DNA of 62,866 nt, filler included, from an uncultured Methanosarcinales archaeon (GTDB taxonomy: Archaea > Nanobdellota > Nanobdellia > Woesearchaeales > CAYSVS01), in the NCBI GenBank assembly GCA_964589485.1. It is 3 parts of 3 records of this genome, joined end to end, with 100 filler letters (N's around TTAATTAATTAA, not from the genome) between each part and the next. Parts side by side here need not be neighbours in the genome. Positions count along the whole stretch, not along the records: positions 1 to 17,372 come from CAZPRK010000002.1; 2 more parts are not named here. One strand, given 5' to 3'. This document shows positions 1 to 62,866 of this stretch, piece by piece. Both the position numbers and the translations under genes were made by a program. The first letter of the stretch is position 1. Every line of letters begins with the position of its first letter. The notes below the pieces were generated by a model. It worked only from the letters and a program-made list of their open reading frames with translations, made no database searches and had not been told where the DNA came from.

Positions 1-359
1 TCTCGAACTAAAAATAATATTTTTTTATTTTTTAATGAAGGTCTAATTTTAACTCTTTCAGATTTTGAATAAATACTTGTAAATTTAAATCCTTCCCAAT
101 GGTATAGTGGCAAACCAGCTAAAGAATGAAAAATTGCAATTTTTGGTATTTTACCTTTAGCCATCCTTATAATGTCTAAATCTAATTTTTTTATGTTATA
201 TTTTAAAGAAATAATTTTAGCTAACATAACTCTAAGCCAAGTATGACCTGACTTTTGGAATGAAACTACTGCACTTTCTGCATATAAGTCGCAATATAAA
301 CCTAAAAAGCGAAAATATAAAAATCTAAATATAGCAAATTTCCATAATTTTTGTTTCAT
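1..359 (-). CDS. Sulfotransferase-fold protein (N-terminal part; runs off window start)
   Basis: Not in ORF track. Manual translation from ATG at 359: MKQKLWKF...AVVSFQKSGHTWLRVMLAK...KKILFLVRE. SFQKSGHTW matches the 5'-phosphosulfate-binding loop (SYPKSGTTW) and FLVRE matches the start of the 3'-phosphate-binding LVRDP motif. Confidence 0.8.
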   Translation of the reverse strand, partial: MKQKLWKFAIFRFLYFRFLGLYCDLYAESAVVSFQKSGHTWLRVMLAKIISLKYNIKKLDLDIIRMAKGKIPKIAIFHSLAGLPLYHWEGFKFTSIYSKSERVKIRPSLKNKKILFLVR

Positions 360-396
360 TTTATCAAGTTCAAGGATTGTTGTATATAAAATTAAC

Positions 397-1266
397 TTAA
401 CAAAATAACTTTCCACCAAAGAATTTTTGTTTATAAAAACCTATAGTTTGTACTATGTAACTTAGAAATAATAATACAAATATTAAAGGAAATCTGGGGT
501 TAGTTAAATTATATTTAATTATATTTTTAGTTTGCCATATTTTTAAATGAACGTATTTATTTACATTTTTAATTTCTTTCTTGAAAAAATAATTTCCCTT
601 TCCCCTATTAAAATGCCATGTAATAAATTCTTTTAATTTATATCTTGCAGGATGAGTCATAATCATGTTTGGGTTATATTTTATTTTAATGTCATTTTCA
701 ATTAATTTATGTGAAAGAAAAACATCATCTGCAGTAATTGTTAATTTTGGGTTAAATGCACCTATATCTTGAACAACTTTTTTTATGAATGCACAATTGC
801 CTCCAGCTAAATGATCAGTATACCCATCAATTACTTTCCACATTTTTTCAAAGCCAAGATGAGCTCCGCCAGGATATCCTAATGCTGAAATAGAATCACC
901 TAGAATAGTAGATTTTGGAATTTTTGTACATCCGGAAACTACTTTATTTACTTTAATTGTTTCGTAAATTTCATTTAACCAATTTTCATCAGCTTGACAA
1001 TCTGCATCAATAATTGCAACAATTTCAGAAATAGCTGCATTTATTCCTTCATTTCTTGCCCTTGATAATCCAATTCTAGGCATATTTTTTACTTTAACAT
1101 TGTAAGATTCAGCTATTTCTTTAGTGTTATCGCTACTTCCGTCATTGACAACAATAACTTCAAAATCTTTAAAAGTTTGTTTTTTTAAACTGTCTAGAAC
1201 TACATGAATAACTTTTCCAGCATTATATGCACATACTACGACTGAAATTTTAGGTGTCATTGTCAA
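397..1266 (-). CDS. GT2 family glycosyltransferase
   Basis: ISVVVCAYN, VIVVNDGSSD, GLSRARNEG and DAD (DxD) motifs; C-terminal hydrophobic segment. Confidence 0.9.
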   Translation of the reverse strand: MTMTPKISVVVCAYNAGKVIHVVLDSLKKQTFKDFEVIVVNDGSSDNTKEIAESYNVKVKNMPRIGLSRARNEGINAAISEIVAIIDADCQADENWLNEIYETIKVNKVVSGCTKIPKSTILGDSISALGYPGGAHLGFEKMWKVIDGYTDHLAGGNCAFIKKVVQDIGAFNPKLTITADDVFLSHKLIENDIKIKYNPNMIMTHPARYKLKEFITWHFNRGKGNYFFKKEIKNVNKYVHLKIWQTKNIIKYNLTNPRFPLIFVLLFLSYIVQTIGFYKQKFFGGKLFC

Positions 1267-1957
1267 TTTTTTTTAATGATAAATATTGTGAAATCAATTT
1301 TCTTAACATTGCTAACGATGAAACTACTGCATATATGATTAATGTTAAAGATAAATAATCAAAAATTACTCCAAAAAATAATACATTAAAAGGTTGTCCT
1401 TTTCTGAATAGTTCTGCTAAATAAGCAAAAATACTTTTTTGGTTAATGGATTGTGACATGTATATTTTTCCTAATTTGTCCCATTTTTCTTTCTCAAACC
1501 AACCTGGATTAATGTTAAATAATTTTTCATATAACATTGTTATGCAACAAATTCCACCTAAAAAAATAGCAGAAATGTTATTTGTCATAAAATATACTTT
1601 AAATCCTAATGCTAAAAACAATAAAGGCATTCCAAAAAATAATCCTAAATACTCTAAATATATTCCTGTGAAAGATTTAATATTTTTAGCTCTTGCAATA
1701 TTTCCATCAGTAAAATCTAACAAAGTAACTAAAAAGTTAAATATTATAATTCCAATGACTCTTTGAGTGTATGTTCCTAACATTAAAAATGCGGAAATAA
1801 ATTCAAGTAAAATCCATAAAATTGTAATTTGGTTAGGAGTAATGTTAGTTTTAAGTAATGGTTTCGCAACATATAATCCTAATATGTGCCACATGTAATT
1901 TACTTTACTCCATGTATTTTTTTTAGCTTTTACTTTAAGTTCTTCGATTGAAACCAT
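1250..1957 (-). CDS. CDP-alcohol phosphatidyltransferase family protein (degenerate motif)
   Basis: TPNQIT plus DFTDGNIAR...GIYLEYLGL. Start set at ATG 1957 (MVSIEELK, parallel to paralog MVTLKEIR), about 25-30 nt below a TTTATAAA box. Confidence 0.85.
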   Translation of the reverse strand: MVSIEELKVKAKKNTWSKVNYMWHILGLYVAKPLLKTNITPNQITILWILLEFISAFLMLGTYTQRVIGIIIFNFLVTLLDFTDGNIARAKNIKSFTGIYLEYLGLFFGMPLLFLALGFKVYFMTNNISAIFLGGICCITMLYEKLFNINPGWFEKEKWDKLGKIYMSQSINQKSIFAYLAELFRKGQPFNVLFFGVIFDYLSLTLIIYAVVSSLAMLRKLISQYLSLKKIDNDT

Positions 1958-2040
1958 ATTTTTGTAGCTTTGTTTAATATTTATAAATATTTGCACATAA
2001 AAGAGGAAGTTTTAAAAGATAAAGTAGAGTATTAAGTAAT

Positions 2041-3465
2041 ATGAAAAGCTTTGGTAAGGGAACAGTTTATTTGATAGGAAGTGAATTTTTTTTTGTATTG
2101 TCTAATTATTTAATTCACATTGGATTAGCAAGATTTTTAGGAGTTGAAATATATGGGTTATTTGGAGTATTAATGTCTCTTTACCTGTTAAATAGAGCTT
2201 TTCTTAATACTGGTTTGCCAAGAAGTGTATCTAAATTAATTTCTGAAGAAAAATATGATATAAAAGATATATATAAAACTTCAATAAAAATTCAATTATT
2301 TTTTTCTATATTATTTGCATTAATATACATTTTATTTTCAAGTCAAATTGCAAATTTATTAAAAGATTCAACTTTAATTCCTTATTTGATTCTTTTAGGG
2401 ATAATGGTAATTCCGTTAGCAATATATTCTTTATTTTTGAATGGGTTTGTTAATGGGTTAAGAAAATTTGAATTACAAGCTAAAATGAAAGTATTAAATT
2501 CTTTTTTTAGAATTTTGTTTACTTTTGTATTAATATTTCTTGGGTTTAAGTTATTTGGAGCATTGTTAGGTTTTTTTATCGCAACTATTATGTCAGCTAT
2601 TATTGTAAGGTATTATTTAAAATTAGAAAAAGGTAAAGAACTTAAATGGAATAAAATACTTATCTTTGTAATTCCGTTAACATTTACAGCATTGGCATTA
2701 ACTTTTATTAGGAATGGAAATGTTTTATTTATTAAATCAATGTTACAAGATAACTTTGTTGCAGGATTATATACTAGTGCAGCAACATTAGCCACTGCAC
2801 CATATGCTATCTTCTCTGCAGTTCCAAGGACAATTATGCCTAGTATATCAAATGCTATTGCAAAGGAAAATTACGATTTAATGAAAAAATATATTACTAA
2901 ATCTTTAAGGTATACATTAATTTTAGTTTTACCTTTATGTGTTTTAGTAACTGTAACTGCAAAAGAAACATTAACTTTATTTTATTCTAAAGTTTTTGCT
3001 GAAGCAAGTACAATTTTGCCAATTTTAATTTTTGCATCCTTATTTTTAATTTTATTTGGAGTTTTTGGTTCAATATTAACAGGTCTAGGAAAACCTAAAA
3101 CTGAAACTACTTTAATGGTATTAATATTGATATTAATGATTAGTTTAAATTTTATTTTAGTTCCTTTATTTGGAGTTATGGGAGCAGCATATAGTATTTT
3201 TATTTCAACATTACTAGGATGTTTAATTTCTGGGGGTTTAGTTTGGAATAATACTAAAGTAATAATGAACTTGATAAGTTTTATTAAAATTACATTAGCT
3301 TCAATTTTACTTTATTTTATTTCTTTGAAATTTTTATTTACAGGTATATTTGTAGTTTTAACTTACGGAATTGGATTTTTAATTTATTTTCTTATATTAT
3401 TTGCTTTAAAAGAGTTTAAAGAAGAAGATTTTGTATTTGTTAGAAAGATTTTTAAACAAACTTAG
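2041..3465 (+). CDS. Wzx/MOP-type oligosaccharide flippase
   Basis: 474 aa, about 12-14 TM segments, LARFLGVEIYG and LVPLFGVMGAA motifs; glycosyltransferase context. Confidence 0.85.
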   Translation: MKSFGKGTVYLIGSEFFFVLSNYLIHIGLARFLGVEIYGLFGVLMSLYLLNRAFLNTGLPRSVSKLISEEKYDIKDIYKTSIKIQLFFSILFALIYILFSSQIANLLKDSTLIPYLILLGIMVIPLAIYSLFLNGFVNGLRKFELQAKMKVLNSFFRILFTFVLIFLGFKLFGALLGFFIATIMSAIIVRYYLKLEKGKELKWNKILIFVIPLTFTALALTFIRNGNVLFIKSMLQDNFVAGLYTSAATLATAPYAIFSAVPRTIMPSISNAIAKENYDLMKKYITKSLRYTLILVLPLCVLVTVTAKETLTLFYSKVFAEASTILPILIFASLFLILFGVFGSILTGLGKPKTETTLMVLILILMISLNFILVPLFGVMGAAYSIFISTLLGCLISGGLVWNNTKVIMNLISFIKITLASILLYFISLKFLFTGIFVVLTYGIGFLIYFLILFALKEFKEEDFVFVRKIFKQT

Positions 3466-3479
3466 TTACTTTTGAATAT

Positions 3480-4178
3480 ATGGTTACACTTAAAGAAATA
3501 AGGGAAAAATCAAAGAAAAAATATACTAGTTTTCATAGGATGATGCTTCATACTGTGTCAACACCGTTAACTTGGATCTTTTTACGTTTACCTTTTACAC
3601 CAAATCAAATTACAGTAGGTTGGGGAATATTACAACTTTTAGCTTCATTATTACTTTTAAATGGAAATTATTGGTATATACTAGTAGGAGTTTTAATGTT
3701 TCATTTAGGAACTTTTTTAGATTGCGTAGATGGACAAATTGCAAGATTTAGGGGTATACAATCTGTAATGGGTAATTATTTAGATCAATTAATGCATTAT
3801 ATTACAATTCCTTTCTTTTTTATTTGTTTTACTATAGGTGTATATGTTCAATACGATAATGTAAATTACTTATATTGGGGATTATTGGGAGTATTAAGTT
3901 TTTGGAATTCTAGAATTTTATCTGTAAATCCATTATGGTTTCCTATGGATGAAAGAAGTAAAGTTTCTGATCAGTTTCAAACTTTTGTAACAAGGAAAAA
4001 ATTTGAATTTATTTATGATTCTTTAAAAATTGAGTACCCTTTAAATTTATTTTTCTTTGGAGTTTTATTTAATCTGTCAAATTATGTATTAATTATTTAT
4101 TCTATTATGTTTTTCATTGATTTTATAAAAAGGATAAGTTCACAATATATGAAAATGATGGCTTTAGATAGAAAATGA
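3480..4178 (+). CDS. CDP-alcohol phosphatidyltransferase family protein
   Basis: TPNQIT and DCVDGQIAR...GNYLDQLMH motifs. Confidence 0.88.
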   Translation: MVTLKEIREKSKKKYTSFHRMMLHTVSTPLTWIFLRLPFTPNQITVGWGILQLLASLLLLNGNYWYILVGVLMFHLGTFLDCVDGQIARFRGIQSVMGNYLDQLMHYITIPFFFICFTIGVYVQYDNVNYLYWGLLGVLSFWNSRILSVNPLWFPMDERSKVSDQFQTFVTRKKFEFIYDSLKIEYPLNLFFFGVLFNLSNYVLIIYSIMFFIDFIKRISSQYMKMMALDRK

Positions 4179-5638
4179 AAAAAATATTTTTATTTTTAAT
4201 TTTAGTAAGTCTATTATCTTTTCAAGTAGATGCATATACTTGGAAAACTAAGTTATATGATAATTTTATGAATTTTGAGTTAAGGCCTGTATTAGATAAA
4301 GATAAAGAATGGGTAAGTAAGAATCTTGATCAGATAGGAAAAAATTTAGAATTAATTAATTGTTCAAATAATTTAAATGAAGTATCTTCTAAATTAAAAA
4401 GATATCAAAAAGAATTAAATTCTTTTAATTATTTTGATTTAAAGATAGATTTTAATATGTTTAAAAAGAAAGTTTTTTTATTATATCAGGAAGTAAATTT
4501 AATTAAACGGAGATGTTTAAAAACTGAATTTATTCCTAATAATTTTAAAGAATTTATTTTTAACCCTGATTCTGGTAATAATGTTAATTTAACTGGTGAA
4601 AATTATTTTGTTAAAATAACTAATAAAGGAGATAAAGAAGTTTCACCTGTATTGTTAATTAATAAACGAGATTGGTCTAACTTGAACACTTTAATGTTTA
4701 GTGTAGTAAATAGTTCTATGAATGATAAAGAAAAAGCTTTAGCTATATGGGAATTTGTAAAAAATAATAGATACCATCAAGATAGTCCATTAGAATACCA
4801 ACAAAGAGTTTCAGTAGATATTTTGAATACAATTGGATTTGGAAATTGTGGAACTGCTACTAACTTGGTTGTTGATTTAGCAACAATTGCAGGATTAGAT
4901 GCAAGAGAACATAGGTTAGGTGGACATATAATTTCTGAAGTTTTTTTTGACAATAAATGGAATATTTTAGATGCAGACGGAAAATGTGTTTATTTAAATC
5001 CAGATGGAACGTTTGCAAGTGTAGATGATTTAGAAAATAATATTAGTATTTTAAACTCATGTGACAGTGAAGTTTATGATTATGAATATTTAGAAAAAGC
5101 ATATGCATCTCCAAATAATAATAAAGTATATGCGTATAAAGCTAAAGATAGAGACAAACAGTTTAAGTATATTTTAAGACCAGATGAAACTGTAGTTTTT
5201 CAAAAATATAATACAGGAAAGTATTTTTCAGCTACAAATTATAGTGAACCTAAATTTTATAGTAATAGTTACTTTGTATATAAACCAAAAAATAATAATA
5301 AAAAAATTGAATTTGATTATCCTTACCCTTTAGTTGGTGGGATTTTAAGCGGATATTCTGATTCTAAGATTAAAATTTATTTTTTAGATGAAAAAGGAGT
5401 TCCTGTTAAAATTTTTCAAGGAAAAGGTGAAATTTTAATTGATTTTAGTAAACATTTTAGAAATGGATATGGATTTCCTCAGTTTACTTATACTTTAAAA
5501 TTTTCAAATGAAATTGATAAATTAAACATTTATACTGAAGTTCAAACTGCATCCTCTTCCTTGCCTTTATTGAAAAAAGGTGAAAATCTTGTTGAATTAG
5601 AAGGAAAAGATTTAGAATTAACTTTTGGTGTATCATAA
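4175..5638 (+). CDS. Secreted transglutaminase-like (Cys-His-Asp) protein
   Basis: Sec signal peptide; GFGNCG, GGHIISEV and WNILDAD motifs in transglutaminase-core spacing. Confidence 0.7.
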   Translation: MKKIFLFLILVSLLSFQVDAYTWKTKLYDNFMNFELRPVLDKDKEWVSKNLDQIGKNLELINCSNNLNEVSSKLKRYQKELNSFNYFDLKIDFNMFKKKVFLLYQEVNLIKRRCLKTEFIPNNFKEFIFNPDSGNNVNLTGENYFVKITNKGDKEVSPVLLINKRDWSNLNTLMFSVVNSSMNDKEKALAIWEFVKNNRYHQDSPLEYQQRVSVDILNTIGFGNCGTATNLVVDLATIAGLDAREHRLGGHIISEVFFDNKWNILDADGKCVYLNPDGTFASVDDLENNISILNSCDSEVYDYEYLEKAYASPNNNKVYAYKAKDRDKQFKYILRPDETVVFQKYNTGKYFSATNYSEPKFYSNSYFVYKPKNNNKKIEFDYPYPLVGGILSGYSDSKIKIYFLDEKGVPVKIFQGKGEILIDFSKHFRNGYGFPQFTYTLKFSNEIDKLNIYTEVQTASSSLPLLKKGENLVELEGKDLELTFGVS

Positions 5639-5670
5639 GTTTTATATATTAACTTCTAAATCTTTTTGTT

Positions 5671-7743
5671 ATGTCTATTATTACTATAATATTATTTTTT
5701 GTTTATTTATTTGGACTAGGATATACTGTAAGTAGTTTTTTTAAGAAACAAGAAAGTTTATTAGAAAATCTTTTTATTTCAATTTCGTTAGGGTTAGGTG
5801 TTTTACCAATATTACTCATTTTTTTAAATTTTTTAAATTTTTCATTATTAGATTGGAAAATTTTATTTGTATTAAGTTTAATATATCCTTTGTATAAGTT
5901 GTTTAAAAATTATAAATCTATTTCTTTACCTTCATTTACAAAATCGGATGTTTATATGATTATTGTTATACTTATCTCGTTAGTTTCTTTATGGATTTAT
6001 ACAACGGGAGCTTTTGCATATCCTTATCTTGAAGATGAAGACCCATGGGGACATGCAGTAGGAATTAAGTATGTTTCTTTAGAAAAGTCTGGGTATGATC
6101 CTAGTAATGTTGAAGGAATAGATGAAGTGTTATCTTACATGGATCCATATCCTCCAGCATATGACATTTTTTTAGGAATATTACATCAAACTTCTCCAGA
6201 TATAACGTGGACTATGAAATTTTTTAATGCATTAATAATCTCATTAGGGTTTATATTTTTTTATTTATTTGTTAAACTATTTACTGCTTCAAGGAATATT
6301 GCATTATTAAGTACTTTCTTTTTAGCTTCTTTACCTTCATACTTAAGTCATTTTATTTGGGCACATTCACTTGTAATTACTGTATTTTTTCCAACATTGT
6401 ATGCGTTTTTAAAAATTAAAGAAAATAAAAATTGGTGGATTGTAGCTGCAATTTGTTTTGCAAGTATATGGGTGTCACAGAATTTAAGTCAACCTATAAA
6501 AATTTCTACAATGATGTTTCTTTTTGTTTTTGTTGGTTCAATGGCAGCTTCAAGAGTTATGAAGTATGAAATCTTAGCTTTAATTGTAGGTGGAATGTTA
6601 TCTTGGTTATGGTGGGGAGTTATGATTTTAAAATATTCCTTTACTGGGTTTTTAAGGATATATGGTGGATCAAGAACAAGTAGCATTGTAGGAGAAGGTG
6701 CAATACAACCTTCAATATTTACTAAATTACAAGGTATTATTGGAGCTTTAGTTAGTTCAGGAGGAACTGGGTCAAGAGCTTATAATTTAAATGATTTTTT
6801 AATTGCAAAAGAAACAAACATGATTAATAATCCAATTGGGATAGGATTAATTTTATCTATATTAGTTTTAGTTGCTATTGTTTATATACTCTGGAAATAT
6901 AGAACAAGTATAGTAGAAGATAATAATTCTTGGCTATTGATTACTTTATTCTGGTTAGTTTTTACATTTATGGGTGTAAATGGACAAACTTTTCCAATTT
7001 CTGTTGCAAGGGGACCTTTCCGTGTATGGATGTTAATGGCAATACCTATAGCAATTTTAACTGGATTTTTCTTTGTAAAATTATGGAACATGAAACCGTC
7101 ATTAAAACATTGGGGTATAATTTTCATATTATGGTTATTTGCTTTTTTTTATGGAAGAGGATCTTTTGATTATAGCGGAGTATATTTTACATTTACTTTA
7201 TTGATTATTATAGGCGGAGGATTAATGTATTATACTACTAAAAATGAAAATGTAAGTTATTATAGGTTTTTTTTAATATTAATTCTATTAGGTGTATTGT
7301 TAACTTCAGGAATGCAAAAAATGGCAGTTAATACTGCAATTTGGCCAACTTCAGGGAGTTATACTTCGGGAAAGGAACCTTTTGATTACGCTGCATGGTT
7401 TGATACTATTCCAGATGATACAGGAGTTTTTTTAATGTCACCAAGAGATAAATTAACTATTGGTTATGGTAAATTTAGTTGTGACTGGTGTGCTAATGTT
7501 TTAGATTTCAGGGAAGATATTTTACATAAAAATGTAGATCAAATACATTCTTTTTTGAAAAATAATAATTATGAATATTTTTTAATTAATCCTGCAATGG
7601 ACACTAAATATTTTAATAAATTATTTGGAGAAAATGAAACAAAAGTAATATTACCTCAATTTTACAATGATATGACAACTACAAGAAAATTTATGTTAGT
7701 GCATCAAGTTCCTAATAGCTTCTTTGTATTTAGGGTTAATTAA
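5671..7743 (+). CDS. Polytopic GT-C fold-like membrane glycosyltransferase
   Basis: Many TM helices, acidic first external loop EDEDPWGH and PYPPAY motif, soluble C-terminal domain. Confidence 0.6.
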   Translation: MSIITIILFFVYLFGLGYTVSSFFKKQESLLENLFISISLGLGVLPILLIFLNFLNFSLLDWKILFVLSLIYPLYKLFKNYKSISLPSFTKSDVYMIIVILISLVSLWIYTTGAFAYPYLEDEDPWGHAVGIKYVSLEKSGYDPSNVEGIDEVLSYMDPYPPAYDIFLGILHQTSPDITWTMKFFNALIISLGFIFFYLFVKLFTASRNIALLSTFFLASLPSYLSHFIWAHSLVITVFFPTLYAFLKIKENKNWWIVAAICFASIWVSQNLSQPIKISTMMFLFVFVGSMAASRVMKYEILALIVGGMLSWLWWGVMILKYSFTGFLRIYGGSRTSSIVGEGAIQPSIFTKLQGIIGALVSSGGTGSRAYNLNDFLIAKETNMINNPIGIGLILSILVLVAIVYILWKYRTSIVEDNNSWLLITLFWLVFTFMGVNGQTFPISVARGPFRVWMLMAIPIAILTGFFFVKLWNMKPSLKHWGIIFILWLFAFFYGRGSFDYSGVYFTFTLLIIIGGGLMYYTTKNENVSYYRFFLILILLGVLLTSGMQKMAVNTAIWPTSGSYTSGKEPFDYAAWFDTIPDDTGVFLMSPRDKLTIGYGKFSCDWCANVLDFREDILHKNVDQIHSFLKNNNYEYFLINPAMDTKYFNKLFGENETKVILPQFYNDMTTTRKFMLVHQVPNSFFVFRVN

Positions 7744-7966
7744 AGACGCAACCTTGGTTAGTTAACTTTCCTCCTGCTCCCATGCAGCAGTTATTAATTG
7801 TTCTAGTTTTTTGACAATATTTTTCACCAATTCTGTCACATTTATCTTGAATACATTCTTGAAAACCTTCTTGGTTTTTATCTTGGGATGCTAAAACTGA
7901 GAATATAATTAATAATACAATTAATGCATATAATAAATAAAGTATACTTTTTTGTGATATTGTCAT
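7736..7966 (-). CDS. Small membrane-anchored Cys-rich protein
   Basis: 76 aa, N-terminal TM segment, 6 Cys in the C-terminal half; TATA-like box about 25-30 nt upstream. Confidence 0.6.
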   Translation of the reverse strand: MTISQKSILYLLYALIVLLIIFSVLASQDKNQEGFQECIQDKCDRIGEKYCQKTRTINNCCMGAGGKLTNQGCVFN

Positions 7967-8052
7967 AATGATTATTAATAATTTTATTTAGTTTATATAA
8001 TTTTGTGTTTAAATAAGATATTTATTTAAATGAAGTATTTTTCTTTATATTT

Positions 8053-8838
8053 ATGATAAATGAATTAATTCAAGTAATGAAAAAAGCTGGTAAAGAAGTA
8101 ATGCAAGTTTATTCAACTGATTTTAAGGCTGAAGATAAAGATGGTAGTCCAATAACTGAAGCAGATAGAAAAAGTAATGATATTTTAATTAAAGAATTAA
8201 CTCAGTTTAGATTTCCTATACTTTCGGAAGAATCTGAAGATGATTCTGCAAGACTAAAAAGCGATAAAGTTTTTATTATAGATCCATTAGATGGTACGGC
8301 TGATTTTGTAAATAGAACTGGAGAATTTTCTATTATGTTAGGGTTAGTTGAAAATAATGTTCCAATATTAGGAATAGTATACGTTCCATTGTTAGATGTA
8401 ACTTATTATGCAGAGAAAGGAAAAGGTGCATATAAAATTGAAAATGGAGTTATAACTGAAATTAAATGTAGCAATGTAGAATTATTGGAAAATTCTAGAG
8501 CTATTGTAAGTAGACATCATTTTTCAGATGAAGATAAAAACTTTTTTCAACAATTAGGAATAAAAGAATTTAAACCAAAAGGATCTGCTGGTTTAAAAAT
8601 ATCAGACATTGCAGAAGGAAAAGGTGAATTGTATTTAACTTCTACAAATAAAATAAAACAATGGGATACATGTGCTGCATATTGTATAATAAAAGAAGCT
8701 GGCGGAGAAATGACCGATGTTAAAGGGAATTCTTTAGTTTATAATACTGAAAACGTTTATCATGAGAATGGAATATTAGTTAGTAATGGACAATGTCATA
8801 ATGAAATTGTACAGAAATTTAAAGATTTTCTAAATTAA
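8053..8838 (+). CDS. cysQ: 3'(2'),5'-bisphosphate nucleotidase CysQ (inositol monophosphatase family)
   Basis: SPITEAD, ILSEE, IIDPLDGTADF and WDTCAA motifs. Confidence 0.88.
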   Translation: MINELIQVMKKAGKEVMQVYSTDFKAEDKDGSPITEADRKSNDILIKELTQFRFPILSEESEDDSARLKSDKVFIIDPLDGTADFVNRTGEFSIMLGLVENNVPILGIVYVPLLDVTYYAEKGKGAYKIENGVITEIKCSNVELLENSRAIVSRHHFSDEDKNFFQQLGIKEFKPKGSAGLKISDIAEGKGELYLTSTNKIKQWDTCAAYCIIKEAGGEMTDVKGNSLVYNTENVYHENGILVSNGQCHNEIVQKFKDFLN

Positions 8839-9610
8839 TAAATCTAGATAAAGTATTTTCTTTTAACCATTGAATATATTTTTCATAATCTTCAACTGTG
8901 TCAAATTCAAGCCAACCTCTGGTTGTTTCAATAGGAGTAACTTCATATCCTGCATTAATTATTGCTTGAATAATGCAAGTCATATAACTTTTTTTAAAAC
9001 TTTTACTTCTTAGCCAGGGTTCATCTTTATCGAAATATAATGATTTTTGTTCGTAATAAACTTTCTTTAAAGCTTCTATTCCTTCTTTGGAAAATTTAAT
9101 TAAACCAACATATCTAATTTTTGCTTTATTTAATGGAGCTGTAGTATCTCCTAAGTCAATTATTTTACCATTTTCTACTACTAAACTTTCTGTGTCATCT
9201 TCAGGGTTATCTAACCTTGCTTGCCAATATTCCCAATAATCATCATCTATAGTAACTCCTATATTTGAATTACTTTGAATTATTTTTTCAATAATATTTC
9301 TTTCATAAATAATATCTGCATAACAAACTAAAATATCATCATTCATTTCTTGTTCTGCTTTAAATAAAGTTTCAACCATGTTAGTAGTTGCATAATCTTC
9401 ATTAATGTAATATTTAACATCTGGGATGTTAATTTTATTTGGTTCAAAACCTTTAACTATTGTAATATCCGTTATACCGCATGATTTTAATGTATCTACT
9501 TGTTGTTGAATTAAAGTTTTTCCATTAAACTCCAACATACATTTAGGTAAGTTTTCTGTGTACTTTCCTAACCTTGTCCCCATCCCTGCTGCTAATATTA
9601 TTGCTTTCAT
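8819..9610 (-). CDS. NTP transferase, Cj1416-like CTP:phosphoglutamine cytidylyltransferase (LicC family)
   Basis: AIILAAGMGTRL...PKC, TNMVETLF, YADIIY, WQARLDNPEDDTESL, YMT and GWLEFD motifs resemble C. jejuni Cj1416 as recalled; lies next to Cj1417/Cj1418-like genes. Confidence 0.75.
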   Translation of the reverse strand: MKAIILAAGMGTRLGKYTENLPKCMLEFNGKTLIQQQVDTLKSCGITDITIVKGFEPNKINIPDVKYYINEDYATTNMVETLFKAEQEMNDDILVCYADIIYERNIIEKIIQSNSNIGVTIDDDYWEYWQARLDNPEDDTESLVVENGKIIDLGDTTAPLNKAKIRYVGLIKFSKEGIEALKKVYYEQKSLYFDKDEPWLRSKSFKKSYMTCIIQAIINAGYEVTPIETTRGWLEFDTVEDYEKYIQWLKENTLSRFINLENL

Positions 9611-9685
9611 ATAGATGTGGAATTATAGGTTGTTTATTAATTTATTGTGAGTTATTTTTATATATAAACTGCGCTTAGGAGTTAT

Positions 9686-10258
9686 ATGAAAGAGTACAAT
9701 AGACTAAAGGATTGTGGATTATGCGATATTGCAAAAGGTTCAGAAACTTACAGAACTACTTTTGAGAATGATTATGCAATTTCAGTTATTATTACTAACC
9801 CTTTTAATGCAACACATCAAATGATTTTACCTAAAAGACATATATCAACTTTAGATGAGTTAACTGCAAATGAATCTTTATCATTACATTTGATTCAAAA
9901 TAGTATAATTAATAGATTAATGGATTTATTTCCATCTGAAGAATCAGAAAAATATTCTCCAACTATTTCAATGAATACTGGGATGGCTCAAACACAACTA
10001 CATTTACATATGCAAGCTTATTTGCAGGCATCTCATACAAGACATAGTTTTAGTTATTCTCATGAAAAAAATGACGAAATAGGATTTAGAAGAAAAGGGC
10101 AATGGAAAATAACAGAAGGAGAAGATATTCATACTCATCCTAAAGTTCCAACTGAAGCTTTAGAAGAAATTGCTAAACATATTAAAGGAACAAATAATTT
10201 GAAAAAAGATAGAGACGCTTTAATTGAGATTAATAAACAAATTTTATTTCCAAAATAA
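9686..10258 (+). CDS. HIT superfamily protein (HxHxQ variant)
   Basis: N-terminal CGLC, HQMILPKRH and QTQLHLHMQ motifs. Confidence 0.75.
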   Translation: MKEYNRLKDCGLCDIAKGSETYRTTFENDYAISVIITNPFNATHQMILPKRHISTLDELTANESLSLHLIQNSIINRLMDLFPSEESEKYSPTISMNTGMAQTQLHLHMQAYLQASHTRHSFSYSHEKNDEIGFRRKGQWKITEGEDIHTHPKVPTEALEEIAKHIKGTNNLKKDRDALIEINKQILFPK

Positions 10259-10891
10259 TTCTTTCTTAATAAATGCGTTAATAATTTTATCATTAAATTC
10301 ATCATTAGGCGAATTTCTTTCAGGATGCCATTGAATTCCTGCAATAGGTAAAGTAGGGTGATACAATGCTTCAATTACTCCATTAGCTTCTCCAAATAAT
10401 TTTAATTCAGTAGATAATACACTAGAATTTATACCTTGATTATGGTATGAATTAGTCATTCCATTACCAAATTCTTTAGTAATAACTTCATGATCAACTC
10501 TAACTTTATGTTCTGGATAAAGTAACTTAATATCTTCTATGATTTTACCTTTAAAATATACATTAATAAATTGCATGCCACGACATATTCCTAAAACTGG
10601 AATTTTATTTTTAATTGCGAAGTCAATCATTAAAGTTTCAGTATCATCTCTAATTTTAACTAAAGAATCTTCTTCAGCTGAAGAATATAATGCAGGATTA
10701 ATATCGTTTCCCCCAGTTAAAATAATATAATCTACTTTTTTTAATAATTGATTAATATTTTTACTTCCATTGGGAATTAAAATTAAAGTAAATCCTTTCT
10801 TTTCTAAATAATCTATATAATTTTTTTCTAAAGAATCGACTATGTCTCCATGTTGATTTTTTCCTATTCTTTGTGAAATTGCAGCTATCAT
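10244..10891 (-). CDS. Class I glutamine amidotransferase / peptidase C26, Cj1417-like gamma-glutamyl-CDP-amidate hydrolase
   Basis: ISQR N-terminus, LTGGND, GICRG nucleophile, NSYHN and QWHPE motifs; translationally coupled to the Cj1418-like gene. Confidence 0.78.
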   Translation of the reverse strand: MIAAISQRIGKNQHGDIVDSLEKNYIDYLEKKGFTLILIPNGSKNINQLLKKVDYIILTGGNDINPALYSSAEEDSLVKIRDDTETLMIDFAIKNKIPVLGICRGMQFINVYFKGKIIEDIKLLYPEHKVRVDHEVITKEFGNGMTNSYHNQGINSSVLSTELKLFGEANGVIEALYHPTLPIAGIQWHPERNSPNDEFNDKIINAFIKKELFWK

Positions 10892-13833
10892 TGAAACTCC
10901 TTACTTATTTTTTTATTTTTACAATCTAATGTAATTGTTTCATTATTTTTAATTTTATCGTACAATTCACCACAACCTATTGCAGCTGGAATTCCAAATT
11001 CAGCACATCTAATTGACATATGTGAAGCAACTCCTCCATATTTTGTAATTAGTCCAGAAGGGTTTCTAGTAAATATCCAGTCATACCCTGGATCTCCATT
11101 TTCAATCATTACGATATTACCTTCAATGTTTTCTTTATTACCAGTATCTACAACTTTATTTTTAATTGATTTTTGTGTAATGAAATTGGGTCTTACCGTA
11201 TATGATTGTACTATATCTATATCCCTTTCAGAAAAAATAATAGGCGGCATGAGTAATTTATCTTTTAATTCTCTATCTTTAATTCTTTTTTCTATTGATT
11301 TTTGCCATGAATTAGCATACTCTTCTTGAGTATTATAAACTTTAAATAAATCTTCAACACTTAAGTAAGCTAATTCTTCATTAGTGAAACCCATTTTTTG
11401 ACCAGCTAATGAAATTAATTCTATTGCGTCACTTAAATTCTTAGAAAATTCAAATTTACTAAATTCTCTTGCTTCGGTTGCATTTTTTGCAAATGAAAAT
11501 AAAGTTTTTGTATCAAAATTTAAGCCATGTTCTTTAAGTGAAAAATTAATTTCATCTTCGTTGTTTAATATAAATTCAGGCGTATTTTCAATTTCAACAT
11601 TGTTTAAATCTGTTTTAAGTAATTCTGGGTTTTTATCATATCGTAAACTAGTAATATCATAAGTTCCAGGTCTTAAGTGATAATATTTTTTAATAAAATC
11701 TTCTTTTGAAATAATATTGTTGCATACTTTTTTAAAATCTAAATTAATGTCGGTTGCAACAGTTGAAATTGAATTCATAAAGTTATCAAAATATTCTTGA
11801 GTGATTACATTAGATGTAACTAAACTTTTTAAAATAATTTTTGCTTTAAAACCAAGTCTTGCTAAACGAGAAAATTGTACTGTTCCTAAATTTTTACAAT
11901 CATCTAACAAATATTTAGCAGAGTTAAGTAACTCTTTAACTGAAGAAGATGAATTTATTTTATTTAAACAATTATTTCTATTTTTTTCTAATTCCTTTAA
12001 AGCTTCGAAATCTTTATTAATAGTATTGTTGATTATATTAGTATTAGTTATGTTAAGTAAAGATGTTTTTAATTTATTAACTTCATCTTCGGTAAAACCA
12101 TTTGAGATAAGTTCTTTGGCTCTATCGCTAAAAGAAAAATCAAAACATGTGAATAAAATTTCAAATTCAACTTTATCTTGGAGTTCTGGATTATTTTCTA
12201 ATTTATCTAAATAGAAATTGACTAGTTTTTCTCTTAATTCATGATCTAAAGTATTAGGAATGAATGAATTAAAGCTATGCCGAACGTCAATATATGGTTT
12301 GTTTCCAAATAATACAACTAATTGTGCAGGATTAACATTATAATATCCTTGAGAAGTTCTTGCCTCGTGCCATGCAGTATTGGTTATTATGTAATCGTAT
12401 AAAGAATAGTCTAAATAATTAGGAGTATCTCCAATAATTTCGGCAGGGTTCCAATCTGGCATGTCTGCAAAAATTGTATTTTGCCCTGATAAATGTTTTT
12501 TTGGCTCAGAATAAGAATTAAATTGTATTTTTAAATTTTCTTTTAGTTCTTTAACTTCTTCATCATTATTTTCAGATAATGCTGTAGTTAATGGACGTAC
12601 TTGGAAAATTATTACTTCATCGTTTTTATTTATTGCAAATTCAATATCTAATGCTAATGAAGGAAGTAAAGATTCTATTTCTTTAACTGAATCTATTAAT
12701 TTAACAAACTTGTTAGGAATTTCTTTAGAGAAACGTGAAATTTTAATACTTTTATTTTCAATTCCTTTAGTAACACTATCTGAAGTTCCTGTTGAATCAT
12801 CGTAATTGATAACATAATAAGGGGAACTTTTTTCTAAAGTTCTAGTAAATAATACGCCTGATATGGAAATATTTTTAGTTTGATTTTGTAACAATACTTG
12901 GTTGAATGAACTTTCTGAATTTTTTCCTTTATATGATTTAATTACTTCTTTAACTGCATTTTCAATTTCTTTTTTATCGTTAGAATCTACATTTAAAATA
13001 CTTTCAAAACATCCTGCATTTGATTCTGTCATTGTATCTTCGTTCATTGCAGAACTTCTAACTACAATATTTTTTCCTTTAAAGAAATCTCTAGCTTTAT
13101 CTAAAATCTCTTCCTTTTTATTAAACCATTCTTTAACATTAATTACTAATGCTTCTTCTATTTTAGATTTTTTTAATAATGGTTTTAATGCCATTAATGT
13201 TTTAGCTTTTGTTGAAATTATAGTTTTATTTCCTTTAATTAATTCTGAATCTATATCTTGTTTTCCTTCAATTATTTGTGAAAAATCTGCAATATCTTTT
13301 ACTTTAGTTTGATTTTCTATAATGTAGTTAATTATTTTTGTAGTTGATAACCTTTCATAATAAGGATGTTGAACAATATTGCCATTAATTTCTTTAATGA
13401 ATTCTTTTCCATGAACATTTTTAATATCTGACCCGTGAACTAGAATTAATTCTGCATTTGGAAATTCTTCGTGGATTTTTTGTAAATTTTCAGTAGGATC
13501 ACGATTTTTTTGTACTATAACTTTATCTACAAAATTTAAACTAGAAATTATAGCTTTTCTTTCTTGTAAATTAGCAATAGGTTTCATTCTATATTTTTCT
13601 ACGCCTTCATCTGTAATTACACCGCAAATTAAGTAATCTGCAACAGATTTAGCAAATTTAATGGAATTTAAGTGCCCGTAGTGAAATAAGTCTCCAACTA
13701 CTCCTAAATAAGCTATTTTTTTAATGGGGCTATTGGTAATTTCAACAACATCTCCCTCTTTTATGCCTGATTCTTTAGGAACAGTGATGCATAATTGTCC
13801 ATTGGACTTATTTTGCCATACTATTTTTTTCAT
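10888..13833 (-). CDS. Fusion: AbrB-like domain + HIGH-type cytidylyltransferase + Cj1418-like L-glutamine kinase (PEP-utilising/PPDK-like fold)
   Basis: GQLCITVPKESGIKEGDVVEI (AbrB-like); GDLFHYGH...STTKI (TagD/RfaE-like); VRSSA...EDT...SNAG and FQVRP (ATP-grasp); MPDWNPAEIIG; phospho-His domain GGVASHMSIRCAEFGIPAAIG. Start moved to ATG 13833, below a TATA box. Confidence 0.82.
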   Translation of the reverse strand: MKKIVWQNKSNGQLCITVPKESGIKEGDVVEITNSPIKKIAYLGVVGDLFHYGHLNSIKFAKSVADYLICGVITDEGVEKYRMKPIANLQERKAIISSLNFVDKVIVQKNRDPTENLQKIHEEFPNAELILVHGSDIKNVHGKEFIKEINGNIVQHPYYERLSTTKIINYIIENQTKVKDIADFSQIIEGKQDIDSELIKGNKTIISTKAKTLMALKPLLKKSKIEEALVINVKEWFNKKEEILDKARDFFKGKNIVVRSSAMNEDTMTESNAGCFESILNVDSNDKKEIENAVKEVIKSYKGKNSESSFNQVLLQNQTKNISISGVLFTRTLEKSSPYYVINYDDSTGTSDSVTKGIENKSIKISRFSKEIPNKFVKLIDSVKEIESLLPSLALDIEFAINKNDEVIIFQVRPLTTALSENNDEEVKELKENLKIQFNSYSEPKKHLSGQNTIFADMPDWNPAEIIGDTPNYLDYSLYDYIITNTAWHEARTSQGYYNVNPAQLVVLFGNKPYIDVRHSFNSFIPNTLDHELREKLVNFYLDKLENNPELQDKVEFEILFTCFDFSFSDRAKELISNGFTEDEVNKLKTSLLNITNTNIINNTINKDFEALKELEKNRNNCLNKINSSSSVKELLNSAKYLLDDCKNLGTVQFSRLARLGFKAKIILKSLVTSNVITQEYFDNFMNSISTVATDINLDFKKVCNNIISKEDFIKKYYHLRPGTYDITSLRYDKNPELLKTDLNNVEIENTPEFILNNEDEINFSLKEHGLNFDTKTLFSFAKNATEAREFSKFEFSKNLSDAIELISLAGQKMGFTNEELAYLSVEDLFKVYNTQEEYANSWQKSIEKRIKDRELKDKLLMPPIIFSERDIDIVQSYTVRPNFITQKSIKNKVVDTGNKENIEGNIVMIENGDPGYDWIFTRNPSGLITKYGGVASHMSIRCAEFGIPAAIGCGELYDKIKNNETITLDCKNKKISKEFQ

Positions 13834-13874
13834 AGTACTAGTGTCAATAGTAGGACATATATAAATTTGACTCT

Positions 13875-15053
13875 TCAAATAGCTTTTTTGAGAATATCTG
13901 CAACTAATTTGTTACCTTTTACGCTAAAATGACCACCATATTGATTATCATCTGAGAATAATTCATTTAAATTAGGGTAATTAAGTAATTCCTGTGTTAA
14001 ATCAACAACTTTTATGTTGTTTTTGATTTTATCAATAAATTCAGAGTAAAAATTAGAGTTTTCTTGGATATAAGTAATGTCATCTTTTTGAGGCATCCAT
14101 AAAAATATAGGTGTAAAATTTTGTTTTTTTGCATAAGATTTGAATTCTTGAACTAATTTTGTCATTAAATTAACTGCATTTTTATCATTGTATAAATCTA
14201 CTCTTAATTTACGGTTAATATCCATTATAACTTTCATTGGTTCGGGGTATCCGCCAATTTCTTTTTTGTTAAATTTATATTTGGTAACTGAATAAATTAA
14301 CTTTAAATTTCTTTTTTTCAATATTGAAAATAAATAAGGGAACTTAATCATTTCTTTTTTAAATTTAGTTTCATAGAATGAATCGTATTTTTTTATTTCA
14401 TCTAAATATTGTGTATAATTGTAGAATTTATCTTTAGTATTGATTATATTATTAATTAATTTTAATTCATTATTTTCAATAATATATCTAGGTTTAAAAC
14501 CAAATGTATTGCCAAATTCATTATAATGTTTCCATACACACAAAACTCTTACAATAGTTGAAGGGACAACTCCCATTATTACTGTTTCAGATTTGTTTTT
14601 AGGAAATTCTTTTTTTAATCTTAATAAACTTTGATCTAAACCATAATTTCCAACTCCAAAATTTAATACATTGGATTTAGTTAATTCTGAAAGTTGCCAT
14701 GAAAATGTTTGGTTATCGTTAACTTGTCTTGCAAAAGTAAATGAATCTCCATAACAAGAAATTTTAATTGGTAAGTTTTCATGTCCTGGATTAAGTCTAG
14801 ATCCTTTTTCATTAATATTAAAAGTAGAAGTTCCAATTTTACTAATTTCTGTTTTTGAAGTGTTAGGTTTTCTAATCCAACCTAATTTAGAATCCCAGCC
14901 ATGTGTAAAAAATTTATTTAATCCTTCTTTACTTAGTTCTGGAGTTTCATCTTTTGATGTAATTAACCATTGAAAATCTTTTCTTAAATAATTAATAATA
15001 AAATATGAAACTATTTCAAGTAAAATTAATGTAAATATTATTTTAAAAATCAT
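13875..15053 (-). CDS. Membrane-anchored SGNH/GDSL hydrolase-like protein
   Basis: N-terminal TM; YGDSFTF, NFGVGNYG and GHFSVKGN blocks. Confidence 0.7.
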   Translation of the reverse strand: MIFKIIFTLILLEIVSYFIINYLRKDFQWLITSKDETPELSKEGLNKFFTHGWDSKLGWIRKPNTSKTEISKIGTSTFNINEKGSRLNPGHENLPIKISCYGDSFTFARQVNDNQTFSWQLSELTKSNVLNFGVGNYGLDQSLLRLKKEFPKNKSETVIMGVVPSTIVRVLCVWKHYNEFGNTFGFKPRYIIENNELKLINNIINTKDKFYNYTQYLDEIKKYDSFYETKFKKEMIKFPYLFSILKKRNLKLIYSVTKYKFNKKEIGGYPEPMKVIMDINRKLRVDLYNDKNAVNLMTKLVQEFKSYAKKQNFTPIFLWMPQKDDITYIQENSNFYSEFIDKIKNNIKVVDLTQELLNYPNLNELFSDDNQYGGHFSVKGNKLVADILKKAI

Positions 15054-15931
15054 TTTTTCATCATGTCTGCGAAAAATCCAAATAAAATAACTTGAATTCC
15101 TATTAAAATTAATAACATGCTCAATATAGTTGATGGAAGGCGCCCAATAAATCCAAGAGTAACTAATCTATATAATAACCAAATCCCAATTCCAAAACCA
15201 ATAATTAAAAATATTGCTCCAATTCTACCAAAAAATTTTAATGGTTCGTAGTCACGATAAATTCTAAAAATATTAATCCATGCCTTTATTGCATAATCAA
15301 ATGGATTTTTGAATAATCTACTATCTCTTGTTTTTCTTGCTTCAATTGGAATCTCTGCAATTTTAAATCTTTGCTTTGCAGCTTTAATTATTTGTTCTTG
15401 GGTATAAGTGAATGTATTAATATATTTAATTTCTTGAGCTATTTGTTTTGTGAATGCTCTAAATCCAGTAGTTGTATCTGTTAATTTTACTCCTGTCATT
15501 TTACTTAACACTATAGAAAATGCAATATTTCCAAACCTTTTTAGGAAAGGCATTTCTTCAATTTTTCCTGCAAATCTACTTCCTAAAACTAAATCATATC
15601 CTTCATTTAATTTTTCAATTAATTTAGGAATGTACTCTGGTTTGTATTGGCCGTCAGCATCAGTATGAATAATAATATCTGCATTTAATTCAATACATTT
15701 TTTCATTTCATTCCTGAAAGTTTCAGCTAAACCCATATTTCTTTTGTTAGAAAAAACTAAAGCTCCATGTTGTTTTGCAATTTCTACAGTTTTATCTTTA
15801 CTTCCGTCATCATAAACTAAAATTTCATAGTTATAATTAGTATTAATCATTACTGATTTAATTTCATCTAGAACTCTTCCTAAATCTTGTTCTTCATTAT
15901 ATGCGGGAATAGTAATTATTACTTTAGACAT
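15050..15931 (-). CDS. GT2 polyprenol-phosphate glycosyltransferase (DPM synthase-like)
   Basis: IPAYNEE, DDGSKD, DADGQY, GSRF and DTTTGFRAF motifs; two C-terminal TMs. Confidence 0.88.
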   Translation of the reverse strand: MSKVIITIPAYNEEQDLGRVLDEIKSVMINTNYNYEILVYDDGSKDKTVEIAKQHGALVFSNKRNMGLAETFRNEMKKCIELNADIIIHTDADGQYKPEYIPKLIEKLNEGYDLVLGSRFAGKIEEMPFLKRFGNIAFSIVLSKMTGVKLTDTTTGFRAFTKQIAQEIKYINTFTYTQEQIIKAAKQRFKIAEIPIEARKTRDSRLFKNPFDYAIKAWINIFRIYRDYEPLKFFGRIGAIFLIIGFGIGIWLLYRLVTLGFIGRLPSTILSMLLILIGIQVILFGFFADMMKK

Positions 15932-15933
15932 TT

Positions 15934-16983
15934 TCAGAAAGGCGCATTGCCTCCATATTTTTCAATTAATTCTAAGTCTGCATCTACCATTTTTTGTACA
16001 AGTTCTTTAAATTTAACCTTTGGTTCCCAATTTAAGTTTGTTTTAGCTTTTGAAGGATCTCCTAACAATAAATCAACTTCAGCTGGCCTGAAAAATTGTT
16101 TACTTATTTTTACAACTGGTTTATTAGTTTCAATGTTAATATATTCTTCATCTACTCCTTTTTTACCATTACTTTTAATATTAAATCCTGCGTGTTTGAA
16201 AGCTTCTTCTAGAAATTCTCTAACTGAATGAGTTTCACCAGTTGCAATAACATAATCTTCTGGTTTATCTTGTTGTAACATTAACCACATAGCTTCAACG
16301 TAATCTGGAGTGTAACCCCAATCCCTTTTCGCGTCTAAGTTACCTAAATGTAAAATATCTTGTTCTCCTTTTTTAATTTCAGCAATAGCTTGAGTTATTT
16401 TTCTTGTAACAAAATTTCTTCCCCTTTTAGGACTTTCATGATTAAATAGAATTCCGTTACATGCAAACATGTTATAACTTTCTCTAAAATTAATTGTAAT
16501 CCAATATCCAAATACTTTTGCACATCCATAAGGACTTCTAGGATGGAAAGGAGTTTTTTCAGTTTGAGGAGTTTCTTTAACTTCTCCAAACATTTCACTG
16601 CTAGACGCTTGATAGAATTTTACATCTTTATCTAAACCATTTAATGCTTCAAGTAACCTTAATGTACCTAATGCAATAGTATCGGTTGTATATTCTGGCA
16701 TATCAAAACTAATTTGAACATGACTTTGTGCTCCTAAATTATAAACTTCATCTGGTTTAACTTTGTTTATTATTTTATTAATACTGCTAGAATCGCATAA
16801 ATCTCCATATATTAATTGAAAATTTTCTTCATTATGGAAAGTATACATTTCATCAATTCTACCCCTATTAAATGTACTTGACCTTCTAACTATACCATAT
16901 ACCTTATATCCTTTTTTTAATAAAAAATCTGCTAAATATGATCCATCTTGCCCTGTAATTCCTGTAATTAATGCTTTTTTCAT
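15934..16983 (-). CDS. gmd: GDP-mannose 4,6-dehydratase
   Basis: [43 protein letters not shown] and RPAEVD motifs. Confidence 0.97.
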
Positions 16984-17038
16984 TTTCGTTTCTGATAAAA
17001 AGACAATCTTTAAAAATATTGTGTATTTTTGGAAAATA

Positions 17039-17372
17039 ATGAGTATAAATAAATTTACTAAAGATGGGGAATTATTGGCTATATTAATTAAGTCAAATTA
17101 TTCAGAAGATGGATTAAATTTTGTAACACCTGATGAATTTCCTTTTCAATTGGGGATGCATAACCATAAAAAGGGTTTTATTTCGGAGCCACATGAACAT
17201 CCGCCTTTATTAAATGTAGATAAATTAGAAAGTCAAGAATTTTTTTTAGTAAGAAAAGGAAAGGTAAAAGTTGAATTATATCATAAAAAAGAATTAATAG
17301 ATTCTTGTATATTAGAACAAGGAGATATGATTTTATTAAATTGTGGGCATTCTGTTGAATTTTTGGAAAATT
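17039..17372 (+). CDS. Cupin-domain protein (truncated by spacer)
   Basis: PHEH...QEFFLVRKG...GDMILL..GH cupin motifs; ends at the N run. Confidence 0.7.
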
Positions 17373-17472
17373 NNNNNNNNNNNNNNNNNNNNNNNNNNNN
17401 NNNNNNNNNNNNNNNNTTAATTAATTAANNNNNNNNNNNNNNNNNNNNNNNNNNNNNNNNNNNNNNNNNNNN
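17373..17472. other. Artificial contig-join spacer (N44-TTAATTAATTAA-N44)
   Basis: Six-frame stop linker flanked by equal N runs; adjacency across it is not biological evidence. Confidence 0.95.
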
Positions 17473-17481
17473 AACTGTCAA

Positions 17482-17841
17482 ATGAATATTCAGGATGAAA
17501 TAGTTAGTAAACTGTCAAACTTGGGATATAAAGATAGAATTGTAATTGAATTGCCGAATGTAGAATGGGCTGAATTTACAGATACTAATAGTATGGATCC
17601 TTTTATTGATTCAGAAAGTAATAGTTTAGAATTAAGGCCTTCATCTTCTTCGCAGTTAAAGGTAGGAGATATTATTTCTTATAGATATGAAGATAGTTAT
17701 ATTGTTCATAGAATTGTTCAAATTGGTAATGATGATAAAGGTTGGTATGCTTTAACAAAAGGAGATAATAATAAAAAAATAGATCCTGATAGAGTAAGGT
17801 TTAATCAAATTCATGGAGTTTTAGTTGCTATTTTGTATTAA
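17482..17841 (+). CDS. S26 signal peptidase I-like protein (probably 5'-truncated)
   Basis: TNSMDP (catalytic Ser), GDII, IVHRI (His) and TKGDNN motifs. Confidence 0.8.
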   Translation: MNIQDEIVSKLSNLGYKDRIVIELPNVEWAEFTDTNSMDPFIDSESNSLELRPSSSSQLKVGDIISYRYEDSYIVHRIVQIGNDDKGWYALTKGDNNKKIDPDRVRFNQIHGVLVAILY

Positions 17842-20081
17842 ACTTTAAAATAATAGTTTATGTCTTTTCCACTTAAATCTTTTACATCAATTTCTTGTTT
17901 AACTGGGTAAAGGTTTCTTGATCCTTTCTTAACATTCATATGATTGTTACAACTTCTAACTTTCTTTAATATATCATTATTTGATTTATCAAACGCATAC
18001 ATAACTTGGTCTTGGTAAACTAGTAGAGTTATTATATTTCCTTTTTGAAGTTTATCCCATTTTACGTTTTGTCCTAAAACATAAGTATTGTCAAATTGTG
18101 TTGTTTTTCTTTTTACGCATTTATTAAACGCAACTAAATCAGCTCTAGCTATATGTGTTTGAGTATTTACTGTAGCTCCATATGGTTGATATTCGTAGAT
18201 AATATAATCAAATTCTTTAATTTCTTTTCCATCTTTACAATTGCTAACTCTATTTACTTGATAGTATTTATCAAATCCAGTTTGCTTCTTATAACTTGCT
18301 TCAGCATGATAACAATCTTTAGTGCAACTGTCAACTGTAGTAAATTTAGTATCAAAATCTTTTTTATTAAAAGATCCACCTTTTTTCGCATATCTATCTG
18401 TAGTTGTAGCGCAACTATCTTTGTATATTATACCTTTGTAGTATAATTCACCTTTAGTTAATTGATTAACTCCACCATCTGTATCACTAGGAATATCGTG
18501 TTTTATTATTACTTGTGGTGTATTTCCGCCAGGAGATTGTGCTTTTTTTGCTCCTCTGCCATCACTTCCTATTCTTTCTATTCTATTTTTTAAATTTAAT
18601 ACTCCACCATACGTTCTATGGCATGTTGCTGTTTCAATACACATGTCACCAAATATCCCAGTTGCATCAGTCCATCCTTTCGATGCATATGCCGCAGAGC
18701 CAAAGCAATTATTAGATTTCCAAAAATCTGCAGGTCCACCTGCATGAAGTCTACATGCTTGATCTAATCCCATTCTTGAAACTCCTTTTCTTTTATTTTT
18801 TGGTAAGCTGAAATAATCTTCACCCGCAATACGATATTTTTTATTTTTTTGGATGCTGTTTTCGAATTTTGATGAAGATATTTCCATTTGATTTTTATTC
18901 AATGTTGGTTTCTCTTCTAAATCTCTAGTTTTAACATTAGAACAAAGAACAGATTTTAAACAACCAGTATATCTAACTTTATCATACAAGTGAACAAATT
19001 CATTTTTTGCATTATAGCCTACTTGTGTTGATAGTTGACAGTTGCTTAATGCTTGTTCTTCATAAGCAACCATGTGTGTGAAACCTTTTGCATCACAAAA
19101 TATTTTAGCTGTATTTTCACTTCTATAATTTTTTTTATTGCTAAAACTTTCTACTCCTAATCCATAATTTGCTTTTTTAGCAAAATCAAGGTTTTTGAAT
19201 ACATATTTCTTTTTACCATTTAAATGAATATCTTCCCAATTTAGTTTTGGGTTTTCAAATAAAACATCTTCATCATATGCGTATACAGGAAGACTATTAA
19301 TACTTTGTTTAGATGCACTTGGTTCTTTAACACAAGCTCCATCTTTACATCCTTTAGGACAGAAAACAGTTTCTTGTAATCTATAGTATTTTTGATTTGA
19401 GTCACAATAAAACTCATTTAAAGTATTTGCATCTTTACATTGATCTTTAGCGTAATATGATCTAGTTCTTCTAGTATGTTTATGCCTAGAATATGTTTGT
19501 TCTTTCTTAAAATAATCTTTATTACCTGTTCTACATTTACTACTTTGGTATTTTTTACTTGATTTTATTATAACTGGTTCTTTAGACTCTTTAAAATCTT
19601 CTAATGTTCTGCATGCACCGTCTTTACAACCTAATTCACATGCTTTGTAATTCACATGTCTTTTATAATTGTAGTTTCTACTTCTTCCTCTTCTTTTATA
19701 TGTTTTCCATGAACATGAATTTTCTACAACAGTATTTGAGTTTTTACATTTGTCAGTTCTAGCTGAATTATAATACCTACCTCTTCTACTTTTATATTTG
19801 TAAGTAAGTTTTCCTTTTTTTTCTAAATTACTTCCATCATTATCGGAACAACTTACAACTCTGTATGTCCATGATGTCCTAGGTTTTGAAGTTTTATAAT
19901 ATCTTCTTCCACCCCAACCTTGGCCAGCTAAATCATCTGAAGTGGTTTCAATTATAGTTCCATTTTCATCATAGTATTCAACTAATGGAGAAGTAACTTG
20001 ATCTTGACTCATAAGAATAAAAATTAATACTAAGAATCCTCCTACATACCATAATAAATGTGATTTGTTTATTGTTTTCAT
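17838..20081 (-). CDS. Secreted or anchored Cys-rich, Lys/Arg-rich protein (paralog 3)
   Basis: Shared leader HLLWYxGxFLVLxFxLMSQ...DLxGQ; repeated C-x-D-x-D...KG...D-x-C...E-x-x-C...C-x-x-GC-x-x-GAC modules. Confidence 0.75.
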   Translation of the reverse strand: MKTINKSHLLWYVGGFLVLIFILMSQDQVTSPLVEYYDENGTIIETTSDDLAGQGWGGRRYYKTSKPRTSWTYRVVSCSDNDGSNLEKKGKLTYKYKSRRGRYYNSARTDKCKNSNTVVENSCSWKTYKRRGRSRNYNYKRHVNYKACELGCKDGACRTLEDFKESKEPVIIKSSKKYQSSKCRTGNKDYFKKEQTYSRHKHTRRTRSYYAKDQCKDANTLNEFYCDSNQKYYRLQETVFCPKGCKDGACVKEPSASKQSINSLPVYAYDEDVLFENPKLNWEDIHLNGKKKYVFKNLDFAKKANYGLGVESFSNKKNYRSENTAKIFCDAKGFTHMVAYEEQALSNCQLSTQVGYNAKNEFVHLYDKVRYTGCLKSVLCSNVKTRDLEEKPTLNKNQMEISSSKFENSIQKNKKYRIAGEDYFSLPKNKRKGVSRMGLDQACRLHAGGPADFWKSNNCFGSAAYASKGWTDATGIFGDMCIETATCHRTYGGVLNLKNRIERIGSDGRGAKKAQSPGGNTPQVIIKHDIPSDTDGGVNQLTKGELYYKGIIYKDSCATTTDRYAKKGGSFNKKDFDTKFTTVDSCTKDCYHAEASYKKQTGFDKYYQVNRVSNCKDGKEIKEFDYIIYEYQPYGATVNTQTHIARADLVAFNKCVKRKTTQFDNTYVLGQNVKWDKLQKGNIITLLVYQDQVMYAFDKSNNDILKKVRSCNNHMNVKKGSRNLYPVKQEIDVKDLSGKDINYYFKV

Positions 20082-20119
20082 TGTGTCTATTAATCCTTTA
20101 CTGATTTAAATACTTAACT

Positions 20120-20156
20120 AAAAAAATAAAAAAAAGAGTTTGGTTTTAAACCACTC
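20120..20156 (-). terminator. Putative terminator (short hairpin + T-tract) after paralog 2
   Basis: Minus strand reads GAGTGGTTTAAAACCAAACTC then TTTTTTTTATTTTTTT directly after the stop codon. Confidence 0.45.
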
Positions 20157-21333
20157 AATTAGGTGTAATCGATTTGTGTATGTTTATGTGATAAGCAATA
20201 TAGTCCTTGTACTCCTCTTTAACTTCCTTAATTTGCTTGTCATTAATTCCAGTTGCATAAGGTAAATCGAATTGTGAGTGTACTTGTGTTCCACCGTCTG
20301 TTTGCCATCTTGCAACCCACATTATTTCACGAATGCTATTATCTTTATTAAGATTTTTCCTGAAAAACAAGTAATAATTACCATCTTTGGTTTTTACAAA
20401 ACTCCATACATCACTACCTCTCACGTATGGTCCACTTTTGATTTTTTTCATAGTTTCTTTCAAAGTTTCTGTAACTGCTGATCGATTAGGTCCTGAATTA
20501 TAGAATCCTAAATCTGCTAATAGTGATTTTGCAAAGACTTCATCAGAATTACCTTTCCATCTAGTATTAGTACTGGTAGATATTCTATGTTGTTTCCAAA
20601 ATCCTGTGTTTTTAGAGTTTTTACCTTTAGTATACCAATCTTTTGATTGTTTTTCTTTACTCTCAGTACAAATGAAGTTATATCCAGTACTATATGCAGT
20701 TTTAACAGTTTGTCCTGTTTTATATGCAGAACAATCTTTCCCATCTAAATTTGTTTTTCTTCTAGGGCTACTACATAGAGATGGTCCTCCTAATCTACTT
20801 GCTTGGTTACAGTATGGTGGTCCCCAGTAATTTTTATGCTTCTTCCAAATTTTAGAGCCACTGCTTAATGTTGATTGTTTGCTTGTGCTAGGAGAATCTG
20901 ATATACAAGCTCCGTTACTACATCCTTTAGGACAAGTAACTGCTTTAAAACTTGGTTTTTTTCCATTGCAAGAATATTCCATTAATTTACCTTTATAATA
21001 TCTGCTTCTTCCGTTGTAACAATAATCTGTGTTTGATCTAGTATATGTTCTACTTCCATATTTATATGAATATTTTCTTTTTCCTTTTGAATTAATATTT
21101 CCATTATCTGTGTCTGAACAAGCGGTATATGTTCGACTTCTTCTTCTGTAAGCTTGTCCTGATAAGTCGTTTGAATCTTGAGCTTCTACTTCGCCTAGTT
21201 CATTAATTATTTCAACTTCTTCAACTGTTACTTGTTCTTGACTCATTAATACAAAAATTAATACTAAGAATGCTCCTGTATACCATAATAAATGTGTTTT
21301 ATTTGTTAATGAACTTGACTTTTTTTTAACCAT
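20155..21333 (-). CDS. Secreted or anchored Cys-rich cationic protein (paralog 2) with unique C-terminal domain
   Basis: Start ATG 21333 preceded by GAGGTG SD; first 224 codons nearly identical to 22126..23163. Confidence 0.8.
   Translation of the reverse strand: MVKKKSSSLTNKTHLLWYTGAFLVLIFVLMSQEQVTVEEVEIINELGEVEAQDSNDLSGQAYRRRSRTYTACSDTDNGNINSKGKRKYSYKYGSRTYTRSNTDYCYNGRSRYYKGKLMEYSCNGKKPSFKAVTCPKGCSNGACISDSPSTSKQSTLSSGSKIWKKHKNYWGPPYCNQASRLGGPSLCSSPRRKTNLDGKDCSAYKTGQTVKTAYSTGYNFICTESKEKQSKDWYTKGKNSKNTGFWKQHRISTSTNTRWKGNSDEVFAKSLLADLGFYNSGPNRSAVTETLKETMKKIKSGPYVRGSDVWSFVKTKDGNYYLFFRKNLNKDNSIREIMWVARWQTDGGTQVHSQFDLPYATGINDKQIKEVKEEYKDYIAYHINIHKSITPN
20662..21333 (-). repeat. 672-bp direct repeat, copy A
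   Basis: Ungapped manual alignment to 22492..23163 (offset 1830): about 60 mismatches, about 91% identity. Confidence 0.92.
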
Positions 21334-21344
21334 TTTTTTACACC

Positions 21345-22124
21345 TCATGTATAAGCTATCATTTCAATTACACCTGCAATAAACACAAGTATAACTCCTA
21401 TTACTAACAATATTACAGCATCTGTTAGTACATGCTTGAATTTCTTTGATCCTAATTTTTCTCTTAATACTGCGGCTGAAACTACTCCTCCAACAATTGC
21501 AGCAAACACATAAGCAAAAGCTTCAGTTATCATATGTGGGAGAATTGGTAACATATTTGTTCCAAATTTAAGGAAAGCGTTTCCACCAATTGACATTTTT
21601 GCAGTTGCAGCAAAAACAACACCCCATACTGATGCATTCCAAGTTAAGAATAACAATGAACCTGCACCATAAACTAAACTTAATATGAAACAAACTGCGA
21701 AAACAATTAAGTTATTAATTATAATTCCACCTAAATAAGTATCATTAAATGCATACCCTGTTAATCCTGCAACTTTAAGTTGAGGTTCAAAAACACTAGC
21801 ATCTCCTATTAGAGTAATGATACTAAATCCTAGAAATATTCCCAAGAACATGTAAATATAAACTTTAAAAATTTCTTTATGATCTTTAAACAACTGTGTA
21901 ATGTGAAATTTCTTTTCTCTAATTTCAACATTTTCTTCTAATTTTAATAACATTGCCAATGATGGTATTAATAAAACAGAAGTAAATGCAACACTCATTA
22001 ATCCAGTGCTAGAAGGAAAAATTAATCTTGCTGAAATATAACCTAAAAAGGTATAAAAAAAAGCTAAAAAAAATGCATGGTGTTTTTCTTCCACCCATTT
22101 AATTTTGAAGTTTTGTTCGAACAT
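21345..22124 (-). CDS. SpoIIM/DUF95 family membrane protein
   Basis: IIINNL, FLTWNASVWG, LPHMITE and AGVIE motifs; start ATG 22124 just after the upstream stop. Confidence 0.78.
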   Translation of the reverse strand: MFEQNFKIKWVEEKHHAFFLAFFYTFLGYISARLIFPSSTGLMSVAFTSVLLIPSLAMLLKLEENVEIREKKFHITQLFKDHKEIFKVYIYMFLGIFLGFSIITLIGDASVFEPQLKVAGLTGYAFNDTYLGGIIINNLIVFAVCFILSLVYGAGSLLFLTWNASVWGVVFAATAKMSIGGNAFLKFGTNMLPILPHMITEAFAYVFAAIVGGVVSAAVLREKLGSKKFKHVLTDAVILLVIGVILVFIAGVIEMIAYT

Positions 22125-22125
22125 T

Positions 22126-23163
22126 TTATTTCGTACTATTATTTGTTTGGTTGTTGTATTCAGTTTGAGCAACAAATGACGAATTATTACTTGTATTTGT
22201 TCCTCTTACAGCTTGTCTTGTGTTGTTAATTGGTGTTGTTGTTTTTTGAAGACAAGCTCCTTTTGAACAGCCGTTTGCACAGATTACTTGATACGTTATC
22301 ACTTGTCCTTTAAAGCAATAATATTCTCTAAGTCCACCTTGGTAACATGTATCTTCATAACCTGATGTACCTAACATTACTGTACCTTTTTTGAAATAAT
22401 CAATACCATTATCTGATTCAGTACAAGTTGGTTTAGGTTTAGATATGTTTATTTTAGTTGTCACTTTAGGTTTTTTGGTAGTTGTAACTTTTTCTGTACA
22501 AATAAAGTTATATCCTGATGTATATGCAGTTTTTACAGTTTGTCCTGTTTTGTATGCAGAACAATCTTTCCCATCTAAATTTGTTTTTCTTCTAGGACTA
22601 CTACATAAACTTGGTCCACCCAATCTACTTGGTTGATTACAATAAGGAGGTCCCAAATAATTTCTATGTTTCTTCCAAATTTTAGATGAATTATTTGATA
22701 TTGATTGTTTACTTGTGCTAGGAGAATCTGATATACAAGCTCCATTATTACATCCTTTAGGGCAAGTAACTGCTTTAAAACTTGGTTTTTTTCCATTGCA
22801 AGAATATTCCATTAACTTACCTCTATAATATCTACTTCTTCCGTTATAACAATAATCTGTGTTTGATCTAGTATATGATCTTCTTCCATATTTATATGAA
22901 TATTTTCTTGTTCCTTTTGAGTTAATATTTCCATTATCTGTATCTGAACATGCAATATATGTCCGACTTCTTCTTCTGTAAGCTTGTCCCGATAAGTCGT
23001 TTGAATCTTGAGCTTCTACTTCACCTAGTTCATTAATTATTTCAACTTCTTCAACTGTTACTTGCTCTTGACTCATTAATACAAAAACTAATACTAAGAA
23101 CCCTCCTGTATACCATAATAAATGTGATTTATCTGTTAATGAACTTCCCCTTTTTTTTACCAT
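22126..23163 (-). CDS. Secreted or anchored Cys-rich cationic protein (paralog 1)
   Basis: GAGGTG SD; leader TM; two CxxSD/TD-NG...GC..GAC modules; Thr/Asn-rich tail. Confidence 0.8.
   Translation of the reverse strand: MVKKRGSSLTDKSHLLWYTGGFLVLVFVLMSQEQVTVEEVEIINELGEVEAQDSNDLSGQAYRRRSRTYIACSDTDNGNINSKGTRKYSYKYGRRSYTRSNTDYCYNGRSRYYRGKLMEYSCNGKKPSFKAVTCPKGCNNGACISDSPSTSKQSISNNSSKIWKKHRNYLGPPYCNQPSRLGGPSLCSSPRRKTNLDGKDCSAYKTGQTVKTAYTSGYNFICTEKVTTTKKPKVTTKINISKPKPTCTESDNGIDYFKKGTVMLGTSGYEDTCYQGGLREYYCFKGQVITYQVICANGCSKGACLQKTTTPINNTRQAVRGTNTSNNSSFVAQTEYNNQTNNSTK
22492..23163 (-). repeat. 672-bp direct repeat, copy B
   Basis: See copy A. Confidence 0.92.
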
Positions 23164-23307
23164 TATAACACCTCTTTTTTGTAAATTAAAATAATTTTAA
23201 CAATATTAATATACTAAATAGTGACGCTCAGTTATATACTTTTCTAAAATTAAATTTTCAAATATTTTAAAAACTATTAGTAAATACCTAACATTGAGGT
23301 GTTTGTT

Positions 23308-23676
23308 ATGAAAAAAAATGTACTTATTATCGAGGATGAAGAAAACATTGCGAAAGCAGAAGAATTAATTTTGCAAGATAACTTCAACGTCATTATTGCA
23401 AACGATGGAGAACAAGGATTAAAAAAAGCTAAGGAAATAATTCCTGATTTAATTATTTTAGATTTAATGATGCCGAATAGAGGTGGATACGATGTTTGTT
23501 ATCATTTAAGACAAGATGATGAGTTAAAACATATAAAAATTTTAATGGTTACGGCAAAGGATCAACAAATAGATGAGGATAAAGGGATGTTAGTTGGAGC
23601 AAATGAATATTTAACCAAACCATTTGAACCAGAAGATTTACTCAACTTAGCATTAACTTTAACTAAAGATGATTAA
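23308..23676 (+). CDS. Single-domain response regulator (REC)
   Basis: IIEDE, LIILDLMMP, VTAK and YLTKPF motifs; GAGGTG SD before ATG 23308. Confidence 0.92.
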   Translation: MKKNVLIIEDEENIAKAEELILQDNFNVIIANDGEQGLKKAKEIIPDLIILDLMMPNRGGYDVCYHLRQDDELKHIKILMVTAKDQQIDEDKGMLVGANEYLTKPFEPEDLLNLALTLTKDD

Positions 23677-25123
23677 TGCAATACATGCTTTTTTTTTATT
23701 TTTAGGAAATGTAGAAGGGGATTTATTCAAAAATTTTACTTATCTATTAATATTTATGTTAATTAGTTACATGATTGCTTCTGAATATAATAAAACAAGA
23801 AAACATGAATATAAATATTTAGTTGTTGCATTTTTGGCATTATCTTTACAAGCTGCAGTTAATGTTATTGTTGGTTTTTTTGTTGTTTTCCGAGGACATA
23901 CTTATTTTCCTTTTGACTATTTTATACCAATAATTGGGCATGCATTTGAATTAGTAGGTTTAGTATTATTGGCTAACGCTTTTTTATACCCTATTGCAAA
24001 TAGTGAATTTTCATTAAAAAGAAAAATAACTCAAAATATCTTTTTAGTAAGTTTTTTTATTATATTAGTACAAATATTTTGGTTGATTGCAAAAATAAAA
24101 AATCCATCTTTACAATTTAATCAATATGCTGGCTTTGGGTTATTTACAGTATTAAAATTATTTATTGTAGCAAGTCCAATATATCATATTTTTTTCACAG
24201 AAAAAAAAATGAAATATAAACATTTAATTTACTTAGCTTTTGTTTTATATGCAATTTCTCCTTTAGTAAGTTTATTTAATCATATGTTTTTTCAAAGCAC
24301 AAGCGCAAGAATGGATGTTTTTGTTCAACCTTGGCCTTTTTTTTCAGCTTTAATGTTTACTAGGTCTATATATTTAAAATTAGTAGATAAATTATATTTG
24401 AAATCAAAATTAAAAGAATCTAATTTAAAGTATTTACAGGAAAAAGAATTAAATGCAATGAAGGATGAGTTTGTTTCTGTAGTAAGTCATGAGTTAAGAA
24501 CACCATTAACTTCAATTAAATTATATCTTTCTTTAATGAAAAATAAAAAGTTAGGTAAAACTTCTAAAAAACAAGATGATGCATTAAATATATTAAGTGA
24601 TGAAACTACTAGGCTAGGAAATTTAATTAACGATATTTTGGATTTAAATAAATTAGAATCAAATAAAGTACAATTATGTCTTGCAAAATTTGATTTAAAT
24701 GAATTAAAAAATCCTATATATTATGGATTGGCGAAAGAAAAGAAATTAGTGGTTAAATTTAATGTTATAAAAAAAGCAAAAGTAACTTGTGATCCTGATA
24801 AAATTAAACAAGTTTACATAAATTTAATGAGCAATGCTGCAAAGTTTACTGAAAAAGGTTTTATTAAAGTACAAATGATAGTTAAATCAAATGAGTGGGT
24901 TTTGATTGTTAAAGATTCTGGACAAGGTATTGCAAAAAAACACTTACCTAAACTATTTGAAAAATTTTATCAAGTGGGGGATTATATGACTAGAAAAGTA
25001 AAAGGAACAGGTTTAGGGTTATCTATTGTAAAAAAAATAGTTGATTTACACAAGGGCACTATAGAAGTAAATAGTAAAGTAGGAAAGGGTACGACTTTTA
25101 TATTAACTTTTCCTAAGATTTAA
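23669..25123 (+). CDS. Membrane sensor histidine kinase (multi-TM sensor, HisKA, HATPase)
   Basis: SHELRTPL, NLMSNAAKF, DSGQG and GTGLGL motifs. Confidence 0.92.
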   Translation: MINAIHAFFLFLGNVEGDLFKNFTYLLIFMLISYMIASEYNKTRKHEYKYLVVAFLALSLQAAVNVIVGFFVVFRGHTYFPFDYFIPIIGHAFELVGLVLLANAFLYPIANSEFSLKRKITQNIFLVSFFIILVQIFWLIAKIKNPSLQFNQYAGFGLFTVLKLFIVASPIYHIFFTEKKMKYKHLIYLAFVLYAISPLVSLFNHMFFQSTSARMDVFVQPWPFFSALMFTRSIYLKLVDKLYLKSKLKESNLKYLQEKELNAMKDEFVSVVSHELRTPLTSIKLYLSLMKNKKLGKTSKKQDDALNILSDETTRLGNLINDILDLNKLESNKVQLCLAKFDLNELKNPIYYGLAKEKKLVVKFNVIKKAKVTCDPDKIKQVYINLMSNAAKFTEKGFIKVQMIVKSNEWVLIVKDSGQGIAKKHLPKLFEKFYQVGDYMTRKVKGTGLGLSIVKKIVDLHKGTIEVNSKVGKGTTFILTFPKI

Positions 25124-25996
25124 CCAGAATTGGAGAGGAATTAATAATAAATTATTAACAACAGTATATACAACTGCAGGCAAAGCTACAATTGGTTCAA
25201 AGTGTGTCAAAGCTACTACTGTTGCCAATGTAAAGTTTTTATAACTAGTTGAAATAGCAAACGATAAATTTTCTTTTTTATTTTTCCCAATAAAATATCC
25301 TAATGTGAAGTTTATAACACTTAATATTGCAACAAAAAGTCCTAACTTAAAAGTTAATGCGATATTGTTTAAAATTATTTCTCTAACTGGAGCAATAACT
25401 CCTATTATTAATACAAATAATATAATAATTGAAATATTTGTTTTATTTTTATTTAATGTATAATAAATTGAAGTTTTTCTTATTATTTGTGCAAAAAATA
25501 TTGGTATTATTACTAATTTGATCAGAGTTAAAGTAATTGCTAAATAATCTAAATTTATTTCTGTGCCAGTAAAAAATAAGATTAATGCTGGAACTATTAC
25601 TGGGCTAATAATGTTTGACATAGATGTTATAACTAATGAAGTTGATGATATGCCACCATATAGTTCTGAAAGAAATACAACACTCATTCCTGATGATATA
25701 ACTGTGACTATAATTAATCCTACATAAATTTCGGTTGAAAACAGTGGTTGGAATAAAAAAACAATAATTGGAGATATTAAATGTATTATTGCCAATGCTT
25801 TTGTTTCTTCTCTATAATTTTTAATCTTTTCAATTATTTGTTTAAATTTGATGTTTAGACAACTAAAAAACATCAATAGCATTAGGATGTATATAAGGAA
25901 TGGTTTAAGCAAAATACCTATATTTGACATATAAAATCCAAGAATTACTGCAATAATGATTATTAACCAAGTATATTTTTTCAATAAGTCTTCCAT
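25103..25996 (-). CDS. Bile acid:sodium symporter (BASS) family transporter
   Basis: About 10 TMs; LMFFSCL, SSGMSVV and SYKNFTLA motifs. Confidence 0.75.
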   Translation of the reverse strand: MEDLLKKYTWLIIIIAVILGFYMSNIGILLKPFLIYILMLLMFFSCLNIKFKQIIEKIKNYREETKALAIIHLISPIIVFLFQPLFSTEIYVGLIIVTVISSGMSVVFLSELYGGISSTSLVITSMSNIISPVIVPALILFFTGTEINLDYLAITLTLIKLVIIPIFFAQIIRKTSIYYTLNKNKTNISIIILFVLIIGVIAPVREIILNNIALTFKLGLFVAILSVINFTLGYFIGKNKKENLSFAISTSYKNFTLATVVALTHFEPIVALPAVVYTVVNNLLLIPLQFWLNLRKS

Positions 25997-26070
25997 GTAC
26001 CTATTCTAAATGTAGTTCATATTTAATTTTTTCCTAAGATTTAAATAGTATTTTATTTTCTTGATAATTT

Positions 26071-26919
26071 ATGATACCTGTAGGTGGGCAAGCAGTAATG
26101 GAAGGCGTAATGATTAAAAGTCCTAATTATGTTGTTGTGTCTGTAAGAAAAAAAGATGATAAAATAGTTACTAAAATAGATGAATTAAAAGAAAAATCAA
26201 AATTTTTCAAATTACCTTTCATTAGGGGGGTAGTAAATTTAGTAGAAATGTTAATTGTAGGAATAAAAGCTTTAACTTGGAGTGCGAATCAAGTTGAAGA
26301 AACAGATGAACAATTAAGCTCTAAAGAAATTTTTTGGACAATTTTTGTTTCATTTTTCTTTGCAATATTATTATTTGTCGCCTTACCATTTTATTTAACT
26401 AAAATTGTTATTCCTGACACGGGTTTTTTATTTAATTTTATTGACGGTATTGTAAGGATTGTAATATTCATATTATATATTTACATAATTTCTTTTATGG
26501 ATGATGTGAAATTGTTGTTTCAATATCATGGAGCTGAACATAAAGCAATACATTGTTATGAAAATAAAAAGGAATTAAATGTAGAAAATATTAAACCATT
26601 TAATCCTGTTCATCCTAGGTGTGGGACTGCGTTTATTGCTATAGTTTTAGTAATTAGTATATTTGTATTTTCTTTATTAAAGGGAGTAGTTTGGTACTTT
26701 AATGTAGCTGCTAGAATTTTGTTAATGCCTGTAATAGCTGCTATTTCATATGAATTATTAAAAATGGGAGATAAAAGAAGAAATAATTGGTTTTTTAAAA
26801 CATTAGTTTGGCCGGGGTTGGCATTACAAAAAATAACGACTTCTGAACCTACAGATAAACAAATTCATGTAGCAATAGATGCTTTAAAAAAAGCATTAAG
26901 TATGGAGAGATCAAGATGA
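26071..26919 (+). CDS. DUF1385 family membrane protein
   Basis: GGQAVMEGVM, FQYHGAEHK, HPRCGT and LQKITTSEP motifs. Confidence 0.9.
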   Translation: MIPVGGQAVMEGVMIKSPNYVVVSVRKKDDKIVTKIDELKEKSKFFKLPFIRGVVNLVEMLIVGIKALTWSANQVEETDEQLSSKEIFWTIFVSFFFAILLFVALPFYLTKIVIPDTGFLFNFIDGIVRIVIFILYIYIISFMDDVKLLFQYHGAEHKAIHCYENKKELNVENIKPFNPVHPRCGTAFIAIVLVISIFVFSLLKGVVWYFNVAARILLMPVIAAISYELLKMGDKRRNNWFFKTLVWPGLALQKITTSEPTDKQIHVAIDALKKALSMERSR

Positions 26920-27401
26920 TTAAGCTATTACAAGATTTGAAAAGTTTATGGATCGGAGATATTATTAAACGGAATAAAGTAACTCCTTTCATTGTATTTG
27001 TGTTTTTTTTAATATCTTTTATTACTACAAGGCTTATAGTTTTATTTTTCCCTGACTTTAACATTCTTGGTTTAGGGATAATAGAAAGTTATGAAATACA
27101 TCATTATTTTTTGGGAATAGTCTTATTATTGATTGCAGGATGGGTTGTTTTGGTGAGTGATAGTTTAAGATTAAAAAGAATTTCTGCAGCATTATATGGT
27201 GTAGGTTTCGGGTTAATTGTAGATGAAATAGGGCTATTATTAACTTGCGGTACTGATGGTTTAACTTGTGATTATTGGAGTAGAATAACTTATGATGTTG
27301 TTACTTATGTTGTTGTTGGTTTTTTAATTATAATTTACTTTGGTCCTTTCTGGAAAGTATTTCATGGGAAGATAATAAAGAATTTGAAGCGATTTTTTTG
27401 A
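26916..27401 (+). CDS. Integral membrane protein (HHYFLG / LIVDE family)
   Basis: 4 TMs; EIHHYFLG and GFGLIVDE motifs. Confidence 0.65.
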   Translation: MIKLLQDLKSLWIGDIIKRNKVTPFIVFVFFLISFITTRLIVLFFPDFNILGLGIIESYEIHHYFLGIVLLLIAGWVVLVSDSLRLKRISAALYGVGFGLIVDEIGLLLTCGTDGLTCDYWSRITYDVVTYVVVGFLIIIYFGPFWKVFHGKIIKNLKRFF

Positions 27402-27911
27402 TTAATGGAATTCTGCTCCCTTCTCTATAGCAAATTGTTCAGTTTCATTTAATTTATAATGTTTAATTTCGTGCCTCATCAAAGATAATATTTCTTTTTT
27501 ACTTTTTCCTTTATACATTTCATTTTTATCATTTAATATTCTTTTTAATTTTGTTTCTTCATCGGCAACTAAATAGATCCATTTAAAATCAATTAGTTTC
27601 ATTAAATATTCAACATCTTCTTTAACTCTTAAACTTTCAATAATAAATTCCTTCGGCAATTTAATGTCTTTCAAAAATTGTTTAATATATCCATATTTTT
27701 TTTTATAAATCCAATCTGCAGCTTTTATTGTTAATTCTCTATTAAATTCTTGTTTTGGTAAATTATTTTCTTTAAGAAATAATGGAACTAAGTAATTCCT
27801 ATAATGTTCTCTTATTGCAATAATTGGAATTCCTTTTTCTTCACTTATTTTTTTTGCAAAAGTACTTTTACCTGTAGCAGTAGCTCCAGAAATTATATAT
27901 CTATTTGCCAT
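27402..27911 (-). CDS. P-loop nucleotide kinase-like protein
   Basis: Walker A GATATGKST; IIESLR; lid-like KLKR. Confidence 0.65.
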   Translation of the reverse strand: MANRYIISGATATGKSTFAKKISEEKGIPIIAIREHYRNYLVPLFLKENNLPKQEFNRELTIKAADWIYKKKYGYIKQFLKDIKLPKEFIIESLRVKEDVEYLMKLIDFKWIYLVADEETKLKRILNDKNEMYKGKSKKEILSLMRHEIKHYKLNETEQFAIEKGAEFH

Positions 27912-28521
27912 ACATTTTTCTCAATGTTTTAGTATTAACACCTAGGTGAAATAATAGTTTAACAATTTGATTTAATATTGATTGTTTAATAACACCATTT
28001 TTAAATCTTCGAGATGAAGTTTTACAAAACTTAAAATATTTTAATTTTCCTTTTTTTTTCAATCTTTGTGAAAACTCTATATCCTCACATAAATCCAATT
28101 TCTTAAAATAATCAAAATATTTCTTTCTAACAAACATACATTGATCTCCATAAATCGAATTAAATAATTTCATTCTAATATTAGCAAAGTAAGAATTGAT
28201 ATTTAATAAAAAACTAGATGGAAAAAATTTCATTTCAATTCCGCCTCCAATATATTCATTGGATAAATTTTTTATTTCATTATAAACCTCAGAATCAATA
28301 TAGGTATCAGGATGTAAAAACAATAACATTTCATTTGTAGATTTTTTAGCTCCCAAATTCATTAAATGCCCTCTATTACTAGAATAACTTTTTATTTTAA
28401 TATACTTTCCTTTAACTTGGTCAACTTTTCCAACTATGATTATTTCATTTTCAGGAATTTTTTTAAGAAACTCTTCTAGGTAAGGTCCTTCTCTTTTTAC
28501 TGGGATTATTATAGATATCAT
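27901..28521 (-). CDS. GT2 glycosyltransferase, TIGR04283-like
   Basis: ISIIIP, RGHLMNLGA, FLHPDT, YGDQCMF, EDIEFS and TSSRRF motifs. Confidence 0.75.
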   Translation of the reverse strand: MISIIIPVKREGPYLEEFLKKIPENEIIIVGKVDQVKGKYIKIKSYSSNRGHLMNLGAKKSTNEMLLFLHPDTYIDSEVYNEIKNLSNEYIGGGIEMKFFPSSFLLNINSYFANIRMKLFNSIYGDQCMFVRKKYFDYFKKLDLCEDIEFSQRLKKKGKLKYFKFCKTSSRRFKNGVIKQSILNQIVKLLFHLGVNTKTLRKMYGK

Positions 28522-29027
28522 ATTATATCCTCTAATTTTTGTCCATATGGAATCGAAGGAGCTATTCCATATACTGAGAACATCATAATTTCCGAAAAAT
28601 TAGCAATCATTGGTGTGGGTAAATCAAATAAATCATGAATTTGTGCAACCCCTTCTTCAACTTGATAACTTCCATTTACTTTTAAAATCAATGATTTTTC
28701 TTCTAGTTCATTAAATATTTCTGGCAAAGATTTAACATTTAATGCATAAACATATTCAATCCAAGAATTTGAATTCGCATCTGTTTGTTGAAATACGCCA
28801 ATATATTCTAATTTTTTTTCAATTTGTTCCTTACCTATATATTCAAAAAAAGTTTCTAATTCTTCATTTAATTCTCTAATTGCACCTTCTTTATGGTTGT
28901 GATCAATTTCTTTTAATCCACCGCCCCATAAACTAAAATAATTTTCATATTTATATAATTTTTTTCTAAATTGAAGTAAAACATTTAAAAATTCATCAAA
29001 AATTAATGTACTTGCGTATACTTTCAT
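28518..29027 (-). CDS. NUDIX hydrolase
   Basis: VLLQFR and WGGG...EGAIRELNEE Nudix-box variant. Confidence 0.7.
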   Translation of the reverse strand: MKVYASTLIFDEFLNVLLQFRKKLYKYENYFSLWGGGLKEIDHNHKEGAIRELNEELETFFEYIGKEQIEKKLEYIGVFQQTDANSNSWIEYVYALNVKSLPEIFNELEEKSLILKVNGSYQVEEGVAQIHDLFDLPTPMIANFSEIMMFSVYGIAPSIPYGQKLEDII

Positions 29028-29083
29028 AATATTAAGAAATTAATTTATTTTTTATATATCTATTTGTTTTGAAAATCAAAATT

Positions 29084-29860
29084 TTACTCGACTATTATAT
29101 TTGCCAATAAACTTTCTGCATATGCAGCTGATGTGTAAGGAAATTTACCTTTTTCTTTGAAAGTAAAGCTATATTTCTCGTTAGGTTTTATTATTTCACT
29201 TCTAAAATATCCATATGGTTGTTTTGCATAAACTCTATGTGTTGTTCTTCCAATATTTTCCCATACAACAACATCATTTTTCTTAATAGTTAAATCATTT
29301 GGTTCTGCTTTACCTTTACTTAATTTTACAATATGGGTTGTAGGTAAATCAATTTCTTTAATAGTAATTTTTTTACCTGGACCTTTTGGTTTTAATTCAG
29401 AATTACTTTTAGTATTAATATTTTCAACTATTTTCCAAGAAGATCCATTTAAGTCAAAAGTAATTAGTAATTTACTATTATCTATGTTAAACTTGTCAGA
29501 AATAGTTATGTTGTGTATATTAATATTTTCTTTAACGTCTGTAATATATGCATTTACCTGACTTACAAATAATATTATTTTATTATATTCTCCTTTATCT
29601 AAAGGTATTTTAAGTAAACTAAACCCTAAATTTTCAATTTCAGTTAATTCTATTTCAGATGAATCTAAAAATAATTCTGCAGAACTACCCTCTTGGTAAA
29701 TTTTTACTTTATCAAATGTAATGCTAAAGCTATGGTATTCATCTAAATTTTTAGCATTTATTAGTAATTCAAAGTCACTTTTTTCAGGAATAATGTCTAA
29801 AGGTTTATCTTCTTGACATCCTACCAATAATATTAATATTAACATAATAATTCTTTTCAT
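29084..29860 (-). CDS. Lipoprotein with DUF4382-like region and C-terminal cupredoxin-like domain
   Basis: Lipobox LVGC; PNDLTIKKNDVVVWEN...H...YSFTF.EKG.FPY cupredoxin pattern. Confidence 0.6.
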   Translation of the reverse strand: MKRIIMLILILLVGCQEDKPLDIIPEKSDFELLINAKNLDEYHSFSITFDKVKIYQEGSSAELFLDSSEIELTEIENLGFSLLKIPLDKGEYNKIILFVSQVNAYITDVKENINIHNITISDKFNIDNSKLLITFDLNGSSWKIVENINTKSNSELKPKGPGKKITIKEIDLPTTHIVKLSKGKAEPNDLTIKKNDVVVWENIGRTTHRVYAKQPYGYFRSEIIKPNEKYSFTFKEKGKFPYTSAAYAESLLANIIVE

Positions 29861-29910
29861 ATATATAATAAATAGAAGAGTTTTTATATAATTTACTGAA
29901 TATTAATAGT

Positions 29911-30714
29911 GTGGCCCAAGAAAAAATATTAAAATTACTTATGAATAAGGATGATATTACTTGGCAAAGTCTTATTCATGAATTGGTTAAAAGTAATGAA
30001 ATTGATCCATGGGACGTTGATGTTTCTTTATTAACTCAAAAATATATTGAAATATTAAAAAAATTTAAAGAATTTGATTTTCATGTTTCTGGAAAAGTTG
30101 TATTGGCTGCAGCTATTTTGTTAAAGATTAAATCTTCTAAACTTGTGGGGGATGATATGAATGCATTAGATAGTTTATTTGCTCAATCACAACAAACTGA
30201 AGAAGAAGATTTTGATGATTTTGATGACGATGTTCATGAAGAAGCGAAAAATAAACAACAATATAATGAATTTAAACTTATACCCAGAACACCTCAACCT
30301 AGGAACCGTAAAGTTACAGTATATGATTTAATGGATGCTTTACAGAAAGCTTTAGAAGTTAAAAAAAGAAGAGTTGAAAGGTCAATTCCAGAGGGAATGA
30401 ATATTTCTTTGCCTAAAAAAAAGGTAGACATAAGTCAAGTAATACGTGATGTTTTTTCATCAATAAAGTTACATTTTCATAAGAATACATCTAAATTAAG
30501 TTTTAGTCATTTAGTACCTGATCAACCAAGCAGAGATGATAAAGTATACACTTTTATTCCATTGTTACATTTAAGTAACGCGAGAAAAGTAGATATGCAT
30601 CAAGAACAACATTTTGGAGATATTGATATTTATATGGCCGGAAAAGGTCCAAAAAGTGAATGGAATCCTGAAGAAAGTTCTTTAAAATATAGAAAGAAAA
30701 CAAAAAAAATTTAA
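29911..30714 (+). CDS. scpA: Segregation/condensation protein A (kleisin)
   Basis: IDPWDVDV, SGKVVLAAAILLKIKS, FIPLLHL and QEQHFGDI motifs. Confidence 0.9.
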   Translation: MAQEKILKLLMNKDDITWQSLIHELVKSNEIDPWDVDVSLLTQKYIEILKKFKEFDFHVSGKVVLAAAILLKIKSSKLVGDDMNALDSLFAQSQQTEEEDFDDFDDDVHEEAKNKQQYNEFKLIPRTPQPRNRKVTVYDLMDALQKALEVKKRRVERSIPEGMNISLPKKKVDISQVIRDVFSSIKLHFHKNTSKLSFSHLVPDQPSRDDKVYTFIPLLHLSNARKVDMHQEQHFGDIDIYMAGKGPKSEWNPEESSLKYRKKTKKI

Positions 30715-30737
30715 ATCATTAATTTTTCATTTTTTTA

Positions 30738-31487
30738 ATGATAAAAAAGAGTTTTGTTATTTTACCTAGGTTTAGTATAAATTCTGAAAAAAAGTTATGG
30801 GATAACGGTGTACATTCATGGGATCATTTTTTACAAAATTCAAATATTCCTGGTATTTCTCCTCAACAGAAATCATCTTGTGATGAATTTCTTACAAAGG
30901 CAAAACGAAATTTAGAAGTAAAGAATCATGATTTTTTCTATCATAATTTGCCAAAAGATGAACATTGGAGACTTTATCAAGAATTTAAGGAACATCTTGG
31001 ATTTGTTGATATTGAAACTACTGGTTTAAGTAAACATTATAATAAAATTACTACTATAAGTTTTTGGGATGGTAAAGAAGCAAGAACTTACATTAATGGA
31101 GATAACTTAACTGAAGAAAATATGATTAAAGAATTTGAAAAGCATAAAGTTTTGATTAGTTTTAATGGAAATACTTTTGATTTGCCTTTTATAAAAGAAA
31201 AATTTCCTTCGCTTAACTTGGACAAGCCACATATTGATTTACGATGGGTTGGATACAGGTTAGGACTAAAAGGAGGTTTAAAAAAAATTGAGAAAGATTT
31301 AGATATAGATAGAGGAAGTGAGTTAGCTGATGTAGATGGGTATGCTGCAGTTAAGTTATGGCATAGTTGGGAAAAAAGAGGGAATAAAGACGCATTAGAT
31401 TTATTGGTAAGGTATAATCAAGAGGATGTCATTAATTTAGAAAAATTAGGTAATTTAATGTATAATAGATTAAGCCAAAAAGTATAA
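30738..31487 (+). CDS. RNase H-like DEDDy exonuclease (YprB/MrfB-like)
   Basis: DIETTG, FNGNTFDLPFI, HIDL, GLKKIE and YNQEDV motifs. Confidence 0.85.
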   Translation: MIKKSFVILPRFSINSEKKLWDNGVHSWDHFLQNSNIPGISPQQKSSCDEFLTKAKRNLEVKNHDFFYHNLPKDEHWRLYQEFKEHLGFVDIETTGLSKHYNKITTISFWDGKEARTYINGDNLTEENMIKEFEKHKVLISFNGNTFDLPFIKEKFPSLNLDKPHIDLRWVGYRLGLKGGLKKIEKDLDIDRGSELADVDGYAAVKLWHSWEKRGNKDALDLLVRYNQEDVINLEKLGNLMYNRLSQKV

Positions 31488-31523
31488 AAAGCTTTATAAA
31501 TAAGGTTCTAGTGATGATGTTTT

Positions 31524-32189
31524 ATGCATCTTTACAAAGCTTTAGGAGACCCTAATATAGGATTATATTGTTTTACAACTAATAAATTCTGTTTAATAGG
31601 CATGGAAATTCCAGATAAACATGTTAAAAAGATAGAAGAAGCTCTATCTGTTCCAGTACATAGAATTACTATAGCGGGAACTTCAATGGTAGGTGCTTTT
31701 GTAAATGGAAATGATAATTGCTTATTAGTTCCAGAAATTACTTATGATGAAGAGTTAGAACAATTAGATAATCTTGGAATTAAATATAAAGTAATTACAA
31801 GTAAATTAACAGCATTGGGAAATAATATTATTTGTAATAATAATGGTATAGTTTTAAATCAAGATTTTTTACCTGAAACAGTAAAAGAAATAGAAGAAGC
31901 GTTAGGAATTAAATCAAACAAATTATCTATTGCTGATTTAGATACAGTTGGTTCTTTGGTTAGCTTAAACTCAAGTTACGCAATTGTACATTTTGACATT
32001 TCTGATGAAGAAATTCAAGCTATAGAGTCTACATTAAAGGTAAAATTATTTAAGGGGTCAGTAAATTTGGGAAACCCTTATATAAGATCAGGGTTATTGT
32101 GTAATGATAATGGTTTAGTCGCTGGTGGACTTACTAGTGGACCTGAGTTAGTAGATATTGACAAAAATTTAGGGTTTTTAGGTGATTAA
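31524..32189 (+). CDS. eif6: Translation initiation factor aIF6
   Basis: PNIGLY, TALGNNI, GSVNLG and TSGPEL motifs; next to prefoldin and ftsY. Confidence 0.92.
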   Translation: MHLYKALGDPNIGLYCFTTNKFCLIGMEIPDKHVKKIEEALSVPVHRITIAGTSMVGAFVNGNDNCLLVPEITYDEELEQLDNLGIKYKVITSKLTALGNNIICNNNGIVLNQDFLPETVKEIEEALGIKSNKLSIADLDTVGSLVSLNSSYAIVHFDISDEEIQAIESTLKVKLFKGSVNLGNPYIRSGLLCNDNGLVAGGLTSGPELVDIDKNLGFLGD

Positions 32190-32190
32190 T

Positions 32191-32589
32191 ATGGATCAAG
32201 AATTACAAGAAAAATATATGCAATTTCAAACGTTACATCAACAAGCTATGCAGTCTCAAAAACAAATTCAACAAATTTCTGATCAATTAGTAGAATTAAA
32301 TTTAATTAAAGATGGTCTAGTTGACATTTCTAAAACTAATTTAGATACTGAGTTATTAGTTCCGTTAAGTTCTGGAATTTTTGTTAAAGCAAAATTAATG
32401 GATAACGCTGAAGTTGTTGTAAATGTTGGAAATAATGTAAGTGTATCTAAAACAATGGATCAAGCAGACGTGTTAATTGATGAACAAATTACACAACTTC
32501 AAAAAGTTCAACATCAATTAACTTCAGACTTAAGTAAAATGGAAATGCAACTTAAATTATTCGAAGAACAAATTATGAAAGAAAAATAA
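32191..32589 (+). CDS. pfdA: Prefoldin subunit alpha
   Basis: Coiled coils flanking ELLVPLSSGIFVKA...VVVNVG; GGTGA SD before ATG 32191. Confidence 0.92.
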   Translation: MDQELQEKYMQFQTLHQQAMQSQKQIQQISDQLVELNLIKDGLVDISKTNLDTELLVPLSSGIFVKAKLMDNAEVVVNVGNNVSVSKTMDQADVLIDEQITQLQKVQHQLTSDLSKMEMQLKLFEEQIMKEK

Positions 32590-32595
32590 TAAAAA

Positions 32596-34400
32596 ATGTT
32601 AGGTTTTTTAAAAGATAAATTAAAAGGGGTCGTTGATAAGTTTACTAAAACTATTGATGAAACTGGTGAAGAGGATATTTCTGAAGTTAAAGATGAACCT
32701 ATTGATGAAGCTAATGAAGAAGTTTCTGAAGATGTCAAAGAAGACTCTTTAGATGAAGCTAATGAAGAAGTTTCTGAAGAAGTTAAAGAAGACTCTTTAG
32801 ATGAAGCTAATGAAGAAGTTTCTGAAGATGTTAAAGAAGACTCTTTGGATGAAGCTAATGAAGAAGTTTCTGAAGAAGTTAAAGAAGACTCTTTAGATGA
32901 AGNNNNNNNNNNNNNNNNNNNNNNNNNNNNNNNNNNNNNNNNNNNNNNNNNNNNNNNNNNNNNNNNNNNNNNNNNNNNNNNNNNNNNNNNNNNNNNNNNN
33001 NNGATGAAGCTAATGAAGAAGTTTCTGAAGAAGTTAAAGAAGACTCTTTAGATGAAGTTAAGGAAGAAGTAGTAACTGAACCTGAATTAACTCCTCCTAT
33101 TGAAGAAAAAGGATTTTTTTCTAGATTAAAAGAAAAATTCACAGGTGAACCTAAAAAAGATGTAATTCTGGAAAGAATTAAAAAGGAACATACAGTAGAA
33201 GAAGAAATAATTAAACAAGATAGAGAAAAGCATCAACAAGAAAAAGTAATAATTAAAAGTGTAAAAGAAGATATTCACAAGGCAAAAAAAGATATAAAAA
33301 ATAATAATATTGAAGAAGCAAGAGAAGAAATAAAAGAAGCTACTACAAAAATAGAAACCAAACCAACTGCAAACGAAATATTAGAAGATGTAGAAAAAAC
33401 TCAAGAAAGAATTAAGGAAGAAGTTGAACAAGTAAAGGAAGATATAAGTAATAAAGATGTTTCTAAAGCAAAGGAAGATTTAAAAGTTTTAAATGAAGAT
33501 TTAAATTCTGTTGAAGATGAAGCTTCTGGTTTTTTGGGTAAGTTAAAACAAAAAATAGTTACTAAAAAAATAAATGATGAACAATTTGAAACTATGTTTT
33601 GGGATTTAGAAGTAAGTTTATTGGAAAATAATGTTGCAGTGCAAGTTATAGATAAAATTAAATCAAGGTTAAGATCTGCATTAGTTGATAAACCTATAAA
33701 AAGATCAATGATTGAGAGAACAATTTTAAGTTCTTTGAAAAGTAGCATCGATGAGCTGTTTATTGATGGAAAAAAAATAATTGAATTAGTTAAAGAAAAA
33801 AATCCATATGTGATTTGTTTTGTTGGCATTAATGGAAGTGGAAAAACAACTACAATTGCAAAAGTTGCAAACATGTTAAAAAAGAATAATTTATCTTGTG
33901 TTATGGCTGCAGGAGATACTTTTAGAGCTGCAGCAATAGAACAGTTAAAAGAACATGCAGAAAATTTAGATATAAAATTTATTTCTCATGATTATGGAAG
34001 TGATGCAGCAGCAGTTGCATTTGATGCTATTGAGTATGCAAAATCAAAAAAAATAGATTGTGTTTTAATAGATACAGCTGGAAGGTTACATAGTAACGTA
34101 AATTTGATGGAAGAACTTAAAAAATTAATAAGAGTATCAAATCCAGACTTAAAACTTTTTGTAGGAGAAGCTATTACTGGAAATGATTGTGTTGAGCAAG
34201 CCGAACAATTTAATAATGCTGTAGGTATAGACGGTATTATTTTGGCTAAAGCAGACATAGATGATAAAGGTGGAGCAAGTATTAGTGTTAGTTTTATTAC
34301 GCAGAAACCAATTTATTTTCTTGGAACTGGTCAAAAATATGATGATTTAAAGGAATTTAATAAAGATATTATAATAAATAGTCTAGGACTCGAGGTGTGA
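32596..34400 (+). CDS. ftsY: Signal recognition particle receptor FtsY with long acidic repeat N-terminal region (spans N gap)
   Basis: The frame after the gap (from 33003) is open and in frame with the NG domain (GINGSGKTT, DTFRAAA, DTAGR, GTGQ); the same repeat lies on both sides of the gap. Confidence 0.9.
32704..33057 (+). repeat. 48-bp coding tandem repeat (DEANEEVSE[D/E]VKEDSL), at least 5 full units, true number unknown
   Basis: Units start at 32704, 32752, 32800, 32848, 32896, then 33003 and 33051; D and E variants alternate before the gap. Confidence 0.95.
32903..33002. other. Assembly gap (100 N) within the tandem repeat
   Basis: Plain N run with no linker. Confidence 0.95.
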
Positions 34401-34405
34401 AAAAT

Positions 34406-34741
34406 ATGGCTTTTCTTGAAAGTTTAATTATAAAATTAATTGCTGTCGGTATTAGTGTTTTAGTTTTACATAAAGTTTTACAACATTTTGATGAAGATAT
34501 TTCTTATAAACATAGTTTAATAGTTGCAGGAACTGTCGGGTTTATAGAATTTATACTAGGTTTATTTTCCTTTCCCGCAAACGCTCTAGTAACTTTTTTT
34601 GTTAGTTTATATTCTGGTTTTTTTATATTAAGACATATATTTAGATTAACTTTTTTAACTTCATTTAAAATTATTGGAATATGGTATCCTTTATATTTTA
34701 TTTTAGGAATGATTATTGTTACTATAATTCAATTAATGTGA
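34406..34741 (+). CDS. Small 4-TM membrane protein
   Basis: Hydrophobic; GAGGTG SD before ATG 34406. Confidence 0.65.
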   Translation: MAFLESLIIKLIAVGISVLVLHKVLQHFDEDISYKHSLIVAGTVGFIEFILGLFSFPANALVTFFVSLYSGFFILRHIFRLTFLTSFKIIGIWYPLYFILGMIIVTIIQLM

Positions 34742-35370
34742 AACTGTACTTTATTTTCAAAAAGTATTCCTTTTTTTAATTCCACAGGTCTCCAGTTATC
34801 TACAATTAAGTTAGCATTTAACCATGTAGATAATTCTAATGGGTTTCCTATTGTTGCAGATAGTGCAATTATTTGGCTATGTGAGATAATTTCTCTTAAC
34901 ATTGTAATAAGAATTTCTAATGTTGGCCCCCTTCCTGGGTCATTAATTAAATGTATTTCATCTATAACTATAGTTTTAATATATTTTAACCAAGGCGTAT
35001 GATGTCGTATTAAGCTATCTAGTTTTTCAGAAGTTGAAATTATAATATCATAATCACTTAAATAAGAATCATTTTTATCTAAATCTCCTATAGATAATGC
35101 AACTTTACATATTTTATCATATTTTGCTTTGAAATTTTTATATTTTTCAGAAGCTAATGCTTTTAATGGAACAATATATATTGCTTTTCCTTTGCCATTT
35201 AAAATATTTTTAATCATAGCCATTTCAGCTATTAATGTCTTTCCAGATGCAGTTGGAGTACATATTAAAACGCTTTTATCTTCTAATAGTCCAGCTTCTA
35301 TTGCTTTTTCTTGAGCAGGTCTTAGTTGACTAATTTTTTGATTTTCAAGAAATTTATTTAATTCGAACAT
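34729..35370 (-). CDS. Ski2/Hel308-like DEXH helicase, RecA domain 1 only
   Basis: Q motif LRPAQ, PTASGKT, PLKALA, DEIH, SAT and WRPVEL; stops before domain 2. Confidence 0.85.
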   Translation of the reverse strand: MFELNKFLENQKISQLRPAQEKAIEAGLLEDKSVLICTPTASGKTLIAEMAMIKNILNGKGKAIYIVPLKALASEKYKNFKAKYDKICKVALSIGDLDKNDSYLSDYDIIISTSEKLDSLIRHHTPWLKYIKTIVIDEIHLINDPGRGPTLEILITMLREIISHSQIIALSATIGNPLELSTWLNANLIVDNWRPVELKKGILFENKVQFHIN

Positions 35371-35512
35371 TCTATTAAGAATTTAGTTTATATTTAAATT
35401 AATTTCTCATTTTGTTACTTTTAGGAACTATATGTTCTATTACTACTTTTATATAGGTATTTTTGCTAAATATTTATAAATTTCATCTTTTTTAGACAAT
35501 AAAGGTAGAAAT

Positions 35513-38082
35513 ATGGGTCTTAATTTAAAGAATTATAATAATTTAGAGAAGTTAGTAAATGAAAACGAAAATCATAGGCATAGTTATTTCTTTACATTAG
35601 ATAAAAGCACTAATGAATTAATAAAACATTTTATGCAAGATGAACCCCTACCAGAAGGTTTAACTCAAGAAGATAGGGAAGAAGAACAATTTAGAAGAGC
35701 ATTGTTGAAAGCTTTTGACCCTAGGTTAAAAAACCCTTTTTTGCATCATTCAAATCCTGAAGGTTATGAAGGTTTTAGTTTACATGAGTTAATTCATAAA
35801 GCAAGTGATGGAAGTAGTTTTAAAGAATTATCTAAGCTAGTTGATTTTCTTACTACTAACAGTTTATTATTGGATCATCCAAATTCAAATGAAGTTGTTT
35901 CATTAGTGAGAAATACTAATGTCGCGGATAAAAATAATATTGATGCTTTTATTGAACAAATTTCTTTTTTAGAAGAATATAAATTGCAACCATCAATGAA
36001 AAAAATATTATTTATTGCTAAAGATTTACCTCAAGATGATGTAAATTATTATTTAAGTTTTTCAACTCCAACTTTACAAGTAAAACCAATGACTTTGAGA
36101 AGTGTTAGATCTCAAAAAGAAAGAATTATTGAATACGATATGGTTTTGTTAACTCCAGAGTTAGAAAGAAATATAAGAAATCTTAAAGTGAGGCAAAAAG
36201 GACTTAGGTCTTATGCTAGTTGTTTATATTCGTATCTTTTTGGTGAAATACCTAAGACTTTAGATTCTTTATTTCTAGAAGATATCCCTTTTCAAAGGTT
36301 TGTTAAAACTTATGATGAATTAATGAGTCAATTTAGAAATAGGGGAGTTCGAGCTAAAATTAGTAGGTCAAGAAATTATGATTTGGCTTTTAATATAATT
36401 AAAAATGGTAAATATAATTTGGTAAATGTTGATTCTGATTTTAGAGGGGATAATAATGGTCAAATAATGGATGCTCTTGATTCTATATATTACCTTAAGC
36501 GTGAATCTCCATCTGCTAATTTTTATTTGTTATTTGAAGGTGGACGAGAGTTAAGTGCAATTAAACTTAAAAAATTTCTAGATATACAACAAAGGTCTAA
36601 TTTTTCTACTCGATTTTTACAAGATGGAGATAAATCTTCTCTCTTTCATAGCTTTGTTAACCATGCTTCTAATGCGACTGTTATAGGTATGGAAAACTTG
36701 CCTTTGTCTAGAAAATTAGAATCTTTTGACATTAGCCCTTCTTCAAGATTATATGTTGATTTATTGGAAGAGTCTATAAACCAATTAAAATCCAAAATTT
36801 ATGTAAAAAGGGAGGCAGTAGAATTGTTTTTTAAGCTTATTTCAAGGTACTTGGATGGTTCTGTTTCAAAGGATGAAGTAAATGATTTATTTGATGCAAG
36901 ATTTGGATCATCCATAGATGATGTTGTTTCTCATATTCCTGAACAACATACAAATGATCAATATGTTGCCGGTAAAAAAGATGTATTGGGTATAAATGAG
37001 TTTATTTCTGGTTACTATTTATTACAATTTGTAAATACAGATGCTGTTAAGAACTTAACTATTATGAATACTTTGAGAAAAGATCTAGAAAGATATGGAA
37101 TAATGTTTCCTGAATTGTATGGTAGTTGGATAACACCTGAAAAAAAAGTTGGTTTTGGTTTAATTAAGGAATTAACTGGAGAAAGGTATGTTGATAAATT
37201 AAGGAGAGGTGAAATGTCAAAAGGTGAAATAAAAACATTGTTTAGTTTAGTTTTAAGGGATAATGCTATAATTGAACATAAAGTAGAAAATTATGAAAAA
37301 AGCTACGGAAGGTTCGAATTTAAAAGATTAAATTTGAGTAAATTAGTTAATTCTACTGTCAGGGAAGCTGTAGATATTTTTAATTTAGACTTTGGTGCTA
37401 AAAAAGTACGTAAGTTAACTAAGCCAATATTAGATTTTCTTAATGTTTTAAATCAACAAAAGTATAAATTTATTAAACGTGATCCTAATTTAACACATTA
37501 TTTTAATGAAGGCGGAACAAATCAACAAATAGATTGGGATAAAATTGATCAACTAACATATTCCCAAGAAAATATTGCACAACTAATTCTATATGTACCT
37601 GGAGCTTTGACTGTTAATGAAAAATCTTTTTATGAAAGTTTAGGTGTTTTGCACAGGTTGTCTGTTGGAAAAAGAGATTCTGTAGATCAAAGTGAATTAG
37701 AAAAAACCATTCAACTATTTAATAGTTCAGACCCTTCTAAAGGTGCACCAGTAGATATAAACGAACAATATAGTACTGTTGATGAAGTAAAAGAATATTT
37801 TGCAAGTAAAAATAGGGCATACGCTCTTAGGACATTTAGGTGTGCAGTAAATCGTGCAACAAGGTATGTTAAATTATGTAAAACTAATTTTAAAAAATTA
37901 AGAGGCAAAAATCTTACTTTTTTTGATCTTAAGCAAAGTGTTCAAGATTATAAAGCTTCAGATGATAAAAGGAAATGTACATTAACTAAAGTTTATGTTG
38001 ATCGTTTTGATGTTATAGAAGATGATATTAAAAATTATTTACATGAAGCAATTAGTTATGTAACGCAAGAAAGAGATAGTAA
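35513..38082 (+). CDS. Large hypothetical protein with putative degenerate REC domain and APH/protein-kinase-like domain (3'-truncated by spacer)
   Basis: Open for more than 850 codons; AFNIIKNGKYNLVNVD...ESPSANFYLL (REC-like); LIKELTGE, KRDPNLTHY and QIDWD (kinase-like). Domain calls are tentative. Confidence 0.6.
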
Positions 38083-38182
38083 NNNNNNNNNNNNNNNNNN
38101 NNNNNNNNNNNNNNNNNNNNNNNNNNTTAATTAATTAANNNNNNNNNNNNNNNNNNNNNNNNNNNNNNNNNNNNNNNNNNNN
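38083..38182. other. Artificial contig-join spacer (N44-TTAATTAATTAA-N44)
   Basis: Same design as 17373-17472. Confidence 0.95.
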
Positions 38183-38189
38183 TTCTTCT

Positions 38190-41100
38190 TCATTCTATTC
38201 CTTTACATGCGTCTCCTTGACTTGGGATGTCAAGCGAAAAACCATCTTTTAAACTATTAAAACCTTGTAACTGATTCAAGAGTCTTCCTATCTTTTTAGT
38301 ATAATGTATAATTTGACATTGAGACCCACCAATACTAGGATTATTAGGGTTACAACCAAGGCCACCTACTCCATAGAATAAACTTACTGGGTCATTTAAT
38401 ATTGATTTTATTTGTTGTCCGAATCTTTTCCAAATATGAACGAACGGAATTAATTGGAAGATTTCTCCGTATACATATTTACATTGCATGTATTCATGTT
38501 GCATTGTACATGCAGTTACAGGAATTCCTTGAGGAACTTTATTTTTTAAACAATCAATGTAAGTACATTTAATTTGTCTATATTTAGCTAAATTTTTAAC
38601 AATTCCAGCCGGACACATAGCAATCATACTAAGAACTAAACTATCTTGAGGGTTACGAGGCCATATTCCAACATCTGTAAATCCTCTACCTTCCAAATTG
38701 TTTTTAACATTAAACCCTAAGAAACTATTTTTAGCATTATTTCTTATTTTTTCAGTTTCTTTTGGACTTTCTTTACCATATTCTATTCCTGCAATAGTAT
38801 CATAATTAAAATTTCCAAATAAATTTAATTTATTACTTAAATGAGTACTTCCTTCATTACATGAACTAAATTCACAAAATTTATTTAAGTAACCACTTAT
38901 AGTTTCAACAAAACTAAACATTTTAGGACCTTTGCTAGGGGAAGCTTTACCAAGTGCAATGAAGAATGGTGTTTTTTGTTTTAATAGATCAAATAAACTT
39001 ACTATAGTTCCTATCCCAGATAACATTTGTTGGATTTTACAAGCTTTCTCAGTAAATGCTAAGAATTTTTCTAAAAATTTCAACTTTCCTGCAAGTTTAA
39101 ACAAACCATCTTTAGCGTCTTCAATTAACCTTTCAGTATTATCTGTTAAACTTCCTAAAGGCATGTCATAAAGTGGAACTTTAACAGTAAAATTATCATA
39201 TTCAGGCCTAGTTACAAAATTTCCAATTTGAGAAACAGTGCTAATCTCACAGTTGAATGATAAAGAAGTATCATCTTTCTTGAAAGCTTTTTTATTTAAC
39301 TTAAATTGCATTAATAAACTTTTTCCGGGAGTAGTGGAAATTTTAGCTTCTTCCTTAATATGTCCACCTTTATCAGTACAACTAATAACGTCAGCACTTA
39401 AGACTTTAGCATCGGCTCCAAATAACGGGACTTCTGCGAAAATGTCATATGAAATTTTAGCTTTAGTGTTTTTGTCAAGTCTACTTGGTAAAACTGTAAT
39501 TGCTCCAGTATTAACATTCCATACATCATGTTGATCATTCTCTCTAAATAAAATTGCAGTATTTTCTTCATGTCTAACTTCATTTGAAGCTCCATCTAAA
39601 AAAATTAATTCTGAAGTTAAAATGTTATCTTTAGGATGAGGTGTTAATAAAGTTCCAATGGTATCCCATTTACATAAATAATCATTATTTTCTTTAACAC
39701 AATCAGTTACAGGAATTAATGATCCTGTTAATTTAGTTAAATCAGCAATAGCTCTTACTGGACTTGTATCTTTTATTCGTGCTTCAATTGAAACTAAATC
39801 TCCTTGTACAAAATAATTACTTTTACCATTTTCACCAATTGCAAAATATTCAACTGAAATTATTTCAGGGTTAGTATTATCAACTTTAATTTTACCTTCC
39901 TGAGTTCCAGTAACTTGGTTCCCGGTATCATCAAAACTATCATCTGTTATGTATATTTTATGTAGACTATTGTCAGATAATCCTCTAACTTCAGCTTGAC
40001 CAAAACATGTCCAAATATTTCCAACTTGAGTACAATTTTTAGCTCTTGCCTTACTTAACCCAAGTGAAGTTAAATCAAACACTATATTTTTACCTAAAAC
40101 ATTATTTAATTTAGAGAAATAATTAAACCCTGAACCTGTTTCTTCAATTTTAGTAATGAATTTATTAACACCATTTTTCACGTAACAAAAATTATCATCA
40201 CAACCTTCAGTTCCAACCATTAAAACTTTAGGATCATCTCTATCGACTTTTAATAATTGATTTACAGTATATTCTCTTGCATTTCCTAATTTATCAGTTA
40301 CATGGAATTTTATTTTAACATTTTTACTATTTCCTTCAGAAATTCTTACTGCAACATTTTCCCAAACATATTCATCTTCTTCAATTTTAGAAAAAGGAAT
40401 AGGATCTGAACTTGGATTAAATTCACTAAAATCTGCAGTAACTTGATCTACTCCTGTTTTATCTGTCACTTTAACTCTTATTTCAAAAGTATTCCCTCTT
40501 CCTGATACATAAGTAAATTCGGCATTACCTTTCATGAATTTTAGACTATCTCTCATTAATTCAGGAGGAGTTATATCTGCATCAAAGTCACTTGTAGCTA
40601 AGGTAGTTTTTTGATTAAAGTTATCTGTAGCTTCAATTCTAATGTTTTGAATCCCGCTTTTAGTTAATGCAGATGAATGTTTGCCTTCATATTGACAACC
40701 ATCAAATGAAGTAATTACATTATTTCCTATTTTAACACTTTTTAATCCAGAACATTTGTTTAAACAACCAGTTTTGCAACTGAAGTCTTTAACTTTATAT
40801 TCAAATGTAATGTTTGGTCCTACTTGTTGCGGTGGTTTTGTAACAGTAATAGTTGGGGCAATATTATCTACATAGAATGGAATTGTTTTTGTGCTACTTT
40901 GTGTTTTAACAGTTAAACTATATCGTTTAGCTCTTATGTTAACTTGTTCTTCATGTGTACAATTAAAAATTCCATTTTTTTCTGTACATTTACCATTAAA
41001 AGGTTTAGCTTGAAGTCCTGTAGTTAATTTTACATCAGTGTTATTAATTTTTTCACTTGAAATAGATGTAATTATTTTTACTATGTCGTCTTCCCTTATG

Positions 41101-41222
41101 AAATTTTGAACTCCATCTTTTCCTTTAACATCAATAACTCTTATAGAATCAGCAAATGCAAAAGGCATAGTTAAAACTAATAAAATCATAAAAATACTTA
41201 TTTGTTTTATTTTTGTTTTCAT
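38190..41222 (-). CDS. Large secreted protein with tandem Ig-like domains and Cys-rich C-terminus
   Basis: Sec signal (PFAFA|D); recurring D-x-x-x-P junctions (VDNIAP, ADITPP, VDRDDP, VDNTNP); paired Cys. Confidence 0.7.
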   Translation of the reverse strand: MKTKIKQISIFMILLVLTMPFAFADSIRVIDVKGKDGVQNFIREDDIVKIITSISSEKINNTDVKLTTGLQAKPFNGKCTEKNGIFNCTHEEQVNIRAKRYSLTVKTQSSTKTIPFYVDNIAPTITVTKPPQQVGPNITFEYKVKDFSCKTGCLNKCSGLKSVKIGNNVITSFDGCQYEGKHSSALTKSGIQNIRIEATDNFNQKTTLATSDFDADITPPELMRDSLKFMKGNAEFTYVSGRGNTFEIRVKVTDKTGVDQVTADFSEFNPSSDPIPFSKIEEDEYVWENVAVRISEGNSKNVKIKFHVTDKLGNAREYTVNQLLKVDRDDPKVLMVGTEGCDDNFCYVKNGVNKFITKIEETGSGFNYFSKLNNVLGKNIVFDLTSLGLSKARAKNCTQVGNIWTCFGQAEVRGLSDNSLHKIYITDDSFDDTGNQVTGTQEGKIKVDNTNPEIISVEYFAIGENGKSNYFVQGDLVSIEARIKDTSPVRAIADLTKLTGSLIPVTDCVKENNDYLCKWDTIGTLLTPHPKDNILTSELIFLDGASNEVRHEENTAILFRENDQHDVWNVNTGAITVLPSRLDKNTKAKISYDIFAEVPLFGADAKVLSADVISCTDKGGHIKEEAKISTTPGKSLLMQFKLNKKAFKKDDTSLSFNCEISTVSQIGNFVTRPEYDNFTVKVPLYDMPLGSLTDNTERLIEDAKDGLFKLAGKLKFLEKFLAFTEKACKIQQMLSGIGTIVSLFDLLKQKTPFFIALGKASPSKGPKMFSFVETISGYLNKFCEFSSCNEGSTHLSNKLNLFGNFNYDTIAGIEYGKESPKETEKIRNNAKNSFLGFNVKNNLEGRGFTDVGIWPRNPQDSLVLSMIAMCPAGIVKNLAKYRQIKCTYIDCLKNKVPQGIPVTACTMQHEYMQCKYVYGEIFQLIPFVHIWKRFGQQIKSILNDPVSLFYGVGGLGCNPNNPSIGGSQCQIIHYTKKIGRLLNQLQGFNSLKDGFSLDIPSQGDACKGIE

Positions 41223-43318
41223 TTTTTGAAAAATGGTAATAATTCTTCTTTGTAATATTCTGAATATGAATCAATTGAATCTAATTGTTCCATGTCTTCA
41301 ATAATTCTTTCTGCAGTTGGAATTGCATATAAATCAGGATTAATGGCGTAAAATATTACTTCATTATTATCATACACATTCCTTTTAGTTATTGTAATGT
41401 TTCCAGTAAATCCACCTGAGTTAACTGAATCTAAGGTTTGAGTTGTTTCAGGGACAGTAAAACATTTTTTACCAATTCCAAAAGGAAGAGTACTAAAACA
41501 TTTTTTCTTTGGTAAAAAAACTAATTTCTCTCTATTGATTAATTTAATGTCAACTGAATAATCACCTGGAGTTAATTTTTCAGAAATGTTTCCATCTAAT
41601 GTAAATACAACTTCATGGTTTTTTTCTCCAGGCTTGCCAATTCTGGTTAATTTTGCAATTCCTGTTTCATTAAAATCTAAAGGAAGGCCTTCATTTTGAA
41701 AAGTCCATCTAGGTTTAATTTGTTTCTTTTCAATTTTTATTTTAAATTCTTTTAATGGTAGTAAACGTATATTTCCTAAATTTTGAGGTTCTTTTAACCT
41801 AGTTGTAAGAATTTCTGAAATTCCTAAGTAATCTTCATGTTCAAATGTAATAATTCCATTAAAACCTACAGGGAACTTTGTGTTTAATTCACCTTTATCG
41901 TTAGTTTCTCCAATGATACATGATTCTTGACTTACAGTGTAGAAAACTTTAGTGTTTTCAATTCCTTTATTGGTTTTATCATCAATTAACTTTGCAGAAA
42001 TTTCACCTGAATTTCTTTGAGTAACGTCACAAAGTAAACTATCTTCATTTAAGTAAACTTCTTCAAAAGGATTAAATGTTGCATTTAGGTGTTCATTGTT
42101 TCTAATGTTGGATTCTAATGCAAATAAGAATTGATAACCTCTATTGTTAAATGCGAAAGGATCAGTCATCATAACCATAACTGGAAAACTTAAGTCATAT
42201 ACTGTATTGTACCTTTGAACACCCATTTGAAAAATTGGTTCATATATTGCTTCCGGTTGAATCATACCGCCTTTTGAATTAGCTTTAAAGTATGTTGGCC
42301 AAATAGGAAAGTATTCAAATTGTACACCATAATTTTCATAACCAGTTATTGGTAATATCATTGAATCATAAATGGCTTGAGCAGTAGGATCATCTGAAAA
42401 AACTCTTTCTTCATTAATACTACCCAATATTTTAATTTTATTAATGAATGTTTGAAGCATTAGTTCAATATTTCCTTTAACATTATCTGATTGCCAAAAT
42501 ATACTATTAGAACTAAATTCAGTTGCAGACATTGGAGGAAGTTGATTTTTATCTGTCCCTGAGTATGCGTTTATTAGATCAAGAGTGATACTTTCAATAA
42601 AACCGAATTCTTGTTCAGTTTTTGATAACTTAAGTGCAGATTCGTATATTTTTTTAAATTCAAAATTTAATTTTTGAAAATATTGTTCAATTTCAATTGA
42701 TTTATCTTCTTTTGTGATTTTAGTTTTCATATCTACAAGGATTCTAACATCTTCATCGTTAATTTGTACAATTGTTGAAGGTGAACTAGTGTTAATGATA
42801 AATCCTTGCTTAGTTAAAGGAAGAAATTCTCTTAAACATGTTTTTAAATTAGCAGAAATATAATCTTCAACTTGTTTTTCTATTGAATAATCAGAACTTA
42901 CAAATGCAGTTGAATCTTGTTTAGTTAAAGGTGGAACTCTAGTTTCAAAGTTACAATGTCCTTTACATTCATTATCTCCTTGTAAGAAATACCAATATGC
43001 AGGAGCTATTTTAGTTCCTTGGAAAAATTCAATTGCTTCACTATCAGTTGGACTTTCGCTTAATATAGACAAATGGCTGTTGTTAATATATCCTCCTTTA
43101 TAACCTAATAAAGTAAATCCATCTTCTGCAGTTTTTGAAACACAACCGGAAACAAATTCATTTACAGGTTGAGCATATCCTGGAACTTCCCTGATTTCTG
43201 CAGTTAATAATTCAACTTGATTCTCTTGAATACTTCCTTTGATGTAAATAATAATCGCACTTGAAAATAATAGAACTAAGCCAATGATAATGAATATTGT
43301 AATTTGTCCTTTTTTCAT
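41219..43318 (-). CDS. Large class III signal peptide (pilin-like) protein
   Basis: MKKG|QITIFIIIGLVLLF prepilin cleavage motif; ATGA overlap with the upstream gene. Confidence 0.8.
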   Translation of the reverse strand: MKKGQITIFIIIGLVLLFSSAIIIYIKGSIQENQVELLTAEIREVPGYAQPVNEFVSGCVSKTAEDGFTLLGYKGGYINNSHLSILSESPTDSEAIEFFQGTKIAPAYWYFLQGDNECKGHCNFETRVPPLTKQDSTAFVSSDYSIEKQVEDYISANLKTCLREFLPLTKQGFIINTSSPSTIVQINDEDVRILVDMKTKITKEDKSIEIEQYFQKLNFEFKKIYESALKLSKTEQEFGFIESITLDLINAYSGTDKNQLPPMSATEFSSNSIFWQSDNVKGNIELMLQTFINKIKILGSINEERVFSDDPTAQAIYDSMILPITGYENYGVQFEYFPIWPTYFKANSKGGMIQPEAIYEPIFQMGVQRYNTVYDLSFPVMVMMTDPFAFNNRGYQFLFALESNIRNNEHLNATFNPFEEVYLNEDSLLCDVTQRNSGEISAKLIDDKTNKGIENTKVFYTVSQESCIIGETNDKGELNTKFPVGFNGIITFEHEDYLGISEILTTRLKEPQNLGNIRLLPLKEFKIKIEKKQIKPRWTFQNEGLPLDFNETGIAKLTRIGKPGEKNHEVVFTLDGNISEKLTPGDYSVDIKLINREKLVFLPKKKCFSTLPFGIGKKCFTVPETTQTLDSVNSGGFTGNITITKRNVYDNNEVIFYAINPDLYAIPTAERIIEDMEQLDSIDSYSEYYKEELLPFFKK

Positions 43319-44025
43319 TTTGTTGCTCTGATACATGTGAATTTGTAAAAATTAGAGTCAATACTGTTACAATCTACAGCTGTAGCTTCATCATACTTTG
43401 CCACCATTGTTAATAAACAAACATCTTTTTCAATTGTAGATTTACTGTTACAAATGATTTTAGCATGACTATATGGTTTTAGTTTAAGTTGATCAACAAC
43501 TTTATCTGTTTCTTTAGTTATGTTAATAAAGTGATATGCTGAAAAAGTAAAAACAACTATAATTGCTAAAATCATAATTGTTGAAATTGTAATAATGAAT
43601 TCCTTATCGTATTTTAAAATATCAACGCCTTTAGTAAAATGTTTTTTTATCTTAAATAAATACCAAATAATTACTGCATCTATTAAAGTAATAAACGCAA
43701 AAGCTGAAAGAATAATATCGTATATAGCACTGTATACATTTCCTTGAGCATACATACTTACAACTGAATTAATTAATTCGAAACTAAACCATGCAACTGT
43801 AATGTTCCAAGCATTACTATGTTTAGTTCTAAGACCAAGTACAACCGAAACTATAACTATCAAGTAAAATAAGTTTATTAGTACAGCTAACCCGCCATCA
43901 ATAACGATTCCAAAGAAAATTGTAGTTTGATTTGTAATTGCAAGCATTAAGTAAGTTAAAGCTAAAAAAATTGTGTAAATAGTTAAAACTCTAATACCTT
44001 TACTTTCGCCCCTCTCTTTACTCAT
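43315..44025 (-). CDS. Membrane protein with Cys-containing C-terminal external domain
   Basis: About 5 TMs, then CNSK...DVC...CNSI...TC. Confidence 0.65.
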   Translation of the reverse strand: MSKERGESKGIRVLTIYTIFLALTYLMLAITNQTTIFFGIVIDGGLAVLINLFYLIVIVSVVLGLRTKHSNAWNITVAWFSFELINSVVSMYAQGNVYSAIYDIILSAFAFITLIDAVIIWYLFKIKKHFTKGVDILKYDKEFIITISTIMILAIIVVFTFSAYHFINITKETDKVVDQLKLKPYSHAKIICNSKSTIEKDVCLLTMVAKYDEATAVDCNSIDSNFYKFTCIRATK

Positions 44026-44091
44026 GCTTATATATAAATCAATAATTATTATATATAAACTTTTCTATATAATATATTATTATAAAGGGAA

Positions 44092-44505
44092 CTAAATTTT
44101 TTCTTTTAATTTATTATGAATAATCTCATTTAATTTTAAAATAATGTGATTAATTTCGTTTATTTTACTTTTAATGTATTCTTCTTGGACAAAAAACCCA
44201 TCATAAGCAATTTTGTTTCGTTTAACTCTCAAATCTTCAATAATTGATATTTCATATTCATTATAATTTAATTGAAGGTATTCTATTAGTTTTTTATGTG
44301 AACCTTCGCCATAAGTTTTAAACCCATCAAGTAAAAGAACAACACTTATTAGTTCTCTTAAAACATCATAATATTCTTTTGTAACATTTGAACTAAATTT
44401 AGAAATATTTATACTTTTAATCATTTCTAATGTGGTTTGTACCATTTTTAGAATAGATTTAGCTTTTTCAATATTTGGTGTGATTTTTATTAATTCGTCG
44501 TCCAT
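44092..44505 (-). CDS. HEPN-domain protein (putative toxin)
   Basis: YYDVLRE, GFK..GEGSH and RVKRNKIAYDG motifs; directly downstream of an MNT gene. Confidence 0.75.
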   Translation of the reverse strand: MDDELIKITPNIEKAKSILKMVQTTLEMIKSINISKFSSNVTKEYYDVLRELISVVLLLDGFKTYGEGSHKKLIEYLQLNYNEYEISIIEDLRVKRNKIAYDGFFVQEEYIKSKINEINHIILKLNEIIHNKLKEKI

Positions 44506-44506
44506 T

Positions 44507-45046
44507 TTAAAACGCTTGTAAATAACCTTTAAGTATATCTCCATTAACTATATTGTTTTTTAGTTCTACACTTAATTTATTGAATTTTTTTTCAAAAAAT
44601 AGATTTATTTTTCTGTTTAATTCTTTTTCATACTTTTTTAAATTTACTTCTTGAGAATTACATTGTAAAAATAAATCTATATCGCTTTCTTTAATATCTT
44701 CTCCTTTCGAAGATGATCCGAATAATATAATTGTATTAGGCATACATTTATCTTCTATATACTCTAAAAGTCCACATTCTTTTATTCTTTTTAATAAGTT
44801 TATTTTTTTTAATAATTTAAAGTAATCTGAATCTCTATTTCCATAGTAAACAGGAGATTTATGGATTCTATGTTCTTTTTTAGTAATTAAGTCTTCTTTT
44901 TCAAGTTCTTCAAGATATAATTTTACTGATTTTGGAGCTAAATCTATTTTTCTGCTTATTTCTCTTAGTTGATAACCAATACCTTTTGGCAAAGGATCAT
45001 CAAAAAATACTTCTAATAATTTAGTTCTGTTATCTTTTTTTAACAT
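44507..45046 (-). CDS. wHTH + minimal nucleotidyltransferase (MNT) antitoxin
   Basis: LREISRKIDLAPKSVKLYLEEL (HTH); LFGSSSKGEDIKESDIDL (GS-x10-DxD). Confidence 0.85.
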   Translation of the reverse strand: MLKKDNRTKLLEVFFDDPLPKGIGYQLREISRKIDLAPKSVKLYLEELEKEDLITKKEHRIHKSPVYYGNRDSDYFKLLKKINLLKRIKECGLLEYIEDKCMPNTIILFGSSSKGEDIKESDIDLFLQCNSQEVNLKKYEKELNRKINLFFEKKFNKLSVELKNNIVNGDILKGYLQAF

Positions 45047-45057
45047 CTGTGATAATA

Positions 45058-45078
45058 ATATAACTACTGTTATATAAA
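45058..45078 (-). promoter_or_regulatory. Palindromic operator overlapping the TATA box of the MNT-HEPN operon
   Basis: ATATAAC-TACT-GTTATAT (45058-45075) overlaps TTTATATA (minus strand, 45078-45071), 25 nt above ATG 45046. Confidence 0.5.
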
Positions 45079-45086
45079 TATTACGG

Positions 45087-47207
45087 TTACCTAACTCTTC
45101 CATTAACAACTTTTTTAGTTTTAATATCTTCGTTTTTAGTTTTTAATCTAAAATTGTTGCAAAAAACTTCTTTATTTTTTACTTCAAGTTTATTTTTTAA
45201 GAATTCATCTATGGTTATTTCTTCATTGTTATTTTCAGTATTTTCTATAAAACATTTTTCTCCAACTTTACTATTTTTTGGTTCAATGATTTCTAAATTT
45301 TCTTTATCTTCAGCAGCTAATAACATTCCTTGACTTTCAACATCTCTTAATTTAGTTGGTTTTAAATTATTTACAAGAATGACTTTTTTTCCAATTAATT
45401 CTTCTTTAGTATAACTTGTTTTTATACCGGCGCAAATTTGTTTTTTTTCTCCATTGTTAACTTTTAATACATAAAGTTTATCTGCATTTGGGTGATCGTT
45501 AACTTCTAAAATTTCACTTACAACTAAATCTAAATTTAATTCTTTTTTTTCTTGTTTTCCTGCAAATTTTTCTTTAAATTGTTTGATTTGATCGTCTTCA
45601 AGCTTTTCAAATAAAATTCTAGGGTTGTTTGTTTTATGTCCTTTTTTAATAGACATATCTTGGAAATGTAAAAAGGTTAATTTATCTTTAATTCCTAATT
45701 GTAATAATATTTTTTTGGAAGTATTTGGTAAGAATGATGAAATTAAAATTGCAATATCTTTTACTGTATTTGCAAGAATATACATGGCATTATCTGACCT
45801 TTGTTTATCTTCTTTAAAATTTTTCCATGGTTCATTTTCTTGAAAATATTGATTTGCATCTTTACTAATTTGCATTATTTCTCTTAATGCATCTTTTAGT
45901 TTAATGTCTTCCATTAATTGGTTTACTTTTTCTTTTCTTTCTTTGACTTTTTCAATAAATTCTTTATCTTTATTATCAAGTTTTGGTTCTGGTATTATAT
46001 TTTCATAAAAACGATGTATGAATGCAACTGTTCTATTAACTAAATTTCCTAAATTTGCAAGAAGTTCATTATTAATTTTCTCTTGAAAATCTTCCCATGC
46101 AAATTCAGTATCTGTTTTTTCTGGTCTGTTAATAGTAATATAATATCTAAATAAATCAGGATGTAACCCAGAATTCATTGCATCATCTCCGAAAATACCA
46201 GTTCCCCTAGATTTGGAAAACTGTCCATTTTCATAGTTCATATATTCATTGCTAGAAATATTTTTTAGTAAAGTATAATTATCTTTTGTTCCAATTAAAA
46301 AAGCAGGAAACATTATTGTATGGAACGGTATGTTATCTTTTCCCATAAATTGAATTAACTCTGTTTCTTTTTGATTGTGCCACCAATCTTTCCAATCTTC
46401 TCTACTGTTTTTTGTAATTGAAATATAACCAATTGGAGCGTCAAACCAACAATAAAAAACTTTGTTTTCATAACCTTCGATTGGAACTTTAACTCCCCAT
46501 TTTAAATCTCTTGTTATTGACCTTGGTTTAAGTCCTTCTTTTAACCAAGCTTGAGCCATAGTAATTGCATTTAAACTCCATTTTTGTGATGTAGAATTCA
46601 TCCATTTTTCAAGCTCAGGTTGTAATTTTTCTAAGTCTATGAATAAGTGTTTAGTTTTTTTTAATTCTGGAACATCGTTACTAATTTTACACCTTGGGTT
46701 TTTTAAATCTTGAGGTGTTAATAACTTTCCACATTGTTCGCATTGATCTCCGCGTGCGTCTTTATAATTACAAAAATGACATGTTCCTTGAACAAATCTA
46801 TCTGCTAAAAATTTCTTGCAAGTGTTACAGAAATATTGTTCAGTTTCTTGTTCTAAAATGAATTTATTTTTGTTAAGTTTATTAAAAATATCTTTAGTTA
46901 TTTCATGGTTTGCTACGTCACTAGTTCTTCCAAAGCAATCAAAGTCACATTCAAACCATTCATATATTTCTTTTTGTAATGCGAAATATTTGTCACATAC
47001 TTCTTTAGGAGTTATACCTTCCTCTAAAGCTTTAGTCTCAGTAGCTGTTCCGTGTTCATCTGTTCCACAAACATAAATACATTTAACTTTTTTTGATTTT
47101 AAAAATCTAGAATAAATATCTGCACTAAGAACACAAACCATTGTTCCTAAATGCGGAACATTATTTACATATGGCAATGCACTGGTTACTAATACTTTAT
47201 TTCTCAT
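45087..47207 (-). CDS. metG: Methionyl-tRNA synthetase with C-terminal tRNA-binding domain
   Basis: SALPYVNNVPHLG, GTDEHG, Zn knuckle, WFDA, FSKS and HPNADKL motifs. Confidence 0.97.
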   Translation of the reverse strand: MRNKVLVTSALPYVNNVPHLGTMVCVLSADIYSRFLKSKKVKCIYVCGTDEHGTATETKALEEGITPKEVCDKYFALQKEIYEWFECDFDCFGRTSDVANHEITKDIFNKLNKNKFILEQETEQYFCNTCKKFLADRFVQGTCHFCNYKDARGDQCEQCGKLLTPQDLKNPRCKISNDVPELKKTKHLFIDLEKLQPELEKWMNSTSQKWSLNAITMAQAWLKEGLKPRSITRDLKWGVKVPIEGYENKVFYCWFDAPIGYISITKNSREDWKDWWHNQKETELIQFMGKDNIPFHTIMFPAFLIGTKDNYTLLKNISSNEYMNYENGQFSKSRGTGIFGDDAMNSGLHPDLFRYYITINRPEKTDTEFAWEDFQEKINNELLANLGNLVNRTVAFIHRFYENIIPEPKLDNKDKEFIEKVKERKEKVNQLMEDIKLKDALREIMQISKDANQYFQENEPWKNFKEDKQRSDNAMYILANTVKDIAILISSFLPNTSKKILLQLGIKDKLTFLHFQDMSIKKGHKTNNPRILFEKLEDDQIKQFKEKFAGKQEKKELNLDLVVSEILEVNDHPNADKLYVLKVNNGEKKQICAGIKTSYTKEELIGKKVILVNNLKPTKLRDVESQGMLLAAEDKENLEIIEPKNSKVGEKCFIENTENNNEEITIDEFLKNKLEVKNKEVFCNNFRLKTKNEDIKTKKVVNGRVR

Positions 47208-47267
47208 AGAAAATAGCTAATTTTATGTTTTTATAAATTTATCTGTTTAAAAAAAGAAAAAAAATAC

Positions 47268-47456
47268 TTACCAATCTAAGTCTTCCAGATCAGCAGTGAT
47301 TTCATCTAAATCGTCAATATCTGATTCGTCTTCTTCTGCTAAGTTTCCTAATTCATCAGATACTTCATCAATGTCTTCACTTGATTCTGGAGCTTGTTCA
47401 ACTGGTTGACATGCTACTAAAAATAAAACTAATATGATTACTAATATTTTTTTCAT
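47268..47456 (-). CDS. Small acidic lipoprotein
   Basis: Lipobox LVAC; D/E-rich body; coupled to the upstream gene. Confidence 0.65.
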   Translation of the reverse strand: MKKILVIILVLFLVACQPVEQAPESSEDIDEVSDELGNLAEEDESDIDDLDEITADLEDLDW

Positions 47457-48568
47457 TCTTGATCACCTTCTTCTTCAGTATCTTCAGTTTCAGTTACTTC
47501 TTCTTCTTCAGTCTCTGTTGCCTCTTCTTCAACATCATCAGCTTCTTCTACTTTTATTTTGTTTTCTTTAATTACTTTTTTAATTTCTTTTAATGATTTA
47601 TGAGCTTCTTTGAATTTATCTTTTGCTTGTTTCATTAAATCTTTAGCTTCATTTCTCATTTCTTTTGATTTTTGTTCTCTTGCTTCTTGAAATTTGCTTG
47701 TTGCTGAATTAAACAAAGCTTCTGCTTCATCTATTGTTGAATCAAACTTAGTAACTAATTCTTCAATGTTAGGATTATTTTCAGCTGTTTTTTCAAGTCT
47801 ATCTGCTAACTTATCAGCTTTTTTTAAAATTCCATTGAATCTTTTTTCAACTAACTTATCGCTATCTTCTTTTAATTTATCTTTTGTTTTTTCAATTGAT
47901 GCTCTAATTCTTTTTGCAAAATCTTTAATTTGATCTTTGGTTAAGTCACCTTCACCAATTTCTTCTTTAATTTGATTTAATTCATCTATTTTTGCATCTA
48001 TTGATGTAAGCATACTTGTAGATTCTTCTTCTGTTAATTTTTCAGATGAAGATATTCTTGTTTTCATTTTTTCAAGATGACTAAGAATACTTTCTAATGA
48101 TTTTGTTAAACCATTTTTTGCATGACTTCTTATTTCTTTTTTAAGTTCATCACAATTTTCAGTACATTCTTTTAATTTTTGTCTAGCTTCTCTGAAATTT
48201 TTTCTTTTAGAAATTCTTTCTTCTTTTATTTTTTTAACTTTAGAAAACATTTCTTTTCTTTTTTCATGTAATTTTGCTTTATCTTCTCTTGATTGTTTAA
48301 TTATTTCTTTTCTTGCTTTAACTTTTTCTCTTACGTTTTCTCTTTTGGTTTGAATTTTTTCTTTAACTTCTTCTCTTTTTTCTTTAATTCTTACCTTTGC
48401 TTCATCTCTTCTTTCTTTTACTTTTTCTTTAACTTCTTCTCTTCTTTCTTCTAAATTGTCTTTAATCAAATCCACCTTGTTTAGTAACCTTTCATTATGC
48501 TCTTCATCAGCAACAACAATAGAACTAAACATCATAATTATAAATAAAAATGTAAATATTTTTTTCAT
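47453..48568 (-). CDS. Secreted highly charged coiled-coil protein
   Basis: Signal peptide; E/K/R-rich repeats (REEVKEK); acidic tail; GGAGG SD. Confidence 0.7.
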   Translation of the reverse strand: MKKIFTFLFIIMMFSSIVVADEEHNERLLNKVDLIKDNLEERREEVKEKVKERRDEAKVRIKEKREEVKEKIQTKRENVREKVKARKEIIKQSREDKAKLHEKRKEMFSKVKKIKEERISKRKNFREARQKLKECTENCDELKKEIRSHAKNGLTKSLESILSHLEKMKTRISSSEKLTEEESTSMLTSIDAKIDELNQIKEEIGEGDLTKDQIKDFAKRIRASIEKTKDKLKEDSDKLVEKRFNGILKKADKLADRLEKTAENNPNIEELVTKFDSTIDEAEALFNSATSKFQEAREQKSKEMRNEAKDLMKQAKDKFKEAHKSLKEIKKVIKENKIKVEEADDVEEEATETEEEEVTETEDTEEEGDQE

Positions 48569-48681
48569 TTTAAAAAACCTCCATATGTGTATAATTAGTA
48601 AATTGGTTTATATATTTTTTGATTATGTTTTTACAATTTTCAAGCACAAGTTTTATAAAGCAACTCTATTTTCTGAAGGAA

Positions 48682-48740
48682 ACCAATGAAATGATGAAGG
48701 CTTAGGCCTGAATGAGGTAAATAATTCTATTTACCGGAGG
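48682..48740 (+). promoter_or_regulatory. rpl7ae 5'UTR tandem kink-turn, hairpin and SD (putative L7Ae autoregulatory leader)
   Basis: ACC-AAU-GA-AAU-GAU-GA-AGGC-UUAG-GCCU-GA-AU-GA-GGU; then GGUAAAUA-AUUC-UAUUUACC; then GGAGG. TATA box TTTTATAA at 48651. Confidence 0.75.
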
Positions 48741-48746
48741 AATAAA

Positions 48747-49085
48747 ATGGATTCAAAAGAATTAATAAACAAAGCTTATGAAGCAATAGAAGTAGCTAAA
48801 GCTACAGGTAAAATAAAGAAAGGAACAAATGAAGTTACAAAAGTAATTGAGAAAGGAACTGCTAAATTTGTTGCAGTAGCAAAAGATGTAAACCCTAAAG
48901 AAATTGTAATGCATTTGCCATTATTAGCTAAAGAAAAGAATATTCCTTTAGTAGAAGTTAACACTAGAGATGAATTAGGTGCAGCAGCAGGATTAGACGT
49001 TCCTACAGTTGCAGTTGCTATTGTTGAAGAAGGAGATGCTAAGAAACTATTAAAAGAGTTTGAAACAGTAGAAAAAAGTGAATAA
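48747..49085 (+). CDS. rpl7ae: 50S ribosomal protein L7Ae
   Basis: KKGTNEVTK, HLPLL and LGAAAGL motifs. Confidence 0.97.
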   Translation: MDSKELINKAYEAIEVAKATGKIKKGTNEVTKVIEKGTAKFVAVAKDVNPKEIVMHLPLLAKEKNIPLVEVNTRDELGAAAGLDVPTVAVAIVEEGDAKKLLKEFETVEKSE

Positions 49086-49087
49086 AA

Positions 49088-49375
49088 ATGGTTATTAAAA
49101 ATTTTCAAAAAAAACCTAAACCTGAACAAGGTGAAGAAAAAGGAAAAGTGCATTTTAGTTATGCAGTTGCAGCTAATGTTGAAGAAATTATTGGCAGGAC
49201 TGGAACTAGAGGAGAAGCTGTTCAAGTTAGATGTAAGGTTTTGGAAGGAAGAGATACTGATAAAATATTAAGAAGGAATGTTAAAGGTCCTATAAGAAAG
49301 GGCGATGTCTTAATGTTAAGAGAAACTGAGATAGAAGCAAAACCTCTAACTAAAAAAGGTAGAGGAAATATTTAG
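49088..49375 (+). CDS. rps28e: 30S ribosomal protein S28e (N-terminally extended)
   Basis: IGRTGTRGE...RNVKGPIR.GD...LRETE. Confidence 0.95.
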   Translation: MVIKNFQKKPKPEQGEEKGKVHFSYAVAANVEEIIGRTGTRGEAVQVRCKVLEGRDTDKILRRNVKGPIRKGDVLMLRETEIEAKPLTKKGRGNI

Positions 49376-49385
49376 GGTGTAAGAA

Positions 49386-49556
49386 ATGGTAAAATGTACT
49401 TTTTGTGTCAAAGAAATTCCTAAAGGAACAGGGAAAATTTATGTTAAAGCAGATGGAAAAATCTTTAATTTATGTTCCACTAAATGCGAAAAAAATATAA
49501 TTAAACTAAAAAGGAAAGCCATTACAATTAAATGGGCTCAAGGTGGTAAAAAATGA
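49386..49556 (+). CDS. rpl24e: 50S ribosomal protein L24e
   Basis: Not in ORF track (56 aa): MVKCTFCVKEIPKGTGKIYVKADGKIFNLCSTKCEKNIIKLKRKAITIKWAQGGKK. Confidence 0.95.
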   Translation: MVKCTFCVKEIPKGTGKIYVKADGKIFNLCSTKCEKNIIKLKRKAITIKWAQGGKK

Positions 49557-50032
49557 TGGAAAAAACTTTAGTTTTAATAAAACCAGATGGAGTTCAAAGA
49601 GGATTAATTGGACGAATTTTACAGAGATTTGAAGATGTTGGTTTAAAAGTAATAGGAATGAAAATGGTTTGGGTAGATAAAGACTTTTCAAAACAACATT
49701 ATAAAGAATTAATAGAAAAACCATTTTATCCTGGATTAGAAGCTATGATTACTGAAGGACCTGTTGTTGCAATAGCTCTTGAGGGAGTTGAAAGTGTAGA
49801 ATTAGTAAGGAAAATGGTAGGAACTACTGAACCTAAGTCATCTCAACCAGGAACTATTAGAGGAGATTTTTCACACCATTCCTATAAATACGCAGATACT
49901 AAAAAAATAGCAATTAAAAATTTAATTCATGCGTCTGGTACAAAGGAAGAAGCTGAAGCAGAAGTAAAACTTTGGTTTGAGGATAAAGAAACTCATACTT
50001 ATAGTACTGTACATGAACAACACGTGTTTTAA
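49553..50032 (+). CDS. ndk: Nucleoside diphosphate kinase
   Basis: IKPDGVQR, PGTIRGDF and NLIHAS motifs. Confidence 0.96.
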   Translation: MMEKTLVLIKPDGVQRGLIGRILQRFEDVGLKVIGMKMVWVDKDFSKQHYKELIEKPFYPGLEAMITEGPVVAIALEGVESVELVRKMVGTTEPKSSQPGTIRGDFSHHSYKYADTKKIAIKNLIHASGTKEEAEAEVKLWFEDKETHTYSTVHEQHVF

Positions 50033-50033
50033 A

Positions 50034-50681
50034 ATGAAAATAGTTTTGTTTGGACCCCCTGGTGTTGGAAAAGGAACATATGCGTCTATGTTGACTAAAA
50101 TGTATACTCTTCCTCATGTTTCTTCAGGTGACTTGTTTAGAGAAAACGTAAAAAATAAAACAGAATTAGGATTGTCTGCAAAAGAATTTATTGATAATGG
50201 TGATTTAGTTCCAGATGAAATAACTATGGGTATGGTTAAGAATAGAATTAAAGATGAAAATGGATTTTTTCTTGATGGTGTTCCGAGGACTATTGCACAA
50301 GCAAAAATTTTGGATGAATTTACTAAAATTGATATTGTTGTGAATTTTTTTGCAAATAAAGAAATTTTAATTAAAAGGATTTCTGGAAGAAGACTTTGTG
50401 GACAATGCCAGGCTGTGTATAACATTGAAACTAAAAAACCAATTGTTGAAGGTAAATGTGACGATTGTCAAGGTGAATTGTATCAAAGAACTGATGAAAT
50501 GCCAGATGTTGTTGAAAACAGGTTAGAAGTTTATGAAAAACAAACTAAACCAGTACTTGATTTTTACAAGGAAAAGGGATTATTAAGAGACATTGATGCA
50601 AATAAAGATATGTCTCACCCTGAATTTAGTGTCATTGATGAAGTAAAAGAAATATTAGATAAGATCGCGGAGGTTGTTTAA
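50034..50681 (+). CDS. adk: Adenylate kinase (long form, Zn lid)
   Basis: GPPGVGKGT, GDLVPD, DGVPRT and CxxC...CxxC lid; start at ATG 50034. Confidence 0.93.
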   Translation: MKIVLFGPPGVGKGTYASMLTKMYTLPHVSSGDLFRENVKNKTELGLSAKEFIDNGDLVPDEITMGMVKNRIKDENGFFLDGVPRTIAQAKILDEFTKIDIVVNFFANKEILIKRISGRRLCGQCQAVYNIETKKPIVEGKCDDCQGELYQRTDEMPDVVENRLEVYEKQTKPVLDFYKEKGLLRDIDANKDMSHPEFSVIDEVKEILDKIAEVV

Positions 50682-50694
50682 ATTGGGAGAAAAG

Positions 50695-52854
50695 ATGGTA
50701 GATAAGGTCACTAGAATTATGAAAGACCCTAAAAATATTAGAAATATTGCAATTTGTGCTCATATTGATCATGGTAAAACTACTTTTTCAGATAATTTAT
50801 TAGCTGGAGCAGGTATGATGAGTACCGACTTAGCTGGAAGTGCAAGAGCTTTAGATTTTCATGAAGATGAACAAGAAAGAGGAATTACAATTGATAGTGC
50901 ATCAGTTTCAATGGTTCACGATTATAAAGGTGAAGAAAAATTAATTAATTTGATTGATACTCCTGGACACGTAGATTTTGGCGGGGATGTTACTAGAGCT
51001 ATGAGAGCTGTTGATGGGGCAATTGTTTTATGTTGTGCATCTGAGGGAATTATGCCGCAGACTGAAACAGTTTTACGACAAGCTTTGAAAGAACGGGTTA
51101 AACCTGTTTTATTTATTAACAAAGTTGATAGGTTAATTAAAGAATTACAATTAACTCCAGAACAAATGCAAGAACGTTTTATTAAAATTATTACTGAAGT
51201 AAATAAATTAATTAGGGGAATTGCAGAGGAAGAATATGGAGATAAGTGGCAAACTAATGTTCAAGAAGGAAGTGTAGCTTTCGGAAGTGCTTTTCATAAT
51301 TGGGCTTTAAGTATTCCTTTTATGAAGGAAAAAAATATTACTTTTAAAGAAATAATTGAAGCATATACTTCAAATGATGGTGACTTGATTAAAGCTTTAG
51401 CAAAAAAAGCACCTATTCATGAAGTAATATTAAACATGGTTGTAGAACATTTGCCAAATCCAAGTTTTGCACAAAATTATAGAATTCCAAAAATTTGGAG
51501 AGGAGATGTTGAAAGTGAAGATGGAAAATCTTTATTATCTTGTGATCCAAATGGACCTTTATATTTTTGTATTATTAAAGTTGTAGTTGATCCTCAAGCA
51601 GGTGAAATTAGCGCAGGAAGATTATTTTCTGGAACTTTAAAGAAAGGTCAAGAAGTTTATCTTAATAGAGCTAAACAAAATGTTAGAGTTCAACAAGTAT
51701 TTATTTACAATGGTTCAAAAAGAGAAATTGTAGATGATGTTCCAAGTGGAAATATTATTGGAATAGCAGGTGTAAAATCTTCTCCGGGTGAAACAATTAC
51801 ATTAACTCCAAGTGAACCATTTGAAGCAATCACTCATATCTTTGATCCAGTTGTTACTAAAGCTATTGAAGCTACAAAACCAAGTGATTTGCCAAAATTA
51901 ATTGAAGTTTTAAGAATGGTTTCAAAAGAAGATCCAACTGTTAAAATTGAGATTAATGAAGAAACAGGTGAACATTTATTACATGGAATGGGTGAATTGC
52001 ACTTAGAAGTTATAGAGAATAGAATTAAATCGGAAAAAGGAGTAGAAGTAAAAACAAGTCCACCGATTGTTGTTTATAGAGAAACAGTTTCTAAGTTAGG
52101 TCAAGAAGCTGAAGGTAAAAGTCCAAATAAACACAATAAATTTTATTTTATAGTTGAACCTTTAGAGAAAGAAATCTTTGATGCAATTAAACAAGGAAAA
52201 ATTCAAGAAGGACGAACTAAGAAAAAAGATATTGCTTTAAGAGATACATTAGTTGGTTTTGGAATGGATTCAAAAATAGCTACTAAAGTAAAAGACATTT
52301 ACGATGGTAATATGTTTATTGACGAAACAAAAGGACAAGTTCATTTGCAGGAAGTTATTGAAATGATTTTGGATATGTTTGAAGATGTAATGAGATCAGG
52401 ACCTTTAGCAAGGGAACCTTGTATAGGAGTTAAAGTTAAATTGATGGATATGAAGTTACATGAAGATGCAATTCATAGAGGACCTGCTCAAGTATACCCT
52501 GCAGTAAGAGAGGGAATTAGAGCTTCAATGTCAACAAGTGCTCCTGTATTGTTTGAACCTTTACAGATTAATTTAATTGAAGGACCTGTAGATTTTATGG
52601 GAGAAATTTCAAAGTTAGTTAGTAATAAGAGAGGACAATTGTTAGACATGCAACAACAACAAGCAACTGTAGTAGTAAAAGCAAAATTGCCAGTTGGTGA
52701 AATGTTTGGATGGAGTAACGATTTAAGAAGTGCAACTGGTGGAAGAGGAACAAGTAGTTTGATTGATCAAGTATTTGAAAAACTTCCAGGAGAATTACAA
52801 GATAAAATTACTGGACAAATTCGGAGTAGAAAAGGTTTGACTGATGCACAATAG
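50695..52854 (+). CDS. fusA: Archaeal elongation factor 2
   Basis: AHIDHGKTT, RGITI, DTPGH and NKVD; diphthamide-site HEDAIHRG retained. Confidence 0.97.
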   Translation: MVDKVTRIMKDPKNIRNIAICAHIDHGKTTFSDNLLAGAGMMSTDLAGSARALDFHEDEQERGITIDSASVSMVHDYKGEEKLINLIDTPGHVDFGGDVTRAMRAVDGAIVLCCASEGIMPQTETVLRQALKERVKPVLFINKVDRLIKELQLTPEQMQERFIKIITEVNKLIRGIAEEEYGDKWQTNVQEGSVAFGSAFHNWALSIPFMKEKNITFKEIIEAYTSNDGDLIKALAKKAPIHEVILNMVVEHLPNPSFAQNYRIPKIWRGDVESEDGKSLLSCDPNGPLYFCIIKVVVDPQAGEISAGRLFSGTLKKGQEVYLNRAKQNVRVQQVFIYNGSKREIVDDVPSGNIIGIAGVKSSPGETITLTPSEPFEAITHIFDPVVTKAIEATKPSDLPKLIEVLRMVSKEDPTVKIEINEETGEHLLHGMGELHLEVIENRIKSEKGVEVKTSPPIVVYRETVSKLGQEAEGKSPNKHNKFYFIVEPLEKEIFDAIKQGKIQEGRTKKKDIALRDTLVGFGMDSKIATKVKDIYDGNMFIDETKGQVHLQEVIEMILDMFEDVMRSGPLAREPCIGVKVKLMDMKLHEDAIHRGPAQVYPAVREGIRASMSTSAPVLFEPLQINLIEGPVDFMGEISKLVSNKRGQLLDMQQQQATVVVKAKLPVGEMFGWSNDLRSATGGRGTSSLIDQVFEKLPGELQDKITGQIRSRKGLTDAQ

Positions 52855-52958
52855 CAATAGAAAGCATAGTCAGTTCTTAGCTTTCTTCAACAGAAAGCTT
52901 TAAATACAAACGAAAAATTCCAGAGAATACTATCGTTCAAAAACGGAGGGATTATATA

Positions 52959-54251
52959 ATGGCGAGAGATAAACCACATATCAATTTAGTATTTATTGGA
53001 CACGTTGATCACGGAAAATCAACTACTGTAGGTAGATTAATGTTTGATTCAGGATCTATCGATGAACAACAGATGAGAAAGTTAAAAGAAAAAGCGCAAG
53101 AATTAGGAAAAGGCGGGTTTGAATTTGCTTTCGTAATGGATAATTTAAAAGAAGAAAGAGAAAGAGGAGTTACTATTGATTTAGCTCACAAAAAGTTTGA
53201 TACAGATAAATATTCATTTACTGTTATTGATGCTCCAGGACACAAGGATTTTATTAAGAACATGATTACTGGAGCTTCACAAGCTGATGCTGCAGTTTTA
53301 GTTGTAGCTGCTAATGATGGAGTAAATGCTCAAACTAAAGAACACGTATTCTTATCAAAAACATTAGGAGTTGGTCAATTAATTATTGGTCTAAACAAAA
53401 TGGATATTTCTGGTGTTGATTACAAAGAAGAAAAATATAACGCAGTTAAGGAAGAAGTAGGAAAGTTACTTCAGACTGTTGGGTTTAAACCTGAGGAGAT
53501 TCCTTTTGTTGCAATGTCATCTCTTAAAGGAGAAAATATTGTAACTAAATCAGAAAACATGCCTTGGTATTCAGGGCCTACATTATTAGAAGCAATTAAT
53601 GATTTAAAAGAACCTGATAAACCTACTAATTTACCTTTAAGAATTCCTATCCAAGATGTTTATAACATTACTGGAATCGGAGTTGTTCCTGTAGGTAGAG
53701 TAGAAACTGGAATCGTTAAAGTAGGCGATAAAGTAACTGCAGTTCCTGGAAGAGAAGGAAAAGGTATTACAGGAGAAGTAAAAACAATCGAAATGCACCA
53801 TGAACAATTTCAACAAGCTGAACCTGGAGATAATATCGGGTTTAGTGTACGTGGGTTTGGTAAAAAGGATTTAGCAAGAGGAGATGTATTAGGTCATCCT
53901 GATAATGTTCCAACTATTGCTGAAGAATTTACTGCACAAATGGTTGTATTAAATCATCCAAGTGTAATTACAGTTGGATATACACCGGTATTCCATATAC
54001 ATACAGCACAGGTTGCATGTCAAGTTATGGCTATTGAGAAAAAGTTAAACCCAGCAACTGGTGAAGTTTTGGCAGAAAATCCTGACTTTATCAAGAATGG
54101 TGACGCAGCAATACTTAAGTTGAAACCAATTCAACCTTTAGTAATTGAGACACAGAAGGAAATTCCTCAAATGTCAAGATTCGCTATTAGAGATAGTGGT
54201 TCAACAGTTGCAGCAGGAATGTGTATTGACTTGGTGAAAAAACAACTTTAA
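52959..54251 (+). CDS. tuf: Archaeal elongation factor 1-alpha
   Basis: [22 protein letters not shown] and NKMD motifs. Confidence 0.98.
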
Positions 54252-54297
54252 TTTTTTTTTATTTTATTTAATTAACATGATGGAATAGAGATTCGTC

Positions 54298-54621
54298 ATG
54301 GGTACGAAAATGCAAAAAGCAAGAATAAAATTAGCAAGCACGGATATTAGCAAAGTAAATGCTATTTGTAAGAGTATTAGTGATATTTCTGAAAAGACTG
54401 GAGTAAATATGAGAGGACCTATTCCTTTACCAACAAAAAAGTTAAAATTAACTACAAGAAAAAGTCCTTCCGGTGAAGGAAAAGCTTCATGGGAAAAATA
54501 TGAAATGAGAGTTCATAAAAGATTAATAGATTTAGGTTTAGATGAAAGAGCTTTAAGGTTAGTAATGAGAATTAATATTCCTGAAGGGTTAAACATTGAA
54601 ATTGAAATGATTGATACTTAA
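54298..54621 (+). CDS. rps10: 30S ribosomal protein S10
   Basis: [16 protein letters not shown] and HKRLID motifs; true start may be ATG 54310. Confidence 0.96.
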
Positions 54622-54652
54622 ATTTATATACTTTAACTTCTTTAATTATTAG

Positions 54653-54910
54653 ATGAATAAAAAATTATTATTTGTATTTATTATTTTTATATTAGGTTGC
54701 ACTGAAGAAGCTAAAGAAGATAATTTTTGTGGAGTTTCAACTAATGGTGAATGTTCCATGGACTCAGATTGTGTAACAGGTGGATGTTCTGGGCAAGTAT
54801 GTCAATCTGTAAAAGAAGGAAAAATTACAACAATTTGTGATTACAAAGAATGTTATGATTCTAGTGAAAAAGTTTGTGGTTGTATTGAAGGGAAATGTAA
54901 CTGGAATTAG
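54653..54910 (+). CDS. Eight-cysteine-cluster domain lipoprotein
   Basis: Lipobox ILGC; CGVST..EC..DSDC..GGCSGQVC...C...CGC....CNW. Confidence 0.75.
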   Translation: MNKKLLFVFIIFILGCTEEAKEDNFCGVSTNGECSMDSDCVTGGCSGQVCQSVKEGKITTICDYKECYDSSEKVCGCIEGKCNWN

Positions 54911-54945
54911 AAAACTATTTAAACACCTTTTTTCTTATATCTATT

Positions 54946-55287
54946 ATGGTAGATGATTTTGATAAACAAATGCATACTTTCAATGCAGACGAGGAAATAG
55001 ATGTTATTCTTACTTTTTTAGAAGAAGTTAAGTTAGATGCAGAAAGACTTAAATTATTGTTAAAAGAAATGAAAATATTGGAAAAATATGATATGTTAAA
55101 ACAAGTCGAAAAATTTCATGAAATATTAAAATTCTATCAATTATTGGATACAGATGTAGGAATTAATGCAGAAAGAATAAAAAAAATATCTAGCAATTTA
55201 AAAAATAAAGCTTTAGAAAGTAATGATCTTACAGATGAATGGAAAGAAATTATTAAAACTAATGAAAGATGGAATTTTGACTGGTAA
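54946..55287 (+). CDS. Hypothetical helical protein
   Basis: 113-aa ORF with its own TATA-like box upstream; no motif recognised. Confidence 0.6.
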   Translation: MVDDFDKQMHTFNADEEIDVILTFLEEVKLDAERLKLLLKEMKILEKYDMLKQVEKFHEILKFYQLLDTDVGINAERIKKISSNLKNKALESNDLTDEWKEIIKTNERWNFDW

Positions 55288-55288
55288 A

Positions 55289-56644
55289 TTAAGCTATAGT
55301 TTCTTCTAATGTAATTTGATTTAATTCGCTTTTAATATTTTCAATAAACTCTTCTTCTTTTTCTGTTGGGATATTTGCACCTAAACAATTTTTATGTCCG
55401 CCAAAATTAGCACCTTCTATTTTATTTAAAATTTTTTCAGCTAATTGTTTAAGATCAAAATTAGTATTAGTCCTCATAGATATTTTAGTTGTATTGTCTT
55501 GATTTCTTCCCATTGCCACAACAAAGTCATATTTATATCTCCTTGACTTTGAAAGTATTGAAGATATGGTTCCTATCAGTGAAGATTTTGCTTTATTTTC
55601 TAAGTTAAGAATAACAAATTTATCCGTATGTATAACTTTATGCTTATTTTCTACAAACCATTGTATAGCATTGTTAAGTTCTTCTTTGTATTGTGTTAAA
55701 TTATGTAATGCTAATATTTTTGAATTTTCATCTCCCAATAATGCACCAATTGCTAATTGAGGGTTATCTAATTTTCCGCATGAATTTAGTAATGTACTAA
55801 ATTCTCTTAAATCTCTATATGGAGAATCTTCTTTTTCACTTTGTATAATATATTTAGTTCCGTATATTTTATTTTTATTTTCTTCACCAATATTTTCAAG
55901 TAATGCTTTTAATAGACTTTCTTTTTTTTCTTTATCTAAATCATAAATTTTAGTATTGGGTTCGATATCAAGGTTTAATAAAAATTTATTTGCAGCATCT
56001 CGATCTAAAGTTATTCCTTTAATGTCGATTAAATCGCTTTGTTCCAATATTTTAGAAATAGGTTTACTAAAAAATCCATAAAATTTAAAGTTTTCTTCAG
56101 CTTTTAAAACCTTTGAATTTATTGCATCGTTTAAAATTGTTTTATCAACTTCATTAAATTCTTTATGATTATCTCCAATTGCGCCAATTAATGCAATGTG
56201 AGCTAAATTTTTTATTTCTTGATTAATTTCTTTACAGAATAGATAAGTTATTGTAGCTCCACAATATTGTGTGTCTTTTATGTCGTAAACTAAAGGATTA
56301 ATGTGAATTGTTTTCTCTGACTTTATTGTCGGAATGTGGTGGTCAAGAATAAATATAGTTTTGTTAACTAAAATTTCTTCAATTAACGAAATTTGACTTG
56401 AACCAAAATCTGCAAAAATAAAATTATCAAAAGAATCGTTTTTTAATTCTTCGATAGTTTTTTTATCTAAATTTCTGACAATACTTAATGAAAAAACCTT
56501 ATCATCTAACTCAAAAAGTTTACTTAAGATTGCCGCAGAACATAATCCATCTGCATCAAAGTGACAAACAATTTTAAAAGGTTTATCAATAGATTTGAAT
56601 TTTTCAGCTGCTTGTTTTAGAGTATCTATGAATTTACTCTGCAT
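55289..56644 (-). CDS. RecJ/Cdc45-like DHH phosphoesterase
   Basis: HFDADG, ADFGS, LDHH and GGH (DHHA1) motifs; conserved archaeal linkage to rps15. Confidence 0.88.
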   Translation of the reverse strand: MQSKFIDTLKQAAEKFKSIDKPFKIVCHFDADGLCSAAILSKLFELDDKVFSLSIVRNLDKKTIEELKNDSFDNFIFADFGSSQISLIEEILVNKTIFILDHHIPTIKSEKTIHINPLVYDIKDTQYCGATITYLFCKEINQEIKNLAHIALIGAIGDNHKEFNEVDKTILNDAINSKVLKAEENFKFYGFFSKPISKILEQSDLIDIKGITLDRDAANKFLLNLDIEPNTKIYDLDKEKKESLLKALLENIGEENKNKIYGTKYIIQSEKEDSPYRDLREFSTLLNSCGKLDNPQLAIGALLGDENSKILALHNLTQYKEELNNAIQWFVENKHKVIHTDKFVILNLENKAKSSLIGTISSILSKSRRYKYDFVVAMGRNQDNTTKISMRTNTNFDLKQLAEKILNKIEGANFGGHKNCLGANIPTEKEEEFIENIKSELNQITLEETIA

Positions 56645-57089
56645 ACATCTTTAACCTCTCAGGATCATATTTCCAATCTAGAGGTAACACTTTTTTCTTT
56701 TTATAATAAGTCATTAATCTTTTAATCTTACTTTCAGTAAGTATTAATCCTCTTCCTGCAGGTTTATCTTGTTTATTACTTTCTAAATGTTTTCTGACAT
56801 ATATTGCTTTTCTGATTAAAGCTAATAAATCTTCAGGTAATTCACCAAAAAGCTTTTTTTCTTTAAGAACTTTTGAAATTTTAGTTTCTATAATTGGTCT
56901 TACATCAGGAATTCCATAAACGTCTCTTAAAATCATTCCAATTTCACTAGCTTGTTTTCCTTCTTTTGCTAATTTTTGAATTAACATTAAAACTTCTTTA
57001 CTTCCATATCTAACCCAAGCTGGTTTGGTTCTTTCTTTAGGTCTGGTTGATCCAGATTTTCCTCTTTTTCTAGAGTGCATTTTAGCCAT
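56634..57089 (-). CDS. rps15: 30S ribosomal protein S15 (archaeal S15P/S13e)
   Basis: MAKMHSRKRGKSGS, LRDVYGIP, PEDL and ESKIKRL motifs. Confidence 0.97.
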   Translation of the reverse strand: MAKMHSRKRGKSGSTRPKERTKPAWVRYGSKEVLMLIQKLAKEGKQASEIGMILRDVYGIPDVRPIIETKISKVLKEKKLFGELPEDLLALIRKAIYVRKHLESNKQDKPAGRGLILTESKIKRLMTYYKKKKVLPLDWKYDPERLKMYAE

Positions 57090-57260
57090 TTTATTTCCTC
57101 CACAACCAATAAGAAGTATTCAACTTCCGGCATACATGAGCTTACACCAACGTATCCATGGTTATATTATTGAAAAATGATGGGTTATTTATAAAGGTTA
57201 TTGTTTGGATTAAATAGTTTTAAACCAAAAATTAATAAATACTGAAGTAATATTTTTGTT

Positions 57261-57470
57261 GTGGAAACATCTTTGGAATTGTTATTTAAACGAAAGTTTG
57301 AAAAGGTTGTTATAAAAAGTTTGTTTATAACTGCTGCTTTTTTTATAACAATTTTAGAGATTTGGAAAATCATGACTCAAAATATCGGAATGACAATATT
57401 GATCTTAATAACATTTTATATTATTTTTTTTGCAATGGTTGAAAATGAGGTGAAAAATGTTAAAAAATAA
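57261..57470 (+). CDS. Small 2-TM membrane protein
   Basis: GTG start about 25 nt below a TTAATAAA box; carries the SD for the next ORF. Confidence 0.5.
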   Translation: METSLELLFKRKFEKVVIKSLFITAAFFITILEIWKIMTQNIGMTILILITFYIIFFAMVENEVKNVKK

Positions 57471-57555
57471 AAAGGCACAAATGCAAACTATATTATTAAT
57501 TTTATTGGTTGTACTTATTTTATATATTGTTGGCAAAGAAAGAGGATGGTGGTAG
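57457..57555 (+). CDS. 32-aa class III signal peptide micro-protein (minimal pilin-like)
   Basis: Not in ORF track. GAGGTG SD at 57447-57452; MLKNKKA|QMQTILLILLVVLILYIVGKERGWW; stop lies 2 nt from the convergent gene's stop. Confidence 0.7.
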   Translation: MLKNKKAQMQTILLILLVVLILYIVGKERGWW

Positions 57556-57557
57556 AA

Positions 57558-58475
57558 TTACACTTTTTTAAACTTAGCAACAAAGAATCCTTCACAATCG
57601 TTATCATAAGGCCATATACGTAGAACTTTTTCTTTAATTTCTTTATTATTTGTTATTGGAATTGACTTGTTTATAGGCAAATCTATTTTTTCTAATTTTA
57701 ATGGTAGGTTATTTAGAGCCCATTCAACATTATCTTCATTTTCTTCAACTTCACAAGAACAAGTACTATATACTATTGTTCCATTTGTTTTAAGTAATTG
57801 AACTGCATTTGCAAGTAACTTTTTTTGAGTTGCAGCTAACCTTTCAACTCCTTTAGGGTTCCATTCTTTTAATATTCTAAAGCTTTTATTTATAGTCCCA
57901 GTACCAGAACAAGGAGCATCTACAAGTATTTTATCAAATTCTAAATCTTTAATTTTATGTCCAGGATATAAAGTTACTATAGTGTTAGAAATTCCGCATC
58001 TGTTTAAGTTTATTCCTAATGATGCTAGTCTAATTCCTTTGTAATCATTTGCCATAACAACTCCTTTATTTTCCATATATTGTGCAATTTGTGAAGTTTT
58101 ACTTCCAGGGGCAGCACACATGTCTAATACTTTTTCACCTGGTTTAGGTTCTAAAACAATAGGAGGAATCATAGAACTTGCATCTTGGACATAAATATAT
58201 CCTAATGAATGTTCAATTAAATTTCCAATATCTTTTCTTCCTTCACTATGTTCAATCCAAAATCCTTCTTTACACCAAGGAATTGGAGTTAATTTCCAAT
58301 TTTTTATTCTTTTTTTTAAATTTTCAATATTAATCTTTAAAGTATTTACTCTTATACTTTTTTTAGGAAAAGCTTTACTTGATTCAATGAATTTATCGTA
58401 TTTTGGACAAATCTCTTTATATCTATCAATAAATTTAGGTTTAATTAACTTGTCAAATTCATTTAATTTGTTCAT
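57558..58475 (-). CDS. RsmB/NOP2-family RNA m5C methyltransferase
   Basis: SIRVNTLK, QDASSM, DMCAAPGSKT, DAPCSG and YSTCS motifs. Confidence 0.93.
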   Translation of the reverse strand: MNKLNEFDKLIKPKFIDRYKEICPKYDKFIESSKAFPKKSIRVNTLKINIENLKKRIKNWKLTPIPWCKEGFWIEHSEGRKDIGNLIEHSLGYIYVQDASSMIPPIVLEPKPGEKVLDMCAAPGSKTSQIAQYMENKGVVMANDYKGIRLASLGINLNRCGISNTIVTLYPGHKIKDLEFDKILVDAPCSGTGTINKSFRILKEWNPKGVERLAATQKKLLANAVQLLKTNGTIVYSTCSCEVEENEDNVEWALNNLPLKLEKIDLPINKSIPITNNKEIKEKVLRIWPYDNDCEGFFVAKFKKV

Positions 58476-58548
58476 GTTACTTTGAAAATTTATAAATTAA
58501 TAAATGTATGGTAAAAATTTATATAATAACAATTAATTAAGTAAAAAT

Positions 58549-58749
58549 ATGGCTTGTAAAGTTAAAGTAGATCAAGAAACTTGTATTGGTTGTGGGGCAT
58601 GTGAAGCTGTTTCGCCTAAAATATATAAATTGAAAGATCTTAATGGGGAGCAGAAAGCTTTTGCGATAAAAGAAGAAGTTGAAGAAGTAGATGAAGCAAA
58701 AGAAGGAGAAGAAGTTTGTCCAGTGGAAGCTATCAAGATTGACGAATAA
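58549..58749 (+). CDS. Single-cluster ferredoxin
   Basis: CIGCGAC...CPVEAI. Confidence 0.9.
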   Translation: MACKVKVDQETCIGCGACEAVSPKIYKLKDLNGEQKAFAIKEEVEEVDEAKEGEEVCPVEAIKIDE

Positions 58750-58789
58750 TTCCAAAAACTTTATAAATGCAAATTCTAATAATTAAGTA

Positions 58790-59794
58790 ATGTCGAGAAA
58801 TATAGCTTTTTATGAAGTAGAAAAATGGGAAGAAAATTATTTTAGTGAAAGATTAAAAGGGAAATTATTTTTTTCTAAAAAGCCAATTAATAAACGTACA
58901 GTAAAAAATGTTGAAGCTATTTCGATTTTCATTTATTCTGTAGTTAATAAAGAAATTTTAGATCAAATGCCTAAATTAAAATTAATAGTTACTAGATCTA
59001 CTGGGTTTGATCATATTGATATGTATGAATGTAAAAAACGTGGTATTGTAGTTTGTAATGTTCCTTTTTATGGTGAAAATACTGTAGCTGAACATACAAT
59101 GGCATTAATGTTAGCTATTTCAAGGAAAGTAGTTGAAAGTGTAAATAGAACTCAGAATGAAGATTTTAATTTACAGGGGTTACGTGGATTTGATTTGAAA
59201 GGTAAAACTTTAGGAATTATTGGAGGGGGGCATATTGGAATGCATGTTGCAAGGATGGCAAAGTCATTTGAAATGAATATATTAGTTTTTGATTTACATA
59301 AAGATATTGAGCTATCAAAACAAATTGGGTTTAAATATTCTTCACTTGATAATTTAATGAAAAATTCAGATATTATTACTTTACACTTACCTTATAATAA
59401 ACATACGCATCATATAATAAATAAGAATTCATTAAAAATAATGAAGAAAGGCGTAATTTTAATTAATACTGCAAGGGGAGGATTGATAGAAACTGATGCT
59501 TTAGTTGTTGGTTTAAAAAAAAATATTATCTCATTTGCAGGGTTAGATGTACTAGAAGAAGAATGCTTTTTAAGGGAAGAAAAAGAACTTATTTTATCTC
59601 ATAAAGAATTAAAATGTAATATTAAAAATGTATTAGAAGATCATGCATTATGTAAAGATAAACGAGTTTTAGTAACGGCACATAATGCATTTAATAGCAT
59701 TGAAGCATTAAAAAGAATAAATGACACAACACTTAAAAATATACTTGGTTTCTTTAAAAAAAGTAAGATTAATAGAATAAAATGGCAAGTTTAA
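58790..59794 (+). CDS. D-2-hydroxyacid dehydrogenase (D-lactate dehydrogenase-like)
   Basis: RSTGFDHID, VAEH, GGGHIG, NTARG, DVLEEE and TAHNAF motifs. Confidence 0.9.
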   Translation: MSRNIAFYEVEKWEENYFSERLKGKLFFSKKPINKRTVKNVEAISIFIYSVVNKEILDQMPKLKLIVTRSTGFDHIDMYECKKRGIVVCNVPFYGENTVAEHTMALMLAISRKVVESVNRTQNEDFNLQGLRGFDLKGKTLGIIGGGHIGMHVARMAKSFEMNILVFDLHKDIELSKQIGFKYSSLDNLMKNSDIITLHLPYNKHTHHIINKNSLKIMKKGVILINTARGGLIETDALVVGLKKNIISFAGLDVLEEECFLREEKELILSHKELKCNIKNVLEDHALCKDKRVLVTAHNAFNSIEALKRINDTTLKNILGFFKKSKINRIKWQV

Positions 59795-61524
59795 CCAGGA
59801 ATGCAATAAAAGTATTAAGAGAAAGATATTTAATTAAAGATCAAGATGGAAGGGTAATTGAAACTCCTGAAGAAATGTTTAGACGAGTTGCAAGAGTAGT
59901 TGCAAAACCTGAACTACAATATACAACTAGATATGAAGCAAAAAAAATTGAAGATGATTTTTTTGATATTATGGATCAATTATATTTTATTCCAAATTCT
60001 CCGACTTTAATGAATGCAGGAACTAAATTAGGACAGTTAAGTGCATGTTTTGTTTTACCTATAGGAGATTCTTTAGATAGTATATTTAATACTTTGAGAG
60101 ATAGCGCATTAATACATCAATCTGGAGGTGGAACTGGATTTAGTTTTTCAGGATTAAGACCTTCAGGAGCTAGATTGAAATTAACTGGTGGAGTAAGTTC
60201 TGGACCAGTTCCTTTTATTGACGTGTTTGATAAATCAACTGAAGTAGTTAAAAGTGGCGGAAGAAGAAGAGGAGCTAATATGGCTATTTTACGTATAGAT
60301 CATCCTGACATTGAAGAATTTATTACTTCTAAACAAGTAGATGGAAGGTTAAATAATTTTAATATTTCAGTAGCATTAACTGATGATTTTATGGATGCAG
60401 TGAAAAAAAAAGAATTATTTGATTTGAGAGTACCTAAAACTAGAAGATCTTTGAAAAAAGTAAGCGCTAGAAAGTTATTTGATTTAATTGCAGAATGTGC
60501 ATGGAAAAGTGCAGATCCAGGTGTAGTTTTTATAGATAGAATGAATAGAGATAATCCTACTCCGCATCTTGGAAAATTTGAAAGTACAAACCCTTGCGGA
60601 GAAACACCTTTATTGAATCATGAATCATGTAACTTAGGAAGTTTAAATTTAGCTAACTTTGTAAAATATGAAAAAATTGATTATGAATATTTAGAAAAGG
60701 TAATTAAATTAGCTGTTAAGTTTTTAGATAATATTATAGAAATGAACAATTATCCATCACAGGAAATTGAAGATGCTACAAAGAAAACCAGAAAAATAGG
60801 GTTAGGTGTTATGGGGTTTGCGGATATGTTAATTAAGTTACATATTTCTTATGAATCCGATAGAGCAATGGAAATAGCTGATGAAGTTATGGATTTTATT
60901 AATATTAAAAGTAAAGAAGCTTCAGTTGAATTAGCTAAAGAAAGAGGAGTATTTCCTGCATTTTTGGGAAGTATATATGATACTGGTAAAAAAGAAGATA
61001 GAGTAAGAAATGCAACCATTACAACAATTGCTCCAACTGGATCTATAAGTATTATTGCAGGATGTAACCCTGGGATTGAACCTTTATTTGCAGTTGCATA
61101 TGAAAGAAATATTATAGATAGAACATTAGTTTCAGTAAATAGTTTATTTAAAGAAATGTTGAGACGTAAAGGATTATACACACCTGAATTAATTAATAAA
61201 GTTGCAAGGAAAGGAGTAGTTGCAGGAATAAAAGAAATCCCTGAAGATTTACAGAAAATGTTTGTAACTGCTCATGAAGTTTCACCTGAATATCATGTTA
61301 AAGTTCAAGCTTCTTTTCAAAAACATGTAGATAATGCTGTAAGTAAAACTGTAAATTTTATTGAAGCAGCTACATTGGAAGATATAAAGAAAACTTACTT
61401 ACTTGCATATGATAAAGGATGTAAGGGAATAACTGTTTATAGAAATAATAGTAAAGCATATCAGGTTTTTAATGTTGGAAATACTTGTATTGAATGTGAA
61501 GATGAACCAGAGGAATCTAAGTAA
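59782..61524 (+). CDS. nrdJ: Class II (adenosylcobalamin-dependent) ribonucleotide reductase
   Basis: [33 protein letters not shown] and KGITVYR motifs; C-terminal CIEC. Confidence 0.93.
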
Positions 61525-61559
61525 TATTTTTAAATAAAATATCTTTTTTCTTTTTATTT

Positions 61560-61644
61560 GCCCTTTTGGCTTAGTGGTATAGCGTACGCTTGGTATTATT
61601 AAACAAAAAGCGTAAGGTCCCGAGTTCAATTCTCGGAAAGGGCT
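61560..61644 (+). tRNA. tRNA-Thr(GGT) with 13-nt intron at position 37/38 (61596-61608)
   Basis: Acceptor stem GCCCTTT/AAAGGGC, U discriminator, anticodon stem TACGC/GCGTA, T-arm CCGAG-TTCAATT-CTCGG; CCA not encoded. Confidence 0.9.
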
Positions 61645-61829
61645 TCAAAATATTTTTATTTTTTGTATATTATAATTAAGAATATAATGTTGGCTATCAA
61701 TGGAGTAAGAATAAGAATTAGGTATGGGTTTCCAAACTTTTTCTTGCATTGTTTAAATATTATTTTTGATTATATTACTTTTACTTAAAAATAAAAACAT
61801 ATATTAATGATAAGTTATTATTTATTTAT

Positions 61830-62165
61830 ATGAAATTATTTTTTATATTTTTATTAATATTTTTAGTAGGATGTTCTACTAATTATGATACTTTAGTTAA
61901 TTGTTTAGATGAAAAAGATGTTACGTTTTATGGAGCATTCTGGTGTTCGCATTGTCAAGAACAAAAATCTTTATTTGGAAGTTCAGTTAAATTGTTACCT
62001 TATTTTGAATGTTCAACTCCTGATGGGAATGGACAAGTTCAATATTGTACAGATCAGGGAATTAAATCATATCCTACTTGGGTTTTTGCAGATGGATCTG
62101 TAATGGAAGGTGTTGTATTACTTGAAACATTAGCACAAAAAACAGGGTGTTCAATTGATAACTGA
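61830..62165 (+). CDS. Thioredoxin/glutaredoxin-like lipoprotein (VKOR/DsbB-associated type)
   Basis: Lipobox LVGC; FYGAFWCSHC; cis-Pro SYPTW. Confidence 0.85.
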   Translation: MKLFFIFLLIFLVGCSTNYDTLVNCLDEKDVTFYGAFWCSHCQEQKSLFGSSVKLLPYFECSTPDGNGQVQYCTDQGIKSYPTWVFADGSVMEGVVLLETLAQKTGCSIDN

Positions 62166-62664
62166 AGCAATAAATTCTTCTTTATCTTATTTAACTTTAT
62201 TAGGGCAAGTTATATTATTAGTTGTATTGGTTATGTTTCTTAGTAAGAAAAATTTAAGTTTCTTTAAGAAAAATGCAATATTATTTGCATTTATTGTTGC
62301 TTTAATTGCAACTTCTGGAAGTTTATTTTATAGTGAAATTTTAGGTTATACTCCGTGTAAATTATGTTGGTTACAAAGAATTTTTATGTACCCCTTAGTG
62401 TTACTGTTTGGTATTTCTTTATTTAAGAAAGATAATAATATAATTCCATATGGATTAGGTATGTCTTTATTTGGAGTTATAATTGCAGTTTATCATTATT
62501 TGTTACAGATAGGTTTTGTTTCTGGGATGTCTTGCGGAGTTGTTGGTTACAGTGTAGAATGTTCTAAACGGTTTGTAATGGATTTTGGATATATTACAAT
62601 ACCAATGATGTCATTAATTGCTTTTTTATTGATATTTTTATTTCTTTATTTGAAAAGAAAGTGA
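62155..62664 (+). CDS. Disulfide bond formation protein DsbB/BdbC
   Basis: GSLFYSE, PCKLCWLQRIFMYP, second Cys pair and ITIPMMSL. Confidence 0.9.
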   Translation: MITEAINSSLSYLTLLGQVILLVVLVMFLSKKNLSFFKKNAILFAFIVALIATSGSLFYSEILGYTPCKLCWLQRIFMYPLVLLFGISLFKKDNNIIPYGLGMSLFGVIIAVYHYLLQIGFVSGMSCGVVGYSVECSKRFVMDFGYITIPMMSLIAFLLIFLFLYLKRK

Positions 62665-62706
62665 ATTATATAAATTTTTAAATACTATTTATTAATATTT
62701 AATTTT

Positions 62707-62866
62707 ATGAAAAAATTATTATTATGTTTAGTATTAATTCTACTTATTGGTTGTCAAGCTACTAGAGAAGATATGTTAAAATTAAATTTACGTGAACATA
62801 AAGAATTAGCATTACATATCCATCCAATTTTACAGATTGAAATTGTTGGAAATAATTTAACAATTC
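62707..62866 (+). CDS. Lipoprotein, partial (runs off window end)
   Basis: MKKLLLCLVLILLIGCQATRE...LALHIHP; lipobox and HxH motif. Confidence 0.65.
   Translation, partial: MKKLLLCLVLILLIGCQATREDMLKLNLREHKELALHIHPILQIEIVGNNLTI

Follow-up and report, generated by a model that had tools for sequence, protein, structure and literature searches.

A tiny marine archaeon of a DPANN phylum carries, within a surface-glycan island, a three-gene module that we read, with a probability of about 0.6, as the archaeal (DPANN-type) counterpart of Cj1418/Cj1416/Cj1417, predicted to make cytidine diphosphoramidate, which would then be transferred independently of a Cj1415-type kinase. This reading is based on the family to which the kinase belongs, on the model that the amidotransferase matches best, on catalytic residues that are intact, and on gene fusions and a conserved gene order. 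The window, by which we mean the whole stretch of 62,866 nucleotides analysed, is a concatenation of three contigs with N...TTAATTAATTAA...N linkers between them, and the true context of the module is therefore limited to positions 1-17372 (G000:C2:32453-49824) of a genome that is 99.9% complete (Table 1). The three genes are found where the initial annotation had placed them, all on the minus strand (8819-13878), and profile matches bear out the gmd, flippase and glycosyltransferase genes described around them, with the AglJ-like and GDP-mannose 4,6-dehydratase genes closely packed upstream on the same strand (15050..16983).

Table 1. Features of the island carrying the module (positions in the window)
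Feature	Position	Strand	Evidence or remark
Sulfotransferase, 5' part of gene	3..419	-	Full gene G000:C2:31972-32871, 299 aa
Second, more degenerate CDP-alcohol phosphotransferase-family protein	1250..1996	-	PF01066 27.9 bits
Wzx/MurJ-type flippase	2041..3465	+	Polysacc_synt 1.5e-23
CDP-alcohol phosphotransferase-family membrane protein, candidate transferase	3480..4178	+	PF01066 44.5 bits, cut-off 22
CysQ-like 3'(2'),5'-bisphosphate nucleotidase	8053..8838	+	Inositol_P 4.9e-52; TIGR01331 207 bits, cut-off 228.8
LicC/NTP_transf_3-type cytidylyltransferase, Cj1416-like	8819..9610	-	Pfam NTP_transf_3 E 1.2e-15
HIT-family protein, motif HLHMQ	9686..10258	+	Pfam DcpS_C 7e-8, HIT 5.4e-5
Class-I glutamine amidotransferase/peptidase C26, Cj1417-like	10244..10891	-	NF045546 top model
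Fused cytidylyltransferase and glutamine-kinase-like enzyme	10888..13878	-	NF004508 and Pfam domains
HxGH (TagD/ECT/Fom1-type) cytidylyltransferase (CT) domain of kinase	13312..13722	-	Residues ~53-189
Membrane-anchored SGNH/GDSL hydrolase-fold protein	13875..15053	-	Directly upstream of kinase
AglJ-like GT2	15050..15931	-	TIGR04182 159.6 bits, under 325 cut-off
GDP-mannose 4,6-dehydratase (gmd)	15934..16983	-	TIGR01472 544 bits

The kinase open reading frame counts 996 amino acids from a TTG codon and 981 from the ATG at 13833; since its homologues align from residue 16, this ATG, which is also the end coordinate given in the initial annotation, is the likely start. The PPDK-like kinase described there is recovered in all its parts: PPDK_N (residues 217-318), the PEP-utilizers mobile domain (residues 919-988), MPDWNPAEIIG at residues 473-483, conserved at 93-100% among 115 full-length homologues, and the C-terminal His953, conserved in 100% of them. 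Against NF004508/PRK05849 the protein scores 871.8 bits over residues 217-992 (curated cut-off 501), versus just 70 bits for PEP synthase (NF005057) and just 31 bits for rifamycin phosphotransferase (NF041857), and all models of these two families stay far under their cut-offs; the grouping thus favours the enzyme originally proposed. The NCBIfam label of NF004508 is only 'hypothetical protein'; we take the family to comprise the relatives of Cj1418, in line with JGI names, 'glutamine kinase' being attached to 5 of the 120 kinase homologues listed (53-61% identical). A Leptospira copy that sits in a complete four-gene set scores 822 bits on the same model.

The amidotransferase gene shares a 4-bp overlap with the kinase stop, and its product matches Peptidase_C26 (E 8.9e-34) and GATase (E 4.7e-22). 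The top NCBIfam model is NF045546, gamma-glutamyl-CDP-amidate hydrolase, at 94 bits, under the cut-off of 250; the amidotransferases of bacterial loci with a PRK05541-type kinase score 99-108 bits. In an alignment with PuuD (6vtv), the motifs ICRGMQ and QWHPE fall on the catalytic Cys and His/Glu residues, and the PuuD model reaches 56.5 bits compared with the 94 bits of NF045546, favouring the hydrolase over PuuD. The nucleotidyltransferase has LicC (1jyk, E 6.1e-14) as its best solved relative; a curated Cj1416 model was not matched in the NCBIfam profile search, and a 73% identical homologue, P0125, bears the JGI name 'L-glutamine-phosphate cytidylyltransferase'.

The order kinase-amidotransferase-nucleotidyltransferase recurs in archaeal and bacterial loci and is the commonest among related loci. 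Among 57 non-duplicate loci whose downstream flank spans at least 3 kb, 43 have the amidotransferase as the next same-strand gene after the kinase, and 47 have a same-strand nucleotidyltransferase no more than 5 kb away; tblastn over 34 genome loci recovered the nucleotidyltransferase in 30 and the amidotransferase in 31. Fusions also occur, of amidotransferase with nucleotidyltransferase in locus L006, and of a LicC-like domain with the kinase in locus L035, where another, free-standing copy is found along with a phosphotransferase. Within the DPANN phylum the module is patchy (15/401 sampled genomes), and overall this predicted variant module is widespread.

Other genes interrupt the module in the window: between amidotransferase and nucleotidyltransferase lies a plus-strand HIT gene, divergent from the latter across a 75-bp spacer, and a CysQ-like gene converges on the nucleotidyltransferase gene and overlaps its 3' end, neither having been described initially. 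The HIT family alignment retains HxHx(H/Q), and a HIT gene is found in 8/29 well-flanked loci whose kinase carries the CT fusion versus 0/13 unfused loci. The SGNH protein, with its GDS motif and His375 invariant among 23 homologues, gives a structure model of pLDDT 91.7; its matches are SGNH/AlgX-like clusters in the Atlas and GDSL esterases, acetyl-xylan esterase, PatB and DltD in the PDB.

The substrates and products of the three enzymes are those we infer from their families. The LicC-type enzyme would join CMP from CTP to yield CDP-L-glutamine, from which the amidotransferase would remove glutamate, leaving CDP-amidate. A Cj1415-type kinase, noted as missing from the window, was not found anywhere in the genome, whose sole APS_kinase domain is a canonical apsK (197.6 bits) within a PK-ATP-sulfurylase-APS-kinase fusion (PAPS synthase) about 57 kb away. 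As the genome has no dedicated 3'-kinase, phosphoramidate would be transferred directly from CDP-amidate, with release of CMP. The likeliest transferase would be one of the two CDP-alcohol phosphotransferase-family membrane proteins of the island, the acceptor a lipid-linked glycan or a lipid at the cytoplasmic face, and a flippase would then carry the product outward. Phosphoramidate on the glycan or lipid of this archaeon, as originally suggested, is likewise what we infer.

A full Campylobacter-type route appears unlikely. In it, the PAPS synthase would 3'-phosphorylate CDP-amidate through its APS-kinase domain, the sulfotransferase-fold enzyme at the island edge would transfer phosphoramidate, CysQ would clear the 3',5'-bisphosphate by-product, and a small methyltransferase would carry out O-methylation. 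The overlap of the CysQ gene with the module is consistent with such a route, as is the position of the sulfotransferase gene side by side with a gene for a 178-aa methyltransferase (G000:C2:31439-32871); a caveat to the reported absence of a methyltransferase from the window is that this pair lies at or just beyond its left edge. Sulfotransferase-like and APS-kinase-like genes occur together in 6/13 unfused, mostly bacterial loci, and in the archaeal locus L013 a homologue of the sulfotransferase (39% identity) adjoins a kinase of PRK05541 type, which scores 172 bits against a cut-off of 127. However, the only APS-kinase domain available is the distant canonical one, such a domain is present in just 5/15 module genomes of the phylum and absent from the other 10, and the sulfotransferase, the sole Sulfotransfer_1 match in the genome (83.1 bits), is nearer to the copies in L014 (54% identity) and L031 (41%), loci that both have ATP sulfurylase and canonical APS-kinase genes, with APS-kinase/CysQ and ATP-sulfurylase genes in L014. 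Because its closest copies accompany sulfation genes, ordinary sulfation explains both sulfotransferase and CysQ, and these, with the distant PAPS synthase, fit a separate sulfation system sharing the island.

Also missing from the initial description are the N-terminal CT domain of the kinase and the two CDP-alcohol phosphotransferase genes, 7-9 kb from the module. The CT domain (CTP_transf_like, residues 63-183, E 1e-13), the sole PF01467 match in the genome, aligns over its full length with the Fom1 CyTase (5x3d, 6.7e-14), ECT (3elb, 1.4e-19) and TagD (1coz, 4.4e-11), retaining FHYGH and the ..STT motif, and shares 36% identity with the CT domain that is fused to a PEP mutase in L006. The domain, conserved among the 115 homologues (H66 99%, G68 100%, H69 96%, D118 98%, S178 99%), is under purifying selection and probably active. 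It may capture labile N-phosphoglutamine beside the kinase, or it may supply the second phosphotransferase with another CDP-donor; a phosphonate role of the two cytidylyltransferases is unlikely, since PEP mutase was not found in the genome.

Both phosphotransferases depart from the canonical motif at its last Asp, the one at 3480..4178 reading DCVDGQIARx8GxxxDxxxH, with His in that place, and the one at 1250..1996 ending in GxxxExxxL. Such a gene flanks 20/29 well-flanked CT-fused loci versus 2/13 unfused ones, an association inseparable from lineage because fusion state changed only twice on the kinase tree, with only two independent pairs for a sign test. Six CT-fused loci hold both a phosphotransferase and an APS-kinase-like gene, so that the two are not clean alternatives. 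Among the 15 module genomes, 7 have a phosphotransferase no more than 10 kb from the kinase, PF01066 has no match in one (G339), and relatives of P0242 are present in 12, versus 31/386 other genomes (a count that takes in the unpublished genome G359); in the phylum sample, the window's phosphotransferase has its closest relatives in genomes without the module (G068, G223, G129, G241).

The Kennedy pathway pairs an HxGH cytidylyltransferase with a CDP-alcohol phosphotransferase. This pairing, the two cytidylyltransferases and two phosphotransferases of one island, the arrangement in L035, and a fusion with conserved CT motifs that suggests channelling of a labile product would all suit transfer of N-phosphoglutamine instead of phosphoramidate, the CT domain making CDP-L-glutamine at the kinase, a phosphotransferase transferring phosphoglutamine to the acceptor, and the amidotransferase trimming later or partly. 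We hold this to be improbable: the LicC-type enzyme is retained in 28/29 CT-fused loci, varies less than the kinase does (63-73% identity across its best 120 matches versus 46-62% across the best 120 of the kinase), and forms one protein with the amidotransferase in L006, a fusion to be expected of an enzyme that supplies the amidotransferase with CDP-glutamine. A kinase acting on some other substrate, with CT domain and phosphotransferase forming a route of Kennedy type that ends in an ordinary phospho-alcohol head group lacking a P-N bond, would agree with the resemblance of the CT domain to ethanolamine-phosphate and glycerol-3-phosphate cytidylyltransferases, but is very hard to reconcile with a kinase score far over the NF004508 equivalog cut-off, comparable to that of the Leptospira copy (871.8 versus 822 bits), and with the Cj1417-like and Cj1416-like partners retained beside it.

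Compared with Kennedy-type enzymes (ECT/CCT/TagD) and the Fom1 CyTase-PEP mutase, the archaeal CT domain is alike in its end-to-end alignment and catalytic motifs, and the island shares CDP-alcohol phosphotransferase genes with the Kennedy type. However, the CT partner here is a glutamine-kinase-type enzyme, not a choline/ethanolamine kinase or a PEP mutase, the latter being absent from this genome, and in the phosphotransferases of the island the family motif lacks its last Asp. In the O-methyl phosphoramidate pathway of Campylobacter jejuni, Cj1418 is the L-glutamine kinase, Cj1416 the CTP:phosphoglutamine cytidylyltransferase, Cj1417 the gamma-glutamyl-CDP-amidate hydrolase and Cj1415 the CDP-amidate 3'-kinase (PMC11800397, PMC6429109). 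The archaeon has the same three enzyme families in a surface-glycan locus, but its kinase carries the extra N-terminal HxGH domain, its genome has no Cj1415-type kinase, and, instead of sulfotransferase-like genes of the type found beside bacterial modules, the partners are CDP-alcohol phosphotransferase, HIT and SGNH genes. While no archaeal example is known to have been characterised, as the initial annotation held, the pathway had already been predicted for the Cobalt Borg element of Methanoperedens archaea, and in the literature searched that preprint is the only place where it is predicted for archaeal elements (bioRxiv 10.1101/2024.11.05.622173). As outlined there, the structure-based MeOPN-type cluster comprises glutamine kinase, hydrolase and cytidylyltransferase in a glycoconjugate region, and it resembles the module described here in being archaeal-associated and in having a cytidylyltransferase fused to an enzyme of phosphorus chemistry (10.1101/2024.11.05.622173). 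On the part of the preprint available, CDP-alcohol phosphotransferases and the lack of a 3'-kinase do not come up. The fusion partner in the Borg is PEP mutase and here it is the kinase, and the Borg cluster resides on an extrachromosomal element, whereas the present module resides on a DPANN chromosome.

The module kinase, described in the initial annotation as PPDK-like, scores 871.8 bits against the NCBIfam model NF004508/PRK05849 (equivalog cut-off 501), with its residues 217-992 matching model positions 7-786 of 789, versus 70 bits on the PEP synthase model and 31 bits on the rifamycin phosphotransferase model, and the original description, including its separation from PEP synthases and rifampin phosphotransferases, thus holds. 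We take NF004508 to be the model that covers Cj1418; in NCBIfam it is named only 'hypothetical protein', and the connection to Cj1418 comes from the names of homologues at JGI, where five of the 120 kinase homologues listed are called 'glutamine kinase'. The catalytic His953 of the swivelling domain (in GGVASHM) is 100% conserved across 115 full-length homologues, and MPDWNPAEIIG is conserved at 93-100% in the same set. Homologues align from residue 16 of the open frame, which makes the ATG at 13833 the likely start codon. The first 40 residues from this position (window 13714-13833), a short segment common to the homologues aligning from residue 16, weakly resemble MazE/AbrB, below threshold (E 0.013). 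Three relatives of 1147-1208 aa (P0244, P0245, P0253) present a domain order unlike that of the window kinase: they carry a cytidylyltransferase domain, PEP-utilizers at about residue 800 and, C-terminally, a second PPDK_N domain that matches strongly.

Features of the module, its partner genes and the contig joints, in window coordinates
Feature	Position	Strand	Description
Kinase ORF	10888-13878	minus	996 aa from TTG; PPDK_N ATP-grasp, C-terminal PEP-utilizers phosphohistidine domain, MPDWNPAEIIG motif
Amidotransferase	10244-10891	minus	215 aa; class-I, peptidase C26 type, E 8.9e-34 (Pfam)
HIT-family gene	9686-10258	plus	divergent from nucleotidyltransferase, 75 bp between
Nucleotidyltransferase	8819-9610	minus	263 aa; NTP_transf_3/LicC type, Pfam E 1.2e-15
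CysQ-like bisphosphate nucleotidase	8053-8838	plus	
CDP-alcohol phosphotransferase-family copy	3480-4178		PF01066; motif end DxxxH
CDP-alcohol phosphotransferase-family copy	1250-1996		PF01066; motif end ExxxL
Joints/gaps	17373-17472, 32903-33002, 38083-38182		N runs; joining G000:C2:32453-49824, C4:1-20610 (internal 100-N gap), C15:1-24684

Missing from the initial annotation was a CTP_transf_like domain at kinase residues 63-183 (Pfam, E 1e-13), here termed CT. It aligns end to end with the CyTase domain of Fom1 (5x3d, 6.7e-14), with human ethanolamine-phosphate cytidylyltransferase (3elb, 1.4e-19) and with TagD (1coz), and FHYGH, the ..VD.V. motif and ..STTKI are kept throughout this alignment. 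Because residues H66, G68, H69, D118 and S178 are 96-100% conserved in 115 homologues, the domain is probably active. It is present in 118 of the best 120 kinase homologues, two of which (P0099 and P0101) carry an additional N-terminal, divergent APS-kinase-like domain, and its nearest relatives among 1.84 billion representatives almost all possess the same CT-kinase architecture or are fragments thereof. It is also the sole PF01467 domain found in the source genome. A phosphonate (PntC-like) role for either cytidylyltransferase was considered and rejected, as no PEP mutase was found in the source genome.

The other two module proteins also bear out their original assignments. The top NCBIfam model for the amidotransferase is gamma-glutamyl-CDP-amidate hydrolase, NF045546, at 94 bits (cut-off 250, unreached), versus 56.5 bits for PuuD, which favors the proposed Cj1417-like identity over a grouping with PuuD. 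This cut-off is tight, since the same model is the top match, at 99-108 bits only, for the amidotransferases of three bacterial loci also holding a PRK05541-type kinase, from Leptospira (L033), Omnitrophota (L030) and Dehalococcoidia (L035). The ICRGMQ and QWHPE motifs match those of PuuD (6vtv) and 3fij, with the catalytic Cys and His/Glu aligned, and the gene overlaps the kinase gene by 4 bp. For the nucleotidyltransferase, LicC (1jyk) is the best solved relative (E 6.1e-14), in agreement with the LicC-like designation; no curated NCBIfam model specific to it or to Cj1416 was matched, while a homologue 73% identical is named 'L-glutamine-phosphate cytidylyltransferase' by JGI. One related locus (L006) encodes the amidotransferase and the nucleotidyltransferase as one fusion, which supports the view that the two act in succession, as they do in Campylobacter.

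The window is made up of three contigs, with N runs on either side of TTAATTAATTAA linkers between them. Positions 1-17372 correspond to G000:C2:32453-49824, a contig that extends beyond both ends, and genes past position 17372 are not neighbors of the module; one of the other contigs carries an 85-nt tRNA-Asn (window 61560-61644, by ARAGORN) with an unusual anticodon, att. The HIT and CysQ-like genes, both on the plus strand, are interleaved with the three module genes, and upstream on the minus strand genes for a GDP-mannose dehydratase, an AglJ-like GT2 and an SGNH-fold protein lead up to the kinase gene, each overlapping the next or lying within a few bases of it. The true flanks (L040-L042) make up a large glycan island, with a DegT aminotransferase, a GT2, a formyltransferase, a second flippase, a GT1 and two genes of the nucleotide pyrophosphatase/phosphodiesterase family (Phosphodiest), and with NeuB and CMP-sugar synthetase fusions downstream. 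Two of these, an 876-aa AP_endonuc_2-NeuB-CTP_transf_3 fusion (L041:10487-13117) and a 574-aa NeuB-methyltransferase fusion (L041:13967-15691), suggest nonulosonic-acid synthesis. The left window end is straddled by a sulfotransferase gene, followed, just beyond the edge, by a gene for a 178-aa methyltransferase and then by mobile and RHS-type genes. Upstream of the island (L040:5907-14471, on G000:C2) a 1777-aa RHS/FG-GAP/TcdB-middle-domain protein is succeeded by two YD-shell-like paralogues, an IS91-type zinc-binding transposase fragment and a DUF4258/DUF2283 pair, and these genes form a mobile or polymorphic-toxin-like border of the island. The source genome (1.16 Mb) is estimated to be 99.9% complete, and its DNA was found in marine and seawater metagenome runs, with no RNA dataset among the runs listed. 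The source names on its closest homologues place the organism with DPANN archaea of Woesearchaeota/Pacearchaeota/Nanoarchaeota type.

The module is conserved well beyond this genome. A kinase-based set of related loci included 34 from species-representative genomes and 64 from metagenomes, or 86 after duplicate removal. By tblastn, 30 of the 34 genome loci have the nucleotidyltransferase and 31 the amidotransferase, the misses being short or truncated loci. Where at least 3 kb are available downstream of the kinase (57 loci), the amidotransferase is directly the next same-strand gene in 43, and 47 have the nucleotidyltransferase in the same orientation no more than 5 kb away. Within the phylum, distribution is patchy: of the 401 genomes sampled, 15, representing 12 of 281 genera, exceed the NF004508 cut-off, and the module was not found in the only other sampled member of the same genus. 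Flanks were compared for the 42 loci that extend 5 kb or more to each side, 29 with CT fused to the kinase and 13 without, and the nucleotidyltransferase is present in 28 and 12 of these, respectively. In a FastTree phylogeny of the kinase part of these loci, the fused forms fall within one DPANN/CPR clade (32 rows, support 99), and the fusion state changes only twice. Two unfused kinases from CPR bacteria of the Levybacteria (L028 and L083) branch inside the DPANN clade, a placement that suggests that ultra-small archaea and bacteria have exchanged the module; L083 possesses two CDP-alcohol phosphotransferases and no APS kinase.

As to the steps after CDP-amidate, in Campylobacter the 3'-OH is reported to be phosphorylated by Cj1415 (PMC11800397). 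No dedicated small APS-kinase-like gene of the Cj1415 type (NF004041/PRK05541-like) was found in the locus or, in a PF01583 search, in the genome, extending the initial annotation, which had listed no such kinase: the search returned one canonical apsK domain and one sub-threshold P-loop match. This apsK domain (TIGR00455, 197.6 bits) lies about 57 kb away within an unusual triple fusion, a single 922-aa open frame joining a pyruvate-kinase barrel, ATP sulfurylase and canonical APS kinase (L001, G000:C2:101435-104884); fusions of pyruvate kinase with ATP sulfurylase (L031) and of APS kinase with CysQ (L014) occur in related loci. Small APS-kinase-like genes above the NF004041/PRK05541 cut-off do adjoin the module in five loci (L013, L030, L033, L035 and L037), and therefore a four-gene form exists elsewhere, one archaeal locus included. 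Any APS_kinase domain is present in five of the 15 module-bearing genomes of the phylum. In the flanks, an APS-kinase-like gene or domain occurs at 8 of 29 CT-fused versus 11 of 13 unfused loci, and a bacterial-type sulfotransferase-like gene at 1 of 29 versus 6 of 13.

The CysQ-like gene could be read as a sign of a 3'-phospho-CDP donor. We prefer ordinary sulfation, given the canonical apsK, the single Sulfotransfer_1 gene of the genome, which is the one at the island edge, and the relatives of this sulfotransferase in L014 (54% identity) and L031 (41% identity). As the loci of these relatives include ATP sulfurylase and canonical APS-kinase genes, CysQ, the island-edge sulfotransferase and the PAPS synthase would most simply constitute a sulfation system.

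A candidate for the transfer step is presented by the two CDP-alcohol phosphotransferase-family genes of the island (PF01066, 44.5 and 27.9 bits, gathering cut-off 22). Enzymes of this family, whose full motif is D(x)2DG(x)2AR(x)8G(x)3D(x)3D, have an alcohol attack the beta-phosphorus of CDP-alcohols, with loss of CMP. In both island copies the end of the motif departs from the family pattern, and many of the 39 module-linked copies in related loci end in DxxxH where DxxxD is expected, with ExxxL/G as a second subtype. Such genes flank 20 of 29 CT-fused versus 2 of 13 unfused loci, and six CT-fused loci possess both a phosphotransferase and an APS-kinase-like gene. Seven of the 15 module genomes have a PF01066 gene no more than 10 kb from the kinase, and one of the 15 has no PF01066 match at all. 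Relatives of the window phosphotransferase (E at most 1e-12) are found in 12 of 15 module genomes versus 31 of 386 others (counts including the unpublished genome G359), its closest relatives being in genomes lacking the module. This last point, the module genome devoid of PF01066 and the six loci with both kinds of gene count against the phosphotransferase as the transfer enzyme. CT fusion and the phosphotransferase were considered, and rejected, as co-evolving traits: the kinase tree allows just two independent contrasts, so their association is inseparable from lineage, and we claim no statistical support for it.

Tentatively, with a probability of about 0.3, we propose that DPANN archaea and some CPR bacteria possess a second, Cj1415-independent mode of P-N installation, by a Kennedy-like pair composed of the glutamine-kinase-fused HxGH cytidylyltransferase and a variant CDP-alcohol phosphotransferase with His replacing the last catalytic Asp, which would place phosphoramidate, or N-phosphoglutamine that is then trimmed, straight from the CDP-donor onto a lipid or lipid-linked glycan. 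In the former case, an alcohol would attack the beta-phosphorus of CDP-amidate, and CMP would be released. If so, these episymbionts would have a phosphoramidate-bearing surface. Four CT-fused loci (L025, L048, L058 and L059) lack both a CDP-alcohol phosphotransferase and an APS kinase and feature a stand-alone ATP-sulfurylase-like gene (367-392 aa) along with paired genes of weak formyltransferase-like match, a set that may represent a third way to complete the pathway.

The SGNH protein adjoining the kinase was weighed as a P-N transferase; it has invariant GDS and His, and its predicted model (pLDDT 91.7) matches the folds of GDSL esterases, acetyl-xylan esterase, PatB and DltD, with the Atlas in agreement. 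Since its fold and relatives are those of acyl esterases or O-acyltransferases, it is probably a glycan O-acyl enzyme instead. HIT enzymes target nucleotide conjugates at the alpha-phosphate, and thus housekeeping on CDP-amidate is a possible role for the HIT protein, whose gene is found in 8 of 29 CT-fused loci and in which HxHx(H/Q) is kept. Gene pairs of other loci ('c9') were dismissed as Cj1419/1420-like methyltransferases, their matches being only weak ones to Formyl_trans_N.

The literature searched contains nothing on DPANN and the phosphoramidate pathway, and its sole archaeal link is the Borg preprint (10.1101/2024.11.05.622173), in which an MeOPN-type cluster is predicted from structures. 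The statement that no characterized archaeal example is known therefore stands as to characterization, but a cluster of this type had been predicted for an archaeal extrachromosomal element. According to one review (PMC6429109), no organisms other than Campylobacter species had been found to bear O-methyl phosphoramidate on their sugars, and phase-variable capsule modifications of Campylobacter are reported to affect bacteriophage infection (PMC3417653). If ultra-small archaea possess a conserved variant of this donor pathway, P-N surface chemistry would reach far beyond one studied pathogen and, as most module genomes lack a 3'-kinase, a different transfer mechanism would also exist. For DPANN biology, surface decorations are likely the interface with host and virus, and the fused enzyme offers a compact protein in which the role of the second cytidylyltransferase could be tested directly by biochemical means.

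Overall, with homologues already labeled by automatic JGI names, the module is an uncharacterized, widespread and real variant of a pathway already known and does not amount to a system of a new kind. The Campylobacter module includes the dedicated 3'-kinase Cj1415, while that of the source genome does not, and the Cj1418-type kinase is a stand-alone protein of about 790 aa, from which the archaeal kinase differs by its extra N-terminal CTP_transf_like domain.
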